From an uncultured Gaiellales bacterium (GTDB lineage: Bacteria > Actinomycetota > Thermoleophilia > RBG-16-64-13), in NCBI GenBank assembly GCA_964592075.1, contig CAZQDY010000004.1, forward strand, positions 16,527 to 80,526: a DNA stretch of 64,000 bases. Direction: 5' to 3'. The notes under the pieces are model-generated. The model made no database searches, had not been told where the DNA came from, and worked only from the letters and a program-made list of their open reading frames with translations. This document shows positions 1 through 64,000 of this stretch, piece after piece (positions within the stretch are counted from its first letter, which is position 1; each line of letters begins with the position of its first letter). Made by a program: the position numbers and the translations under genes.

Positions 1-1
1 C

Positions 2-1906
2 GTGGAGAAGCTGGGCCTGCTGAAGATGGACTTCCTGGGATTGCGCAACCTCGACGTCATCGACAGCGCCGTGAAGATCATCAGAGAGGGCGGCCATCCG
101 GACTTCTCTATCGAGACCATCCCTCTGGACGACGCGGCCACCTACCGCATGCTGGCCAAAGGCGATTCCGAGGGAGTCTTCCAGTTCGAGTCAAGCGGTA
201 TGCGCGACGCTCTGCGCGAGATCCAACCTACCGAACTCGCCGACCTCATCGCCTTGGTGGCGCTGTACCGGCCCGGGCCCATGCAGTTCATCCCCGAGTA
301 CGCCCGCAACAAGCGCGAACCGGGCAGACTGAAGCTCGACGACGAGCGGCTGGAACCCATCCTGCGCCCCACCTACGGCGTGGCCATCTATCAAGAGCAG
401 TTGATGGAGATATCCAAACGGATCGCCGGTTTCTCTCCTTCCTTGGCCGACGACCTGCGCAAGGCCATCGGCAAGAAGATCAAGGAGAAGATGGACGCTC
501 TGGAGCCGAAATTCCGGGCAGGCGCCGAGGCGTCGGGCACGGCTCAGAAGGTGATCGACTACCTTTGGGGCCTCATGGAGAAGGCCAAGGACTACTCGTT
601 CAACAAGTCGCACGCGGCCTGCTACGCGCTCATCTCCTACCGGACAGCGTATCTGAAGGCCAACTACCCGGTGCAGTACATGGCCGCTCTCATCTCCAGC
701 GTCATGGACACCAAGGACAAGGTGCCCTTCTACGTGAACGTGGCCAACGAGATGGGCATCGAGGTGCTCCCGCCCGACATCAACGAGTCTGTGGTCGATT
801 TCCGAGCCATCGAGGACCGCATCCGCTTCGGGTTGAGCGCTGTGAAGAACGTGGGCGAGACGGCCATCCGCAACATCCTCGCGGCCAGAGATGGGGACGG
901 GCCCTTCTCCGACCTGTTCGACTTCTGCGAGCGGGTCGACCTGGGCGTGGTCAATGGGCGGGCCATCGAGAGTCTGGTGAAGTCGGGGGCCATGGACTCC
1001 ATCGGGCCCTCGCGGCGGGGGATGCTCCAGGTGCTGCCGCAGGCCATGGCGCACGGCAAGAAGACCCGTTCCGACGCTGATCGGGGGCAGGGCTCGATTT
1101 TCGATCTCATGATGGAGACGGCGCCGTCTCCTGAAGGAAACGGTGACTCCGGCGGCCTCGACGGCGCGGCCGGCAACGGCAAGGGGGCGAACGGCAGGGG
1201 TATCAACGGCGCCCTACCCGTGGAGATCCCGCTCGACGATTTCACCAAAGAAGAGCTTCTGAACCTCGAGAAGGAGACCCTGGGCCTCTATGTGAGCTCA
1301 CACCCGCTGAAGGACATCAGGCACCAGGTGCGGCGGGAAGCCGGCCATCTCATCTCGCAGCTAGGGGAGTTGCCCGACGGCACCGTCACCACGATCGTGG
1401 GTATGGTCGGCAGCGTGAAACGGATAACCACGAAGAAGTCGGGCGAGCTCATGGCCTTCGTCACGATCGAGGGTCTCGAGGGTTCGGTCGAGGTGCTTTG
1501 CTTCCCCGCCGTCTACCAGGAGAACAAGGACTTCCTCGTTGAAGACAGGGTGGTCAAGATCAAGGGCCGGGTGGACCACAAGGACGAATCCGAGACCAAG
1601 TTCATCCCGCTGGTCCTCGAGCCCTTCACGCCGAAGACCGGGCTGGAGCCTCTGGCCCTCGCGGTCGACGGCGACCGCCTGCCCAGCAGCGTGATCGACG
1701 ACCTCAAGCGCATCCTGGCGCGCTTCCCAGGGCAGTGCTGCGTGGACATGTACGTGCGCGTCGGGGAGAGCGCCCGCCGCCTGCGTTTCGGCGACGGCTT
1801 TCGTGTCGACCCGCAGGCCAGTCTCTTCGCCGAGTTGAAGGAGCTGTTGGGCGAGAGCTGCGTATGCCAGGGCAATGGGGCTCCGTTCATCGGCGCGGGC
1901 AAGTAG
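2..1906 (+). CDS. dnaE: DNA polymerase III alpha subunit, C-terminal part (5' end lies outside the window)
   Basis: 634-aa ORF with Pol III alpha fingers/HhH/OB-fold regions (GLLKMDFLGLRNL, YSFNKSHAACYALISYRTAYLKANYP). Runs from the window edge with no start. Confidence 0.9.
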   Translation: MEKLGLLKMDFLGLRNLDVIDSAVKIIREGGHPDFSIETIPLDDAATYRMLAKGDSEGVFQFESSGMRDALREIQPTELADLIALVALYRPGPMQFIPEYARNKREPGRLKLDDERLEPILRPTYGVAIYQEQLMEISKRIAGFSPSLADDLRKAIGKKIKEKMDALEPKFRAGAEASGTAQKVIDYLWGLMEKAKDYSFNKSHAACYALISYRTAYLKANYPVQYMAALISSVMDTKDKVPFYVNVANEMGIEVLPPDINESVVDFRAIEDRIRFGLSAVKNVGETAIRNILAARDGDGPFSDLFDFCERVDLGVVNGRAIESLVKSGAMDSIGPSRRGMLQVLPQAMAHGKKTRSDADRGQGSIFDLMMETAPSPEGNGDSGGLDGAAGNGKGANGRGINGALPVEIPLDDFTKEELLNLEKETLGLYVSSHPLKDIRHQVRREAGHLISQLGELPDGTVTTIVGMVGSVKRITTKKSGELMAFVTIEGLEGSVEVLCFPAVYQENKDFLVEDRVVKIKGRVDHKDESETKFIPLVLEPFTPKTGLEPLALAVDGDRLPSSVIDDLKRILARFPGQCCVDMYVRVGESARRLRFGDGFRVDPQASLFAELKELLGESCVCQGNGAPFIGAGK

Positions 1907-1919
1907 AACGAGCGGAGGG

Positions 1920-3203
1920 ATGCGTGGCGTGCTGAGCAAAGCCCTGAGCAGGGACACCGTGCATGCGGAGACCGCGGCGCTGCGGCCGCCGGAGGATTCC
2001 AGCAGGGAGGTCGCCGAGGTGGTGTCCGGATTGCTCGCCGATGTGCGCACCCGGGGCGACGCCGCCGTGGTGGAGGCTACGGCCAGGTTCGACTGGCCCG
2101 GGGCCGATGCCGCCCACCTGCCCGTCTCTCCGGCCGAGCTGGAGACCGCCTACCGGGAGCTCGACCCGGATCTCATCGCCGCCCTTCAGACCACGCGTGA
2201 CAACTGCACCTTCTTCCACCGGCACGAGTTGCCGCCCGACTGGGAGGAAACAGGAGCGCAGGGCCAGCGGCTGGGCATCCGCCATCTGCCTGTGGAGCGG
2301 GCGGGACTGTATGTGCCGGGGGGCCTAGGCGCGTACGCCTCCACAGTGATCATGAACACGGTCCCGGCGCTCGTGGCGGGAGTGGCCGAGCTGGTCGTCT
2401 GCACGCCTCCGGGGCGGGACGGCGCGGTCAACAGGTCGGTGATGGCGGCGGCGCGGATCATGGGCGTGGGACGGGTGTACCGGGTGGGAGGGGCGCAGGC
2501 GGTGGCCGCCATGGCCTACGGAACCGAGACGGTCCCCCGGGTCGATGTGATCTGCGGCCCGGGCAATGCCTACGTCATGGAGGCCAAGCGCCAGGTCTAC
2601 GGAGTGGTGGGCATCGACAGCCTGGCGGGGCCGAGCGAGGTGCTGGTGGTGGCGGACCGGACCGCCCGTCCCGAATGGGTCGCCGCCGACCTCCTGGCGC
2701 AGGAGGAGCACGGAATGGGGGCGAGCGCCGTGCTCATGGCGGAGTCGGAGGCGATCTGCGACAGCGTGGCCGGCGCTCTCGACGCTCTGAGAGCATCACC
2801 GGGAGGCGCGTCACGCCTGTCGGCCTTCTATCCGGCTCCCGGCGAGGACTTCCTCGAGCTGGCGATCGCCCTGATAAACACCTATGCCCCCGAGCATCTG
2901 GAGTTGCAGGTAGCCGACCCTCGGGGCCTCTTCACCGGAGTGCGATCGGCAGGCGCGATCTTTCTCGGGCACCTCACCCCGACGGCGTTCGGCGACTACG
3001 TGGCGGGCAGTAATCACGTGCTTCCCACGGGGGGCGCCGCCCGGTTCTCGTCGCCTCTCTCCGTGAACACCTTCATGCGGAGGTCGTCATATGTGGAGAT
3101 GGACGCGGAGGCAGTCCGGCTCTTGACTCCGCCGCTCGCCAGACTGGCGGACAGCGAGGGCTTCTCTTTCCACCGTGTCTCGGCGGAGGTGCGCCGAGAC
3201 TAG
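1920..3203 (+). CDS. hisD: histidinol dehydrogenase
   Basis: HisD signature region ICGPGNAYVMEAKRQVYGVVGIDSLAGPSEVLVVAD. In-frame ATG at 1920 (MRGVLSK) preceded by GGAGGGA, 14 nt after the dnaE stop. The ORF track begins at an earlier ATG (1875) that overlaps dnaE. Confidence 0.88.
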   Translation: MRGVLSKALSRDTVHAETAALRPPEDSSREVAEVVSGLLADVRTRGDAAVVEATARFDWPGADAAHLPVSPAELETAYRELDPDLIAALQTTRDNCTFFHRHELPPDWEETGAQGQRLGIRHLPVERAGLYVPGGLGAYASTVIMNTVPALVAGVAELVVCTPPGRDGAVNRSVMAAARIMGVGRVYRVGGAQAVAAMAYGTETVPRVDVICGPGNAYVMEAKRQVYGVVGIDSLAGPSEVLVVADRTARPEWVAADLLAQEEHGMGASAVLMAESEAICDSVAGALDALRASPGGASRLSAFYPAPGEDFLELAIALINTYAPEHLELQVADPRGLFTGVRSAGAIFLGHLTPTAFGDYVAGSNHVLPTGGAARFSSPLSVNTFMRRSSYVEMDAEAVRLLTPPLARLADSEGFSFHRVSAEVRRD

Positions 3204-5875
3204 CCGGTCCCGGTGTGTGCGCCGGCCGCCCGTCTCTCGCGGCGGTCGAGGATCTCCAGGAAGACGCGAACTAGGTCGGGGTCGAGTTGCTTGCCGGCGG
3301 CCCCCAGGAGTTCGGCGCGGGCCTGCTCGGGGCTGAGGGGCTTGCGGTACGGGCGATCGAGAATCATGGCCGAGTAGGCGTCCGCGACGGCGAGTATTCG
3401 GGCCAGGAGCGGTATCCGGTCTCCAGACGACTCCGCCGGGTAGCCTCCGCCGTCGTGGTGTTCATGGTGCGCACGCACGATCTCAGCGACTCGCGCCAGC
3501 CGGGGCATGTCCGTGATGACGGCGGCTCCCATGTCCACGTGACGGCGGACGAGGTCTTCCTCCGCGGGCGTCAGGGACGACGGCTTGTGCAGCAAGGAGC
3601 TGGGAACTCCGATATTGCCGACGTCGTGCAACATGGCGGCTACGTGGAGCGTTCCCAGGTCTTCGTCGTCGAGCCCCGTCGCCTCGCCCAGCGAGAGCGC
3701 GTACAGCGCCACTTGTTCCGAGTGACGGCGGGTGTAGTGGTCTCGAGCTCCGACCGCGTTCAGCAGCCTCCCGGCGAGTCCCAACACCCCTGCGTCGCCG
3801 CTATCGTCCGGACGGTCGGTCTGCATCACGGCGGGCCTGCCGGTGATGGTGTTGCCCCCGCGCTGTTTTGAGGCGTAGAGATTGGCATCGGCCGTCTCGA
3901 TCAACTGTCCCAGTGACTCTGCGTCCACCGGATAGGTGGCCACTCCTAGACTCGCGCGCACGGGGATGACCTGCCCTCCCGGCGTCACGTAAGGGTGGGT
4001 CCTGATGATGTCGCGTAGCCGCTCGCTGAGCTGGAGCACCCCCTCGGCTCCGGTGTTGGGCAACACCACCAGGATCTCGTCTCCCCCGACCCTGCCGGCG
4101 AGGTCGGCATGCCGGAGGACCCCTCGGATGGCTTCGCCCACGTGTCTCAGCACCGAGTCGCCGAGAGGGTGGCCGTAGGTGTCGTTCAGCAGCTTGAAAT
4201 CGTCGAGATCCACCATGATCAGGGACAGCTCCGACCCGTTCTGGTGGGCCCGCAGCGCCTCGCCGGCCAGGCGTTTGTGCACGCCGCGGTGATTGTAGAG
4301 GCCGGTGAGCGGGTCTTTTTCGGCGAGATTGAGAGCGTCTTGATAGCGCTGGGCGTTGTCGATAGCGGTCGCGACGTGGGCCGCGATGACGGGCAGCAGG
4401 TCCGGACCCTCGTCCCGATCTCGCGACTCGAGCAGGTAGATGGTGCCGAGGCTTTCGCCTCGCACCTCCAGGGATGCCGCCCTGAAGCTGCTCCACGGCG
4501 CCTCCGACGCATCGAGGCGCGCGTCTTTCGACCCGCCTTCGACGATAGCGCCCTTCACCGCGATCACGGATTCCTCTCCACCCGGGCTCTTGACGCTCAG
4601 CCATCCGCCTCGGGCCCGCTCGAAGTAGCAGGCGATATCCAAACTGGCCTCGGCCACCTCGGACAGGGTGTTCAGGCTGTTCAAGTGATGGGCCCGGTGG
4701 TTCAAGGTCTCGAGTTGCCTGCTCAGGTCGGCCAAAGCGTCGACCTTGTCGTGGAGTTCGTCCGAGGTACGCGCGAGTCGTAGGTTGAGCCGCCGGTTCT
4801 GGGTCAGGACTACGTACTGCCGGCAAACGAGCAAGACCGCCAGCGCCAGGCCCAGATACACGATGGGCAGTGTGTCCCGGTTCCACGACCAGTTGTTGCC
4901 AAGGAGATGGCTGATCAGCGTCGCCATGATGGCAGGGAGGGCGATGTAGGGGATCGCGATGCGCCACTTGCCTGGCGCGGGAGACGGGCGAGGCGAGGTG
5001 ACGGGGGTGTCCGCCGCGTCGGCGGCTGAGGGTTCCCGGGCCCCCCGCATGCCCATCAGGGCGGCTATGCCGGCCACGGCGAAGCAGAGCACCCACACGC
5101 CGTCCATCCAGCTTCCTGGAGCGTACGACCTATGCAGGACGGTGTCTGCGAAGTAGGCGATGTCGGCGACTATCTGGACGAGGAAGGCGAGACAGAGGAC
5201 GATGAAGTACGGCTGCGGCCGCCTGCCTCGCGAGCCGGAGAAGCCGAAGAAGAACGAGACGAAGGCCAGTATGACCAGCAGGTCGCCGATGGGGTAGGCG
5301 AGGGTGACCCAGTACTCAGCGCCCGTGGACCCCGCGGGCAGCTTGCTGAGAAGCAGCGGCCACGCGATTGCAGCCGCCCCGATGGTGAACATGGTGGCAT
5401 CGATGGTGGTCTCCAGTGCTCTCAGGAAGCCAAAAGCCTTGTACGAGGCGATGAGGATGCCCGCGAAAGCGATGACGTAGCTCTCCAGGTAACCCACGTC
5501 GGCCAGCCCCGGGCTTGGGGGGTCCACTCCCAAGAGCAGTTCGTAGTAGGCCCAGACGGAGTCGGCGAAGATGTTGCACATCAGCCAGATGCTGATCCAA
5601 GCCCAGATCCAGCGGTCCGGCTTCCCCTTGTTCCAGTGGTAGGCGGTGAGGGAGAGGCCGAGGACGATCAGTTGGATGAACACGAAGCCCGCATCCGAGA
5701 TGAAGAGGCGCGCGGAGGAACCGGGTGCGAACACCAGACCTGCGAAGACCTGGTACAGGACCACGCAGGCGATCAGAGCGACACCACCCGCCCTCACGTG
5801 CTGCTTTGTCAACCTATCGCTGCCGTTTCTGCCTCCTCGGATGGGAGGCGGCCCGGATGGCGCGCGAGAATACAA
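3200..5875 (-). CDS. membrane sensor with diguanylate cyclase (GGDEF) and HD-GYP phosphodiesterase domains
   Basis: Multi-TM hydrophobic N-terminus followed by a GAF-like segment. GGDEF motif region RVGGDEILVV. HD-GYP motifs MLHDVGNIG and HHEHHDGGGYP. The 5' end is uncertain: no ATG upstream of the first TM helix, so the gene may start at TTG/GTG near 5812. Confidence 0.8.
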   Translation of the reverse strand: MYSRAPSGPPPIRGGRNGSDRLTKQHVRAGGVALIACVVLYQVFAGLVFAPGSSARLFISDAGFVFIQLIVLGLSLTAYHWNKGKPDRWIWAWISIWLMCNIFADSVWAYYELLLGVDPPSPGLADVGYLESYVIAFAGILIASYKAFGFLRALETTIDATMFTIGAAAIAWPLLLSKLPAGSTGAEYWVTLAYPIGDLLVILAFVSFFFGFSGSRGRRPQPYFIVLCLAFLVQIVADIAYFADTVLHRSYAPGSWMDGVWVLCFAVAGIAALMGMRGAREPSAADAADTPVTSPRPSPAPGKWRIAIPYIALPAIMATLISHLLGNNWSWNRDTLPIVYLGLALAVLLVCRQYVVLTQNRRLNLRLARTSDELHDKVDALADLSRQLETLNHRAHHLNSLNTLSEVAEASLDIACYFERARGGWLSVKSPGGEESVIAVKGAIVEGGSKDARLDASEAPWSSFRAASLEVRGESLGTIYLLESRDRDEGPDLLPVIAAHVATAIDNAQRYQDALNLAEKDPLTGLYNHRGVHKRLAGEALRAHQNGSELSLIMVDLDDFKLLNDTYGHPLGDSVLRHVGEAIRGVLRHADLAGRVGGDEILVVLPNTGAEGVLQLSERLRDIIRTHPYVTPGGQVIPVRASLGVATYPVDAESLGQLIETADANLYASKQRGGNTITGRPAVMQTDRPDDSGDAGVLGLAGRLLNAVGARDHYTRRHSEQVALYALSLGEATGLDDEDLGTLHVAAMLHDVGNIGVPSSLLHKPSSLTPAEEDLVRRHVDMGAAVITDMPRLARVAEIVRAHHEHHDGGGYPAESSGDRIPLLARILAVADAYSAMILDRPYRKPLSPEQARAELLGAAGKQLDPDLVRVFLEILDRRERRAAGAHTGTG

Positions 5876-5887
5876 TTCCTTGGAATT
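5874..5887. promoter_or_regulatory. perfect palindrome AATTCCTTGGAATT in an AT-rich island between the divergent GGDEF and hisB genes
   Basis: 6+6 inverted repeat inside a locally low-GC stretch (gagaatacaattccttggaattatcgg) of a ~70% GC sequence. Candidate operator or promoter element. Confidence 0.3.
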
Positions 5888-5995
5888 ATCGGCAGGACGG
5901 GGCGAGGGCTTTAACCGTCAGAGGCTGCGGACTGCTGAGGCTGAGGCGAGCGCTGTGCTATGCTGCGGGCGTTGTTCTGGGCGCCCCAGCACACG

Positions 5996-6667
5996 ATGTC
6001 GGAGCCATGGGACGACATGGTCCCTGTTAGCACGGAGGCAACAGTGAACCTCGATAGCTCACCGGGAACCCCCGACCCTCTCAAGCGTACCGCCACCGTC
6101 GAGCGGCAGACTCGAGAGACGAGGGTCTTGGTCAGACTCGATTTAGACGGCTCCGGCTGCGCGGAGATCGACACCGGCCTGGGCTTCTTCGACCACATGC
6201 TGGAGCTGTTGGCCGGCCATAGCCTTCTCGATCTCACCGTCGAGGCCCGCGGCGACCTGCAGACCGGCGGTCATCACACGGTCGAAGACGTAGGCATCTG
6301 CATCGGCTCGGCCCTGGCGGAAGCGGCAGGCGGAAAGAGGGGCATCAACCGCTACGGCGGCATGCTGATTCCGATGGACGAGGCTCTGGTGCTGGTGGCA
6401 CTCGATCTGAGCGGGCGGCCGTACTTCGCCTATGAAGGGGGGCCGGTCGGCGAGAGCATCGCCGGGTTCGACTCCGGTCTGGTGGCGGAGTTCTTCCGGG
6501 CGGTCGTCAACAACGCCCGGATGACCCTGCACGTGCGCGCGCTCGCGGCAGGCGACGTCCACCACACCATAGAGGCCGTATTCAAGGGCTTCGGCAGGGC
6601 TCTGAGGCAGGCTGTCTCCATTGACCCGCGGGCGACGGGGATCCCCTCCACCAAAGGGGTCTTGTGA
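5996..6667 (+). CDS. hisB: imidazoleglycerol-phosphate dehydratase
   Basis: IGPD motifs RETRETRV, DTGLGFFDHMLELLAGHSLLDL, GDLQTGGHHTVEDVGI. Start is ambiguous among in-frame ATGs at 5960, 5996 and 6017. Confidence 0.85.
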   Translation: MSEPWDDMVPVSTEATVNLDSSPGTPDPLKRTATVERQTRETRVLVRLDLDGSGCAEIDTGLGFFDHMLELLAGHSLLDLTVEARGDLQTGGHHTVEDVGICIGSALAEAAGGKRGINRYGGMLIPMDEALVLVALDLSGRPYFAYEGGPVGESIAGFDSGLVAEFFRAVVNNARMTLHVRALAAGDVHHTIEAVFKGFGRALRQAVSIDPRATGIPSTKGVL

Positions 6668-7296
6668 GTCTGCCCCGGTCGCTCTACATAATCGACTATG
6701 GTGCCGGCAATCTCCGCTCCGTCCAGAAGGCCTTCGAACACATAGGGGTCGACGCCGTCGTGGGGTCCGACCCGAAGGCGCTCCGGAGCGCTCCGGGTCT
6801 CGTCCTGCCCGGCGTGGGCGCCTTCGGCCGCATGCGGCAGTTGGAGGAGAAGGGCCTGGTAGAGCCGCTGCTCATGAGGATAGAAGCGGGGGTTCCGTTT
6901 CTCGGGGTGTGTCTGGGGCTACAGTTCCTCTTCGAGGCGAGTGAGGAGGAGCCAGGGGTGAAGGGCCTGGGAGTCCTCCGTGGCGACGTCCGGGCCTTGC
7001 CGGACTCGGTCAAGGTGCCGCACATCGGCTGGAACCAGGTGGAGGCGTGCACCTGCTCCGACCTATTCGAGGGCATCCCCGAGGGGGCGGCCTTCTATTT
7101 CGTGCACGGCTACGCCGTGGTGCCACGCTCGCCCGGCGATGTCCTCGCCATGACCGACTACGACGGCGTGGCCTTCGTCTCGGCGGTGGAATCGGACAAC
7201 GTGGTGGGCGTTCAGTTCCACCCGGAGAAGTCGAGTGCCCTCGGATTGCGTTTCTATCGCAATTTCGCCCGCAGGGCCGGGCTGGAGGCAGCGTGA
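6664..7296 (+). CDS. hisH: imidazole glycerol phosphate synthase, glutamine amidotransferase subunit
   Basis: Class I GATase. N-terminus IIDYGAGNLRSVQKAFEHIG and LPGVGAFG motif. GTG start overlaps the hisB stop (GTGA). Confidence 0.9.
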   Translation: MSLPRSLYIIDYGAGNLRSVQKAFEHIGVDAVVGSDPKALRSAPGLVLPGVGAFGRMRQLEEKGLVEPLLMRIEAGVPFLGVCLGLQFLFEASEEEPGVKGLGVLRGDVRALPDSVKVPHIGWNQVEACTCSDLFEGIPEGAAFYFVHGYAVVPRSPGDVLAMTDYDGVAFVSAVESDNVVGVQFHPEKSSALGLRFYRNFARRAGLEAA

Positions 7297-8036
7297 TGAG
7301 ACTCATTCCCGCCATCGATATCCAGGGGGGCCGTTGCGTGCGGCTCCGCAAGGGCGACTTCGCCGACATGACGGTCTTCGGCGACGATCCGGTAGCCATG
7401 GCCGAGCGCTGGGTGAGCGAGGGGGCGCGGTTCCTGCACGTGGTCGATCTGGATGGGGCCCGCGAGGGAGCACCTCGCAACTTCGAGCTCGTCAAAGCCA
7501 TCGTTGAAGCCGTACCGGTGCCGGTGGAGACCGGGGGTGGCATCCGTACCGAAGAGGCGCTGGAACTCGTGGCATCGAGCCGGGTGGCCAAAGCGGTGCT
7601 GGGGACAAGCGCCGTGGAGGACGAGGTATTCCTGGAGCGTGCGCTCGATGTTCTCGGCTCCGACAGGCTGGTGGTGGCGGTGGACGCCGAGGAGGGGTTT
7701 GTCAAGACCAAAGGTTGGCAGGAGCGGAGCAAGGTGCGGGCGCTCGATCTGGTCGCGTGCCTGGAAGACCGTGGTGTCCGCGAGATCCTGTTCACCGACA
7801 TCAGCCGGGACGGCATGATGCGGAGTGTCAATCTGGAGGGCATACGCGAGCTGGCCGAGCACTGCGCCCTCGAGATCATCGCCTCCGGTGGGGTGACCGG
7901 CCTGGAGGACCTCGTCGCGCTGAGATCTATGGAACGACTGGGGGTGACGGGGGTCATCGCGGGACGGGCGCTCTATGAAGGTCGCTTCACGGTGGCCGAA
8001 GCCCTGGCCGTGCTTGACGAGGCAGAGGACGACTGA
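7296..8036 (+). CDS. hisA: 1-(5-phosphoribosyl)-5-[(5-phosphoribosylamino)methylideneamino]imidazole-4-carboxamide isomerase
   Basis: [17 protein letters not shown]...DLDGA...ETGGGIR. ATG overlaps the hisH stop (ATGA). The ORF track extends 83 codons upstream into hisH, which is not credible. Confidence 0.9.
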
Positions 8037-8809
8037 TGCTGCTGAAGCGGATAATCCCCTGTCTGGACGTTGATCAGGGCCGCGTGGTCAAGGGGACCAA
8101 CTTCGTAGACATCCGCGATGCGGGAGACCCGGTGAAACTGGCCTCGCACTACGATGCCGAAGGCGCCGACGAGGTGGTCTTCCTGGACATCACCGCCTCG
8201 CACGAAAAGCGCGACACCATCGTCGAGTTGGCGGGTCGGTGCGCGGAGGAGCTGTTCATCCCGTTCACCATCGGGGGCGGCATCAGGAGCGAGGACGATG
8301 TTCGGGCCCTTCTCAGCGCCGGCGCCGACAAGGTCTCCTTGAACTCAGCGGCCATCAACGACTCCGAGCTCATAGCGGCCTGCGCCCGCCGGTACGGTTC
8401 GCAGTGCGTGGTCCTGGCCATCGACGCCAAGCGTGTGGACGCGGCCGAGGGCGAGCCGCCGCGCTGGGAGGCCTACATCAACGGGGGGCGCACGCCCACG
8501 GGACTGGACGCGGTGTCATGGGCGGCACGGGCGGTCTCTCTGGGGGCCGGTGAGATTCTGCTCACCTCCATGGACCGCGACGGGACCAAGGACGGATACG
8601 ACCTGGAGCTGACCAGAGCGGTATCCGCGGCCGTGAACGTCCCCGTCATAGCGAGCGGGGGAGCCGGCACGCTGGACCATCTGGTCGAGGTGGTCCGCGA
8701 CGGCGGCGCCGACGCGGTTCTCGCAGCCTCCATATTCCACTACGGCGAGTACACCATCAGGGCGGCCAAGGAGCACATGGCGGCTCACGGGATCCCCGTC
8801 CGTCTGTGA
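8036..8809 (+). CDS. hisF: imidazole glycerol phosphate synthase, cyclase subunit
   Basis: [23 protein letters not shown]...GGAGTLDHL. Start overlaps the hisA stop. Confidence 0.9.
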
Positions 8810-8843
8810 CTGAATCTGCGGCTCGTCGGGCGGCCGGCCCGCG

Positions 8844-8857
8844 GCGCGTTTGGTAAA
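8844..8857 (+). promoter_or_regulatory. motif GCGCGTTTGGTAAA upstream of the M23 peptidase gene; an identical 14-mer occurs upstream of the radical SAM gene near 24449-24462
   Basis: Identical 14-mer found twice in the window, each 12-20 nt upstream of a + strand start codon. Contains an extended -10-like TGGTAAA. Confidence 0.3.
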
Positions 8858-8868
8858 CTAGATCACCA

Positions 8869-10110
8869 ATGAGGCTTTTCGGGACACCGGAAGAGCGCAC
8901 TGGGCGCATGGGAGTGTGGGTTGCTCTGCTCGTCGCCGCCCTAGTGTCGCTCATCCTTCTGGCTGCCATGCCGGCATTCTCGCCTGTCTCCGGCGCGACT
9001 CTCAAGGAGAAGTTGGCCCAGAAACAGGCTGAGTTGAATGCCGCCTACGCCGAGTACATGAAGTTCCAGGACCAGCTCAACGTGCTGGCCGAGAAGCAGA
9101 ACGCGGCCGAGGTCCGGATGGCGAAGATCGATGGCGCCATCAACTCGGTCGAGAACGAGATCAATCTGGCCGCAAAGGACCTCACACTCGCGCAGTCGCA
9201 GTTGGCCGACCGTCTTGTGGAGCTCTACAAGAACAACTACTCGGCGGCGCCGAGCTACCTAGAGGTGCTGTTCGAAGAGTCCGACTTCACCAAGATCATC
9301 GAGCGCTTCTCGCTCATGGGCAGGCTGGCCGATCAAGACCAGGAGCTCTTCGACCAAGTGGCCGACTACCTAGAGAAGTCCCGGGATCGCGAGGGCGCCC
9401 TGATGGAGAAGAAGCAGGCGCAGTCGGAGGTGCTGGAGGAGATCCAGGGGCTTCAGACTGAGATGAACGAGGAGTTCTCGGCCTCGAGCGCGGAATACAA
9501 CCGTCTGATGACCCAGGTGCTCAACCTGCGGGAAGAGGTGCGCAAGGCGGAGGAAGCCGCGCGTCTGGCAGCTGAGCGGGCCGCGGCGGCCAAGGCGGCC
9601 GCGGCCAAGGCCGCAGCTGAGGCCAAGCGCTCCACCGGCTCCTCAAGCGGCTCTTCGTCCTCGTCCGCGTCTTCTTCGCGCCGGAGCGTCACAGTGGTTC
9701 AGACAGGTTCGTTCGTGTTCCCGGTTCAGGGCCCGCATAGCTTCATCGACAGTTGGGGCGCTCCTCGCTCAGGCGGAAGGACGCATACGGGAACCGACAT
9801 CCTGGCGCCGCAAGGGACGCCGGTGGTCGCCTGTGTCAGCGGTACCATCTCGCGGACCAACCGGACCGACAGTGGGCTGGGCGGCATCACCGTGTGGCTG
9901 ACGGGCGGCAACGGCTATCGCTACTACTACGCGCATCTGGACGGCATCGCCTCCGGCATCAGCTCAGGGGTCTCGGTCAGTGCCGGGCAACTCCTGGGGT
10001 GGGTCGGCTCAACCGGCAACGCGGGTAGCTGCAACCATTTGCACTTCGCCATGTACCCTCCCGGCGGCGGGGCCATCAACCCGTACGCGACGCTGCGGGC
10101 CAACGACTGA
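8869..10110 (+). CDS. M23 family peptidoglycan metalloendopeptidase with N-terminal signal/TM and long coiled-coil region (EnvC/LytM-like)
   Basis: C-terminal LytM domain GTDILAPQGTPVVA...GYRYYYAHLDG...GSTGNAGSCNHLHFAMY. Heptad-rich Q/E/A/K region and Ser-rich linker. Confidence 0.8.
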   Translation: MRLFGTPEERTGRMGVWVALLVAALVSLILLAAMPAFSPVSGATLKEKLAQKQAELNAAYAEYMKFQDQLNVLAEKQNAAEVRMAKIDGAINSVENEINLAAKDLTLAQSQLADRLVELYKNNYSAAPSYLEVLFEESDFTKIIERFSLMGRLADQDQELFDQVADYLEKSRDREGALMEKKQAQSEVLEEIQGLQTEMNEEFSASSAEYNRLMTQVLNLREEVRKAEEAARLAAERAAAAKAAAAKAAAEAKRSTGSSSGSSSSSASSSRRSVTVVQTGSFVFPVQGPHSFIDSWGAPRSGGRTHTGTDILAPQGTPVVACVSGTISRTNRTDSGLGGITVWLTGGNGYRYYYAHLDGIASGISSGVSVSAGQLLGWVGSTGNAGSCNHLHFAMYPPGGGAINPYATLRAND

Positions 10111-10123
10111 GCCCGGCCGCCGC

Positions 10124-13100
10124 TCAGCGTCGCGCCGCTCCCGGCTTGAGGATCACGCCTGTCTGCCTCTTGCCGTTGATGACGACCACAAGAGGCGCCG
10201 CCAACCGCAGGTGGCGGACGTACCGGCCTTCCTGAGCCGCGGGTTGCGCGGCCAGCCAATCCCAGTCGAGACTGCCCTCGCCTCCATCGGGATTGACGGT
10301 GAAGTACCCGACCCGGAATGAGGTCAGGTTCTGGAAGAAGTGGCTGCCCTGTGACGGCGTGACCTTGATGTCCTTGAGCCCCGACTCCACTATGACCCGC
10401 GCTCCGGATATCTCCTCCCAGGTCACCGGGATACCCAGCCAGGGGTCGGCGGAGCCCCATCGGCCGAGCCCTATGAGGATGTAGGGAGCTCCTTCGTTCA
10501 CGAGCGCCGCGTTCAGACGGGCGACCTCCTGCGCGATCTCCCGGCTCTTGGCCCTGTCGAACCGAGCACGGTCGACGGCCAGGATGTCCTTGATGTGGTC
10601 CGATCTGCCGTTGCCGAGCACGCTGCTCGAGCCGACCAGGACCCGGTCCGGCTCGATGGCCTCTGTGTCGACCTCGTCGAGCTCGCGCGACAGGACCATG
10701 GGACGTATCTGGATGAAGCCGAAATCCGTGGGTCGTTCCGGCGACCGGGAGAGCTCGACTGCGAACTCTATCTCCACCTCCGTGTTCATGCCCCAGCGGC
10801 CGAGCCCCATCAACCGCTCGAGAGCGGCGGCCAAGGGCAGGGAGCGCTGCTTCAGGATAGGCGCGAACGTCACCAGTCGGACGCCGGACCGGGAGACGCC
10901 GTCGTAGACCGCGTCGTTCTCCGGCGAATAGGTGGAGGCCACCACCGCAAGGGTGCCGTCTGCCTCGGCGTCCTCGAGCGGATAGTGCCGCTCGAGGACC
11001 TCATCGTTCCTGCCGTCGAGATCCAGGGCGATGAAGTCGCGCTGCGAGTGGGCGAGCATGTCCTTGACGGTGGAGAAGTGCATCAGGTGCTGAGGGTGCT
11101 TGGGGCTGAAGGAGAGCGAGGTCCCTCCATCCACGACCATGCGCCCTAACCCCAGCGCCACGGCGGCCACGCCGTCCTCGGCCGCGGACGGCGGGGACGG
11201 GTAGTAGTTGTGGGACCTCCCCACCCCGGCGAAATCGGGGTAGAAGCGGGTGCCGTGATGAGCGCCGACCATCCGCTGGATGATCACCGCCATCCTCTCC
11301 TCCTCGAGGCGGTAAGGCGTGACCTTGAAACAGTTCTTGGCGTAGGTCATGAACGTCGAGGCGTAGACCTTCTTCACGGCGCGGATCAACTGGTAGAGCC
11401 GCACGGCGCCATGCTGATGGTTGTTGGGCAGCAGGTAGGTCTCGTACACACCGGCCAGCGGCTGATACTGCGAATCCTCCAACAGGCTCGATGACCGCAC
11501 GGCCAACGGATAATGGACCAGGTCCAGGTAGGCGGCCAGTCTCCGCTCGACGTCCTCCGGGAAGTCCGCGGCGAGGAAGCGCTTCATGACCTCGGCATCA
11601 TCCGCGCTCTCGAGGGCAAAGCCGCGCAGACCGTTCTCATGGAGGAAGCGATCGAAGATCTCAGTGGTAAGCACCACAGAGGGAGGCACCGTGATCAGCA
11701 TGCCCGGGAACTCCTCGACCACGCTGAAGTCTCGGAGGAGATGCCGAACGAAGGCAAGGGCGCGGGCCTTGCCGCCCAGCGAACCATCGCCGATGCGGGC
11801 GAAGCTGTTGTCGGGATCGAAGGTGGTCGGGTCGAAATCACTCACCGATTCGCGGGTCTGTTCGCGCCGGTAGGTGTTGATCTCCTGGATGAGGTACCGC
11901 CTCCGGCTCTCGGGGGTCTCGCCCTCGGCAGGGGCGCCAAGTCGGAGATGGTGGGCCAGGTGGAACTCGGCACGGGCCTTCAGCCAGCGTGACAGATGGT
12001 TGTGTTCGGCGTGGTAGGTGATCGCCTCGGCCGGGACGGTGCGCAGCATCTCAAGGAGGGTCTTGAGATCGGTCGCCCGTCCTACCACGGTACCGTCGGG
12101 GAGCCGGAAGATGAAGTCGCCGAAGAAGAACCAGTCGACTATGAACCGGCGCAGGTCGTCGAGAAGCGTCGGAGACCCCTTGAGGAGGAACTCGGCCCCC
12201 GCCTCTCTGGCTACACTCTCGCTCTCAGCCCGGCTGGATTGCAGGAGCACCGGTATGTCGGGCCATCTCTCCCGGATCCGGCGGGCGAACTCCGCTCCCG
12301 CCTGCAGATCCAGAGAGCCCTCTCGGGGGAACGACATGTCGGAGATCACCCCGAGCACGTTCTCCTGGTAGGCGGCGAAGTAGTCCCAAGCCTCCTCGTA
12401 GCTGGTGCAGAGCAGGATCTTGGGGCGGGCCCTCATGGCGAGGATCCTGTGCGCCACGTTGCCGGTCCCGGCGATGAGCCTTTGGATGTGGTCGATAGTC
12501 TCGGTATAGATGATGGGGAGGAATGACGAGTAGTAGCGGATGTTGTCCTCGATGAGGAGGACCACCTGCACTCCCGCTACGCCCGCGTCGTAGGCCACGT
12601 TCAGCTTGTCCTCGGCGTATTTGGTGATGGCGAGGAGGATGCGAGGATCGCCCTGCCACAAGAAGATGCGATCCAACTGGGACACGTCGTGGCGGGCCGT
12701 GAACTCCGCCAGCTCGCCACCATCGAAGGCCACCACCACCACCGGGACGTCCAGGCCCGCCTCCTTGACCTTCCGGGCCAATCCGACCGCGTCCATGTCG
12801 CCCAGGTTGATGGCCGACACGATCAGGTCGAACCGGCCCTCGGAGGCTGCGAGGGCCAAGGCCTCCGCCCCGGACGATACGTGAGTGATACCCGTGGTGT
12901 GGTGGAGGTGCAGGTCGAGGAACTCGCCCAGGATGAGCTCGCTCAGCAGGCCGTCTTCCTGGAGGATGAAGGTGTCGTACGTGCTCGACGCCAGGATGAT
13001 GTTCTCGACCCTGCGGGCCATGAGGTGCTGGAAATCATAGGTATGGGTCCATTCCAGCGTCTTCTGTGGCGGTACATCCGGCAAGGTCCCTCCCGGGCGG

Positions 13101-13138
13101 AAGGGCCGGCTGGCTCGCCCGCCGGCCCTCGAGGTCAC
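10124..13138 (-). CDS. large regulatory protein: two atypical CheY-like receiver domains fused to a PEP-utilizing-enzyme N-terminal ATP-grasp (PpsA/PPDK N-terminal) domain plus a ~190-aa C-terminal region of unknown function
   Basis: PPDK_N-type motifs LGGKARALAFV...VPPSVVLTTEIFDRFL, AVRSSSLLEDSQYQPLAGVYETYL, IIQRMVG...FIQIRPM. First receiver lacks the phospho-acceptor Asp (DLIVSAINLGDMDA). No PEP-utilizer mobile His domain is recognisable. GTG start lies 12 nt downstream of the gdhA stop. Confidence 0.65.
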   Translation of the reverse strand: MTSRAGGRASRPFRPGGTLPDVPPQKTLEWTHTYDFQHLMARRVENIILASSTYDTFILQEDGLLSELILGEFLDLHLHHTTGITHVSSGAEALALAASEGRFDLIVSAINLGDMDAVGLARKVKEAGLDVPVVVVAFDGGELAEFTARHDVSQLDRIFLWQGDPRILLAITKYAEDKLNVAYDAGVAGVQVVLLIEDNIRYYSSFLPIIYTETIDHIQRLIAGTGNVAHRILAMRARPKILLCTSYEEAWDYFAAYQENVLGVISDMSFPREGSLDLQAGAEFARRIRERWPDIPVLLQSSRAESESVAREAGAEFLLKGSPTLLDDLRRFIVDWFFFGDFIFRLPDGTVVGRATDLKTLLEMLRTVPAEAITYHAEHNHLSRWLKARAEFHLAHHLRLGAPAEGETPESRRRYLIQEINTYRREQTRESVSDFDPTTFDPDNSFARIGDGSLGGKARALAFVRHLLRDFSVVEEFPGMLITVPPSVVLTTEIFDRFLHENGLRGFALESADDAEVMKRFLAADFPEDVERRLAAYLDLVHYPLAVRSSSLLEDSQYQPLAGVYETYLLPNNHQHGAVRLYQLIRAVKKVYASTFMTYAKNCFKVTPYRLEEERMAVIIQRMVGAHHGTRFYPDFAGVGRSHNYYPSPPSAAEDGVAAVALGLGRMVVDGGTSLSFSPKHPQHLMHFSTVKDMLAHSQRDFIALDLDGRNDEVLERHYPLEDAEADGTLAVVASTYSPENDAVYDGVSRSGVRLVTFAPILKQRSLPLAAALERLMGLGRWGMNTEVEIEFAVELSRSPERPTDFGFIQIRPMVLSRELDEVDTEAIEPDRVLVGSSSVLGNGRSDHIKDILAVDRARFDRAKSREIAQEVARLNAALVNEGAPYILIGLGRWGSADPWLGIPVTWEEISGARVIVESGLKDIKVTPSQGSHFFQNLTSFRVGYFTVNPDGGEGSLDWDWLAAQPAAQEGRYVRHLRLAAPLVVVINGKRQTGVILKPGAARR

Positions 13139-13150
13139 AGTAGGCGTGAG

Positions 13151-14658
<1,508 letters not shown>

Positions 14659-14674
14659 GAAAGGTGAGAGTCAC

Positions 14675-15712
14675 ATGCGGACGTCGTTAGTGGACCGGCA
14701 AGCCATCGAGCGCCTGTTGCTCCTGGTGGGCGCACTACGTTCGGGCGTCATCGACGCTCTGGCGAGCGGGGAGGGACTGCCGGCCGGCCGGGTGGCCGGT
14801 CTTGCCGGGACTGACCCGAGGGCGACCGGCATCGTCCTGGAGGCGCTCGTCGCGGAGGAACTGGCCGAACGGGCCTCCGGCGAGCATGGCGATGCCCTGT
14901 ACCGGCTCACACGTCCGGCGCGGGCTCATCTTGTGGACGACGGCCCGGAGAGGGAGCGGTTCGAACTCCTCCACCAGGTCAGCAAGGTGTCCGGTTGGCT
15001 GGACCTGCACGAGGTGATCCGCACCGGCAGGGCGCGCGACCGGGGCGGGGTCAAGCGCGACCTGCGGACCATGGTGTCGGCCATGGGCGAACGCGAAGCG
15101 GCGGTACTAGACGAGATCGTCGAGCTTTGCTTCGCCTATGCCGGCGACATCCGCACCATGCTCGACGTCGGGGGCGCGGTGGGTCATCTTGCCCGCCATT
15201 TCTCCCGCAGGGGGGTCCGCGCCTCGCTCTTCGACCGCCCCGAGGTCCTGCCCGTGGCTCAAGAGTTTCTGGGCGCGGAGGCCGACGGCATCGAGTTGTT
15301 CGGGGGCGATCTGACGGCCGGGTTGCCGGACGGTCCGTTCGACCTGGTGTACTTTGGCAACGTGCTCCATATCTACAGCTCGGAGACCAACGTGCGGGTG
15401 GTAAGCGAGGCCTTCACCCTCACGGCGCCGGGAGGGACCATAGCCATCCAGGGCTATGTGGCGGAGCGCAGCCCGGTAGCGGCCATGTTCGCGGTGAACA
15501 TGCTGCGGTCCACCGACGAGGGCGGTGTGCGGAACGAGGCGGAGCACCGGCGTTGGCTGACCGAGGCCGGCTTCCGTGATGTGACCTTGTTCGATCTGGA
15601 CACCGACCGGACCCAGCTGATCCTGGCGAGGCGGCCGGCAGGTTTATCAAACCCGGTTGGCGGGCAGGTTCGGAGCAGCCCGGAGGGCCGCGGAGCCGAG
15701 GTGCGGGGGTAG
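14675..15712 (+). CDS. class I SAM-dependent O-methyltransferase (Methyltransf_2 family) with N-terminal winged-helix dimerisation domain
   Basis: SAM-binding region MLDVGGAVGHLARHFS...LFDRPEV...DLVYFGNVLHIYS. N-terminal wHTH-like ~90 aa. RBS aaaggtgag precedes the ATG. Confidence 0.7.
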   Translation: MRTSLVDRQAIERLLLLVGALRSGVIDALASGEGLPAGRVAGLAGTDPRATGIVLEALVAEELAERASGEHGDALYRLTRPARAHLVDDGPERERFELLHQVSKVSGWLDLHEVIRTGRARDRGGVKRDLRTMVSAMGEREAAVLDEIVELCFAYAGDIRTMLDVGGAVGHLARHFSRRGVRASLFDRPEVLPVAQEFLGAEADGIELFGGDLTAGLPDGPFDLVYFGNVLHIYSSETNVRVVSEAFTLTAPGGTIAIQGYVAERSPVAAMFAVNMLRSTDEGGVRNEAEHRRWLTEAGFRDVTLFDLDTDRTQLILARRPAGLSNPVGGQVRSSPEGRGAEVRG

Positions 15713-15723
15713 AGGAGGTAGGC

Positions 15724-16008
15724 ATGCCGGCAGTTCCGGATAACGAGGAGAGCAGGGCGAGCTGCGTTTGCGCCGCCTGCCCTTCGAAGCCTAAGGACGA
15801 CATGGTGTTCTACTGCGTGACGGGCAAGAGCCCGGCCGGGGTCGAGCGTGGATTCTGTGCCTGCAGCTGGTGCCCGGTCTGGAGCTGCTACGGACTCGCC
15901 GGGAGCTTCTACTGCGATGAAGGCCCGGTCCCCGACGACGGCCCGGTCCCCGATAACGAGGCGGTCCCCGACGACGGGGCGGCCGGTGAGCAAGACCTGA
16001 CCGAGTAG
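15724..16008 (+). CDS. small cysteine-rich DUF2769-like protein
   Basis: Pattern CVCAACPS...FYCVTGKS...CACSWCPV...YGL..FYC matches DUF2769 spacing as I recall it. C-terminal PVPDD/PVPDN/AVPDD tripartite repeat. Stop is 3 nt before the flavodiiron gene start. Confidence 0.55.
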   Translation: MPAVPDNEESRASCVCAACPSKPKDDMVFYCVTGKSPAGVERGFCACSWCPVWSCYGLAGSFYCDEGPVPDDGPVPDNEAVPDDGAAGEQDLTE

Positions 16009-16010
16009 GA

Positions 16011-17225
16011 GTGGGCATGGAGAGGTACCTGGTCAAAGACAACATCTGGTGGGTGGGGGCGATCGATTGGGACCGCCGCGACTTTCACGGCTACGACACC
16101 GTTCGAGGCACCACCTACAACGCGTACCTGATACTCGACGAGAAGGTCGCGCTCATTGACGGATGCCGGGACGGGTTCGGGGAGGAGATGCTGGCACGCG
16201 TCCGCGGCTGCTGCGGCCTGCGCCCCGTCGACTATGTGGTGATAAACCATGTGGAGCCCGATCACTCCGGAGCTCTGCCTATGTTGGTGGAGGAGCTCGG
16301 CCCGGAGCGCGTTCTCTGCTCCAAGCGGGCCAAAGACGCGCTGGCCCTGTACTACGGGACCGACATGGTGGAGGGCTGGGACCTCCGGATCGTGGCCACC
16401 GGAGACGAGCTCTCTCTGGGCCGGAACACGCTGCAGTTCATCGAGGCGCCGATGCTGCACTGGCCCGACAGCATGTTCACGTACGTCAAAGAGGCCAAGA
16501 CCCTGCTCCCCAACGATGCCTTCGGGCAGCATCTCGCCACCTCCAGGCGGTTTGTCGATGAGGTCGACATGAGCATCGTCATGGAGGAGGCCGGCAAGTA
16601 CTACGCCAACATACTCCTGCCCTTCGGCGGTCAGATCCAGAGGATGCTCGCCAAGATCGGCGAGATGGGGTTGGAGATCGAGGCGATCGGCCCCAGTCAC
16701 GGCGTCGTGTGGAGACGGCCGGAGGACGTCACCCGGATCGTGGAGGCGTACGCGGCCTGGAGCGCCTCCAAGGCCCCTGAGCGGGTCACGATCGTCTACG
16801 ACACCATGTGGCACGCCACCGAGAAGATGACCATGGCCATCGAGGATGGCGTGGCCCAAGAGGGAGTGGATTGCGCCGTACTCAGGATGAGCGTGAGCCC
16901 TCGCTCGGAGGCGATGCATCAGATTCTGCAGTCGCGGGCCTTTCTCGTGGGCTCGCCCACGCTCAACAACGGTGTCTTCCCCACCATCGGCGGGTTCCTG
17001 ACCTATCTCAAAGGCCTGCGGCCCAGGGACAGGATAGCGGGAGCTTATGGTTCGTGCGGATGGGCCGGTGGCGCGGTCAAGCAGATCGATTCCGACCTGC
17101 GGGAGATGGGTCTGGAGGTCATGGCTCCCATGGAGATCAAGTACATGCCGGGTCCCGACGAACTCGATGCATGTGTGCAGCTTGGACGTGAAGTGGCCCG
17201 CAAAGTGAAGGCCATGGGAGGTTGA
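16011..17225 (+). CDS. flavodiiron protein (FprA / type A flavoprotein; O2 and/or NO reductase)
   Basis: Metallo-beta-lactamase-like diiron domain (HVEPDHSGALP, DTVRGTTYNAYLILDEK) followed by a C-terminal flavodoxin-like domain. 404 aa. Confidence 0.85.
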   Translation: MGMERYLVKDNIWWVGAIDWDRRDFHGYDTVRGTTYNAYLILDEKVALIDGCRDGFGEEMLARVRGCCGLRPVDYVVINHVEPDHSGALPMLVEELGPERVLCSKRAKDALALYYGTDMVEGWDLRIVATGDELSLGRNTLQFIEAPMLHWPDSMFTYVKEAKTLLPNDAFGQHLATSRRFVDEVDMSIVMEEAGKYYANILLPFGGQIQRMLAKIGEMGLEIEAIGPSHGVVWRRPEDVTRIVEAYAAWSASKAPERVTIVYDTMWHATEKMTMAIEDGVAQEGVDCAVLRMSVSPRSEAMHQILQSRAFLVGSPTLNNGVFPTIGGFLTYLKGLRPRDRIAGAYGSCGWAGGAVKQIDSDLREMGLEVMAPMEIKYMPGPDELDACVQLGREVARKVKAMGG

Positions 17226-17229
17226 CCCC

Positions 17230-17835
17230 GTGGCGATGACCGTTCTGGGTCTGGCCGGCAGCCCCCGCAGAGGCGGCAACACCGAGACCCTTCTAGACTG
17301 GTGCCTTGCGGGGGCGCGCGCTCAGGGCGCTGTAGTGGTGAAGTTCAGCCTGTGTTCCCTGGATCTCCATGGGTGCCAAGCCTGCGACCGGTGCTGGAAG
17401 GACGGCAAGTGCATCGTCAAGGACGACATGCAGATGCTTTATCCTCACCTACGCAAGGCCGACTCCATCGTGCTGGCGGCGCCCACCTTCTTCCAAGGGA
17501 TGCCGGCGGTGCCCAAGATGATGGTCGACCGCTGCCAGTGTTTCTGGGCCCTGAAGTACGTTCTGCATCAGTCGCTTGCGGAGCCGGGGAGGCCGGAGAG
17601 GCTGGGAGCCTTCCTCAGTTGCTCCGCCACCAAGACGACGCACGCCTTCGATGGAAGCCTCACTATCGTGAAAAGCCTGTGGCACGTGCTGGATGTCACA
17701 CCGGCCGGCGAGTTGCTCTACGCGGGCGTGGACGGCAAGGGCGAGATAACGGAACAGCCCGGGGCGCAAGTGGCGGCGGAGACCATCGGCCGCCGTCTGG
17801 CGCGGGAACGCGAGGTCGAAAGGAAGGACACGTGA
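17230..17835 (+). CDS. iron-sulfur flavoprotein (Isf) / NADPH-dependent FMN reductase family
   Basis: Flavodoxin-like N-terminus VLGLAGSPRRGGNTETL. Compact Cys motif CQACDRCWKDGKC (C-x2-C-x2-C-x5-C), typical of Isf proteins. Confidence 0.7.
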   Translation: MAMTVLGLAGSPRRGGNTETLLDWCLAGARAQGAVVVKFSLCSLDLHGCQACDRCWKDGKCIVKDDMQMLYPHLRKADSIVLAAPTFFQGMPAVPKMMVDRCQCFWALKYVLHQSLAEPGRPERLGAFLSCSATKTTHAFDGSLTIVKSLWHVLDVTPAGELLYAGVDGKGEITEQPGAQVAAETIGRRLAREREVERKDT

Positions 17836-18035
17836 GCGACGAAGTCAAGACCTGCATAAGCTGCGGCAAGCCGCTCGCCGACCGCGTGGAGGAGGAGGAG
17901 CGGACCGGCACGGGTGGAAGTCTCTCCACGGGCGAGTGCAGCACCTACAGGGTGTGGTTCTGCGTCAACAGCGAGTGCGTGATGTTCAACACCGACATCT
18001 ATAAGGAGTCGATTGCCGATCGCTCGGACCGGTGA
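17832..18035 (+). CDS. small Zn-ribbon-like protein (67 aa), GTG start overlapping the Isf stop (GTGA)
   Basis: Absent as a separate entry in the ORF track; it is the tail of a 244-aa nonsense ORF. RBS AGGAAGGA sits 4 nt upstream of GTG. Cys pattern TCISCGKP...ECSTYRVWFCVNSEC. Confidence 0.35.
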   Translation: MSDEVKTCISCGKPLADRVEEEERTGTGGSLSTGECSTYRVWFCVNSECVMFNTDIYKESIADRSDR

Positions 18036-18096
18036 GTGACCCACCGGCAGGAGCGGTGGGAGGCCCACCTGTAGAGTCGACTAGAAGGGGGAGGAG

Positions 18097-18303
18097 ATGC
18101 AGAAACGTCTGACGCGGTCGCGGGCCGAGAAGATGATCGGCGGGGTCTGCGGTGGTCTGGGCGAGTATTTTGGTGTCGACCCGACCATCATCCGCGTGCT
18201 CTGGGTGGTCATCACGCTGCTAGGAGGAGCGGGGGTGATAGCCTATCTCATCCTCTGGATCGTCATGCCTCTGGAGCCGCCGACGCCTCTGGCGCCCTCT
18301 TAG
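18097..18303 (+). CDS. PspC-domain membrane protein
   Basis: KMIGGVCGGLGEYFGVDPTIIRVLWVV followed by one TM helix. GGAGGAG RBS. Confidence 0.7.
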   Translation: MQKRLTRSRAEKMIGGVCGGLGEYFGVDPTIIRVLWVVITLLGGAGVIAYLILWIVMPLEPPTPLAPS

Positions 18304-18305
18304 CT

Positions 18306-18325
18306 CCCGCCGCGGCGGGTCTTTA
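18306..18325 (+). terminator. GC hairpin CCCGCCGCGGCGGG followed by TCTTTA, likely an intrinsic terminator after the PspC gene
   Basis: Palindrome 3 nt after the stop codon, followed by a T-rich stretch. Confidence 0.4.
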
Positions 18326-18376
18326 CGGCGATCCGACGATGCGTATCGCTGGTGGGATGAAAGGAGGTGATGGTCG

Positions 18377-19453
18377 ATGAGCGACATACCCAGGCTGACC
18401 ACGCTGTCGCACGGCTCCGGCTGAGCGTGCAAGTTGGGCCCCAAGGACTTGGGGCAGGTCATGGACATGGTGCCGTGGGTGGACGACCCCGCGGTGCTGG
18501 TGGGCGCCTCCACGCTCGACGACGCGGCCATCTACCGCCTGAGTGACGACCTTGCTCTGGTGCAGACCGTGGACTTCTTCACGCCCGTGGTGGACGATCC
18601 CTACGATTTCGGGCGCATAGCCGCCGCGAACGCTCTGTCCGATGTGTACGCGATGGGGGGACGGCCCTTGACGGCCCTCAACATCGTGGGGTTTCCCTCC
18701 GGTGTGCTGCCGCTGGAGTACCTGGGCCGGATACTCCAAGGGGGGGCGGAGACGGCCCGGCTGGCCGGCGCCACCGTGGTGGGGGGGCATACCATCGACG
18801 ACCCGGAGCTGAAGTACGGGATGGCCGTGACCGGGGTGATCAAGCCCGGCGAGGAGTGGACCAACGCGGCCGCGGTCCCCGGGGACGTCCTCGTGCTGAC
18901 CAAACCGATCGGCACCGGCGTCATCGCCACGGCCATCAAACGGGAGAGCGCGTCAGAGGAGGCCGTCGCTGCCGCGACCGCTTCCATGGCGGCGATCAAC
19001 CGGGACGCCGCGGAGGCGGCCCGCGTGCATGGCCTCCGGGCGGTCACCGACGTCACCGGATTCGGGCTTCTCGGTCATCTCACCGAACTGTGCCGGGCGA
19101 GTGGGGTGGGGGCCGAGATATGGTTCGACGCCCTGCCTCTGCTGCCGGACGCCGCCGGCCTCGCTCGCGAGGGGATCGTGCCGGGCGGCACCAGACGCAA
19201 TCTCGAACACGTGTCGGACCGGACGGTCTTCGATCCCGATTTGGAGCCCTGGCAGCGGCTGCTCTCGGCCGATGCCCAGACCTCGGGCGGGTTGCTGCTG
19301 TGCGTGGCGGCCGGGAAGGTCTCAGACGTGGTGCGGTCGCTCGAGGACCGGGGGACACCCGCGGCCGCGGTGGTGGGCGTGATCCGCGAGCCCGGGGAGA
19401 GTCTGATCGGCGTGCGCGCTACGTCGCCTGGCCGAGGAGTATGGACAGGCTGA
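18377..19453 (+). CDS. selD: selenide, water dikinase (selenophosphate synthetase) with selenocysteine encoded by an in-frame TGA at 18422-18424
   Basis: The ORF track begins at TTG 18434. Reading upstream in the same frame gives ATG 18377 (RBS AAGGAGGTGA at 18361-18370), then MSDIPRLTTLSHGSG-TGA-ACKLGPKDLG. This aligns with the SelD N-terminal motif (E. coli ...LTQYSHGAGCGCKISPK) with Sec at the position of the catalytic Cys/Sec. A hairpin follows the TGA. Confidence 0.85.
18438..18455 (+). promoter_or_regulatory. candidate SECIS-like hairpin GCCCCAA-GGAC-TTGGGGC, 13 nt downstream of the selD TGA
   Basis: 7-bp stem with a 4-nt loop read directly from the sequence. Its position matches where bacterial SECIS elements sit. 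Confidence 0.45.
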
Positions 19454-19832
19454 CCCGGGTCCCGCCTCCCGGAGCGCGAGAGAAGCTGACCTCGTCCATG
19501 AGGGCGACCATGAGGGGCAGCCCCAATCCCCGATTGGTCAGTTTTCCGCGGGGCGGGCACGGTGGGCGGAAGAAGCCGGTGTCGGTCACGAAGAAGGTCA
19601 GGCGCTCGGACTGAAGACGAGCTTCGATCTCGAGGAGCGCTTCGTCACCGCAGGCGTGCTCCATGGCGTTGGCCGCCGCCTCCGACACCGCCACCTTGAG
19701 ATCGAATGTCTTCTCGACCTGCAATCCGGCTTCGCGCGCGACCTGCTGCACGAAACGGCGCACCTGCTCCAACTCCGCCGTCTCCGGCCTGACTCTCATC
19801 ACCCAGCTGCAGTCCCGGCGCGCGACCGTCAT
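19419..19832 (-). CDS. anti-sigma factor serine kinase (RsbW/SpoIIAB-like HATPase)
   Basis: DLKVAVSEAAANAMEHA...GLGLPLMVALMDEV. Start ATG overlaps the stop of the upstream STAS gene. The ORF track extends 147 codons upstream, which is not credible. The 3' end overlaps the selD 3' end by 35 nt (convergent). Confidence 0.7.
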   Translation of the reverse strand: MTVARRDCSWVMRVRPETAELEQVRRFVQQVAREAGLQVEKTFDLKVAVSEAAANAMEHACGDEALLEIEARLQSERLTFFVTDTGFFRPPCPPRGKLTNRGLGLPLMVALMDEVSFSRAPGGGTRVSLSILLGQAT

Positions 19833-20215
19833 CGCGCTCGTTCTTCCGACATCAGAGCGGCCTCCGCCGCCAACCGGTCGTCGAACGACCGGAAGCTCGG
19901 GTCCACGAACAAACCCACCAGTTCGAGAAGCCGGCGCACGTTGTTGTTGGGTCCGATCACGCCCAACCAACCGGTGTCTCGCAACCGCCGGGTCCCCGAC
20001 AGCAGGACCGATATGCCCCCGCTGTCCAGGTAGGCGACCTTTGACAGGTCGATCAACACGATAGGACGGCCTTGGTCGACTATCTCGTCGAGCGCTGCCC
20101 CAACGCCTCCGCAGGTGCTGTGGTCTATGTCCCCCTCTATATCGAGTAGAGGTGTCTCCGCGAGACTGGTCACTCTCAAGTTCATAGGCACCGAGTCGGG
20201 TGTATTGATGTCCAA
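19829..20215 (-). CDS. anti-sigma factor antagonist (STAS domain, RsbV/SpoIIAA-like)
   Basis: STAS fold signature LDIEGDIDHSTCGGVGAALDEIV...LIDLSKVAYLDSGGISVLL with a phosphorylatable Ser in DSGG. Confidence 0.75.
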   Translation of the reverse strand: MDINTPDSVPMNLRVTSLAETPLLDIEGDIDHSTCGGVGAALDEIVDQGRPIVLIDLSKVAYLDSGGISVLLSGTRRLRDTGWLGVIGPNNNVRRLLELVGLFVDPSFRSFDDRLAAEAALMSEERAR

Positions 20216-20300
20216 CTTGGTAACTACTACCCGCGACGCCGTAGGCTAAACACCATCCCAGAGTCGTGCCCACGCGGGGCCACGGCCGACCGGTAAGGCG

Positions 20301-21437
20301 TCAGAGGAGTCCGGCCACCGTGGTCAACGAGTACCCTTGCTGGAAGAGCCAATCGACCACCACCGGGATGGAAGCCACCGTGGCCGACCGGTTGTTGCCG
20401 CCGTCGTGCATGAGGATGATGGCCCCCGGCTTGGTCTCTGCCTTGACGTTGGCGAGGATGGCGCCGACCTCAGGGGTCTCCCAGTCACGCGTGTCCACCG
20501 TCCACAGCACCAGCCTGACCCCCAGGGACGCCGCCGCCGCGGTCACCTTCGCGTCGTAGGAACCGTAGGGCGGACGGAGGAAGCGTGATCCCCCGATGAC
20601 CTCATCCGTGCGCGATATCTGGCGCGTGATCTGCTCGGGGGTGAGCTTGGTGAGGATGGGATGATCCCAGGAATGGTTCTCCACCTCGTGACCGGCCGCC
20701 TTGATCTTCTCGATCATGGCCTTGTTGCCGGCCGCCGAGCTGCCGAGAACGAAGAAGGTTCCCGGTACGTGCTTCGCGGCGAGGGCGTCCAGGACCCCCT
20801 GGGTGAACTTGCCCGGGCCGTCGTCGAACGTGAGTGCGGCCAGCTTCTGTCCCGAGGCGGCCGTGGAGGTTCGCTCGAGCACGGCGTTCTGGGGGGCCGA
20901 GGTGGTGAAGACCGCCGCCTGCTTCCCGCTGGCGACCCCCTTGAAGAGTTCGCGCTCTCCGGGGACCCCGGGCTGGACCAGGCTGACGATCACCCCTTTT
21001 CCTTCCACCGAGGTCTCGTAGGGTATCTCGGCCGTGACCCGCTTGATGGCCTCGAGCGCGTGGTCGCCGTGACGGACCACGATCCGCGCGCCATCGGGAA
21101 GGATGCCGTCCGAGTCGAGAGGCCTGCCGCCCAGGGTGCGCTCGGCCGGGGCGCCGGCGCCCAGCGCGGTGACGTCGCCGGTGAGGTCCAGCGTAGAGCC
21201 GGGTCTGGTCAGCAGGCCTTTGAGCCCGGCAAGCTCGCTCACCTTGGTCTCAGCCGGCACGATGCGCGTGACGCCGTTGACCTGTACGAGGCTTCGCGTG
21301 TTCAGGTGGGCCGTCGGGGCGAGGAAGAAGGCTACCGCGGCCAGCAGCAGGGCCGCACCGCCGATAGTCGCTATCCGGCGGCTTCGGTCCGGGCGCCGCG
21401 CGCCGTGGCATTCTGTGCTGCTCGCTGTTGCCGGCAT
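20301..21437 (-). CDS. polysaccharide deacetylase (NodB homology domain) with N-terminal TM and extracellular domains
   Basis: NodB motifs LTFDDGP, HSWDHP, ILMHDGG. N-terminal TM helix. Confidence 0.75.
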   Translation of the reverse strand: MPATASSTECHGARRPDRSRRIATIGGAALLLAAVAFFLAPTAHLNTRSLVQVNGVTRIVPAETKVSELAGLKGLLTRPGSTLDLTGDVTALGAGAPAERTLGGRPLDSDGILPDGARIVVRHGDHALEAIKRVTAEIPYETSVEGKGVIVSLVQPGVPGERELFKGVASGKQAAVFTTSAPQNAVLERTSTAASGQKLAALTFDDGPGKFTQGVLDALAAKHVPGTFFVLGSSAAGNKAMIEKIKAAGHEVENHSWDHPILTKLTPEQITRQISRTDEVIGGSRFLRPPYGSYDAKVTAAAASLGVRLVLWTVDTRDWETPEVGAILANVKAETKPGAIILMHDGGNNRSATVASIPVVVDWLFQQGYSLTTVAGLL

Positions 21438-21498
21438 GGCGACATTATCCCATGTCCGGCCCGGCGGGCCCGCGGGCGCCCGCTGCGGGTACAGGCTT

Positions 21499-22965
21499 CT
21501 AGGCCTGCCAGCGCAGGATGGGATGGCGGGCCGCCTGCACCTCGTCGGGCCGGCTGACCACCGTGGTGTGAGGCGCCGTCCGTAGGATATCCGGGTCTTC
21601 GCGGGCCTCGTGGTCGATCTGCTGCATTGCCTCCACGAAGGAATCCAGTGCGCGCAGGTCCTCCGTCTCGGTGGGTTCCACCATCAGCGCCTCCGGGACG
21701 ATGAGCGGGAAGTAGATCGTCGGCGGGTGGATACCGAAATCCAGGAGACGTTTGGCGACGTCGCGGGCGGTGACGTCTTGCGCGAGGTGGGTCGTCGCCG
21801 ACGCCACGAACTCATGCATGCACGGTCCTTCGTGCGGCACGGGGTAGAGACCGCGCAGGCGGGCGCGGAGGTAATTGGCGCTCAGCACCGCGTCCTCACT
21901 GGCGCGGGTGAGGCCGTCGGCTCCCATCCGCAGGAGGTAGGTGTAGGCGCGGACGATCACGCTCACATTGCCGTAGAAACCCTTGACCCGGCCGATGCTG
22001 AGCGGGCGGTGGTGATCGAGAGCGAACGTGCCGTCGGTCTCCGACCTGTGGACCAGTGGCAGAGGGAGATAGGGAGCCAGGGCCGCGCTCGCCGCTACCG
22101 GTCCCGCCCCCGGGCCTCCACCTCCGTGCGGGGTGGAGAAGGTCTTGTGAAGGTTGAGATGCACCACGTCCATGCCCATGTCGCCCGGGCGGGCCTTTCC
22201 CATGATGGCGTTCAGGTTGGCGCCGTCGTAGTAGCAGAGGGCTCCGGCTTCGTGGGCGAGGCCGGAGATCTGCAGCACGTCCTCCTCGAACAGCCCCAGA
22301 GTGTTGGGGTTGGTCATCATGACGGCAGCCGTGCGCTCCGAGAGGTTGCTTCGCAAGGCCTCCACATCGATGAGCCCGCGTGGTGAGCTGGGTATCTCGA
22401 CAACGCGGTACCCGGCCATGGCGGCCGAGGCGAGGTTGGTGCCGTGCGCGGAGTCCGGGACGATCACGGTGTCGCGCTCGGTGCCGTCATGGTCCCGGTG
22501 GTAGGCCTTGATCATGAGGACGCCGGTAAGCTCGCCATGGGCTCCGGCGGCGGGTTGGAGCGTGGCGCGCCGGAGCCCCGTGATCTCCAGCAGCATCTGC
22601 TCGGTCTCGTACATCAGCCGGAGGATGCCCTGTATCTCGGACTGCGCCTGGTACGGATGCAGCTCGGCGAACCCCGGCAGCGCCGCCATCTCGTCGTTGA
22701 CCTTGGGGTTGTACTTCATCGTGCAGGAACCCAGCGGGTAGAAACCGGTATCGACGGAGTGGTTGAGCTGCGACAGGCGTGTGTAGTGCCGCACCACCTG
22801 GGGCTCGGCCAGCTCCGGCAGACGTGGCGGCGTCGTCCGCAGGGGCACCCCGGGCAGCAGCTTGGACACGTCCGTCTCGGGTACTCCGGCCGCGGGGAGG
22901 TCGACCGCCCGGTGTCCGGGCAGGCTCTTGTCGAAGATGAGGGGTTCGGTGCGGTCGAGGGTCAC
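21499..22965 (-). CDS. gcvPB: glycine dehydrogenase (decarboxylating) subunit 2
   Basis: PLP region HLNLHKTFSTPHGGGGPGAGP. 488 aa. Start overlaps the gcvPA stop. Confidence 0.9.
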   Translation of the reverse strand: MTLDRTEPLIFDKSLPGHRAVDLPAAGVPETDVSKLLPGVPLRTTPPRLPELAEPQVVRHYTRLSQLNHSVDTGFYPLGSCTMKYNPKVNDEMAALPGFAELHPYQAQSEIQGILRLMYETEQMLLEITGLRRATLQPAAGAHGELTGVLMIKAYHRDHDGTERDTVIVPDSAHGTNLASAAMAGYRVVEIPSSPRGLIDVEALRSNLSERTAAVMMTNPNTLGLFEEDVLQISGLAHEAGALCYYDGANLNAIMGKARPGDMGMDVVHLNLHKTFSTPHGGGGPGAGPVAASAALAPYLPLPLVHRSETDGTFALDHHRPLSIGRVKGFYGNVSVIVRAYTYLLRMGADGLTRASEDAVLSANYLRARLRGLYPVPHEGPCMHEFVASATTHLAQDVTARDVAKRLLDFGIHPPTIYFPLIVPEALMVEPTETEDLRALDSFVEAMQQIDHEAREDPDILRTAPHTTVVSRPDEVQAARHPILRWQA

Positions 22966-24374
22966 GGCGTGCGATCCCCGGGTGTCAGGACGGCGAGGGT
23001 CTCCCGTGCGGCTGCGACATAGCGATCGAGGGCTTCAGGTGTGTTGATCTCGGTGACCGCCACCAGCAAAACGTGCTCCGGCAGGACTCCTCCCGGTGGC
23101 GTTCCGGCGCCGGACCGGATGGCGTCCGTCCCGAGCAGCAGCCGCGTCAACGGCACGCCGGGGTCCACACCATGCTCGCGCATGGCCTGGGCGAAATCGG
23201 CGGCCGGGCAGGGGAGAGTGAGAGCGAACTCGAGGAAGAACGGTCCTGTGACGAAAGGTCGGACTCCGGGCAGCGCGCAAAGGGCCGCATGGAGGTGGTG
23301 GGCGCGCTTCAGGCAGATCTCACCGCGCTCGCGGAGGCCGTCGGGGCCGAGCAGCGCCAAGTGGACGGTGGCCGCCAGAGCGCTCAGGGCCTGGTTGGAG
23401 CAGATGCTGGAAGTCGCCTTGGCCCTACGGATGTGCTGCTCGCGGGCCTGCAGGGTGAGCGTGTAGCAGCGGCGCCCTTCGGAGTCGGTGGTCTGTCCCA
23501 CGAGGCGCCCTGGGATCTGGCGGATGTGTGCCGTCCCGCAGGCCATGAACCCCGCCGAGGGACCGCCGAACGACGGCGCGTTGCCGAACACCTGCACGTC
23601 ACCGGCGACGATGTCGGCGCCGAGCCTGCCGGGAGGCTCGAGGACTCCCAGGGTCGAAGGGTTGACCGACACCACGAGGAGCGCGCCGGCCGCATGAGCC
23701 GCCTCAGCCAGCGCCGGGATGTCTTCCACCACTCCCAGGAAGTTGGGCTGCTGTACGAGGACTGCTCCGATGGCCGGTGAGAGCGATGCGCAGTCGAAGA
23801 CCGTGGTGCCTGTCAGAGCGTCAAGAGGCAGGCGATGCACCGGAAAGCCTGGGCCTCCGGCATACGTGTCGACCACTCGCGCGGTCTCCGGATGCACCCC
23901 CTGGGACACCAGGATCTCCTCCCGCCGGGTGAGACGCAGAGCCATGAAGGCCGCCTCGGCTAAGGCCGAGGGCCCGTCATACAGTGAAGCGTTGGCCACA
24001 TCGAGCCCGGTCAGCTCGCAGACGCAGGTCTGGAACTCGAAGATATGCTGCAGCGTGCCCTGGCTGACCTCGGGCTGGTACGGGGTGTAGGCGGTAGCGA
24101 ACTCTCCCCGGGACACCAGGGCCCGGACGGCCGCCGGCACGAAGTGGCGGTAGCAGCCGGCCCCGAGGAACGACGCCGAGTCCGGGGTGGTGTCCGCGGC
24201 AGACAATGCCTCCACCCTCGTTCTCGTCTCGAGCTCTGTGAGCCCCGCCGGGAGGTCCAATCTAACTTGGCGAATAGCGGGGGGTATGGAAGAGAAGAGC
24301 TCGTCGACGTGGGAGACCCCGACCGCCTCGAGAAGGCGGCGGCGGTCGTCGTCGGTATGCACCGGTAGGCTCAT
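22962..24374 (-). CDS. gcvPA: glycine dehydrogenase (decarboxylating) subunit 1
   Basis: 470 aa. Typical split P-protein N-terminal subunit (GLTELETRTRVEALSA..., YTPYQPEVSQG). Confidence 0.9.
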   Translation of the reverse strand: MSLPVHTDDDRRRLLEAVGVSHVDELFSSIPPAIRQVRLDLPAGLTELETRTRVEALSAADTTPDSASFLGAGCYRHFVPAAVRALVSRGEFATAYTPYQPEVSQGTLQHIFEFQTCVCELTGLDVANASLYDGPSALAEAAFMALRLTRREEILVSQGVHPETARVVDTYAGGPGFPVHRLPLDALTGTTVFDCASLSPAIGAVLVQQPNFLGVVEDIPALAEAAHAAGALLVVSVNPSTLGVLEPPGRLGADIVAGDVQVFGNAPSFGGPSAGFMACGTAHIRQIPGRLVGQTTDSEGRRCYTLTLQAREQHIRRAKATSSICSNQALSALAATVHLALLGPDGLRERGEICLKRAHHLHAALCALPGVRPFVTGPFFLEFALTLPCPAADFAQAMREHGVDPGVPLTRLLLGTDAIRSGAGTPPGGVLPEHVLLVAVTEINTPEALDRYVAAARETLAVLTPGDRTP

Positions 24375-24480
24375 GGGCGTCTATGTTAGCGCGTCTGTGC
24401 CCGCGAGTAGTGTCTGGAGCGAGGACAGACCTGTGCTACCATATTTGCCGCGCGTTTGGTAAAGCAATTGTGAGGTCGGC

Positions 24481-25926
24481 GTGCGCATCACCCTGATTGA
24501 ACCTGCTGCCCCGGGCTTCCACGTATACAGCTTCGTCAAGCAGATCCGCATGGGTCTACCTCTTCTCGGAGCCTTGATGACCGCCCGTGGGCATGAGGTG
24601 CGGATCTACGCCGAGAGCCTGAGCGAGGTCGACTGGGACGACGTCCTCAAGTCCGACCTGGTGGGCATCTCCACCACCACGTCCACCGTCATCCGGGCCT
24701 ACCGGTATGCCCAGAAGGTCCGGGACGCGGGCATCCCGGTGGTCATGGGAGGGCCGCATGTCACGTTCCTGGCCGAAGAGGCGATGGATTTCTGCGACTA
24801 CGTCGTGCGCAACGAGGGCGAGGAGACTCTGGTCGAGCTCGTCGATCATCTGCAGGGGCGCGGGTCACTGGAGAACATCCTGGGGCTGACCTACCGGGCT
24901 GCGAATGGCGAGGTGGTGCACAACGCCGCCCGGCCGCTGCTCGACTCCCTGACCGAACTGCCGTGGCCCGATATGAGTCTGGTGGTGAACGGCGGCAAGG
25001 TGAGCCCCGCCCCCGTACTGGCTTCTCGAGGCTGCCCGTACGGTTGTGAGTTCTGCTCCGTGGTGTTGATGTTCGGGCGCAGGGTGCGGACCGTGGAACC
25101 GGTTGAGATCGTCAAGCACATCAAGCGGATGAAACCGCATAAGGTCTTCTTCTACGACGACAACTTCTTCATCAGCAAACGTAGGGGCAGGGAACTGCTG
25201 ACTGAGATGATAAAGCAGCGGCTCGACGTGCCGTTCTTCGCTCAGATCAGGGTGGATTCGGTCTATAAGAACGGTCAGAAGGACACCGAACTGCTCGACC
25301 TCTTGTGGAACGCGGGCTGTCGCATCGTCTACCTGGGCCTGGAGTCAGCCAATCCCGAGACTCTCAAGGAATACCACAAGGAATCAAGCATCGACGACAT
25401 GGCCGGGGGCCTGGAAGCGCTGCATCAAAGGGGGATCAAGACTCACGGCATGTTCGTGTTCGGCGCCGACTCGGATACTCCCGAATCCCTGCAGAAGACG
25501 GCGGAGTTCGCGGTGGACTACGGGCTCAACAGCGCCCAGTTCCTCATCCTCACCCCCCTTCCCGGCACCAGGCAGACCGCCCAACTCGAGACTGAGGGCC
25601 GGATCTTCACGAAGAACTACAGCTTGTACGATGGTCATCACGTGGTGCACTGGCCCAAGCAGATGACCCCGTACGAGTTGCAGGAGGCCGCGCTCAGCGC
25701 ACACAAACGCTTCTACACCGCCCGGCGCATTCTCAACCCTAGGCCCAAGACTCCCATGTATCACAAGCACCAGGTGGAGGGGTATCTGATGAGTAGGGCT
25801 TGGGAGCACGTCCGGGAGAACCGAGAGTACCTGCGCGAGCTGAAGGAGTACTGTGACTCGCAGTATCCTCCCGCGTCCACGGGCCGCGTCTTCAGGCATT
25901 CGGACTTCGAGACCGTCACGCAGTAG
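24481..25926 (+). CDS. B12-binding domain radical SAM enzyme (class B), function unknown
   Basis: N-terminal cobalamin-binding-like domain, then radical SAM cluster motif ASRGCPYGCEFC (Cx3Cx2C). GTG start with GAGG RBS. Confidence 0.8.
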   Translation: MRITLIEPAAPGFHVYSFVKQIRMGLPLLGALMTARGHEVRIYAESLSEVDWDDVLKSDLVGISTTTSTVIRAYRYAQKVRDAGIPVVMGGPHVTFLAEEAMDFCDYVVRNEGEETLVELVDHLQGRGSLENILGLTYRAANGEVVHNAARPLLDSLTELPWPDMSLVVNGGKVSPAPVLASRGCPYGCEFCSVVLMFGRRVRTVEPVEIVKHIKRMKPHKVFFYDDNFFISKRRGRELLTEMIKQRLDVPFFAQIRVDSVYKNGQKDTELLDLLWNAGCRIVYLGLESANPETLKEYHKESSIDDMAGGLEALHQRGIKTHGMFVFGADSDTPESLQKTAEFAVDYGLNSAQFLILTPLPGTRQTAQLETEGRIFTKNYSLYDGHHVVHWPKQMTPYELQEAALSAHKRFYTARRILNPRPKTPMYHKHQVEGYLMSRAWEHVRENREYLRELKEYCDSQYPPASTGRVFRHSDFETVTQ

Positions 25927-26036
25927 CCGTCCGCCCGGCAGGTCCTGCTTGCGCGCAGAGGATTTCCTGCACCCTTTGCGAAAGAGCTATCTAATACTGT
26001 TCGGCTCGGTGAAACGACAGATGCAGGGGAGATAGC

Positions 26037-26795
26037 TTGGCCAAGGTCGTGGCCTTCACGAATCAGAAGGGTGGAGTGGCGAAGACCACCACCACCCTCA
26101 ATCTCGGTGTGGCTTTGCAGGAGATGGGCCACCGCGTACTTGCGGTCGACCTGGATCCCCAGGGCAACCTCACCATGAGCCTTGGGCTGAACCCCGACTC
26201 CGTCAGGCCCAGCATGTACGACGTGCTCGTGAACGGGGTGAGCATCGAGAAGGCTCTGTTCCACCAGGAGCTCGACATCGCCGTCGCCAGTATCGACCTG
26301 GCCGCGGTGGAGATCGCCCTCAGCTCGCTGATCGGGCGGGAAAGGGCCCTCAGCAAGGCTCTCATGCAGGTGCAGGACAAGTACGACTACATCCTTATTG
26401 ACACGCCGCCTTCATTGGGACTGCTCACCATCAACGCACTCACGGCGTCCGACGCGCTCATAGTCCCCGTGCAGTGTGAGTATCTCTCCCTCCGCGGGCT
26501 GGCGCAGTTGGAGCGCACTCTCGAACTGGTGCGGGAGAACCTGAATCCCGACGTGCACATTGCCGGGATCGTGCCGACTATGTACGATGCACGCACGGTC
26601 CACGGGCGGGAGGCCGTCGAGGTGCTCAGAAACAGCTTCGGAGATCTGGTCTTCCAGACCACCATCAACAAGACCATCAGGTTCGCCGAGGCTCCCGTCA
26701 AAGGAGAATCGGTGTTGAAGTACGCGCCGGATAGTCAGGCTGCCAAAGCATATCGCCAGCTTGCGAGAGAGGTGCTCGATGGAAAAAAGATCTAG
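26037..26795 (+). CDS. ParA/Soj/MinD-superfamily P-loop ATPase (no parB partner nearby)
   Basis: Deviant Walker A NQKGGVAKTTTTLNLGVAL...VDLDPQGN. YDYILIDTPPSLGLLTINAL. TTG start with GGGGAG RBS. Stop is 1 nt before the ftsZ ATG. Confidence 0.85.
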   Translation: MAKVVAFTNQKGGVAKTTTTLNLGVALQEMGHRVLAVDLDPQGNLTMSLGLNPDSVRPSMYDVLVNGVSIEKALFHQELDIAVASIDLAAVEIALSSLIGRERALSKALMQVQDKYDYILIDTPPSLGLLTINALTASDALIVPVQCEYLSLRGLAQLERTLELVRENLNPDVHIAGIVPTMYDARTVHGREAVEVLRNSFGDLVFQTTINKTIRFAEAPVKGESVLKYAPDSQAAKAYRQLAREVLDGKKI

Positions 26796-26796
26796 C

Positions 26797-28176
26797 ATGA
26801 AGGACAGCGGCCTCAGCTCTCTCTTCAGGGCGACGGAGGCGGCACGGCCGGTGGCAGAGGAGCCCACACCCGGTATGCCGGAGACCGAGCAGGCTCCGGT
26901 CCAACCCGAGCCCGAACCGGCGCCTGAGCCCGTCGGCCAGACTGAAGAGTCCGGCGGCCCGGCGGAAGAGGAGATCCCGGTCGACGAGCCGCGTCCGGCG
27001 GATACCCTGTTCGGTTCCGCCGCGCCGACCGATGCCGGGCGCCGCACGCTCATACCGCCCTCGCGAAGCTTCCCGGCCGTCATCAGGGTGGTCGGTGTGG
27101 GGGGCGCGGGGACCAACGCCATCAACCGCATGCTCGAAGCGGGGCTCGAGGGTGTGGAGTTCATCGCCGTCAACACCGACGCTCAGGCTCTCGCCATGTG
27201 CGACGCCGACCACAAGCTCCGCATCGGCAAGGACCTGACCAAGGGATTGGGCGGGGGATCCGACCCCAAGGTGGGGCGCGATGCTGCGCTGGCGGCTTAT
27301 GACGAGATCAAGAACGTCCTTCGGGGCAGCGACATGGTATTCATCACAGCCGGGGAAGGAGGCGGCACCGGGACCGGTGCCGCGCCGGTGGTGGCCGAGA
27401 TCGCCCGGTCCCTGGGGGCGCTGACCATAGGCGTGGTGTCGCGACCCTTCTCCTTCGAAGGCAAGCGGCGGGGTCTGCAGGCCCTGGAGGGGGCGCGACA
27501 GCTCAAACAGCGGGCCGACACGGTCATCGTGGTGCCGAACGACAAACTGCTCGAGGTGGCCGACCGGAACACGACCATGGTCGCCGCGTTGCGCCTGGCG
27601 GACGACGTGCTGAGGCAGGGAGTGCAGGGTATCTGCGACCTGGTCACCGTGCCGGGTTTGATCAATCTGGACCTGGCCGACGTGCGGACCATCATGAGCG
27701 GAGCCGGCACCGCGCACATGGGCATCGGCAACGCCCACGGCGAAGGCCGGGCCAAGAGAGCCGCCGAGATGGCCCTCAACTCGTCCCTGCTCGAGACCTC
27801 CATCGACGGCGCCCGCGGCATCCTCCTCAACATCAGCGGGGGCTCCGAGATGTCCCTGCACGAGATCAACGAGGTGGCGGAGACAGTGAGCGAGGCCGCC
27901 GAGCCCGAAGCCAACATCATCTTCGGCGCAGTGGTGGACGAATCGCTGGGAGACAGCCTCTGGGTGACGGTGGTGGCGACCGGCTTCGACGCGACCAGTG
28001 AGGACGTGCTCACCGCCCAGGTGGAAGAAGCGACCAGGCATGACCGCTCCGGGGAGCACCCCGCCCGGGAGGCTCCCGTGGCGGAGCCGGCGGAAGAGGA
28101 GTTCCAGGGGACTCCTCGGACGACGAGCACCGGGCCCGACGACGACGAGCTCGAGGTCCCGCAGTTCCTACGCTAG
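26797..28176 (+). CDS. ftsZ: FtsZ with ~100-aa Pro/Glu-rich disordered N-terminal extension
   Basis: Canonical FtsZ core: VVGVGGAGTNAINRM, tubulin signature GEGGGTGTGAAPVVAEIA, T7 loop NLDLADVRTIM, C-terminal conserved peptide DDELEVPQFLR. ATG at 26797 follows the parA-like stop (TAG-c-ATG). The ORF track extends to 26761, overlapping parA. Confidence 0.85.
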   Translation: MKDSGLSSLFRATEAARPVAEEPTPGMPETEQAPVQPEPEPAPEPVGQTEESGGPAEEEIPVDEPRPADTLFGSAAPTDAGRRTLIPPSRSFPAVIRVVGVGGAGTNAINRMLEAGLEGVEFIAVNTDAQALAMCDADHKLRIGKDLTKGLGGGSDPKVGRDAALAAYDEIKNVLRGSDMVFITAGEGGGTGTGAAPVVAEIARSLGALTIGVVSRPFSFEGKRRGLQALEGARQLKQRADTVIVVPNDKLLEVADRNTTMVAALRLADDVLRQGVQGICDLVTVPGLINLDLADVRTIMSGAGTAHMGIGNAHGEGRAKRAAEMALNSSLLETSIDGARGILLNISGGSEMSLHEINEVAETVSEAAEPEANIIFGAVVDESLGDSLWVTVVATGFDATSEDVLTAQVEEATRHDRSGEHPAREAPVAEPAEEEFQGTPRTTSTGPDDDELEVPQFLR

Positions 28177-28635
28177 ACCGGGCGGATCGGCGCGCAGGTC
28201 GCGCTCGAAGTACAGGCAGCTCTTCTCAGCGAGGCCCAGGCTGCGATAGAAGGTGTGCGCGTCCAGGTTCCAGTACTCGGCCAGGAGGTAGAGCCTGGAG
28301 CAGCCCCTGGCCCGGGCGACCTCCTCGGCCGCGCGCAGGAGCCCCCGGCCCACCTCGGCTCGACGATGATCCTGGGCGACCACCACGTCTTGGAGTTCGC
28401 ACACGGGCGCTGCCGACCAGGTGCTCTCTGAGAAGACCAGGGCGCACATGCCCACCAGGGCATCTTCGTCTTCAGCCACCAGGAACATGTGATTGGATGC
28501 GGCTATGATGGTGGACACGACGGCGCTCAGACGCCCGGGTTCGGGGGGGACGACCCCGTGATGCTCCATGATCTCCTCGAGCAGCGCGAGGAGGCCGGGG
28601 ACATCTGATGGAACGGCTTGCCGGTGGTTGATCAT
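28168..28635 (-). CDS. GNAT family N-acetyltransferase
   Basis: Acetyl-CoA-binding motif region QDHRRAEVGRGLLRAAEE...RLYLL. 155 aa. Confidence 0.75.
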   Translation of the reverse strand: MINHRQAVPSDVPGLLALLEEIMEHHGVVPPEPGRLSAVVSTIIAASNHMFLVAEDEDALVGMCALVFSESTWSAAPVCELQDVVVAQDHRRAEVGRGLLRAAEEVARARGCSRLYLLAEYWNLDAHTFYRSLGLAEKSCLYFERDLRADPPGLA

Positions 28636-28676
28636 CGAAGCGAGGTTAGCAGATGGACACTGAGATGCTCGGGAGG

Positions 28677-29570
28677 ATGCCGGAAGAAGTACTGTACCTG
28701 AACGGGGCGTTCATGCCTCTCTCGGAGGGGCGCATTGGGGTGGAGGACCGCGGCTTCGAGCTCGGCGACGGCGTCTACGAGGTCATCAAGGTCATGAACG
28801 GACGTCTCGTCTGGCTCGACGACCATCTGGAGAGACTGTCCCGGAGCCTGGCGGAGGTCAGACTGTCCGAGGCCCTCCGGGATCACGCGCTCGCCTCCGC
28901 GCTCCCCGAGTTGGTGAGGCGCTCCGGCGTGGAGCAGGGCATGGTCTACATCCAGGTGACCCGCGGACTCGCTCCTAGGGAGTTCGTGTTCCCGCATCCC
29001 CCGCATCCCACGGTCCTGGCCTACGCTCGGAGCAAGCCGGCGCCGACGGTCGAGACCATCCGGGGAGGCATCGTGCTTCACGCCGTCGGCGATCAACGCT
29101 GGGCCCGGTGCGACATCAAGTCCACCAACCTGCTGGCGGCGGTGCTTGCCAAGGAGGAGGCTCGTGAGGCGGGTGCTCACGAAGCCTTGTTCATGGCGCC
29201 TGACGGGCTGGTGCGGGAGGGAGGATCGTCGAACGTGTTCGCCGTGATGGACGGCGTGGTCCGCACCCATCCTCTGAACAACCGCATCCTCGGGGGGATC
29301 ACGCGTAAGCACGTGATCGAGATGGCCCGCGACCGGGGCTACGCCGTGGAGGAGCGGGCCTTCGCCCTTGACGAAGTGCTGTCTCCCGGTGGGGCCGGGC
29401 GTGAGCTCTTTGTGGCCGCCACTCTGGTGGACATCATGCCCGTGGTGCGGGTGGACGACCGCGTCGTCGCCGATGGGCGGCCGGGCCCGGTCACTTTGAC
29501 CCTGCTCGACGCTCTGCGGCACGAGCAGGCCCTCTTGGTGGGCCTGCAGCCCCCGCCCGCATTGCTTTGA
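28677..29570 (+). CDS. class IV aminotransferase (branched-chain / D-amino-acid aminotransferase family)
   Basis: Fold-type IV motifs: YLNGAFMPLSEGRIGVEDRGFELGDGVYEV, NLLAAVLAKEEAREAGAHEALF, GSSNVF. Start at MPEEV preferred over 28653. Confidence 0.75.
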   Translation: MPEEVLYLNGAFMPLSEGRIGVEDRGFELGDGVYEVIKVMNGRLVWLDDHLERLSRSLAEVRLSEALRDHALASALPELVRRSGVEQGMVYIQVTRGLAPREFVFPHPPHPTVLAYARSKPAPTVETIRGGIVLHAVGDQRWARCDIKSTNLLAAVLAKEEAREAGAHEALFMAPDGLVREGGSSNVFAVMDGVVRTHPLNNRILGGITRKHVIEMARDRGYAVEERAFALDEVLSPGGAGRELFVAATLVDIMPVVRVDDRVVADGRPGPVTLTLLDALRHEQALLVGLQPPPALL

Positions 29571-30492
29571 CCACGGCTATGTTCGCTGCGTCTGGATCGT
29601 GGCCGTCGGCTCCAGGGACCTCCAGCACGAAGGGGATGTGCGCGAGGGCCGCGTGCCTGACCACGCGGCCTAGTCCCTGATAGCCGATCAGGCCGTCGCC
29701 AGGGTTCTCGTGCAGGTCGCGGTTCGACGCCAACGGCGAGGCGGAATCGTTGAGATGGATCAGCCAGACCCGGTCGAGGAGACCGCGATTGCGCAGTCCG
29801 GACACCAACTCCTCCAGGCCGGCGGCTTCGTGGACCGGGTGACCCGCGGCGAACAGGTGGGCCGTGTCGAGGCACAGCCCGATCCGGGGTTCCTGGGGGA
29901 AGGCGTTCACGAGGACGGCCAGCTCCTCGAGGCCGGCGCCCACGGTGTTGCCGGATCCGGCGCTGTTCTCGAGCAGGAGCGGCGGAAGGCCTTCGGCGCA
30001 GCCGAGGCCGGCGAGCTGCTCTCCGGCTTCTTCGAACGCCGATCGGATGGCTTGGCTGACCCGGGCGGCGGCACTCTCGAAGCCCGAGCCCTTGTGGGAC
30101 CCCACGTGAGTGACCACCCCGGCCGCTCCAGTCAGGGCTCCGGCGGCCAGGGCGTGGGCCAGGGCTGAGGTTGAGCGCCTCCGCAGCCCCTCGTCCGGTG
30201 AGGCCAGGTTGATGAGATAGATGGTGTGCAGGTAGAGAGGGAGAGAGTGGCGGCGGAGACCGGTGGTGAGAAGGGCGATCTCCTCGCGGCCGGGGAACCG
30301 TGTCCGCCAGGTGCGGGGGTTGGAGCTGAAGAATTGCACCACCTCAGCGCCGATGGCGACCGCGCGTTCCGGCACGGGGGCGAAGCCGCCGGCCGTGGAG
30401 ACCTGGGCGCCGATCAGCGGCAGCTTCGCTCGCCCTGATCGGCCCCCACCCGTCCGCGATGCCCGTCGGCCGTCTACGCTCCTGTCTGCCAT
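29491..30492 (-). CDS. nfo: endonuclease IV (AP endonuclease family 2)
   Basis: Nfo motifs IGAQVSTAGG, TIYLINL, LCLDTAHLFAAG, IHLNDS...RDLHENPGDG. Both N- and C-termini are extended relative to E. coli Nfo. The 3' end overlaps the convergent aminotransferase by 80 nt. Confidence 0.8.
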   Translation of the reverse strand: MADRSVDGRRASRTGGGRSGRAKLPLIGAQVSTAGGFAPVPERAVAIGAEVVQFFSSNPRTWRTRFPGREEIALLTTGLRRHSLPLYLHTIYLINLASPDEGLRRRSTSALAHALAAGALTGAAGVVTHVGSHKGSGFESAAARVSQAIRSAFEEAGEQLAGLGCAEGLPPLLLENSAGSGNTVGAGLEELAVLVNAFPQEPRIGLCLDTAHLFAAGHPVHEAAGLEELVSGLRNRGLLDRVWLIHLNDSASPLASNRDLHENPGDGLIGYQGLGRVVRHAALAHIPFVLEVPGADGHDPDAANIAVVKAMRAGAAGPPRGPARAAERRAGSK

Positions 30493-30544
30493 GTGGCTCC
30501 GCTCCAGTCGTCCGACTGCCTCTACCTACCTGGGAGGCCAGCAT

Positions 30545-30552
30545 ATAGAATC
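30545..30552 (+). promoter_or_regulatory. -10-like TATAGAAT upstream of the glycosyltransferase gene
   Basis: One of three TAGAAT hexamers in the window; the others are at 36171-36179 and 48295-48303. All sit upstream of + strand genes. Confidence 0.3.
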
Positions 30553-30563
30553 AAAGAGGCCTT

Positions 30564-31784
30564 GTGAATCGATCGACGACTGGTGCGAGCATGACCGAGG
30601 TGGGTCGCGACAGTGGCGTGGACGGTGGGCGGCGGCTGAGGGTCTGGGCTCTCGAGCCCTACTTCGGCGGTTCGCACAAGGCCCATCTCGATGGCCTCAA
30701 GCGCTACTCCGGCCACGACTTCACCCTCTTGACGCTACCGGGGCGCTTCTGGAAATGGCGCATGCACGGGGGAGCTTTGTCTCTTGCCAGGCGCGTCGAC
30801 CAGGCCGTGGCCTCCACCGCCCAGGCTCACCCTCAGGTGCTCTTCGTTTCGGACATGCTCGACCTCCCGGTCTTCCTGGCGGCGGGGGGTCCGGGTCTCG
30901 CCCGGGTGCCGGCGATCCTCTACTTCCACGAGAACCAGCTCACCTATCCCTTGCCCCCCGGGGTGGGGCGTGACCTCGACTACGGGTTCAGGAACCTGAC
31001 CAGCGCTCTGGTAGCCCAGAGGGTCCTCTTCAACAGCGAGTATCACCGGCGGGAGTTCTTCGCCGCGGCAGCCGATCTGCTCCAGGCCATGCCCGACGAG
31101 GTGCCCCTCTGGGTCCTGGATGACGTGGCGGCGAAGGCCGGCGTGCTCCATGTGGGGTGCGATCTCCGCCGCTTGGACCGCCACCGCTCGCGGGCTTTGT
31201 CCGACGCGGCCGCCGGCCGGTGGGGCGACCCGTCCGCGGGACCTCTGCTCTTGTGGAACGCCCGCTGGGAATACGACAAAGCTCCCGGCGACCTGTTCGA
31301 GGCCCTGTACGCACTGAAGGCCTCAGGCGCCGGCTTTCGCCTGGCCATGGCCGGGCCCAACCAGGGCACGCCCACGGCCGAGTTCCTTCGGGCCAGTGTC
31401 GAACTGCGGGACCGGATCGTACAGTGGGGCAAGGTGGCCGAGTCTTCCGACTATGCCTCTCTGCTGTGGGCCTCGGACGTGGTTGTCTCCACCGCCATAC
31501 ACGAGTTCTTCGGGGTGGCGGCGGTGGAGGCGATGTACTGCGGATGCCGCCCCGTGCTGCCTCGGCGGCTGAGCTATCCTGAACTCGTCCCTGCCGAAGC
31601 GCATGGGGATGTGCTATACGGGGAAGGAGAGCTGGTGACGGCGCTGGCCCGGGCGCTGGCGGCGCCGCGCGCTTGGCCTGAGGACCGGCAGCGCGCCTGG
31701 GTCTCCCGCTTCGACTGGGCACACCTGATTGACCGGTACGACGAGGAGATCCAACGCTGTTGGCAAAGTGCGACCCCGGCGTGA
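30564..31784 (+). CDS. glycosyltransferase family 4 with N-terminal DUF3524 domain
   Basis: DUF3524-like LEPYFGGSHKAHLDGL. GT4 C-terminal motif EFFGVAAVEAMYCGCRPVLP. Start GTG 30564 or ATG 30591. Confidence 0.6.
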   Translation: MNRSTTGASMTEVGRDSGVDGGRRLRVWALEPYFGGSHKAHLDGLKRYSGHDFTLLTLPGRFWKWRMHGGALSLARRVDQAVASTAQAHPQVLFVSDMLDLPVFLAAGGPGLARVPAILYFHENQLTYPLPPGVGRDLDYGFRNLTSALVAQRVLFNSEYHRREFFAAAADLLQAMPDEVPLWVLDDVAAKAGVLHVGCDLRRLDRHRSRALSDAAAGRWGDPSAGPLLLWNARWEYDKAPGDLFEALYALKASGAGFRLAMAGPNQGTPTAEFLRASVELRDRIVQWGKVAESSDYASLLWASDVVVSTAIHEFFGVAAVEAMYCGCRPVLPRRLSYPELVPAEAHGDVLYGEGELVTALARALAAPRAWPEDRQRAWVSRFDWAHLIDRYDEEIQRCWQSATPA

Positions 31785-31821
31785 GGGAGACGGCCACGGC
31801 CGGCGGATCGAGGGAGGGAGC

Positions 31822-33192
31822 ATGATCGAGGAGCGGCTCTACGTCGACATCGAGCGATGCATGGCCGGAGCATGCGAGACGGGGGGGCTGACCCCCAAGA
31901 TGCTCGAAAGGTTCGCGCCCCGGCTCGAAGGCGCTCGGAGGGCGGTGCTGGACAGCGCAGGCGCCGGCATGCTGGGTTGGATGGATCTGCCGCGGCAGGA
32001 TCCCGCTGAGTTCCTGGCCTTCGCGGAAGAGAGCGCGGGCAGGTTCGAATGTCTCCTGGTCATAGGGATAGGGGGGTCGGCCCTGGGGACCATCGCTCTC
32101 TCCACGGCGCTGCTGCCCTTCTTCCACAACGAGCTGACGCCGGACGAGCGGGGCTCGAGACCCCGGCTGTACGTCCTCGACAACGTCGACCCCGACGAGA
32201 CGGCGGCGCTCCTCGACCGTCTGCCGCTGGAGCGGACGCTCGTCAACGTGATCTCGAAGTCGGGTACCACCAGTGAGTCCATGGCGGGATACCTGGTGGT
32301 GAGGGACCGCCTGCAGGCCGCGGTGGGCGCAACTGCCCTCAAGGACAATCTGGTCTTCACGACCGATCCTTCGGAGAGCGCGCTGCGCAGCATCGGCGAG
32401 TCGCTGGGGGTCCGCATGTTCGATCTTCCTCCCGGCGTGGGAGGACGCTTCTCGGTGCTGTCGGCCGTGGGACTGCTGCCGGCGGCGCTGACCGGCATGG
32501 ACGTTCGTGGTCTGCTCGCGGGGGCCGCCGACATGGCCGGTTGGATAGCCGCCTCAGAGGGCTGGAGGAACCCGGCGTGCACGTTCGCCGGCGTCCAGTA
32601 CGTGGAGGACACGGCCCTGGGGCGTTGCGTGAGCGTCATGATGCCCTACTCGGCTCGTCTGCGCGACCTGGCAGACTGGTACCGGCAGCTGTGGGCGGAG
32701 AGCCTGGGCAAGGAGACCGACCGCCAGGGCCAGATAGTCAACGTGGGACCCCTGCCGGTGAAGGCTCTCGGCGTGACCGACCAGCACTCCCAGTTGCAGC
32801 TCTACGCGGAGGGCCCGGACGACAAGGTCATCACCTTCCTGGGGGTGAAGGAGTTCGCCAACACCGTGCCCATCCCGGCGCCCGGGCCGGGCGCCGAGTC
32901 GCTGGCCTTCTTGGGGGGGCATACGCTGGCCGACCTCATGTGGGCGGAACAGAAGGCGACGGCCTGGGCTCTGGCCAAGGCCGGGAGACCGTCGGTGACC
33001 ATCACCGTCCCTCAGGTGGACGCCTTCTCTATGGGCGCGCTCATCTACATGTTCGAGATGGCGACCGCGATAGCCGGCGAGCTGTATGACGTCGACGCCT
33101 TCAACCAGCCCGGGGTGGAGATGGGCAAGCAGGCAACCTACGCGCTCATGGGCCGTCCGGGATACGAGTCGCTCGCGGGGGAGATCGAGTAG
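31822..33192 (+). CDS. pgi: glucose-6-phosphate isomerase
   Basis: PGI motifs LLVIGIGGSALG, VISKSGTTSES, GGRFSVLSAVGLLPAAL. Start MIEERLY with GAGGGAGGGAG RBS. The ORF track adds 31 upstream codons. Confidence 0.85.
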   Translation: MIEERLYVDIERCMAGACETGGLTPKMLERFAPRLEGARRAVLDSAGAGMLGWMDLPRQDPAEFLAFAEESAGRFECLLVIGIGGSALGTIALSTALLPFFHNELTPDERGSRPRLYVLDNVDPDETAALLDRLPLERTLVNVISKSGTTSESMAGYLVVRDRLQAAVGATALKDNLVFTTDPSESALRSIGESLGVRMFDLPPGVGGRFSVLSAVGLLPAALTGMDVRGLLAGAADMAGWIAASEGWRNPACTFAGVQYVEDTALGRCVSVMMPYSARLRDLADWYRQLWAESLGKETDRQGQIVNVGPLPVKALGVTDQHSQLQLYAEGPDDKVITFLGVKEFANTVPIPAPGPGAESLAFLGGHTLADLMWAEQKATAWALAKAGRPSVTITVPQVDAFSMGALIYMFEMATAIAGELYDVDAFNQPGVEMGKQATYALMGRPGYESLAGEIE

Positions 33193-33195
33193 CCC

Positions 33196-33825
33196 TTGCG
33201 GTACGTCGACATCGATACCTGGGATAGGTGGAGCTACTTCCAGAGGTATCTCGGCACCGACTTTCCCTACATAGTCATAGGGGCGGACATCGATGTCACC
33301 GGCCTGCTGGCGTTCTCGCGCAAGAACGGGCTCTCATCGTACCTTGCGATGATCTTCTCCGCTCATCACGTGGCGGAGTCCATGGAGAGTTTCAGGTACC
33401 GGATACTCGACGGCAGGCCCATCATCAACGAGCGGATGTGCCCGAGCTTCACCTACATCCCCGAAGGAAGCGATCTCTTCGTACTCGTGACCATGGATTT
33501 CGTGGATGACGTCCTCGAGTTCCACGAGAGAGCCAGGGCTAGGATAACCGCCCAGAACACCGATCCAGGGCTGGACGGCATCGCTGGGCGGTACGACATC
33601 ATCGGCTACTCCGCCGTCCCGTGGATCCAGTTCACGCATGTCATGCGGACCATCGGCAGGCTGGGGGCCGATTCCAACCCCAAGATGACATGGGGCAAGT
33701 ACTTCCAGCGGGGTGACAGGATGCTGATGCCTTTTTCGGTGCAGGTACATCACGGCCTGATGGACGGGCTGCACGTGGGCAGGTACTTCGAGGAGTTGCA
33801 GCGCTATTTGGACGGGCTGGAGTGA
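33196..33825 (+). CDS. cat: chloramphenicol O-acetyltransferase (type A CAT) family protein
   Basis: C-terminal region TWGKYFQRGDRMLMPFSVQVHHGLMDGLHVGRYFEELQRY matches classic CAT ([40 protein letters not shown]), including the catalytic His in the HH motif. Confidence 0.8.
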   Translation: MRYVDIDTWDRWSYFQRYLGTDFPYIVIGADIDVTGLLAFSRKNGLSSYLAMIFSAHHVAESMESFRYRILDGRPIINERMCPSFTYIPEGSDLFVLVTMDFVDDVLEFHERARARITAQNTDPGLDGIAGRYDIIGYSAVPWIQFTHVMRTIGRLGADSNPKMTWGKYFQRGDRMLMPFSVQVHHGLMDGLHVGRYFEELQRYLDGLE

Positions 33826-34041
33826 CCCGGGAGGCGGCGGGGCCGTGTGCGGTGAACGCAAGCGCACGGAATCGAAGCCCTGAAACGTGACCGCCAAGGG
33901 GAGTGCCGTGGTATCTGGTACGAGACGGCTGGGGTTGCCGCAGCGCAGCGTCGCGACACGCACTCGTGCAGAGAGCGTTTGCGGAGCGGCGGGAACCCCA
34001 GCCGTCTCTGTCGCATGACGGGGCGGCACCCCCCTTGTCGA

Positions 34042-34055
34042 CGAACATATGTTCG
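34042..34055 (+). promoter_or_regulatory. LexA (DinR) Cheo-box CGAACATATGTTCG upstream of dinB
   Basis: Perfect match to the Gram-positive SOS box CGAAC-N4-GTTCG. Sits 16 nt upstream of the dinB ATG, followed by TTATCCT. Confidence 0.6.
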
Positions 34056-34070
34056 GTTATCCTGTCACGC

Positions 34071-35288
34071 ATGAAGGGGGTTTCTCCGAAAGGGTTTTCT
34101 CCGAAAAGGCAGGAGATCATCGTGCGTCCTCGGGCCGCTCACCGGGCTATAGCCCACCTCGACTTCGATGCCTTCTTCGCCGCTGTGGAAGAGAACCGGG
34201 ACCCGTCGCTGCGGGGCAAGCCGGTCATCGTGGGGGGAGGCGAGCGGGGAGTGGTGTCGACCGCCAACTATATAGCCCGGCGGTACGGCGTACATTCGGC
34301 CATGCCGCTGCGCACGGCCAGGCGTCTCTGTCCCCATGGGGTGTATCTCACCGGGCACAGCCGGCTCTACCATGAGTATTCCCGGCGCTTGATGGCCTTG
34401 TTGGACGAGTATTCTCCTCTGGTCGAGCAGATGGGTCTTGACGAGGCCTACATCGACCTCACCGGCACCGAGCGGCTGTTCGGCCCACCGGTGCAGACGG
34501 CTCGGCTCATCCAGCGCAGAGTGACCGAGGAGCTCGCCCTTAGCATCTCCGTAGGGCTGGCCACGAACAAACTGGTGGCCAAAGTAGCCTCCGACTTTCA
34601 TAAGCCGGCCGGCTTCACCGTGGTCCCGCCGGGGCAGGAGGAGGAGTTCCTCGCGCCACTGCCTGTGGAGCGGCTGCCGGGAGTGGGCCCGAACCTACTG
34701 GAGCGGCTGCACGACCGGGGGGTCCTCACCGTCGGTGACCTCGCCCGGATACCGGCCCATCTCCTGAGGCTCTCGTTCGGGGAGACGGGCGAGTTGCTTG
34801 CCCACCGCGCCCGGGGGGAAGACCTGCGCCGGGTGACACCCTACGAGGAGGTGAAGTCCATCTCTCGGGAGCACACGTTCGACGAGGACGTGTCGGATGC
34901 GGGCCTGCTCGAGTCGACGCTGGTGTCGCTCACCGAGGACGTCTGCCGGCGCCTCCGCCGCAGGCGGCTGGAGGCGCGGACGGTGACGGTCAAGATCCGC
35001 TACTCGGATTTCGTCACCCATACCTGCTCTCACACTCTGCACCGGCCTCTAGATGTGGACGAGGCCTTCTTCGAGGAGGTATTGAGCTTGTTCCGGCAGG
35101 GGCGCCGGCGGCGCTATCACCTGAGGCTGTTGGGAGTAGGGCTCAGCAACCTGGCGCCGCGCGCCTGGCAGGACGACCTCTTCGACCAGGAGTTGCCGCT
35201 GCTCAGAGAGCTCGACCTCAAGCTTGACGCCATACGGGAGAAATACGGCAAGGAGGCGGTGCGACGGGGGGCGGCTCTCCCCCTGTGA
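34071..35288 (+). CDS. dinB: DNA polymerase IV (Y-family)
   Basis: AHLDFDAFFAAVEE, GKPVIVGG...VVSTANYIARRYGVHSAMP. Start MKGVSPKG preferred; the ORF track adds 56 upstream codons. Codons 2-12 carry a 16-nt in-frame tandem repeat. Confidence 0.85.
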   Translation: MKGVSPKGFSPKRQEIIVRPRAAHRAIAHLDFDAFFAAVEENRDPSLRGKPVIVGGGERGVVSTANYIARRYGVHSAMPLRTARRLCPHGVYLTGHSRLYHEYSRRLMALLDEYSPLVEQMGLDEAYIDLTGTERLFGPPVQTARLIQRRVTEELALSISVGLATNKLVAKVASDFHKPAGFTVVPPGQEEEFLAPLPVERLPGVGPNLLERLHDRGVLTVGDLARIPAHLLRLSFGETGELLAHRARGEDLRRVTPYEEVKSISREHTFDEDVSDAGLLESTLVSLTEDVCRRLRRRRLEARTVTVKIRYSDFVTHTCSHTLHRPLDVDEAFFEEVLSLFRQGRRRRYHLRLLGVGLSNLAPRAWQDDLFDQELPLLRELDLKLDAIREKYGKEAVRRGAALPL

Positions 35289-35301
35289 CCCGCCCGGGTC
35301 C

Positions 35302-36078
35302 CTACCGGTCGGTCCGTGCGTAGATGCGCACCTCCGAAAGAGCCGTATCCTCCCACTCATAGCCGGGGTGGACCGAGACGATGGCCATCTTCACCCACTC
35401 GACCGGCTGGCGGGTGGGCAGGATCGTCTGAAAGTCCGGAGCGTCGAGCAGGTCCACCAATTGGACGGTGCCGGTGGAGTACTCTACCTTGAGCGTCTTG
35501 ATGCGGGGGTTGCCGGCGAAGCGGTCGTCGTCCTTCTGGAACCCGTTGGCTATCTCGATGCGCGTGAGCACCAGCTGCCGGGAGAACTCGAACTTGACCC
35601 ATTCGCCTAGACCCAGACCCTCGGCCCCCTCGTTCCACGCGGTGGCGACGTCGCCGTCCACCAGATTGGTGGGACGGTAGTTGTTGGTGGAGGTGGCCTT
35701 GAGGGTCGAAGACGCATCGACCGACGTCGGCCTGACGAGGATGGAGGCTTCGGAGGGCGAGGTCTGGCCGGAGCCGGAACCACCGGAGGACTCGCCGGGC
35801 AGAGTGGCGGTGGTGCCGGATATCCCGGCATACGGGTCGACCTCTTCCTCGGTGGCGAGCCCCTTCTGGATCACCGCATAGAGAGTGAAGACCGTGGCCG
35901 CGAGGATCAAGAGGAGCGCGAACGCCTTGAGTGCGCCGACCACCGTCACCCTGCGACGCCTGTGCAAGGACCCGGAAGGCGACCTCCCGTAGAGAGTCGC
36001 CCCGCAGCGGCTGCAGAAGAGGGAGTGCGCCTCGTTGATGGTCCGGCATTCGCCGCATCTCACGAATTGTGGGCTCAT
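35302..36078 (-). CDS. membrane-anchored protein: N-terminal zinc-ribbon, one TM helix, Ser/Gly-rich linker, C-terminal discoidin / NADase-type glycan-binding-like beta-sandwich domain
   Basis: CGECRTIN...CSRCG zinc ribbon. [25 protein letters not shown]-terminal region [18 protein letters not shown]...WVKFEFSR...IANGF. Confidence 0.55.
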
Positions 36079-36170
36079 CTGTGTCAGTGGTCCCCAGTCT
36101 CGAGAGGTCTCATGGGCATGGTCATGTGACGGTGATTATCGCAGGAGAGAGAGGTCGCTTCCCAGGCCTC

Positions 36171-36179
36171 TGCTAGAAT
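36171..36179 (+). promoter_or_regulatory. extended -10-like TGCTAGAAT upstream of the lsrF-like gene
   Basis: Identical 9-mer to the one upstream of metG (48295-48303). Lies 41 nt before the lsrF-like ATG. Confidence 0.35.
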
Positions 36180-36220
36180 CAGGGAGTCTGTCCCCTGCGA
36201 GAACAAGCGGAGAGTCATCG

Positions 36221-37117
36221 ATGCCGGATATCGACAGCCTCAAGGAATCCAAGAACTACTACCTCGATGTGCCGTATCGGCACGAAGCCTTCTTTGTCAA
36301 AGGTTCCACCTCGCTCGACTGGGGTATGCAGAACCGCCTGGCCCGCATCTTCAACCCTGCGTCAGGTCGGACTGTCATGCTGGCCATCGACCATGGTTAC
36401 TTCCAAGGACCGACTTCCGGCCTGGAGCGCGTCGACGTGAGCATCCTACCCTTGGCTCCCTATGCCGACGCACTCATGCTCACTCGAGGCATTCTCCGTA
36501 CGACCGTGCCCTCCTCCTGCGGCAAGGGGGTTGTCCTCCGGGCGAGCGGGGGCCCCAGCATCCTCAAAGAGCTGTCAAACGAGCAGTTGGCCCTGGATAT
36601 CGAAGACGCCGTGCGTCTCAACGCCGCCGCCATGGCCGTGCAGGTGTTCATCGGAGGCGAGTACGAGACGCAGTCCATCCACAACCTCACCCGGCTGGTC
36701 GACATGGGCAACCGGTACGGGGTGCCGGTGCTGGGCGTGACGGCCGTCGGCAAGAGCATGACCCGCGACGCCCGCTACTTCCGCCTGGCTTGCCGCATCG
36801 CGGCGGAGTTGGGCGCGCACTTCGTCAAGACCTACTACGTGGAAGAGGACTTCGAGACGGTGACGGCTTCATGCCCGGTGCCCATCGTGATGGCCGGCGG
36901 CAAGAAACTGCCCGAGCTCGACGCCCTCACCATGGCCTACAAAGCAGTGAGCGAGGGGGCCGCCGGGGTCGACATGGGCCGCAACATCTTCCAGTCGGAC
37001 GCTCCCGTGGCCATGATCCAGGCCGTGGGCAAGGTCGTGCACGAGAACATGAAGCCTGAAGAGGCTCACGAGTTCTTCCTCACGCTGAGAAGCGAGTCCC
37101 GGAAGGAGAACGAGTAG
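36221..37117 (+). CDS. lsrF: LsrF-like aldolase/thiolase (DeoC/FbaB family; 3-hydroxy-5-phosphonooxypentane-2,4-dione thiolase homologue)
   Basis: High similarity along the whole length to E. coli LsrF as I recall it ([60 protein letters not shown]). Start MPDIDSL; the ORF track adds 62 upstream codons. Confidence 0.8.
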
Positions 37118-37124
37118 GGGCGAG

Positions 37125-37862
37125 GTGGACGATACCTCGACACTAGGGCGCCTGCGGTCGCTCTGCCCCACTGTGAGCGTGGGGCTGCTGCCGGCCGACC
37201 TGATGAACCTGGGGGCGGAGCTGGCCATGCTGGAGGAGGCCGGAGCGGGGGTGGTCCACGTCGACGTGATGGACGGTTGCTTCTGCCCTCAGATGACGGT
37301 GGGGCCGCCCTATGTCAAGGGCCTGAGGACTCCCATGTTGAAGGACGTGCACCTCATGGTGCGCGAACCATTGGACAAGCTGGCCGGGTACGTGGACGCC
37401 GGAGCCGACATGATAACAGTGCACGTGGAGGCGGCCGTCCATATCCATCGGGTCCTGCAGCGGTTGGGCGGCATGGAGCACAGTGCGGGGCCGGAGCGGG
37501 GCATCGTCCGGGGGCTGGCTCTCAATCCCGGCACTCCTCTGGAATGGCTGACTCCTGCGCTCCTGGACGAGGTGGACATGGTCTCGCTTCTGGCGGTGGA
37601 TCCCGGTTGGAGCGGGCAACGGTTCGCACCCGGTACCTTGGCCCGCGTGGCACGGGCCAAGGAGTTCATCGCGGCGTCGGGTAGGGACATCCTTCTCTGC
37701 GTCGACGGTGGGATGACGAGAGGTAACATCGCTGAGGTGGCTGCGGCGGGGGTCGATATCGTGGCCGCGGGCAGCGCGGTGTTCGACGGCGGGTCCGCCG
37801 GCGCCGCGACTACCGGTGCAAACGCCCGTTTCATGCTCGACGCCGTCCGGGGAGCGCGGTAG
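37125..37862 (+). CDS. ribulose-phosphate 3-epimerase family protein (LsrE-like)
   Basis: RPE motifs HVDVMDG, PYVKGLR, DVHLMV, ITVHVEA, GLALNPGTP, VDPGWSGQ. 245 aa. Confidence 0.8.
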   Translation: MDDTSTLGRLRSLCPTVSVGLLPADLMNLGAELAMLEEAGAGVVHVDVMDGCFCPQMTVGPPYVKGLRTPMLKDVHLMVREPLDKLAGYVDAGADMITVHVEAAVHIHRVLQRLGGMEHSAGPERGIVRGLALNPGTPLEWLTPALLDEVDMVSLLAVDPGWSGQRFAPGTLARVARAKEFIAASGRDILLCVDGGMTRGNIAEVAAAGVDIVAAGSAVFDGGSAGAATTGANARFMLDAVRGAR

Positions 37863-37865
37863 CCC

Positions 37866-40025
37866 ATGCGCTCGCGGTGGTCGGAGGAAGAAGCGGCCGG
37901 GTTCGTGGCGCGCTACGGTCCCGAGTGGGGCGAGGCGCTCGCGCTTCGCACGTACTCCACACGGTTGGTGGGGGAGGACCCGGACCTCGTCCTGCACGGC
38001 GGGGGCAACTCGTCTGTCAAGGTGACCACCACCAACCTGTTCGGCGACGAGGTCTCGGTGGTCTACGTCAAGGCCTCCGGCGCCGACATGGCGACCATCG
38101 AGCCGGCGGAGCATCCTGGGCTTGACCTGGACTATCTACGGCGGCTGCGCGTGCTGCGAGAGCTGGGCGACGCGGATATGGTGGACCAGTTGCGAACCCA
38201 TCTGCTGCGCGCCGACAGCCCCACGCCCTCCATCGAGGCCTTGGTGCACGCCTTTCTGCCGGGGGTCTACATCGATCACACACATGCCGACGCGGTGATC
38301 GCTCTCACGAATCGCGAGCATGGCCTCTCCGTGGCCAGGGAGGCCTTGGGCGAGGACGTGATAGTGCTGCCCTACTTGACTCCCGGCTTCAAGCTTGCCC
38401 TGGCAGCGGCCCGGGCCCTCGACGACCACCCCGACGCTTGGGGAATGGTGTGGGCTCATCACGGGATCGTGACCTGGGGAGAGACCGCCCACGAGTCGTA
38501 CGAGATGATGATCCGTCTGGTATCGCGTGCCGAGCAGTGGATCGAGTCCAACAGGCCCCAAGCCGGGGGCCCGCCGGCGACCGGCCGGATCGTAGCTGCG
38601 GTCGCGTCTGAAGCGGAGGGGAGGCTCGCATCGCGTGCCGCCCAGGTGGCACCGATGCTACGTGGTCTCCTGGCGGAGCGGACCGGCGACTGTGACCGTC
38701 CGTACCGGCGTGTGGTGCTTCAGTGGTGCACGGGCCCCGAGATCCTGGCGGCGCTGGCCGCGCCCGCCGCTCGGGAGACCTTTGTCAGCCCGGTGCTTAC
38801 CACCGACCACCTGATCCGCGCCAAGGCCGAGCCGCTGTGGGTGGACGAGCTACCTCCGGGCGACCCGGACGCCGCCCGCGCCCAGCTGCAGGCGGCTGTG
38901 CAGGGGTATTGCGAACGGTACGAGTCTTACCTGGAGAGGCACGCTTCCGCTATGCCGGCCGGCGTGCAGCCGTTCGACCCTCAGCCGCGGGTGGTCATGA
39001 TCCAGGGCCTGGGGGTGTTCTGCGCGGGTCCGGATCTGCGCGACGCTCGGATCGCTCGGGACATCACCTTGCACACCATGGAGGTAAAGGCCGCGATCGC
39101 GGCCGGAGGCGCGAAGTACCACGGTCTTCCCGAGGAAGAGCTGTTCCGCATGGAGTACCGGACGCTACAGCACGCCAAGCTGCGACGGGCCGTGGCAGGT
39201 GGGGCAGAGGGCGCCCGGGCGCCGCTGCGCGGGCATGTGGCCGTGGTCACAGGGGCGGCCGGGGCCATCGGCACGGGCATCACCGAAGGGTTGCTGAATG
39301 CGGGCTGTTTGGTGGCGGCCACCGATCTGCCGGGCGGGCCTCTCACCACTCTAGTCCGGGAGATGGAGGCCCGTTTCCCGGAGAGGATCATCGGGCTGCC
39401 GCTGGACGTCACCGACCCCGAATCTGTCGCCGCCGCCTTCGACCAGCTGGCGAGGGCCTGGGGCGGCGTCGATCTGGTGATCCCCAACGCGGGGGTCGCC
39501 GCGGTGGCTCCGCTCACCGGACTGACCCTCGACCGCTACCGAAAGCTCGAACAGGTGAACGTGGAGGGAACGCTTCTGGTGCTGGCCGAGGCGGCCCGGT
39601 TGTTCAGGCGCCAGGCCACCGGAGGAGACATCGTGCTGGTGTCGACCAAGAACGTCTTCTCGCCGGGCGCCAACTTCGGAGCCTACAGCTCCACCAAGGC
39701 CGCGGCGCACCAGTTGGCCCGCGTCGCGAGCCTGGAGCTGGCGGCGGATGACGTGCGGGTCAACATGGTCGCTCCGGATGCCGTGTTCGCCTGCGGCGCC
39801 TGTCGCTCAGGGTTGTGGACCGAGGTCGGTCCCGACCGCATGAAGGCCCGGGGCCTGGACGAGGCGGGCCTGGAGGCCTACTACCAGAACCGTAATCTGC
39901 TCAAGGTCCAGGTCACGGCGGCCCACGTGGCGAGAGCGGTGCTCTTCTTCGCCACCAGGCAGACGCCCACCACCGGGGCCACCATCCCCGTGGACGGCGG
40001 TCTGCCGGATTCCACGCCCCGGTAG
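37866..40025 (+). CDS. bifunctional class II aldolase/adducin-domain + short-chain dehydrogenase protein (YuxG / rhamnulose-1-phosphate aldolase-SDR-like)
   Basis: N-terminal class II aldolase-like region ([13 protein letters not shown]). C-terminal SDR ([22 protein letters not shown]). 719 aa. Confidence 0.75.
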
Positions 40026-40069
40026 GCTGGACGCCGAGTCGCGTGCTGAGCCGGAAAGGAGGAGGACGT

Positions 40070-41134
40070 ATGTCTCACCCGGCCGGGCCCATCGATCTGA
40101 GAAGCGATACCGTCACCAAGCCGAGCGAAGCCATGCGCCGGGCTATGGCCGCGGCGCCCGTGGGCGACGACATCTACCGGGAGGACCCCACCGTCGAACT
40201 GCTCCAGAAGAGGGTGGCCGAGCTGTTGGGCAAGGAAGCGGCTCTCTTCGTCCCCTCCGGGACCATGGGTAACCAACTGTGCCTGCGCACGCTCACGCGC
40301 CCCGGCGACGAGGTCGTAGTGCATGAGGATGCGCATGTGATGCTCTACGAAGCGGGCTCCGCGGCCGCCCTGTCCGGGCTGCAGCTCCGTCCCGTGCCTG
40401 GAGTGCTCGGGGTCATCACGCCTGAGGAGGTGGAGCGGGTCATCAGGCCCGTGGCCGAGCACTTCCCCCGCACCACGGTGGTGGAGATGGAGAACACGCA
40501 CAACCGTTGCGGAGGCACCATATGGCCTCTGGAGCAGATGCAGGCCGTCGCGACCCTTGCTCGTTCGCGGGGAATGGCCGTGCATCTGGACGGAGCCCGT
40601 CTCTGGAACGCGCACGTGGCCACCGGTGTTGCTCTGGCCGCCTACGCGGCTACAGCCGACTCGGTCTCGGTCTGCTTCTCCAAGGGATTGGGCGCCCCTG
40701 TGGGTTCGGCCCTTGCAGGCACCGGCGACTTCGTCGAAGAGGCGCGCCGGAACCGCAGACGCTACGGCGGCGCGATGAGGCAGGCCGGGATCATCGCGGC
40801 GGGCGCGCTCTATGCCCTCGAGCACAACCTGGAGCGGCTCGCGGAGGATCACGAGAAGGCCGCGGTATTGGCCGGCTACCTCGAGCAGGTTCCCGGTATG
40901 GAGCTGGTCCATCCGGTGCAGACCAACATCCTCATAGCCTCGGTGGGCGGGCTGGGGGTGGGGGCGGAGCAGGTGGTGGCGGCCCTGAAGGAGGCGGGGG
41001 TCCTATGCGGGGTGGCGGCGGTCGACCGGGTCCGCTTCGTCACCCATCTGGATGTGAGCATGGAGGCCGTCAAGGCGGCCGGCGAGATCGTCGTGCCGGC
41101 TATCTCCGGGCTGGGAAGGCCGGTCGCGACATGA
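40070..41134 (+). CDS. ltaE: low-specificity L-threonine aldolase
   Basis: [39 protein letters not shown]...SGTMGNQ. RBS GGAAAGGAGGAGG. Confidence 0.85.
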
Positions 41135-41724
41135 CGGGGGGCGGTGAGTCGGGAGCACGGCAGGCGGGCGCGGCCGGGCCTGGGCCTGCGGCCGATCCTC
41201 GAGCGCCGTATGTGCGTCTGGCGGTGGCGGCTCTCATCGCTCGGGAGCACGAGGGCCCTCCGCTCGCGGCCGGCGGGGAGGCCGCCAAGCCGTCCGGGAC
41301 CGTCAGATGGCTCCTCGTGCATAGGACGGATCCGGTGGATGCCTGGGACCCGCCTGGTGGACGTGCGGAAGCAGGGGAGGATCTGAAGGCCGCCGTCCGG
41401 CGGGAGGCGGCTGAAGAGACCGGGCTCGCGGTGGAGGTGGCCGGTCCCTGCTACGCGTACCTGACGTTCCACAAGGGTGAGCGCCTACTGGCCGTCAGCA
41501 TGGCCTGCAGACTGCTCTGCGACCCGGACGACCTGACTCTGGAGGCGGGTCTCACGGACCGGCGTTGGGCGTCGGCTTCGGAATGGGAGGAACTGGCCCG
41601 CTCTGGACGTAGTACTTGGAATGAGCACGATGTGCGGAGGGCGCTGCGCATGGCCCAGGCCCTCTGGGACGTGGAGGCGGAGTGGACCGAGAACAGGCCC
41701 TGGGACTGGTCAAGGGGCGGGTGA
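41131..41724 (+). CDS. NUDIX hydrolase
   Basis: Nudix box [27 protein letters not shown] overlaps the ltaE stop (ATGA). Appears only as the tail of a longer nonsense ORF in the track. Confidence 0.7.
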
Positions 41725-42236
41725 AGAACGAGAACCTCGTCAGTCACATGGTGGCCGCGGAGGCCATCATGGGCGCCCTGGCCCGGCGGCTGGGCGGTGA
41801 CGAGGAGAAGTGGCGCCTGGCGGGGCTTCTGCATGATCTGGATGTGGAAGAGACCGCCGAGAGGATGGAGGTGCACGGCGCCCTGACCGTGCAATGGCTC
41901 CGTGAAGCAGGTCTGGACGACGAGGAAGTCCTGCGGGCCATCCTGGCTCACAACCCGGCCAACGGGTCCAGCGTGACCTCCGCAATGGACAGAGCCCTTT
42001 TCGCGTGCGATTGCCTCACCGGTCTGGTGACGGCGGCGGCGCTCATCCGGCCGGAGAAGAAGCTCGCTCCGGTGGAACTGAAGAGCCTACGGAAACGCTT
42101 CAAAGAACCTTCGTTCGCCAAGGGCGCCCGGCGGGAGGACATCATGACCTGCTCGGATCTGGGGCTGGAGCTGGAGGAGTTCCTGGCCATCGGTCTGGGT
42201 GCGATGAAGGAGGTGGCCGATGAGCTCGGACTCTGA
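41682..42236 (+). CDS. HD-domain metal-dependent phosphohydrolase
   Basis: LVSHMVAAEAIMGALARRLG...LAGLLHDLD...LAHN. Overlaps the NUDIX 3' end, so the true start may be internal. Confidence 0.6.
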   Translation: MDREQALGLVKGRVKNENLVSHMVAAEAIMGALARRLGGDEEKWRLAGLLHDLDVEETAERMEVHGALTVQWLREAGLDDEEVLRAILAHNPANGSSVTSAMDRALFACDCLTGLVTAAALIRPEKKLAPVELKSLRKRFKEPSFAKGARREDIMTCSDLGLELEEFLAIGLGAMKEVADELGL

Positions 42237-42453
42237 GCATGGCGGTCCCGTGCTGCTCACCAGCATCTATGACCCGGTGGAGGCTGAGATCGTGATCGCC
42301 AAGCTGCGCAGCGCGGGGATCGAGGCCTTCGTCCGGCACGAGGCCCTGTCGGTCGTCTACGGCCTGACCGTGGACGGCTTCGGCCAGCAAGACATCATGG
42401 TGCGCGCGGAGGAACTGGAGGAGGCCAAGATAGCGCTGGAGCAGACCCCGTAG
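42220..42453 (+). CDS. DUF2007-like small protein (putative signal-transducing protein)
   Basis: 77 aa. IYDPVEAEIVIAKLRSAGIEAFV pattern. Confidence 0.5.
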   Translation: MSSDSEHGGPVLLTSIYDPVEAEIVIAKLRSAGIEAFVRHEALSVVYGLTVDGFGQQDIMVRAEELEEAKIALEQTP

Positions 42454-42484
42454 TCCTGGGACTACGGATGGTCGTACGGGGAGG

Positions 42485-43564
42485 ATGCCGATGCTGTCGG
42501 TTCTTGGAGCGGATGTGGGGGGGACCAAGATCGCGGTAGGCCCCGTGGACCCGGTGGGAGCGCAGCTCGCACCTCCCATCGTGGATCTCAGCCGCACGGA
42601 AGACACCGAATCGTTCCTGGCAGGGTTGGAGACCACACTGCGCCGCGCCATGACCCAGTTCGCCGACTTCGCCCCGGGAGCGGTAGGATTGGCCTGCGCC
42701 GGCACCGTGGACAGCGATCGCGGAGTGGTGGTGACCTCACCCAATCTGCCCTTGCGGGAGGTCCCGTTGGCGGCGCCGCTTCGGGAGGCTCTCGGCGTCC
42801 CCGTGGTGTTGGAGAACGATGCGAACGCCGCTCTGCTCGGTGAGTCTGTGGCCGGGGCGGCTCAGGGGCTGCGGCACGTGATCATGCTGACCCTCGGCAC
42901 CGGGGTCGGCGGGGCGCTGCTGCTGGACGGGCGCCTGTACCGGGGCGCCGGCGGCGCGGCCGGGGAGTTCGGCCACACCGTGGTGCAGATGGGCGGCCTC
43001 CCCTGCCGGTGCGGCATGAAAGGGTGCCTCGAGATGTACGCCTCGGGTCCCGCGCTGGCTCGCTACGCGAGCGCCCGGGTCCGCGACCCCGAGCGCGATC
43101 CGGGTAACGCGCTGCTCCACCTGCGCGAGCAGGGACTGCTGAGCGGGGGAGCGGTGGCCCGCCTGGCCAGAGAGGGGCATCGAGGCGCGGTCGAGGCCGT
43201 TCAGCAGCTTGCCGAGTGGCTGGGTGTCGGTCTCGCCAATCTCACCAACATCTTCAACCCCGAGATGATCGTGGTCGGGGGCGGGGTGGGGGAGCTTGGA
43301 GAACTCTTGCTGCGCTATGCGCGCGAGCACCTGATGAAGAACGCCATGCCGCCTGGGAAGGACCAGGTGCGGTTGGCGGCGGCGGAGTTGGGCAACAAGG
43401 CCGGTCTGGTGGGCGCCGGGCTTGCGGCTTGGGACCTGGTGCGCAGTCCGGGCGCGGCTCCGGCCGGCGGCGGGGCCGCCGCGCGGGGCACCGTGACCTC
43501 TGGGCCGGCGGCAGCCGGGTTGACGATCGACGAGCCGGCGGGCGACGAACCGGCGGCCGGCTGA
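42485..43564 (+). CDS. glcK: ROK family glucokinase with disordered C-terminal tail
   Basis: LGADVGGTKIAVG, ENDANAALLGE. ROK zinc motif CRCGMKGCLE. Confidence 0.8.
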   Translation: MPMLSVLGADVGGTKIAVGPVDPVGAQLAPPIVDLSRTEDTESFLAGLETTLRRAMTQFADFAPGAVGLACAGTVDSDRGVVVTSPNLPLREVPLAAPLREALGVPVVLENDANAALLGESVAGAAQGLRHVIMLTLGTGVGGALLLDGRLYRGAGGAAGEFGHTVVQMGGLPCRCGMKGCLEMYASGPALARYASARVRDPERDPGNALLHLREQGLLSGGAVARLAREGHRGAVEAVQQLAEWLGVGLANLTNIFNPEMIVVGGGVGELGELLLRYAREHLMKNAMPPGKDQVRLAAAELGNKAGLVGAGLAAWDLVRSPGAAPAGGGAAARGTVTSGPAAAGLTIDEPAGDEPAAG

Positions 43565-43587
43565 CGCCGCCGGCCGGGGGCTGGTTC

Positions 43588-44478
43588 ATGCTCTACATCT
43601 GTCCTACGCCCATCGGGAACCTGGACGACGTCACCCTGAGAGTGCTGGGTGTGCTGAGGAAGGCTGATGTCGTCGCCTGCGAAGACACCCGCCACACGGG
43701 TATCCTCCTCAAACGTCATGGGATAGCTGCCGCCGGACTCGTCAGCTTCCACGAGCACAACGAGGAAGAGCGGGTCCAGAGGCTGCTGCCGCTCCTGCGG
43801 CAGGACAAGGTGGTGGCCGTGGTCAGCGACGCCGGGATGCCCGGTCTTTCCGACCCGGGGTTCACTCTGGTGAGGGCCTGCATCGCCGAGGACCTCCCGG
43901 TGACCGTGCTGCCGGGGCCTTCGGCCGTCTCCACCGCGCTGGTTTCGTCGGGGCTCCCGGTGGGCCGCTTCGCCTTTGTGGGGTTCCTGGCGCGGAGCAA
44001 GGCCAAGCTCCTCGAGCAACTGACGCGCTTCGAAGGCACGGGCGCGACTCTGGTCGCGTTCGAGTCTCCCAGGCGGATCAGGGCTTCTGTGGCAGCCCTA
44101 GGCGAACGATGGCCCGGACGTCAGCTGGCGGTATGCCGGGAGCTGACCAAACTGCACGAGCAGGTGGTGCGGGGAACGGCCGCGGACGTGCTGGAGGATC
44201 TCGGTGACCCGGTGCGCGGCGAGATCGTCCTCGTCATCGCGCCCGCTGCCGCGGCGGAGGGCGAAGGTTCTTGGACCCGGGCGATGGCGGCCGGCGGTCT
44301 GCCGGTCTCTGACGCAGAAGCCCGCGCCTGCTCGGCACTGGCCGACCTGGAGGCGCTGGGAGTAGGCACCAAGAAGGCCGCCGGCATAGTGGCGGGCCTC
44401 ACCGGACTCGCGCCGAGGAGGGTCTACGATCTGGCGCTGGAGGTCAGGAAGGCCCGGATGGCGCGCTCGAGCGACTGA
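43588..44478 (+). CDS. rsmI: 16S rRNA (cytidine1402-2'-O)-methyltransferase
   Basis: MLYICPTPIGNLDDVTLRVLGVLRKADVVACEDTRHTGILL. The ORF track prepends 124 nonsense codons. Confidence 0.85.
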   Translation: MLYICPTPIGNLDDVTLRVLGVLRKADVVACEDTRHTGILLKRHGIAAAGLVSFHEHNEEERVQRLLPLLRQDKVVAVVSDAGMPGLSDPGFTLVRACIAEDLPVTVLPGPSAVSTALVSSGLPVGRFAFVGFLARSKAKLLEQLTRFEGTGATLVAFESPRRIRASVAALGERWPGRQLAVCRELTKLHEQVVRGTAADVLEDLGDPVRGEIVLVIAPAAAAEGEGSWTRAMAAGGLPVSDAEARACSALADLEALGVGTKKAAGIVAGLTGLAPRRVYDLALEVRKARMARSSD

Positions 44479-45956
44479 CGGTCGCCTTCGACCAGGTTGG
44501 AGAAGCGCACCGGCCGGGAGCGCATCGCGTCCATGCCTGCGGGGACCGGGTTGCCCGGAGCGAGGCGCGGTACCTGGTCGAGGAGTCCAAGGTCGTCCTC
44601 AGGGAGCGGTTCGCCGGCATGCAGTCCTCTGAGGGCGCGCATCACGTCTGCGGGGAACTTGCTCCAATGGGCCGGTGACACCACGAGCATGGGCAGGTCG
44701 CGGGCGTGCCTGTCGGCGACCTCCCAGGCGACGGCCGTGTGAGGGTCTATCAGGTACTTCCGCTCCTTGTAGACCCGGCCGATGGTGCTGAGGCAGGTCT
44801 CGTTGTCCACCCAGTCGCCCACCATCTCCCGGCGTAGACGACCGAACGTGAGATCGTCCAGCTCGAACATGCCGGAGGTGCGGAGATCGTCCATCCAACC
44901 GCGCACCCCGAGCCCGTCCATGCTCAGCTCGTAGAGCATGCGCTCGAGGTTGGAGGAGATGAGGATGTCCATGGACGGCGACGCGGTTTTCACGAGGCGG
45001 CGGTCCGCGATCCGATACGTGCCGGTGGCCAGAAAGTCGGCAAGGACGTTGTTGGCGTTCGAGGCGCAGACCAGGCGATCGATGGGAGTCCCCATGCGTT
45101 TGGCGTAGTACGCCGCGAGGATGTTGCCGAAGTTGCCGCTGGGGACGCACACGTCGATGGGTTCGCCAAGGCGGCAGTGTCCCTTGGCCGCCAGGTCGGC
45201 ATAGGCGCTGATGTAGTAGACGATCTGGGGCAGCAGGCGGCCCCAGTTGATCGAGTTGGCCGAGGAGAGTTTGAGGCCGTGGTCGCGCGCCAACTCCTCC
45301 GCGAACTCCTGGTCGCCGAAGACCGCCTTGACTGCCGACTGGCAGTCGTCGAAATCGCCCTGCACCTCGAAGACGGTCAGGTTGTCACCCGGCTGGGTGA
45401 CCATCTGGCGCTGCTGCATGGGGGACACGCCGCCTGACGGGTAACAGACGGCGATCTTGGTATGGGGGCGGTCGGCGAACCCGCTGAGGGCGGCGACCCC
45501 CGTATCCCCCGACGTGGCCACCAGGACGAGGAAGTCGGAGGTCGACCCGCCAAGCGTGCGCTTCTGTTCCAGAGCCGTGGAGAAGAAGAGGGGCATGCAC
45601 TGCAGCGCCATGTCTTTGAAGGCTAATGTGGGCCCATGCCACAACTCGAGGGCGTAACGGCCGCCGCCGAGAGCCACCACCGGGGCGATCTCGGGATGGT
45701 CGAAGTTGTCGCCGTAGGCGCGTCGGGCCACGGAGGCGACCTTCGTGGCGGAGAGGTCCATCTCGAACAGCCAGTAGATCTCAGCGGCGCGCTGCCAATA
45801 CGGCATGGAGGCCAACGCCTCGATCTGCGCGAGACCCAACTCGGGTATCCGGTCGGGAACGAACAGGCCGCCCCCCGGAGCGATGCCTCGTAGAACGACC
45901 TCTGTGAAAGGCTGCGGGATCGGCAGAAGGGATCTGGTGTCGACGTAGTTGATCAC
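44424..45956 (-). CDS. thrC: threonine synthase (long form)
   Basis: PLP region PTLAFKDMALQ, ATSGDTGVAAL. Preferred start is GTG (VINYVDTRS, matching the M-Y-STRG N-terminus) with GGGGGA RBS and a TATCCT hexamer 38 nt upstream. The ORF track start (46058) overlaps the terminator hairpin. Confidence 0.85.
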   Translation of the reverse strand: MINYVDTRSLLPIPQPFTEVVLRGIAPGGGLFVPDRIPELGLAQIEALASMPYWQRAAEIYWLFEMDLSATKVASVARRAYGDNFDHPEIAPVVALGGGRYALELWHGPTLAFKDMALQCMPLFFSTALEQKRTLGGSTSDFLVLVATSGDTGVAALSGFADRPHTKIAVCYPSGGVSPMQQRQMVTQPGDNLTVFEVQGDFDDCQSAVKAVFGDQEFAEELARDHGLKLSSANSINWGRLLPQIVYYISAYADLAAKGHCRLGEPIDVCVPSGNFGNILAAYYAKRMGTPIDRLVCASNANNVLADFLATGTYRIADRRLVKTASPSMDILISSNLERMLYELSMDGLGVRGWMDDLRTSGMFELDDLTFGRLRREMVGDWVDNETCLSTIGRVYKERKYLIDPHTAVAWEVADRHARDLPMLVVSPAHWSKFPADVMRALRGLHAGEPLPEDDLGLLDQVPRLAPGNPVPAGMDAMRSRPVRFSNLVEGDRQSLERAIRAFLTSSARS

Positions 45957-46019
45957 AGCGTCCCCCTGTCGTTCGGCACTTTGCGGTCTCTTGGAGGATA
46001 CCGTAGTGGGGAGGAGATG

Positions 46020-46048
46020 GGAAAGCCGGCCCTGCGGGCCGGCTTTCC
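46020..46048 (-). terminator. strong hairpin GGAAAGCCGGCCC-tgc-GGGCCGGCTTTCC downstream of the S-layer gene
   Basis: 13-bp perfect stem read directly. Located 66 nt beyond the S-layer gene stop on the minus strand. No clear U-tract. Confidence 0.45.
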
Positions 46049-46113
46049 TCCACTTCAAGGTCCGTCCGAGGCCGGCGCGTCTGTCCGACTCGTCCCGGAC
46101 TGCCTTCGGCTCT

Positions 46114-48162
46114 CTACGATGTCACCAACAGCAGGAGGTTGTAGAGCAGTTGCGCGCATTCTCCTCTCGAGGCCGGGGCGAAGAAGTCGTAGGAGGGGCC
46201 CACGCCGGCGAGCCCGTCCAGCAGGCCGGCATAGGCGAGCTTGCGGGCATTCAGGTAGTGCTCGTCGGGGTAGAACTGGCTCGCGCCGAAGCTGGGCGTG
46301 AACGAAGCCGGAGGCTCCGACAGGCCGGCCGCCCGCGCGACCATCGTGACCAGTTGCTGGCGGGTGATGTGGTCGTTGGGCGCGAAGGTGGTCGCGGTCT
46401 TGCCGGCGGTGAGGCCGTTGGCCTTGGCCACTGCTATGTAGTCGTGCGGGTAGATGTCGGCGAGATCGTCCGCGCCACAGTCGGTGAAGGGCTTGCTGCT
46501 ATCGGACCAGTCGGCCTCAGAGACCGGCAGTCCCATGACCCCGACGATCATCTTGGCGAAGTGCTTGCGGAACACCGGGTTGTCCGGACCGAAAGTGCCA
46601 TCGGTGTAGCCGGAGATGATGCCCTCGTCGGCGAGCGCGACTATGGCGGTGGCATAGGGGGTCACGCCGGGGATGACGTCGGTGAAGGAGCTGCCGCCCC
46701 CGCCGCCTCCGGGCGCGGTGGAGAAGCTCCACGTGATCGGCGCTCCGGCGAGCGTCTGACCGTCGGCGCCCTCAACGGCTGTGGTGAGGGTCACCTCGTA
46801 GGTGGCGCCGGCCTCCAGGTCGGCCGCTGGGTCAAGGGTGGCCGTGCGGGTGCCGGAGCTGTAGGCGACGGTCGCCGGAAGCGGGCTTCCGCCTGACTTC
46901 TGGACGTAGAAGGTGGCGCCCGTGAGGGTGGAGGCGTCCATGTTCTTGTCGAAGGTGGCCGCTATCGTCTGGCCCACCGGCACCGAAGTCGCCCCGGCGG
47001 CCGGGACCTTGGTGATCACGGAGGGCGCCTCCCCGGCAGTGGTGAAGCTCCATTCCACGGCAGAGGCGAGCGGCGTCCCCGCCCCGCTTTCGACAGCGGT
47101 GGTGAGCCTGACCTCGTAGGTCTCTCCCGGTTCCAGGCCGGCCACGGGGTCAAGGGTGGCCGTGCGGGTGGCGGCACTGTAGTCCACCACGGCCGGCAGC
47201 GGAGTCCCGCCCGACTTCTTGATGTAGAAGGTGGCGCTGGTGAGCGTGGCCGGGTCCATGTCTGTGTCGAAGGTGGCTGCGATCACTTGGCCCACAGGCA
47301 CCCCGGCCGTCCCGTTCGCCGGGATCTTGGTGGTGACGTGGGGCGTGGAGGCGGCGGTGGTGAAGGTCCAGGTGACCGGGGCCTGCATGAACAAGCCGTT
47401 CTCCGCTTTCACTGCCGTAGTGACGGTGACTATGTAGGTCGTGTTCTCATCGAGGGGGTTCTGGGGGGTGAGGGTCACCGTGCGCTTGTCGGAGCTCTTG
47501 GCCAGCGTGGCCGTCTTGAGGCCGCCCCCAGACTCCTGGAGAAAGAACGAGCTGCTGTTGACGGTGGACCAGTCCATGTCGTGGTCGAAGACGACCTGCA
47601 CCTGCTCGTCCACCGGCACGTCCGTTGCTCCGGTAGCCGGTCCATGCATCTTCACCTGCGGCCAGGTGATAGTGGTGAACGACCATGACCCCTCGTTGAA
47701 GAGATGGAGACCGGCGGCCTCGCTCACGATGGGGTTGACCAGATACGCCACATAGGTCGTTCCAGGCTCCAGATTGGCGACCGGGTTGAGCGTCGCCCTG
47801 TTGATGCCGAGCACAGCGTTGTAGGTGTAGGAGGTCGCCGCCGCCACTTTGAGGGTGGCCCCTTGCTTCTTCAGGTGGAAGGTGCCGTCGTTGATGGTGA
47901 TCGCCTCGAGTTTCAGGTTGAAGGAGACTCTCACGTTTGCATCGAGCGGGACCTCTGTTGCGTTCTTTGCCGGCTCCCAGCTCGAGGCTAGGAGATACTT
48001 CCCGATCGGAGGTTCGAAGCCGGGGGGCAGAAGCCCGGGGTCCAGGGCCTGAGCCTGGTCCACGCCGCCCTGGTGGGGGGCGGTGCACACAAGACCCAGG
48101 GCTAAGGCAAACAGCAGGATCAAGGGCAACAGGGTTCTGCGTTGGAACAGGCGCTTCTTCAT
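46114..48162 (-). CDS. S-layer-type secreted protein: signal peptide, tandem Ig-like (Big_5/SbsA-like) domains, three C-terminal SLH domains
   Basis: Signal peptide MKKRLFQRRTLLPLILLFALALG with GGAGG RBS (start 48162). ~88-aa tandem repeats (ATFDTDMDPATLTSATFYIKKSGG... and ATFDKNMDASTLTGATFYVQKSGG...). C-terminal SLH motifs (FTDV...YTDGTFGPDNP..., ITRQQLVTMVARAAGL). The ORF track's 196 upstream codons are not credible. Confidence 0.8.
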   Translation of the reverse strand: MKKRLFQRRTLLPLILLFALALGLVCTAPHQGGVDQAQALDPGLLPPGFEPPIGKYLLASSWEPAKNATEVPLDANVRVSFNLKLEAITINDGTFHLKKQGATLKVAAATSYTYNAVLGINRATLNPVANLEPGTTYVAYLVNPIVSEAAGLHLFNEGSWSFTTITWPQVKMHGPATGATDVPVDEQVQVVFDHDMDWSTVNSSSFFLQESGGGLKTATLAKSSDKRTVTLTPQNPLDENTTYIVTVTTAVKAENGLFMQAPVTWTFTTAASTPHVTTKIPANGTAGVPVGQVIAATFDTDMDPATLTSATFYIKKSGGTPLPAVVDYSAATRTATLDPVAGLEPGETYEVRLTTAVESGAGTPLASAVEWSFTTAGEAPSVITKVPAAGATSVPVGQTIAATFDKNMDASTLTGATFYVQKSGGSPLPATVAYSSGTRTATLDPAADLEAGATYEVTLTTAVEGADGQTLAGAPITWSFSTAPGGGGGGSSFTDVIPGVTPYATAIVALADEGIISGYTDGTFGPDNPVFRKHFAKMIVGVMGLPVSEADWSDSSKPFTDCGADDLADIYPHDYIAVAKANGLTAGKTATTFAPNDHITRQQLVTMVARAAGLSEPPASFTPSFGASQFYPDEHYLNARKLAYAGLLDGLAGVGPSYDFFAPASRGECAQLLYNLLLLVTS
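46800..47450. repeat. intragenic tandem duplication (~318-nt period) encoding repeated Ig-like domains of the S-layer protein
   Basis: Near-identical peptides on both strands at 318-nt offset (antisense ORFs 46913-47119 and 47231-47437 are near-copies). Confidence 0.4.
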
Positions 48163-48294
48163 GGCCCCCTCCTCATCGCATGCGAACCGGGAGCGATCTG
48201 CTCCCTTCATGAATTCGAGTATAGGCTTGTTGGACGGCGCGTCAATGGCCGTTTGCCCGTTTGGTGCCTTGGTGTCGGGCGTGAGGTGGCCTTC

Positions 48295-48303
48295 TGCTAG
48301 AAT
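48295..48303 (+). promoter_or_regulatory. extended -10-like TGCTAGAAT 10 nt upstream of the metG ATG
   Basis: Same 9-mer as upstream of the lsrF-like gene. Its proximity to the ATG suggests a very short or absent leader. Confidence 0.35.
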
Positions 48304-48312
48304 AGCCCGGCC

Positions 48313-50004
48313 ATGGGGCGCTTCTACATCACCACCCCTATCTACTACGTCAACGACGTGCCGCACATCGGGCACGCCTACACCACCGCCGCCGCGGACG
48401 TGGCGGCGAGGTTCCACCGCCAACTGGGCGACGATGTGTTCTTCCTCACCGGCACCGATGAGCACGGCACGAAGGTGGAGCAGGCGGCGGCCGCCCGGGG
48501 GCTGACGCCCAAAGAGCATGTGGACGAGGTGGTGGTCAAGTTCAGGGAAGTGGCGGCGAAAGTGGGGGCCAGCAACGACTTCTTCATCCGCACCACCGAC
48601 TCCGAGCACGAGCGGTACGTGCAGCAGTTCGTGCAGCGCTGCTACGATGCCGGCGATATCTACAAGAAGGCGTACTCGGGCCTCTACTGCCGGGCGTGCG
48701 AGGCCTACTACACCGAGGAGAACCTGGTAGACGGGCTCTGCCCCGACCACGGCACCGCCCCGGTGCTCATGGAAGAGGAGAACTACTTCTTCCGTCTATC
48801 CGCCTTCCAGGATCGTCTGGCGGCCCATTACCGGGACAACCAAGATTTCGTGCGCCCCAAGCACCGCTACAACGAAGCGCTGTCGTTCATCGAGCAGGGG
48901 CTGGACGATATCTCTATCTCCCGTTCCACGTTGAAGTGGGGCATCGGCGTACCATGGGACGAGACCCAGGTCATCTACGTGTGGGTGGATGCCCTCATCA
49001 ACTACATGAGCGCGCTGACCTACGCTCCCGGCCAAGATCTGTTCTCGCGTTTCTGGCCGGCGAGCTACCACCTCATGGCCCAGGACATCCTCAAGTTCCA
49101 CGGCGTGATCTGGCCGGCGCTGTTGATGTCGGCGGGGTATGAGCTGCCGGAGCATCTGTTCATCCACGGCTACCTGAAGCTCGGTGGAGAGAAGATGTCG
49201 AAGACGCGCGGGAATGTGATGGACCCCTTCCCGCTCATCGAGCAGTATGGGGCCGACGCGTTCAGGTTGTACTGCCTGCGTGAGGTGAGTTTCGGGCAGG
49301 ACGGCATGGTGAGCGAGGAGGGCTTCAAGGCCCGCTACAACAGTGAGCTGGCCAACGAACTCGGCAACCTGGTATCGCGGACCGCTTCCATGATCGGCAA
49401 GTACCGGGGCGGCGCGGTGCCCGCGCCGCCCCCCGGCTATGCCGACCCGCCGGAGTGTACCCACGCGCACCCAGGTTCACCGCTCGCCGTGGAGGCAACC
49501 GCGGCCTGTGCCGCGGTCCGCACCCAGCTCGAAGAGCTGGACCTGACGGCGGCCCTGGAGACCATCTGGACCTTCGTGCGCCGCCTGAATCGGTATGTCG
49601 AGGAGCAGGCGCCCTGGAAGCTGGCCAAGGAAGCGGCCGCCGAGGAGGCCGGGGCGGCCCCAGCGGCCCCTGGCGACGGCGGGACCGCCGGAGCGCCGGG
49701 CTTGGTCGCCGACAAGCCCGGCGCCGTCGGCCCTGGGCGGGGCGCCCTCCCGGGGCCGGCTACCGTCGCGCTAGACGCCACCCTGTGGGACCTGGCTGAG
49801 GGGCTGCGCCTTCTGTCGGTATTGCTCCACCCGTTCATGCCGCAGACGGCGATGGCCATCAGGGAGCGGCTGGGGTTGACCTCTGCCGGTTCTGCCTCCG
49901 ACACTGCGACCGGTCCGAGTTGGGACGAAGCGCGATGGGGACTGCTGGCGCCCGGTCTGAGGGTCACCGCGGGGGGCGCTCTGTTCCCCCGGATCGAGGA
50001 CTGA
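48313..50004 (+). CDS. metG: methionyl-tRNA synthetase (short form, with a low-complexity insertion in the C-terminal region)
   Basis: HIGH motif PYIGHAYT region (TTPIYYVNDVPHIGHAYT). KMSKS motif (GEKMSKTRGN). Ala/Gly/Pro-rich insertion near the C-terminus. Confidence 0.9.
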   Translation: MGRFYITTPIYYVNDVPHIGHAYTTAAADVAARFHRQLGDDVFFLTGTDEHGTKVEQAAAARGLTPKEHVDEVVVKFREVAAKVGASNDFFIRTTDSEHERYVQQFVQRCYDAGDIYKKAYSGLYCRACEAYYTEENLVDGLCPDHGTAPVLMEEENYFFRLSAFQDRLAAHYRDNQDFVRPKHRYNEALSFIEQGLDDISISRSTLKWGIGVPWDETQVIYVWVDALINYMSALTYAPGQDLFSRFWPASYHLMAQDILKFHGVIWPALLMSAGYELPEHLFIHGYLKLGGEKMSKTRGNVMDPFPLIEQYGADAFRLYCLREVSFGQDGMVSEEGFKARYNSELANELGNLVSRTASMIGKYRGGAVPAPPPGYADPPECTHAHPGSPLAVEATAACAAVRTQLEELDLTAALETIWTFVRRLNRYVEEQAPWKLAKEAAAEEAGAAPAAPGDGGTAGAPGLVADKPGAVGPGRGALPGPATVALDATLWDLAEGLRLLSVLLHPFMPQTAMAIRERLGLTSAGSASDTATGPSWDEARWGLLAPGLRVTAGGALFPRIED

Positions 50005-50012
50005 GGCTCTTG

Positions 50013-50116
50013 CACCGTGGAGTCTAAGGCCGTGAGCTCTCCCACCGTGGCCCCTCCCACCGTGGCCCCTCACGCCGTGAGCCCTTCACGCCGTGAGCCC
50101 CTCGCGCGGCGAGCCC
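50013..50116. repeat. imperfect tandem repeat of ~15-nt units (CCACCGTGGCCCCTC / CGCCGTGAGCCCYTC), 6-7 copies, between metG and tatD
   Basis: Read directly: caccgtggagtctaagg, ccgtgagctctcc, caccgtggcccctcc (x2), cgccgtgagcccttca, cgccgtgagcccctcg, cgcggcgagccc. Confidence 0.5.
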
Positions 50117-50168
50117 TTGGCTGTGCAGCGCTTCTCGGCCGGAGTCCCCTGAGGCTGGGGCCCGCCGG

Positions 50169-50939
50169 ATGCTGATCGACTCCCACACCCACCTCGATCA
50201 TTGCCAAGAGGACCCAGCCTGGTTGGTGGCCGACGCCACCGAAGCCGGCGTGGGGCTGATCATCCAGTCGGGCATCGATCTTAAGCGGTCCCGCCATTCA
50301 GTGGAGCTGGCCGAGCGGTTCCCACAGGTCTACGCCACCGTGGGGTTCCATCCGCACGAGGCGGGACACCTGGACGACGCGGGTCTCGCCGAGATGGAGG
50401 AGATGACCGCCCACCCACGCGTGGTCGCCGTGGGGGAGACCGGCTTCGACTACTACCACGATCACTGGCCGCACGGGGTGCAGGGGGAGGTGTTCGCCCA
50501 CCACATGGAGGTGGCTCGACGCGCCGGCCTGCCCGTCGTGGTGCATACGCGCGAGGCGGCCGCCGACACCCTCAAGTCTCTCGACAAGCACGGGGCCGGT
50601 TTGACCGTGATCCTGCATTGCTTCTCCCTGCCCGACAGGCTCGGCGAAGTGGTGGAGCGGGGCTACTACGTCAGCTTCGCCGGCAACGTGACCTACAAGA
50701 ACGCGATCCACCTGCAGGAGGCGGCCGGAAAGGTCCCGGCGCATCTTCTCCTTCTCGAGACCGACGCCCCCTGGCTGGCCCCCGTTCCTCTGCGCGGACG
50801 ACCCAGCCGCCCGGCCTTGGTGGCCACGACGTACGAGTTCGTGGCGGCGCTGCGAGGGGTGACGATGGAGGAGCTCGCCGCGCAGGTGGAGGCCAATGTG
50901 AGAGCGGCGTTCCAGCGCATCCCGCGCGCCGCGTCCTAG
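50169..50939 (+). CDS. tatD: TatD family metal-dependent DNase/hydrolase
   Basis: MLIDSHTHLD...GETGFDYYH...VVHTREA...LLLETDAPWL. Confidence 0.85.
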   Translation: MLIDSHTHLDHCQEDPAWLVADATEAGVGLIIQSGIDLKRSRHSVELAERFPQVYATVGFHPHEAGHLDDAGLAEMEEMTAHPRVVAVGETGFDYYHDHWPHGVQGEVFAHHMEVARRAGLPVVVHTREAAADTLKSLDKHGAGLTVILHCFSLPDRLGEVVERGYYVSFAGNVTYKNAIHLQEAAGKVPAHLLLLETDAPWLAPVPLRGRPSRPALVATTYEFVAALRGVTMEELAAQVEANVRAAFQRIPRAAS

Positions 50940-50952
50940 AACGGCGGCGGCG

Positions 50953-51825
50953 ATGGACCCTGCGGAGCGGGAGGACCCGGTCGCCGCTTCCCGCCTGCGC
51001 CAGGTCTCTCTGGCCCGGTTGACGCAGTTCGGCATAACTCCGAAGCGTGACCTGGGGCAGAACTTCCTCATCGACGACAACATCCTGGGAGTCATCCTCG
51101 GCCAGCTCGAGTGCCGGTCCGACGACGTGGTGCTCGAGGTGGGCGCGGGTCTGGGCGTCCTCACTGCGGCGCTGGCCAAAGCGGCGCGGCACGTGCACGC
51201 CTTCGAGATCGACCGGAGTCTGGAGCCTGCCCTCGTGGCCACGCTGGGTGGCGGCGGTAATGTGGATCTCCACTTCCGGGATGTCCTCAAGAGCTCCGTG
51301 GAAGAGCTGGATCCGCCCCCGACTCTCTGCGCCAGCAATCTCCCCTACTCTGTGGCGGGGCCGTTCATGATCGAGGCTCTGCAGCGGCTGCCCGGCATAC
51401 GCCGCTACTGCGTGATGGTGCAGCGGGAAGTCGCCGAGCGGATGGCCGCGGCCCCGGGCGGCAAGACCTACGGGGTGCTCTCGGTCTGGGTGCAGCTGTA
51501 CACCGAGGTCGTCAAGGTCCGCACGCTCTCGCGGTCCATCTTCTTCCCTCAGCCGAACGTGGACTCCAGCCTGGTGGTTCTCGGCCGGCTTCCCGCTGAA
51601 CAGTGGCCCATGACCGACCCCGCCTGTCTGCGGGCGGTGATCCAGGCTGCGTTCGGTCAGCGGCGGAAGATGCTCGCTAACTCGCTGGCCGCGGGCCTCC
51701 GGATCCCCCGAGAGGAAGCGCTTGGACTGGTCCGCATGCTCGATCTACCCGTCGATGTGCGAGCCGAACGCCTGACCCCTCGGCAGTTCGCTCAGATCGC
51801 CGAGCATCTGGCGAGCGAAGCCTGA
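50953..51825 (+). CDS. rsmA: 16S rRNA (adenine1518-N6/adenine1519-N6)-dimethyltransferase
   Basis: GQNFLIDDNIL, LEVGAGLGVLT, NLPYSV motifs. Confidence 0.9.
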   Translation: MDPAEREDPVAASRLRQVSLARLTQFGITPKRDLGQNFLIDDNILGVILGQLECRSDDVVLEVGAGLGVLTAALAKAARHVHAFEIDRSLEPALVATLGGGGNVDLHFRDVLKSSVEELDPPPTLCASNLPYSVAGPFMIEALQRLPGIRRYCVMVQREVAERMAAAPGGKTYGVLSVWVQLYTEVVKVRTLSRSIFFPQPNVDSSLVVLGRLPAEQWPMTDPACLRAVIQAAFGQRRKMLANSLAAGLRIPREEALGLVRMLDLPVDVRAERLTPRQFAQIAEHLASEA

Positions 51826-51948
51826 GCGGCCCATCGAAACGGCAGTTGCACCGGTCGCCTGTGGAATAGATCCAAAAGACCAAAGGGACTAAAGAAACAC
51901 CTCCAGGGTGCCGATATCGAGGTATCGACTCTCGATTGGAGGTACACC

Positions 51949-52605
51949 GTGGGAATAGGATCCAGTCGTAAGCCTCGATGTGTCGGCGCGATCGCGACCT
52001 ATCTCAATGCGGGACTTTGGGGATCTCGCTTCGTGGGCGATTGCGAGGTGAGCACGAACGGGGAGCGTGTCTGGCTCAAAGGCCGCCGGGTGCCGGCCTG
52101 GATGGCCTGGGCGCGCGTTCTCAGCTATGTGGCGTTTCTTCCGGTGGCGTTCTTCACCGGTGTGTTGCTTGGCGAGACTCTTCTCGGTCACAGGGGTTAT
52201 CCCCCATATTACTACCTTGCGTCCCTTCTCTTGACCTTCCTGCTCGTTGTTCTCGGCATGTGGGGAGCGGGCATCTGGCACACCACCATGGGGTCCTATG
52301 AGGCCGTGTCGTGGCCCGTGGCGCGGGGGCGCGAACTAGGGCTGGGGCCCGCCCGCAAGGAGCGGGGCCGTCGCACGCTCTGGGCCACGCTGAACAGCTT
52401 CATCCGCTTCAATAGAAGGATGATCCAGGTGGAGGTGCCCATCGGACCGAACGGCAAGCCGAGACGGCTGATCCTCAGAGCGAGGGACACGGAGCTTCAA
52501 TCGCTCATGCTGGTGTTGTCGGGTACCTACTACGGGCCCGTGCGCCAGGAGGCGCTCCACCTCATGGACGAGGTAGCTGACCCCTGGTCCTGGAGCCGCA
52601 ACTAG
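51949..52605 (+). CDS. hypothetical membrane protein (two predicted TM helices)
   Basis: ORF only; hydrophobic helices VLSYVAFLPVAFFTGVLLG and LASLLLTFLLVVLGMWGAGIW. No recognisable domain. Start uncertain. Confidence 0.35.
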   Translation: MGIGSSRKPRCVGAIATYLNAGLWGSRFVGDCEVSTNGERVWLKGRRVPAWMAWARVLSYVAFLPVAFFTGVLLGETLLGHRGYPPYYYLASLLLTFLLVVLGMWGAGIWHTTMGSYEAVSWPVARGRELGLGPARKERGRRTLWATLNSFIRFNRRMIQVEVPIGPNGKPRRLILRARDTELQSLMLVLSGTYYGPVRQEALHLMDEVADPWSWSRN

Positions 52606-52679
52606 CCCGGCCCGTCACTCGCGACAGCAGAGGCAGGACGCTCCCGTCCCCGGGGCCGTCCTGGAAGCGAGAATCGTGC

Positions 52680-52710
52680 GGCCCGCCTCACCGGCGGGCC
52701 TTCTCGTCTC
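52680..52710 (+). terminator. intrinsic terminator-like hairpin GGCCCGCC-tcacc-GGCGGGCC followed by TTCTCGTCTC
   Basis: 8-bp GC stem with 5-nt loop and a T-rich tail, 75 nt after the preceding stop codon. Confidence 0.45.
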
Positions 52711-52745
52711 TCGGGCGGCACGTCCTCGGCCGGAGGTCGAAGAAT

Positions 52746-52767
52746 TTATCCCAACTTTATCCCAACT
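52746..52767 (+). repeat. tandem direct repeat TTTATCCCAAC x2 followed by a TATCCT -10-like hexamer (52773-52778) upstream of the NEW3/ABC operon
   Basis: Read directly (tttatcccaactttatcccaactgaggtatcct). AT-rich island in an otherwise GC-rich intergenic region. Confidence 0.4.
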
Positions 52768-52835
52768 GAGGTATCCTACGTCCGCGCCACACATGGGAGA
52801 GGGGCATCGAACGTTGTGGGGCTCCAGTAGTCATC

Positions 52836-54047
52836 GTGCGCCGGAGGTTGCTCAATATGCTGTCCTTGACTCGTAGGGCGTTAAGCCGCAGTCGTGTGAT
52901 GGTCGCCGTGGCGGGCGGCTTGGCGTTCTCGCTGGTCGTCCTATTCGTGCTTTTCGGGGGGGCCGGGTCTGCGTCGGCCACCACTTTGACGACCCCTTAC
53001 CCGGCGATGACCGTCCAGGCCGGGCAGACGGTCGGTGTCGACGTGTCCATCACCGACACCGTAGCCCAGCGTCTGGACCTGTCCCTGCAGGGTGTCCCGA
53101 GCGGGTGGTCGGCCACCATCCAGGGTGGAGGCCGTCCGGTGTCCGCCGTCATGACCGACCCTGAGGACAAATCGTCGCTCAAGGTGCAGGTGGAGATCCC
53201 GGCGGATGCTGAAGAAGGCACCAAGACGATCACGCTGACGGCCCGTGCCGGAGCGACCACGGTCTCACTCCCCATCGCGCTCACGGTGAGCGAGGTCGAG
53301 GGCGGTACGACCGAACTCACCGCCGAATACGGCTCCCTCCGCGGCCCGGCCACCGCCACGTACACCTTCACGCTCACGTTGACCAACAACACCCTTGAGG
53401 AGCGCACGTACAACCTTAGCGCCAGCGGCCCCGAGGCCTGGGCGCTCTCGCTGACCCCGTCCGGCGCCACGCAGGAGACCCCGACCATCAGCATCGACTC
53501 CCAGGGGTCGCAGAAGCTGAACCTCAAGGTCACTCCTCGCTCCAACGTGGAGATGGGCGTCTACAACGTGGCCGTTACGGCATCGGGCGGAGGAGAGACT
53601 GTCACGGTGCCTCTGCAGGTGGAGATAACGGGCACCTACACCCTCAGCCTCACCACACCGGATGGCAACCTGAACGCGGACGTGAAGGCCGGCGACGTCA
53701 CCAGGGTCCCGTTCGTCCTCACCAACAGTGGCACCGGGCCGCTGCAGGACATCAAGCTGTCGGCGAGCCCGCCCGCCAACTGGCAGGTCACCTTCGAGCC
53801 GCGCACTATCGACGTGCTCGAGGCCAATTCGCGTCTGGATGTTACGGCGGTGTTCACGCCGGCCGAGAACGCCATCGCGGGCGACTACGTCGTCACTCTC
53901 AGGGCCGACGCCGACCAGGCCAACGCCAGCTCCGACATCCGCGTGACGGTCAAGACCTCCACGCTCTGGGGAGTCATCGGGGTCCTGATCGCCATCGCGG
54001 CCATAGCCATACTGGGGTTCGTCTTCCGCCGCTACGGGCACCGCTGA
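52836..54047 (+). CDS. NEW3-domain (COG1470-like) cell-surface protein with N-terminal signal/TM and C-terminal TM anchor
   Basis: Signal-like N-terminus. Repeated beta-sandwich segments rich in T/S/V. C-terminal [20 protein letters not shown] followed by RRYGHR. Co-located with ABC ATPase and ABC-2 permease, as is typical for this family. Confidence 0.6.
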
Positions 54048-54055
54048 GATCTCAG

Positions 54056-55099
54056 ATGGGCGACGTGGTCGAAAGAAAAGCGGACCGCGAGGTGCGTGAG
54101 ATGCCTGATGATAATGGTGGGCCGGTGATCGTCGCGTCGGGCTTGACCAAGAGGTACGGCGATTTCACGGCGGTCGACGGACTGGATCTCGAGATACAGA
54201 GGGGCGAGATATTCGGTCTGCTGGGGCCGAACGGCGCCGGGAAGACCACCACCATCCTCATGCTGCTCGGGCTCACGGAACCCACGGAGGGCACTGTGCG
54301 GGTGGCCGGTTACGATTCCGTCCGCGACCCGCTGAGCGTCAAATCCATTGTCGGATACCTGCCGGACAACGTCGGCTTCTACCCCAACATGACCGGCAGG
54401 CAGAACCTGCGGTACACCGCATCGCTCAATCGCATCCCCCGTAAGGTGGCCGAAGAGCGGATCGAGGCGCTACTCGCGGACGTGGGCCTGAACGAGGCGG
54501 CCGACAAGCGGGCCGGTAAGTACTCCCGGGGCATGCGGCAACGTCTTGCCGTCGCGGATGCTTTGATCAAGCATCCGACCGTGCTGATCCTGGACGAGCC
54601 GACCATCGGCATCGACCCCGAGGGCGTGCGCGACATGCTGGCCATGCTCGCATGGCTGCGGGACGAAGAGGGTATGACCATCCTCTTGTCCTCACACCTG
54701 TTGCACCAGGTCCAAGAGGTCTGCGACCGGGTGGGAATCTTCGTCGGCGGCCATCTCATCGCCGCGGGGCCGGTCCCCGAGCTCGAGCGCCAACTGGCCG
54801 AGAGCGGCGATCTGGAGTACGAAGTCACGGCCGTCGCGTCGGACGGCCGGCAGGTGGACGGCGCGACTCTCGAGAAGCTGGCTGATTCCCTGAAGTCGGT
54901 GGACGGCGTCCAGGACGTCACATCCGAGCGCGGGACCCTGAGCGTGCGTAGTCGGCGTGACGTGCGTGCCGAGGTCGCCAAAGCCGTTGTCGCGCAGGAT
55001 CTGTTGCCCGTCCATCTCAGGCAGCGGGGCCTGAGTCTCGACGACATCTACGAACGCTACTTCCAAGAGGGAGCCGAAGCCGATCATGCCTCAGCCTAA
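54056..55099 (+). CDS. ABC transporter ATP-binding protein
   Basis: Walker [10 protein letters not shown], signature LSGGMRQRL-like ([12 protein letters not shown]), Walker B LILDEPT. Start 54056 or 54101. Confidence 0.85.
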
Positions 55100-56123
55100 C
55101 GGAACAGTAGCAGTAGCGGAGGGGGGAGGCGGCGTCTCCCCGAGCGCCGGGCGCGTCTCGAAGCCTCGAGGGCGGTTCTTCCCGGTGGGCATAGGGCCGG
55201 TGGCGAGGAAAGAACTGGCCGATCACCTGTCGGGACTGCGTTTCGGCATCCTTTTGGTGCTGATCGGAGTGACCTGCCTGGCTGCGGTATACGCAGCGAG
55301 TTCGTCCATCAGGGAGGCCGTGTCCCAAGCGCAGACTTTCGAGTTCGCCTTCTTGAACCTGTTCACCTCGTCTGGGGAGAACCTGCCCTCGTTCGTCAGC
55401 TTCATCACCTTCTTGGCGCCTTTGCTCGGCATCGCACTGGGTTTCGACGCTCTCAACAGCGAGCGTTCCCAGGGCACGCTGAGCCGCTTGGTGTCGCAGC
55501 CCATCCATCGTGACGCCGTTCTGCAGGGCAAGTTCGTGGCGGGGCTCGGAGTGGTCGGCCTGGCGCTCACGGCCCTGGTGGTGATCGTGGCCGGTCTGGG
55601 CATAGTGCTTCTGGGCACTACCCCCTCGTTGGAGGAAGTGGGGCGGTTGGTGGCCTTCATCATCGTCACCGCCATCTACGTAGGCTTCTGGCTGGCTCTT
55701 GCCCAGTTGTTCTCGGTGCTCTTCAAGCAGGCCGCGACATCGGCGCTGGCCTCCATAGCCGTCTGGTTGTTCTTCGCCATCTTCGCCAGCCTGATCGTGG
55801 GGCTGGTCGTCGACGCGGTCGCGCCGGCGGGCGAGGGGGCCACGAATGCGGAGTTGATCCGCCACGAGGAACTGTCCGACGATCTGAACAGGATCTCGCC
55901 CTCCACACTCTACGACGAGGCCACGACTGCGCTCCTCAACCCGAGCGTGCGCTCACTGGGCGTTCTCGTGTATGAGCAGATCGACAGGGCGGTGGTCGGT
56001 CCCCTCAGCTTCGGCCAGAGCCTGGTGCTGGTCTGGCCACAGATCATCTCGTTGATCGGCTGCGTGCTGCTGTTCTTCACGGTGGCATACATACTCTTCA
56101 TGCGGGAGGAGATCAGGGCCTAG
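55086..56123 (+). CDS. ABC-2 type transporter permease
   Basis: Six or more predicted TM helices. Overlaps the ATPase gene by 14 nt. Confidence 0.7.
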
Positions 56124-56275
56124 GGGCCGGGTCGCCTTGCGGCGAAGGTGCAATGTCTGCCGTGTGAGTAGACGTTGTCGTCGGAGCCCGTTTGCAGTTT
56201 GCCGCGTGTCGCTTCATCATTGAGTGGGTATTGCTCGTCCCACGGTGTGCGAACTGCATGGGCAAGGAGGGCCGC

Positions 56276-57214
56276 ATGATCGATGTGAGGAAGCGGACGC
56301 CGGCCAAGGTCAACCTGAGCCTTCTGGTGGGACCGAAAGGCGACGACGGCAATCACGAGATCTTCACCGTCTTCGCCCCGGTGGACGTCTACGACGATAT
56401 CGAGATCTCCCTCGAAGCCCGGCAGGGAGAGGGCCCCGGGGAACTGCGCGTGGAGTGCAGGACGGCCCCCGGAGAGAACAACCTGGCGGCCCAGGCGCTG
56501 CGGACTCTGGAGCGCCTGACCGGCTGGAGCCTCAGCGGCCGCTTGGCCATCCACAAGGGTATCCCCGTGGGCGCCGGCCTGGGAGGAGGCAGCTCCGACG
56601 CGGCTGCGACCCTCATGGTGGGTGTGGAGGCCCTGGCCGAGGCCGGGGGACCGCTGCTGGATGATGCCCAACTCGTGGCCATCGCCAGGTCGCTTGGAGC
56701 CGACGTATCCTTCTTCCTGGATCCTCTGCCGGCGATTGGAAGGGGGATCGGGGAACTCCTCGAGCCTCTTGATCTCCCAGGACTTCACTTGGTCCTGGTG
56801 TTCTTCGACAGGATGCTCTCGACTGCGCGTGTGTACCGGGAGTTCGACTCCAAGCAGCTTCCGGCCACGCGCTCGATGTTCGAGTTCAAGGCGGGGCAGG
56901 CCGAGAAACGGTGGCGCCAGGTGACCGATGTCGCCCAGGTGGCGCGCCTGCTGGAGAACGACCTCGAACGTGCCAGCTTCAGCCTCATCCCTTCGTTGGT
57001 CTCGGATCGGGAGATACTCATAAGAGAAGGCGCCGTCGGTGCTCTGATGAGCGGTTCGGGCCCCACTCTCTTCGCGCTCTCTGCATCGGCCGACAAGGCC
57101 AAGGAGCTGGCAGAAAGGTTGATGGTACGAGGCTTCAATGCCAGGGCGGCCAAGGTCATCGGCCGGGGCGGCGAGGAGCCCGCCGGGGCCTCGCGGGGCG
57201 CGCGGCTTTCTTGA
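56276..57214 (+). CDS. ispE: 4-diphosphocytidyl-2-C-methyl-D-erythritol kinase with C-terminal extension
   Basis: PAKVNLSL, GHMP-kinase motif IPVGAGLGGGSSDAAA. RBS AAGGAGGG 5 nt before the ATG. The ORF track adds 28 upstream codons. Confidence 0.85.
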   Translation: MIDVRKRTPAKVNLSLLVGPKGDDGNHEIFTVFAPVDVYDDIEISLEARQGEGPGELRVECRTAPGENNLAAQALRTLERLTGWSLSGRLAIHKGIPVGAGLGGGSSDAAATLMVGVEALAEAGGPLLDDAQLVAIARSLGADVSFFLDPLPAIGRGIGELLEPLDLPGLHLVLVFFDRMLSTARVYREFDSKQLPATRSMFEFKAGQAEKRWRQVTDVAQVARLLENDLERASFSLIPSLVSDREILIREGAVGALMSGSGPTLFALSASADKAKELAERLMVRGFNARAAKVIGRGGEEPAGASRGARLS

Positions 57215-57279
57215 CACCCTTTTGCGGCCTGACCTATACTTCCAAGGCTCTTGGGGCATGACCTCAGAGTCGGAGGCGA

Positions 57280-57351
57280 TGGGGCGTGGCCAAGTGGTAA
57301 GGCAACGGGTTTTGGTCCCGTCATTCGTAGGTTCGAATCCTGCCGCCCCAG
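57280..57351 (+). tRNA. tRNA-Gln (anticodon TTG)
   Basis: Cloverleaf folded by hand: acceptor TGGGGCG/CGCCCCA with U1-A72 pair, D-arm GCC...GGC, anticodon stem ACGGG/CCCGT with loop TTTTGGT, T-arm GTAGG-TTCGAAT-CCTGC. CCA not encoded. Confidence 0.8.
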
Positions 57352-57393
57352 CTTTCTCCTCATCTCCATGGCTCCACTGGGGTACGTATCAGG

Positions 57394-58161
57394 GTGACTT
57401 CTGACATCGGCAGTGTCGTCGTGCTGGCCGCGGGCCAGGGCAAACGCATGAGATCGAAGCTCCCTAAGGTGCTCCATCAGGTGTGCGGCCGCCCGATGCT
57501 CCTCTACGTGCTCGATGCCGTCCGAGCGGTCGGCGCCGAGCGGATCGTGGTCGTGCTGGGGCACGGTCACGAACAGGTGTCGCCCATCGTTCCTCCCGAC
57601 TGCGTCGTCGCGCTTCAGGAGCGGCAGTTGGGCACAGGTCATGCCGTGCTGGCGGCTGCCGCCGACATCCTGCCGGGGGCCTTTCTCGTGCTTCCCGGGG
57701 ACACTCCCCTGGTCACGGGTGAAGCGCTGTGGGAGTTGGTCCGCGATCATGTGGAGTCGGGCGCGTCGGCGACCGTCCTCACCATGGAGTTGGACGACCC
57801 GACGGGCTACGGGCGCATCGTGCGCGATGCGGCCGGGTCAGTGGTCTCCATCGTGGAGCATCGAGACGCCGACCCCGACCAGTTGACCATACGGGAGCTC
57901 AACAGCGGCATGTACGTGCTCACCGCTCCCCTCGCCCTGGAGGTGCTGGCCCAGGTGGGGGCGGAGAACGACCAGAGTGAGATCTACCTGACCGACGTCA
58001 TAGCCGGCCTGCGAGACCGGGGGGCGAGGGTGGGGGCGTCGAAGATCGGCGATGCTTCGCTGGTGCTCGGCGTGAACTCCCAGGAGGAGTTGGCGACGGC
58101 CGGCCTCATCATGAAGACGCGTCTCGACGCGCAGCGCGGGACGGGCTTCCGCGAACAGTGA
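57394..58161 (+). CDS. glmU: GlmU-like sugar-1-phosphate uridylyltransferase, N-terminal domain only (255 aa); the C-terminal left-handed beta-helix acetyltransferase domain is absent
   Basis: LAAGQGKRMRSKLPKVLH and GTGHAVL motifs of the GlmU pyrophosphorylase domain. Protein ends in the interdomain linker region. prs starts 42 nt later. Confidence 0.75.
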   Translation: MTSDIGSVVVLAAGQGKRMRSKLPKVLHQVCGRPMLLYVLDAVRAVGAERIVVVLGHGHEQVSPIVPPDCVVALQERQLGTGHAVLAAAADILPGAFLVLPGDTPLVTGEALWELVRDHVESGASATVLTMELDDPTGYGRIVRDAAGSVVSIVEHRDADPDQLTIRELNSGMYVLTAPLALEVLAQVGAENDQSEIYLTDVIAGLRDRGARVGASKIGDASLVLGVNSQEELATAGLIMKTRLDAQRGTGFREQ

Positions 58162-58202
58162 TACCGTACGGGATGCAGCTAGAGGACAAGGAGGAGCAGG
58201 GC

Positions 58203-59198
58203 ATGACAGAGCGGGAACCGCGACGGTGCGCGCGGCTGACCCCCCAGCGTTCGTTGATGGTGTTCTCGGGTAGGGGCAACCCCGAGCTGAGCGCCAAGGT
58301 CGCGGACAAGCTCGGCATCGAGCTGGGTGAGGTGAAGATCAAGACCTTCGCCGACGGCGAGATCTACGTCAAGTACGGGGAGAGCATCCGGGGCGCCGAC
58401 GTGTTCATCATCCAGCCGACCTGCCGGCCGGTGAACGAGAACCTCATGGAGCTCCTCATCATGATCCAGGCCGCTCGCTTGGCCTCCGCTCACCGAGTCA
58501 CCGCGGTCGTCCCCTGGATGGGATACTCCCGCCAAGACAAGAAGAGCTGCCCGCGCGAGCCCATCACGGCGCGATTGGTGGCGGACATCATCCAGGCGGC
58601 AGGCGCCGACCGCGTGGTCACCATGGACCTGCACGCCGGCCAGCTGCAGGGGTTCTTCAGCGTGCCCGTGGACCACATGACCGCACTCTCCATGATCGCC
58701 GACTACTTCAAGCTCAAGGGGCTGGACGACATGGTGGTCGTGTCCCCCGACGCGGGGGGCATGAAGACGGCCAAACGCATGGCCGACCGTTTGGGTTGTT
58801 CGGTGGCGGTGCTGTCGAAGCTGCGCCCCGAGCACAACGAGTCGCGCGTGATGTACGTCATCGGCGAGGTGGAGGGCAAGACGGCCATCATCGTCGACGA
58901 CATCTTCGACACGGCCGGCACCCTTGTGAACGGGGTGCAGGCCATCATGGAGAAGGGCGCAAAAGAGGTCTACGCGGCCTGCAGCCACCCCGTCCTTTCG
59001 GATCCCGCCTACGAGCGGATCGCCAAGTCGCCGATCAAGGAAGTGGTGGTGACCGACACCATCCCGCTCCGCGACGACAGGGACCTGGGGAAGATTGTGG
59101 TACTATCCACGGCCGATATCCTGGCGGACACCATCAGGAGCGTGTTCGCCGACGAGTCGGTGAGTGAGTTGTTCCAGGGAGAAAACCAGCTCTTCTAG
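58203..59198 (+). CDS. prs: ribose-phosphate pyrophosphokinase
   Basis: FADGEIYVKYGESIRGADVFIIQPT, DLHAGQLQGFF. PRPP-binding motif AIIVDDIFDTAGT. Start MTEREP with AAGGAGGAG RBS. Confidence 0.9.
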   Translation: MTEREPRRCARLTPQRSLMVFSGRGNPELSAKVADKLGIELGEVKIKTFADGEIYVKYGESIRGADVFIIQPTCRPVNENLMELLIMIQAARLASAHRVTAVVPWMGYSRQDKKSCPREPITARLVADIIQAAGADRVVTMDLHAGQLQGFFSVPVDHMTALSMIADYFKLKGLDDMVVVSPDAGGMKTAKRMADRLGCSVAVLSKLRPEHNESRVMYVIGEVEGKTAIIVDDIFDTAGTLVNGVQAIMEKGAKEVYAACSHPVLSDPAYERIAKSPIKEVVVTDTIPLRDDRDLGKIVVLSTADILADTIRSVFADESVSELFQGENQLF

Positions 59199-59246
59199 GG
59201 TCCCGCTCCGGGTGGGCCCTCGAGGGTGACGCTCGAGGAGACGTAC

Positions 59247-59903
59247 ATGGATACCATCAAGCTGTCGGTCCACGAACGGGAGGAGACCGGTAACGGGCCG
59301 GCCCGCCGTCTGCGCGCGAAAGGGACCGTCCCGGGCGTGACCTACGGCAAGGGCAAGGGGGCCACTCCGATCTCCATCGATCTGGAGGAGCTGAAGGCGG
59401 CATTGGCCCACGGGCACAACGCGGTCTTGGAGCTCGACTTCGGCAAGGGAGCGAAAGGCTCCAAGGGCAAGGCGGCCCGCTACGCCGTGGTCAAACAACT
59501 GCAGTTCCATCCGACCAAGCGCCAGCTGCTGCACGTCGACTTGCACGAGGTGGACCTGTCTGTGGAGATCGAGGCCCTGGTCGCCATCGAGGCGGTGGGT
59601 ACCGCCCCGGGTATCGTCGATGGCGGGATCTTGGAATGGGATCGTCGCGAGGTCTTGGTCCGGGCTCTCCCGGCCAACGTTCCGCAGTCGCTCGAGCTGG
59701 ACGTGAGCGAGCTGCAGGTCGGACACCATCTCGCAGTGGCGACCCTCGTGGCGCCTGATGGCGTGACCATCGTAGATGACCCCGAGGCCGTCCTTGTGGC
59801 TCTGGTACCGCCGCGGGTCGAGCAGGCTCCTGTCGAAGAGGAAGTCGCTGAAGAAGAGGTGGGCGAACCGGAAGTCATCGGCAGCGACACGGCCGAGGAG
59901 TGA
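59247..59903 (+). CDS. rplY: 50S ribosomal protein L25 / general stress protein Ctc
   Basis: GKGATPISIDLEELKAALAHGHN, LQFHPTKRQLLHVDL, acidic C-terminal tail. Confidence 0.85.
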   Translation: MDTIKLSVHEREETGNGPARRLRAKGTVPGVTYGKGKGATPISIDLEELKAALAHGHNAVLELDFGKGAKGSKGKAARYAVVKQLQFHPTKRQLLHVDLHEVDLSVEIEALVAIEAVGTAPGIVDGGILEWDRREVLVRALPANVPQSLELDVSELQVGHHLAVATLVAPDGVTIVDDPEAVLVALVPPRVEQAPVEEEVAEEEVGEPEVIGSDTAEE

Positions 59904-59923
59904 TTCCTCACTGGTAGGGCGGA

Positions 59924-60487
59924 GTGGACGCTGACCCGGTCTACCTGATCGTCGCGCTCGGGAACCCCGGGCCTGAGTACCAGTACCATCGCCATAACGT
60001 CGGCTTCATGGTCGGCGAGGAGCTGAGGCGCCGCCATGGCTTGCCGCGGCTCCGTTCTCGCTTCCGTGGACTCGCCGGCGAGGGCACCATGGCCGGTAGC
60101 CGGGTGGTGCTGCTCTTACCCATGACGTTCATGAACCTATCGGGACAGGCAGCGGCACAGGCGGTCCGGAAGCACAGGATCCCGGTGGAGCGGATCCTTG
60201 TGATACACGACGAGGTGGAGCTGCCTTTCGGGGAGGTGCGGCTCAAGGAGGGGCAGGGCTTGGGGGGCCACAATGGGCTCCGCAGTCTGGAGCAGCATCT
60301 CGGTTCGCGGGATTTCTGGAGAGTGCGCGTCGGCGTCGGGCGGCCCGCCGGGGCCGGCGACCCGCTCATCGACCACGTGCTCGCTCCCTTCAGCGAGCCG
60401 CGGGAAGAGGTGCTCGCCTTGGTGGAGAAGGCTGCCGACGTGGTGGATGACTGGCTGGCCGCACGGGGCGGCGCATGCCCCGCCTGA
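59924..60487 (+). CDS. pth: peptidyl-tRNA hydrolase
   Basis: LIVALGNPGPEYQYHRHNVGFMV, GGHNGLRS. GTG start. Confidence 0.9.
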   Translation: MDADPVYLIVALGNPGPEYQYHRHNVGFMVGEELRRRHGLPRLRSRFRGLAGEGTMAGSRVVLLLPMTFMNLSGQAAAQAVRKHRIPVERILVIHDEVELPFGEVRLKEGQGLGGHNGLRSLEQHLGSRDFWRVRVGVGRPAGAGDPLIDHVLAPFSEPREEVLALVEKAADVVDDWLAARGGACPA

Positions 60488-63400
60488 CAGATTTCCTGCG
60501 CGGCTATCCGCCGTTTGAAGAGATCCTGGTCCGGGACGGAGTCGAGGCGGCGGTCCCGACCTTCATCCACGCGTATGTCACCGCCGGTCTTCTCCAGCAG
60601 GCTCCCTGGCGGGAGCGCGCCTTGCTGGTGGTCGCTCCCAATCAGGACGTCGCGGGCGAGATCGCCCACGAGCTCACCTTGTACTGCCCTGACAGGGTGG
60701 TGGTCCAATTGCCGCCTCGCGGCGTGTGGTACGGATCGGAGGGAGAGGTGCACGCCCCGGTGGCCGGCAGACGGGCCCGTGTGGTCGCCTCGCTCCGGCC
60801 GGACGCGATAGCCGAGCAGGGGCCGCCGGTGGTGGTGTCGGAGGCCAGCACCCTCATGGAGTCGGTGGTCCTGCCTCCCGCGGCTCCATCGGCCGTCTAC
60901 GCCCGGGGCAGACATGATTTCGAGGATCTGGTCCGGAAACTGGCCGCTCTGGGGTACACGCGGGTCGATCAGGTGGAGGACGCGGGCGACTTCTCCGTAC
61001 GTGGGGGCATAATCGATGTCTTTCCCTCCACCGAGTCCTACCCCGTGCGCATCGAGTTCTGGGGCGACGAGGTGGAGAGCCTGCGCCGTTTCTCCGTCTA
61101 CTCTCAGCGTTCGCTGGGACCTCTCCCGAGGGTGCGCCTGTACGCGGCGGCCGAGGAGCCGGGAGCCGGGCTCGTCAGCGTGCTCTCGCTTCTTCCCGAT
61201 GGGACGCGGGTCGTGCGCACCGACCCGGCCCGCGCGGGCACGCGCGTGGAGGCCTTCCAGAGCGACATGGCCGACGTCGTGGGTGAGGCGGCCGGCGACG
61301 AGTACATGAGGTGGCCCGAGGTCGAGGCGGGTCTTGCCGCGTTCCCGGCCGTCACCCTCAGCTCGCTTGGGCTCGCCTCGGGCAGCGAGCCACCCCTGGT
61401 GGTGCGGGCGACGAGCGGAGAGATGCCGGTCACCAGCCTGCCCGAGGCGGAGAACGCCATACGCCGCCTGGTCGACGACGGGTACCGGGTGGTCATCGCC
61501 TTCGAGCAGCGGGCGGAAGCGGAACGGGCCGCGTATATGCTGAAGCGCGTGACGGGGAGTTTGGCCTCGGGGGGAGACATCGAGCGAGGCCCGGGAGTGT
61601 CCTTTCTGCCGGCGCCGCACCGCCGGCACTTCGTCATACCCGATCTGAAGCTGGCCCTCCTGACCGACGCCTTGATCTTCCCGCGGCGGCACAAGGCGGC
61701 GCCGGCGCGGCGCGCGCCGGCCGGCCTCGAGCTCTCCAGCTTCCGCGACCTTCGCAAGGGCGACTACGTGGTGCACGAAGACCACGGCGTGGGGCGTTTC
61801 GAAGGCATCTCCACGAAGACGGTGGCCGGGGTCACGCGCGACTACCTGGACCTGGCCTTCAAGGACACGGACATGCTGTACGTGCCTCACGATCAGATCG
61901 CCAAGGTGATGCGGTATGTGGGCGCCGGGGGGGCGGCCCCCGCTCTCTCCAAGCTGGGCGGCAGGGCCTGGGAGCATGTCAAGAGCAGGGCTCGGAGAGC
62001 AGCCCGGGAGGTGGCCGGCGAGCTTCTACACCTGTACGCGCTCCGGCAGGCCAGCAGGGGCTACCGCTTCTCCGACGACGGTGAGTGGCAGGTGCGCTTC
62101 GAGAAGGCCTTCCCCTACGACGAGACCGAGGACCAGCTTCGGGCCATCGATGCCGTCAAAGACGACATGGAGTCGGAGCAGCCCATGGACCGGCTGTTGT
62201 GCGGCGACGTGGGCTACGGAAAGACCGAGGTGGCCTTGCGGGCGGCCTTCAAGGCCACCCTCGACGGCAAGCAGGTCATGTTGCTCGTGCCGACCACCAT
62301 CCTCGCCCAGCAACACTACGGCACCTTCCGGGAGCGGCTCGCCGACTTTCCCGTGAAGGTGGAGATGATCTCGCGCTTTCGGTCGGCGGCCGAGCAAAGG
62401 CGCATCCTCAAGGACTTCGCCGCCGGGCAGGTGGACGTGCTCATCGGCACCCACCGGCTGCTCTCCCAGGACGTGAGACCCAAGGACCTGGGCCTGGTGA
62501 TCGTGGACGAGGAGCAGCGCTTCGGCGTGACTCAGAAGGAAGCCCTCCGGCGCCTGAAGGTGAAGGTGGACGTGCTCACCCTCACGGCCACCCCCATCCC
62601 AAGGACGCTGCAGATGTCGCTCTCGGGTGTGCGCGACATCACCACCATCGAGACGCCTCCCCGAGACCGCCATCCCATCCAGACCTATGTCGGCCTCTAC
62701 GACGAAGGCATGGTGACCAGAGCCATCGAGCGCGAGATCGACCGCGGGGGCCAGGTCTACTACCTGCACAACAGGGTGGAGACCATCGACAAGGCAGCCG
62801 CGAGGCTTCGCGAGCTCATGCCCCGGGTCCGCTTCGCCGTGGCCCACGGACAGATGCCCGAGCACGACCTGGAGAAGGTCATGCTGGACTTCCTGCGGGG
62901 CGACGCCGACGTGCTCGTCACCACCACCATCATCGAGAGCGGGCTCGACATCCCCAATGCCAACACCCTGATCGTGGAACGGGCCGACCTGCTGGGGTTG
63001 GCGCAGCTCTACCAGATCCGGGGAAGGATCGGGCGCTCGACCCGAGTGGCTCATGCCTTCCTGTTCCATCCGGACGAGGCCGTGCTGACCGAGGAGGCGG
63101 TGGCGCGGTTGTCCACCTTGGCCGACTACACAGAGCTGGGCTCAGGCTTCAAGATCGCCATGCGCGATCTGGAGATCAGGGGAGCCGGAGAACTGCTGGG
63201 GGAGGAGCAATCGGGTCACATCGCGGCGGTGGGCTTCGAGATGTACCTCTCCATGCTCCGGGAGGCGACCGCGATTCTCCAGGGCGCTGAAGTGGCCACC
63301 GAGAAGGTCCCGCGGGTGGAGGTGGGCATCGACGCTCACGTGCCCACCAGCTTCATAGGATACGAGGCGGCCAGGGTCGACCTGCACAGGCGCATCGCCT

Positions 63401-63765
63401 CGGCGGCGACTCTGGAGGAACTGGCCGACCTGCGGGCTGAGCTCATCGATCGCTTCGGCGAGATCCCGGAGCCCGTGGACAACCTCATCTTCCTGGGAGA
63501 GGTCCGGGTGACGCTGCAGAACCTGGGGGCCGACGCTCTGTCGGTCCGCCAACATCGCCTCCAGATCAGCGGGCTGACCCTGCCGGCCGGGTCACGCGAA
63601 CGGCTGCGCCTTCGCGACCGGCGCTACGTCTATGCGTCAGTGCAAGGCCAGTTGGCACTGGGTCTGCGGAGCGACGAGCGGGGTCTTCGCCGGGCGGTCC
63701 GGGAAGTACTGGATGATATACTCGCGCTCTTTGGGGGGGACGGGGTGTTCCCTGCGACAAAGTGA
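60475..63765 (+). CDS. mfd: transcription-repair coupling factor
   Basis: 1096 aa. Walker [25 protein letters not shown], superfamily 2 helicase motifs, C-terminal TRCF domain. Confidence 0.9.
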
Positions 63766-63773
63766 GGTCAAGT

Positions 63774-64000
63774 GTGATCAGAAGGCTCGCCATCGGCCTG
63801 CTCCTTCTGCCACTTCTGATGGTCCTGGGCTGCGAGAGCGACGTTCCTGAGGGCGTGGTCGCCCAGGTGGGTCTGAACGGCGTGTCGCAGGAGCAGCTCG
63901 ATGATCTCAAGGCGGCTTACGAGGCGGCGGGCCGGGCCCCCGACAAGGGCAAGCAGCCCGACGAGTACGAGAGTTTTGAGCAAGGGCTGGTCGAGCACCT
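63774..64000 (+). CDS. lipoprotein, N-terminal fragment (possibly SurA/PrsA-like peptidyl-prolyl isomerase); 3' end outside the window
   Basis: Lipoprotein signal LLLLPLLMVLGC. Post-mfd position matches PPIase genes in Firmicutes. Only 75 codons are visible. Confidence 0.35.
   Translation, partial: MIRRLAIGLLLLPLLMVLGCESDVPEGVVAQVGLNGVSQEQLDDLKAAYEAAGRAPDKGKQPDEYESFEQGLVEH

Follow-up and report, generated by a model that had tools for sequence, protein, structure and literature searches.

What does a gene of the LsrF family do where the genes for autoinducer-2 (AI-2) uptake are missing? The window analysed here (a stretch of 64,000 nt from an uncultured Gaiellales bacterium, GCA_964592075.1, contig CAZQDY010000004.1, positions 16,527–80,526 of the forward strand; all coordinates below refer to the window) poses this question with a run of three genes, whose products are a thiolase of the LsrF type, an epimerase of the LsrE type and a fusion of a class II aldolase with a short-chain dehydrogenase (SDR).

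Organization of the locus

Genes 1, 2 and 3 (36221..37117, 37125..37862 and 37866..40025) all lie on the plus strand and are separated by gaps of 7 and 3 bases. The 5' intergenic region of the operon (36079..36220, plus strand) is divergent from a NADase-discoidin gene on the minus strand; a promoter scan upstream of the operon found no promoter and no sigma-70 consensus, an Rfam search of the operon returned no RNA family, and a Shine-Dalgarno-like motif, GGAGAG, is placed 7–12 nt 5' of the ATG of gene 1. Downstream of the module follow ltaE (40043..41134, plus strand), encoding a threonine-aldolase-type PLP enzyme of the LtaE/GntG family (NF041359, 398 bits against a cut-off of 230), and NUDIX (41131–41724), HD (41682–42236), DUF2007 (42220–42453) and ROK (42485–43564) genes, all as described in the first-pass annotation. 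Its remark that no obvious terminators intervene was also borne out, as a scan from 35200 to 44800 found no terminator-like site on the plus strand, the sole such site being on the minus strand at 44395–44378.

That annotation had listed these genes as following the module, and their presence was confirmed. Membership of ltaE to ROK in the conserved core was rejected because none of them accompanies the module outside Actinomycetota, a pattern of lineage-specific synteny. ltaE is found beside the module in Actinomycetota loci only, in most of them directly downstream, and locus L002 has neither ltaE nor the NUDIX and HD genes. It is possible that ltaE is a lineage-specific accessory, outside the core, that would produce acetaldehyde.

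The three gene products

Gene 1 (298 aa) can be assigned with assurance to the LsrF family, a class I aldolase-fold group, on its model scores: 500 bits against the NCBIfam P-HPD thiolase model (NF006081, cut-off 297) compared with 194 bits against the ADH synthase model, 128 bits against the archaeal class I FBA model NF040816 (cut-off 430) and 32 bits against the FbaB-type model NF006704 (cut-off 277). Its PDB matches follow the same order (LsrF 388 bits, MJ0400 134, T. tenax FBA 61) and it aligns without gaps to E. coli LsrF at 60% identity. Asp57, Lys203, Tyr205 and Asp251 are invariant in 84 of 84 family members, and gene 1 keeps Lys203, Asp57 and the LsrF-specific Asp251, a position that is Ala in close FBA/ADH-synthase homologues (PMC2728841). 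The initial call of a protein LsrF-like throughout, which proposed a check of LsrF against generic FBA/DhnA aldolases, is upheld, with gene 1 grouping with LsrF and not with DhnA/FbaB; a role as glycolytic class I FBA was rejected on the model scores and Asp251. E. coli LsrF converts P-HPD to DHAP and acetyl-CoA (Marques 2014, as summarised in PMC7828210), and ribulose-5-P has been found bound in LsrF crystals (PMC2728841). The same activity (EC 2.3.1.245; 3-hydroxy-2,4-dioxopentyl phosphate to DHAP and acetyl-CoA) is predicted for gene 1, a prediction supported by homology and by the conserved catalytic residues.

Gene 2 (245 aa) matches Pfam Ribul_P_3_epim at 174 bits and falls under the cut-off of the canonical RPE equivalog (TIGR01163, 186.7 bits against 212.6). 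In all 38 module-linked copies the canonical RPE pocket motifs (MDNHYVPN and LLMSVNPGFGGQ) are replaced, and the signature substitutions are invariant across these copies; what is altered is the substrate pocket, the metal ligands and the catalytic Asp residues being retained. A 3-aa deletion, an 8–9-aa insertion and the motifs MDG.F.P, K-DVH, LLAV.PG and DG..T are common to gene 2 and Salmonella LsrE but not canonical RPE. The earlier rpe/lsrE-like label can thus be narrowed by these derived indels and active-site changes: judged from its sequence, gene 2 is LsrE-type and not a housekeeping RPE. LsrE occurs in the Lsr system of Salmonella only. Formally, P-HPD can be regarded as a 1-deoxy-4-keto analogue of the substrate of RPE. 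Neither AI-2 uptake nor lsr transcription was detectably changed by deletion of lsrE (PMC2728841), and the module now points to a specific function of LsrE that is open to testing.

Gene 3 (719 aa) encodes, as first annotated, a fusion of class II aldolase and SDR (Aldolase_II and adh_short), with an aldolase/adducin-fold domain (aa 1–230; 37866..38555), a middle region (aa ~231–450; 38556..39215) and an NAD-type SDR domain (aa ~451–719; 39216..40025; PF00106/PF13561), all on the plus strand. Its description as yuxG-like was correct for the fusion architecture and did not hold for orthology with yuxG/RhaEW, the score being 469.8 bits against TIGR02632 (RhaEW; cut-off 567.75) and 860.8 bits against NF006194 (cut-off 686); JGI labels its homologues 'rhamnose utilization protein RhaD'. 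The middle region is conserved, has no Pfam model and is predicted to be alpha/beta; an HMM built from the loci scores 250–300 bits in fused homologues and the AF2 model is mostly confident, and a fold search with this region gave no informative match. In the SDR domain, TGxxxGxG (462–469), Asp487 at the end of beta-2, Asn565, Ser593, Tyr607 and Lys611 are invariant, and the closest relatives of known structure are the dehydrogenases of 3-hydroxybutyrate, 2,3-butanediol/acetoin, sorbitol(-6-P) and xylitol. As these enzymes act oxidatively on CH3-CHOH-type secondary alcohols and Asp487 indicates NAD preference, the domain looks oxidative. The aldolase domain is closest to DHAP-dependent aldolases of the FucA type, with MtnB/APIP dehydratases and AraD 4-epimerases of the class II aldolase superfamily also among the profile matches.

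Absence of AI-2 genes

E. coli LsrK, LsrR, LsrC, LsrD, LsrB and LsrG gave no tblastn match in the window, and LsrA matched only a generic ABC ATPase (26%) about 17 kb from the module. The original observation that lsrK, lsrG, lsrR and a transporter are missing therefore holds in the window, and it can be extended, for lsrG, lsrR and lsrB, to every one of the 83 loci compared below (LsrG by tblastn, E<1e-5). FGGY kinases occur in few, distant loci, and those tested score as glycerol kinase or are rhamnulokinase-like.

The module shares with lsrFG(E) (E. coli b1517–b1518, Salmonella lsrFGE) the LsrF-family thiolase with its catalytic residues, and with Salmonella lsrFGE an epimerase of the LsrE type, here directly after gene 1; DHAP and an acyl-CoA would be the likely products in both. 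It differs from the lsr operon in that the aldolase–dehydrogenase fusion takes the place of the LsrG isomerase, the LsrK kinase, the LsrR repressor (divergent in lsr) and the LsrACDB importer, and in its housekeeping context and vertical inheritance across phyla.

Conservation across phyla

The LsrF family is present in at least 585 species-level genomes. We compared 83 loci (±10 kb per genome) from Actinomycetota, Acidobacteriota, Desulfobacterota, PVC, Nitrospirota and others, and linkage was counted in the 64 with sufficient flank. The cluster proved to be conserved, a check that the first reading had asked for, well beyond the source lineage: the three genes stay together as a metabolic unit in six or more bacterial phyla. 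A dehydrogenase gene adjoins the LsrF-like gene in 63/64 loci, an SDR of the gene 3 type (AldSDR) in 51 and a Zn-ADH in 12, and in the Sagittula operon the dehydrogenase is of a third, GlpD-like type. That non-homologous enzymes have repeatedly taken this place argues that a redox step is needed. In 51 of the 64 loci the class II aldolase domain is part of a fusion; PVC, Syntrophobacterales and Sagittula encode it as a separate gene, and several PVC loci lack it or have a divergent form. The LsrE-type epimerase occurs in 34 loci, so that neither it nor the aldolase domain is obligatory. Three AldSDR subfamilies pair with LsrF (NF006194, NF006196 and true RhaEW, the last adjoining an LsrF-like gene in locus L040). 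An apparent LsrF-AldSDR fusion ORF in another locus (L057) was discounted, as it is probably due to a frameshift error in a long-read MAG.

The flanks vary between phyla and the LsrF–dehydrogenase pair persists. In Actinomycetota the neighbours are housekeeping genes (pgi, dinB, ROK kinase, rsmI, metG), as they are in Acidobacteriota (ruvABC, purF, folK), and the loci of these two phyla have the module without a linked kinase, isomerase or transporter; rhaA, rhaB and the transporter and regulator of the rha locus were found neither there nor in the window. rhaA and a rhamnulokinase-like gene are neighbours in PVC relatives only, an FGGY kinase and a GlpD-like oxidase in Shinella and Sagittula, glpK-glpABC in Smithella and dhaKL in Bacteroidota; such neighbours would be expected to provide ketose-1-phosphates or DHAP. 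Clustering of the ORFs beside the module found no further family recurring across phyla, the profile scan having covered part of the neighbouring ORFs. The module is carried by soil, sediment and syntrophic lineages and appears to be old, as the LsrF tree largely follows the phyla.

A proposed route

We propose, at a little below an even chance, that the three genes form a self-contained, AI-2-independent catabolic unit that first oxidises a ketose-1-phosphate and then splits off its DHAP-like end by thiolysis, in place of aldol cleavage. The analysis shows family membership, intact catalytic residues, gene linkage and its distribution; each chemical step below, along with substrate, acyl group and flux direction, is inferred. 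The class II aldolase domain would bind the DHAP-type enediolate and make a ketose-1-phosphate from DHAP and a small aldehyde, or equilibrate them, acetaldehyde giving 5-deoxypentulose-1-P and lactaldehyde rhamnulose-1-P. The fused NAD-dependent SDR would then oxidise the C4 hydroxyl to give a 3-hydroxy-2,4-dioxoalkyl phosphate, which in the C5 case would be P-HPD, the known LsrF substrate; on structural reasoning, 5-deoxyribulose-1-P oxidised at C4 would be exactly this compound. C3, the only stereocentre remaining, would be inverted by the LsrE-type epimerase; RhaD/FucA-type aldolases set C3 opposite to FBA-type class I enzymes. Finally, the LsrF-type enzyme would form a Schiff base at the phosphate-side ketone and CoA would attack the other carbonyl, releasing DHAP and acetyl-CoA (or lactoyl-CoA). 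The substrates suggested at the outset (a 5-carbon dione phosphate, a 5-deoxyribose-derived or a rhamnulose-like compound) remain the most plausible. ltaE, where it lies directly downstream as in most Actinomycetota loci, could be a source of acetaldehyde and favours the scheme. Against it count the lack of linked substrate-supply genes in Actinomycetota and Acidobacteriota modules, the loci without the aldolase domain or without the epimerase, and the fact that with free aldehydes one acylating aldehyde dehydrogenase would achieve the same net result.

Gene 3 resembles RhaEW (YuxG; Bacillus subtilis, Chloroflexus aurantiacus) in its order of class II aldolase, middle region and NAD-type SDR, in belonging to the same NCBIfam model family (PRK08324) and, on the proposed route, in a DHAP-releasing reaction requiring NAD+. 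RhaEW releases DHAP only with NAD+ (PMC3870299), which fits oxidation before C-C cleavage. RhaEW alone also converts rhamnulose-1-P to DHAP and lactate in vitro (PMC3870299), and this counts against the proposed route, as the extra thiolase looks redundant unless the mechanism differs. Unlike RhaEW, gene 3 belongs to subfamily NF006194, lies outside a rha locus in this lineage and is coupled to an LsrF-type thiolase, use of which has not been reported in the RhaEW organisms studied so far. In the DHAP shunt of 5-deoxyribose salvage, as outlined in PMC6079011, a class II aldolase-fold enzyme (Ald2/DrdA) likewise acts on a 5-deoxy-ketopentose-1-phosphate and returns DHAP; the present module differs in having no linked kinase (MtnK/DrdK) or isomerase (MtnA/DrdI), in its added thiolase and epimerase, and in that the C2 unit would exit as acetyl-CoA after oxidation and not as acetaldehyde. 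A further likeness is to the polyol/erythritol-type loci of Alphaproteobacteria, with an FGGY kinase and a GlpD-like oxidase, which on Shinella and Sagittula plasmids carry an lsrF homologue with an AldSDR or aldolase-fold gene and would make ketose-1-phosphates. The window differs from these in having no transporter, kinase or GlpD-like gene, and the alphaproteobacterial AldSDR comes from a different subfamily, with 45% identity to the NF006196 type and 34% identity to gene 3.

Alternative explanations

One alternative, which we consider unlikely, is that the module acts on ketose-5-phosphates and not ketose-1-phosphates, with the LsrE-type protein as a 3-epimerase of these compounds and LsrF again yielding DHAP and acetyl-CoA. 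The aldolase-fold/SDR protein could convert ribulose-5-P or xylulose-5-P, through dehydration or oxidation, first to P-DPD and next to P-HPD, or a 1-deoxy-pentulose-5-P of the DXP type could be oxidised at C4; the result would be a phosphoketolase-like bypass or, in reverse, a DXS-independent route to DXP. Such substrates would suit a gene 2 of the RPE family, which uses 2-keto-5-phosphates, with its metal site intact, as well as the ribulose-5-P bound by LsrF crystals (PMC2728841) and the dehydratases and 4-epimerases of the aldolase superfamily; no kinase or transporter would be needed, in keeping with the position near pgi and a ROK kinase. The FucA-type affinity of the aldolase domain and the neighbours in other phyla (rhaA, the rhamnulokinase-like gene, GlpD-like oxidase, glpK-glpABC, dhaKL) point instead to ketose-1-phosphate or DHAP-type substrates, the epimerase is missing from about half of the loci, and an SDR of the NAD type speaks against reductive biosynthesis.

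Another possibility, to which we give a lower probability still, is that the genes have no joint function: gene 3 would be an ordinary RhaEW-type enzyme, gene 2 a pentose-phosphate epimerase and gene 1 a central class I aldolase in a conserved housekeeping region. In the ordinary RhaEW scheme, aldol cleavage precedes oxidation of the aldehyde. The housekeeping flanks (pgi to metG in Actinomycetota, ruvABC to folK in Acidobacteriota), the JGI label and the phylum-like LsrF tree, as for a housekeeping gene, would all be explained; against this, the flanks change between phyla while the pair stays, the intergenic gaps are only 3–7 bases, genes 2 and 3 miss the RPE and RhaEW cut-offs, the former with LsrE-type signatures, and gene 1 combines scores of 32–128 bits on FBA models with Asp251, where FBA-type relatives have other residues. 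Least probable of all, and in our view a very small chance, is a genuine AI-2 degradation unit that has its kinase, isomerase and importer elsewhere and quenches or consumes the AI-2 of neighbours. The equivalog match of gene 1, the LsrE-type gene 2 and public annotations, which name the LsrF family 'AI-2 aldolase', would agree with it; the 0/83 count for lsrG, lsrR and lsrB, the identity of the few FGGY kinases, vertical inheritance in housekeeping context and the nature of the carriers would not. The constant partner is, moreover, a dehydrogenase without a role in the Lsr pathway, and canonical lsr operons look quite different.

Significance

No description of the LsrF–LsrE–fusion combination was found in the literature, where matches to 'LSRE' were largely unrelated acronyms. 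In environmental genomes, labels such as 'LsrF' or 'AI-2 aldolase' are taken to indicate quorum sensing or quenching, and Sfum_2464 of Syntrophobacter has been called an AI-2 receptor (PMC10787695). Since the family sits in a metabolic module without AI-2 genes in so many genomes, inference of quorum sensing from LsrF labels is unsafe. As the unit is conserved without AI-2 uptake genes, 'LsrF' in this module would denote an undescribed route of sugar-phosphate cleavage and not signalling.

A broader reading, which we regard as somewhat doubtful in its entirety, is that LsrF, LsrE and the fusion together represent an unrecognised mode of ketose-1-phosphate cleavage or use through a beta-diketone phosphate and CoA thiolysis, that lsrF and lsrE of AI-2 degradation were recruited late from this older module, that LsrE is a P-HPD 3-epimerase and that RhaEW works oxidation-first. 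The non-DHAP part would then leave as an energy-rich acyl-CoA and not as a toxic aldehyde and, were the aldolase to condense, DHAP would be a catalytic carrier in the conversion of acetaldehyde or lactaldehyde to acetyl- or lactoyl-CoA. If the proposed route is correct, ketose-1-phosphates would be cleaved oxidatively and thiolytically to DHAP and acyl-CoA in these bacteria, and the route could serve the engineering of aldehyde-free deoxy-sugar or C2 assimilation. The module also raises a concrete question about how the characterised RhaEW enzymes work.

Results

The gene at 36221-37117 (+ strand; 298 aa; gene 1) encodes an LsrF-type thiolase. Along its whole length it matched NCBIfam NF006081, the model for 3-hydroxy-5-phosphonooxypentane-2,4-dione (P-HPD) thiolase, with 500 bits (cut-off 297), and it scored 194 bits on ADH synthase, 128 on archaeal class I FBA and 32 on the FbaB type; among solved structures it reached 388 bits with E. 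coli LsrF, 134 with MJ0400 and 61 with T. tenax FBA. Across 288 positions aligned without gaps it is 60% identical to E. coli LsrF. Lys203, which forms the Schiff base, was invariant, as were Asp57, Tyr205 and Asp251, in 84/84 aligned family members, and Asp251 is the LsrF-specific substitute for the catalytic Tyr/Glu of true aldolases (Diaz et al., PMC2728841). The first-pass annotation had likened this gene to LsrF over its full extent, and the profile, structure-match and residue comparisons alike favoured LsrF over FbaB/DhnA aldolases. A generic DhnA/FBA aldolase was rejected on the model scores (LsrF 500 versus 32-128 bits for the FBA types) and on Asp251.

Seven bases separate gene 1 from gene 2 (37125-37862; 245 aa), an LsrE-type epimerase, and three bases separate this from gene 3 (37866-40025; 719 aa), a class II aldolase/SDR fusion (AldSDR), all on the + strand. 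These are followed on the same strand by ltaE (threonine aldolase; 40043-41134), a NUDIX gene (41131-41724), an HD gene (41682-42236), a DUF2007 gene (42220-42453) and a ROK kinase gene (42485-43564), and then by rsmI; a sequence scan found no terminator-like sites along this series of genes. The arrangement was thus confirmed as originally noted. Upstream lie pgi, a CAT-like gene and dinB, with an NADase-type discoidin gene on the opposite strand. G+C around the operon is 66%, and the closest public relatives of the region are Thermoleophilia/Actinomycetota MAGs.

Several other features of the window were recorded. The discoidin gene (35302-36078, - strand), divergent from gene 1, encodes a single glycan-binding protein with a zinc ribbon, a membrane anchor and an NADase-type F5/8 discoidin part (NF047619, 130 bits); the gene occupies this place in nearly all Actinomycetota loci with a long enough upstream flank and in no other phylum. 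Just 5' of pgi is a glycosyltransferase gene (30564-31784, +), whose homologue in another locus (L001) carries Glycos_transf_1 and QTMAN_N (PF12038), the domain that begins proteins of the queuosine-tRNA mannosyltransferase type at the N terminus. The chloramphenicol-acetyltransferase-fold ORF between pgi and dinB (33196-33825, +; PF00302, 101 bits) scored 118 bits on the CatA model, well below its 270 cut-off, and is a variable insertion, as dinB lies directly 3' of pgi in two compared loci (L002, L086). A long ORF at 46114-48750 (-) encodes repeated Ig-like (Big_5) units of ~100 aa and then S-layer-homology domains; its real start is probably further in, since the listed start overlaps that of metG (48313). 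At the gathering threshold, Rfam matched the window just once, at a single tRNA gene (57280-57351, +).

Gene 2 is a Ribul_P_3_epim protein (Pfam) that scored 187 bits on the ribulose-phosphate 3-epimerase (RPE) equivalog, below the 212.6 cut-off. Judged against a canonical RPE structure, it retains the metal ligands and catalytic aspartates, and its pocket is altered: MDNHYVPN becomes MDGCFCP(M/Q), LLMSVNPGFGGQ becomes LLLAVNPGWGGQ, IDVHLMV becomes KDVHLMI and DGGVN becomes DGGIT. Across the 38 copies adjoining LsrF-like genes in other phyla, several of these changes are fully conserved and the others almost fully. Overall identity to Salmonella LsrE (sequence taken from an annotated record) is only 34%. 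Salmonella LsrE and the module copies have in common a 3-residue deletion, an 8-9-residue insertion and the motifs MDG.F.P, K-DVH, LLAV.PG and DG..T, none of which is found in canonical RPE. These derived indels and motifs bear out the initial view of gene 2 as an RPE-family protein like LsrE and, because module copies carry the LsrE characters across phyla, the LsrF-LsrE pair is a widespread couple and no Salmonella oddity.

Gene 3 consists of a class II aldolase (Aldolase_II, aa 38-225), a middle region and an NAD-type SDR (adh_short, aa 458-640; both Pfam). It scored 861 bits on NF006194 (cut-off 686) and 470 bits on TIGR02632, the equivalog for the rhamnulose-1-phosphate aldolase/dehydrogenase RhaEW (YuxG), below the 568 cut-off; the 719-aa fusion recognized at first thus stands, and it lies outside the RhaEW equivalog. 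In the aldolase part, the GGGNxS phosphate loop is retained along with Glu124, His128 and the metal-binding His138/His140/His199; the nearest solved relatives of this part are 3m4r, followed by FucA-type aldolases and APIP/MtnB. Present in the SDR part are TGxxxGxG, the Asn-Ser-Tyr-Lys tetrad and Asp487 ending beta-2, the usual mark of NAD preference. Its closest solved relatives, 3-hydroxybutyrate, 2,3-butanediol/acetoin, sorbitol(-6-P) and xylitol dehydrogenases, act as secondary-alcohol oxidisers.

When one genome per species was scanned, at least 585 of them proved to encode a gene 1 relative, and the best 80 (71-96% identity) were kept; these came from Actinomycetota, Acidobacteriota, Desulfobacterota (broad sense), Planctomycetota, Verrucomicrobiota, Lentisphaerota and Nitrospirota. 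Loci were compared by tblastn, by clustering all ORFs against one another and with locus-derived HMMs, with a view of ±10 kb per related genome in which many MAG loci were short or frameshifted. Among the 64 loci whose downstream flank reached 3.5 kb or more, a dehydrogenase of some kind adjoined the LsrF-like gene in 63, an AldSDR-type SDR in 51 and a Zn-dependent alcohol dehydrogenase (TIGR02822) in 12, all Desulfobacterota; a class II aldolase domain was adjacent in 51 and an LsrE-type epimerase in 34. At the sole exception to dehydrogenase linkage (L042), a pair of plain SDR genes lies immediately upstream. Conservation of the module in related genomes was therefore upheld, across several phyla. 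In a reverse check, AldSDR homologues of two loci from the same lineage as the window (L084, L086; 64-67% identity) had DeoC-family and RPE-family genes 5'. ORF clustering of the loci revealed no further gene family recurring across phyla beside the module, and what flanks it are housekeeping genes that differ by lineage (pgi, dinB, ROK and rsmI in Actinomycetota; ruvABC, purF, folK and moxR in Acidobacteria). The ltaE, NUDIX and HD genes are not core, as they are absent from L002 and outside Actinomycetota. The neighbour-joining LsrF tree follows phyla, which argues for long vertical inheritance, with enteric and alphaproteobacterial sequences on their own branch. E. coli LsrG, LsrR, LsrB, LsrC and LsrD used as tblastn queries gave no match at any compared locus, in keeping with the reported lack of lsrG, lsrR and importer genes.

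The partners of LsrF vary between lineages. In Planctomycetota/Verrucomicrobiota/Lentisphaerota-type loci the SDR, of the same subfamily, stands alone, and the aldolase is either a separate, divergent protein or lacking. Nearby genes there encode L-rhamnose isomerase (706 bits against a cut-off of 572), an FGGY kinase resembling rhamnulokinase (457 bits, short of the 528 required), a regulator identified by eye as RpiR-type and, at one locus, products taken by eye for RmlA/RmlB. The LsrF-like gene is paired with a true RhaEW at L040 (763 bits, cut-off 568) and with AldSDR subfamily NF006196 at L064 and L076. Smithella has the order glpK-glpABC-LsrF-like-ZnADH (glpK by profile scan, glpABC by eye), and Syntrophobacterales have a 198-aa stand-alone class II aldolase divergent from LsrF-like-ZnADH. 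Among annotated records of cultured bacteria, those of the Bacteroidota Parabacteroides distasonis (L089:6291-8873) and Aureibacter tunicatorum (L088:6224-8894) show dhaK-dhaL-lsrF with no dehydrogenase, aldolase or lsr gene beside lsrF; this is a fourth, distinct LsrF-family context. In Shinella (likewise an annotated record of a cultured bacterium; L092:6801-16879) lsrF-AldSDR is followed by a sugar ABC transporter, an FGGY kinase and a GlpD-like oxidase, and Sagittula (L091:174-10081) has a transporter, a SorC-type regulator, a GlpD-like oxidase, an FGGY kinase, lsrF and an aldolase-fold protein without SDR. On these alphaproteobacterial plasmids, where the FGGY kinase is 27% identical to LsrK, the genes are arranged much as in a polyol (erythritol-type) catabolic locus despite the lsrF annotation. 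Canonical lsr operons (E. coli, Salmonella, Lacticaseibacillus) are entirely unlike the module loci. An apparent 1118-aa ORF at L057:9739-13095 joins the LsrF-like gene to the aldolase region, with the SDR part in another frame; an indel error in this long-read MAG probably accounts for it, rather than a natural LsrF-aldolase fusion.

Discussion

The constant pairing of the thiolase with a dehydrogenase of varying family, the frequent DHAP-type class II aldolase fold and neighbours elsewhere expected to make ketose-1-phosphates or DHAP lead us to infer a sequence of oxidation and then thiolysis. P-HPD, CH3-CO-CHOH-CO-CH2OP, corresponds to a 5-deoxypentulose-1-phosphate oxidised at C4, and just as well to a 1-deoxypentulose-5-phosphate oxidised at C4. 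We propose that a ketose-1-phosphate, which either a kinase encoded elsewhere would supply or the aldolase domain would make out of DHAP and acetaldehyde or lactaldehyde, would be oxidised at C4 by the SDR. The LsrE-type enzyme would then epimerise C3; of the four stereocomplementary DHAP aldolases, those of the RhaD/FucA type establish the 3R configuration, and 3S is the one handled by FBA-type class I enzymes. Spontaneous racemisation of C3 between two carbonyls could make the epimerase dispensable in half of the loci. Finally, LsrF and CoA would cleave the product to DHAP and acetyl-CoA or lactoyl-CoA. Were the aldolase to run in the condensing direction, DHAP would serve as a carrier, with the net reaction aldehyde + NAD+ + CoA to acyl-CoA + NADH; the threonine aldolase gene directly 3' would fit as an acetaldehyde source, a link that is lineage-specific. 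Two reactions are established experimentally: E. coli LsrF converts P-HPD and CoA to DHAP and acetyl-CoA (Marques 2014, as summarised in PMC7828210), and RhaEW converts rhamnulose-1-P and NAD+ to DHAP and lactate, with no DHAP released without NAD+ (PMC3870299). We put this general scheme, each of whose steps we infer, at a little under an even chance, and any particular substrate within it is much less probable; the common LsrE signature suggests a C5 compound, P-HPD itself.

Another explanation, which we regard as unlikely, is entry at the level of a ketose-5-phosphate, either from Ru5P or Xu5P by way of P-DPD or from a DXP-type substrate. This would explain why one partner belongs to the RPE family and why kinases are lacking, although it fits the ketose-1-P/DHAP contexts and the FucA-like aldolase fold less well. 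More doubtful still is mere synteny of three unrelated central enzymes, as the linkage lasts while the flanks change, genes 1 and 2 carry LsrF-specific residues and LsrE-specific characters, respectively, and gene 3 falls below the RhaEW cut-off. Least probable, and by our estimate very improbable, is a genuine autoinducer-2 (AI-2) degradation unit with its remaining genes elsewhere: the Lsr partners are missing throughout the compared loci, and the constant partner is a dehydrogenase, for which the Lsr pathway has no need.

The component families are already known. A literature search found no published account of an LsrF-AldSDR-LsrE module or of a non-AI-2 role for LsrF, in agreement with the early remark that the combination is no known named pathway. 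An environmental paper casts such an LsrF-family gene as an AI-2 'receptor' (PMC10787695), and caution is advised in the use of lsrF as a quorum-sensing marker. The module predicts new ketose-1-phosphate cleavage chemistry, offers a possible function for LsrE and puts the accepted RhaEW mechanism in question.
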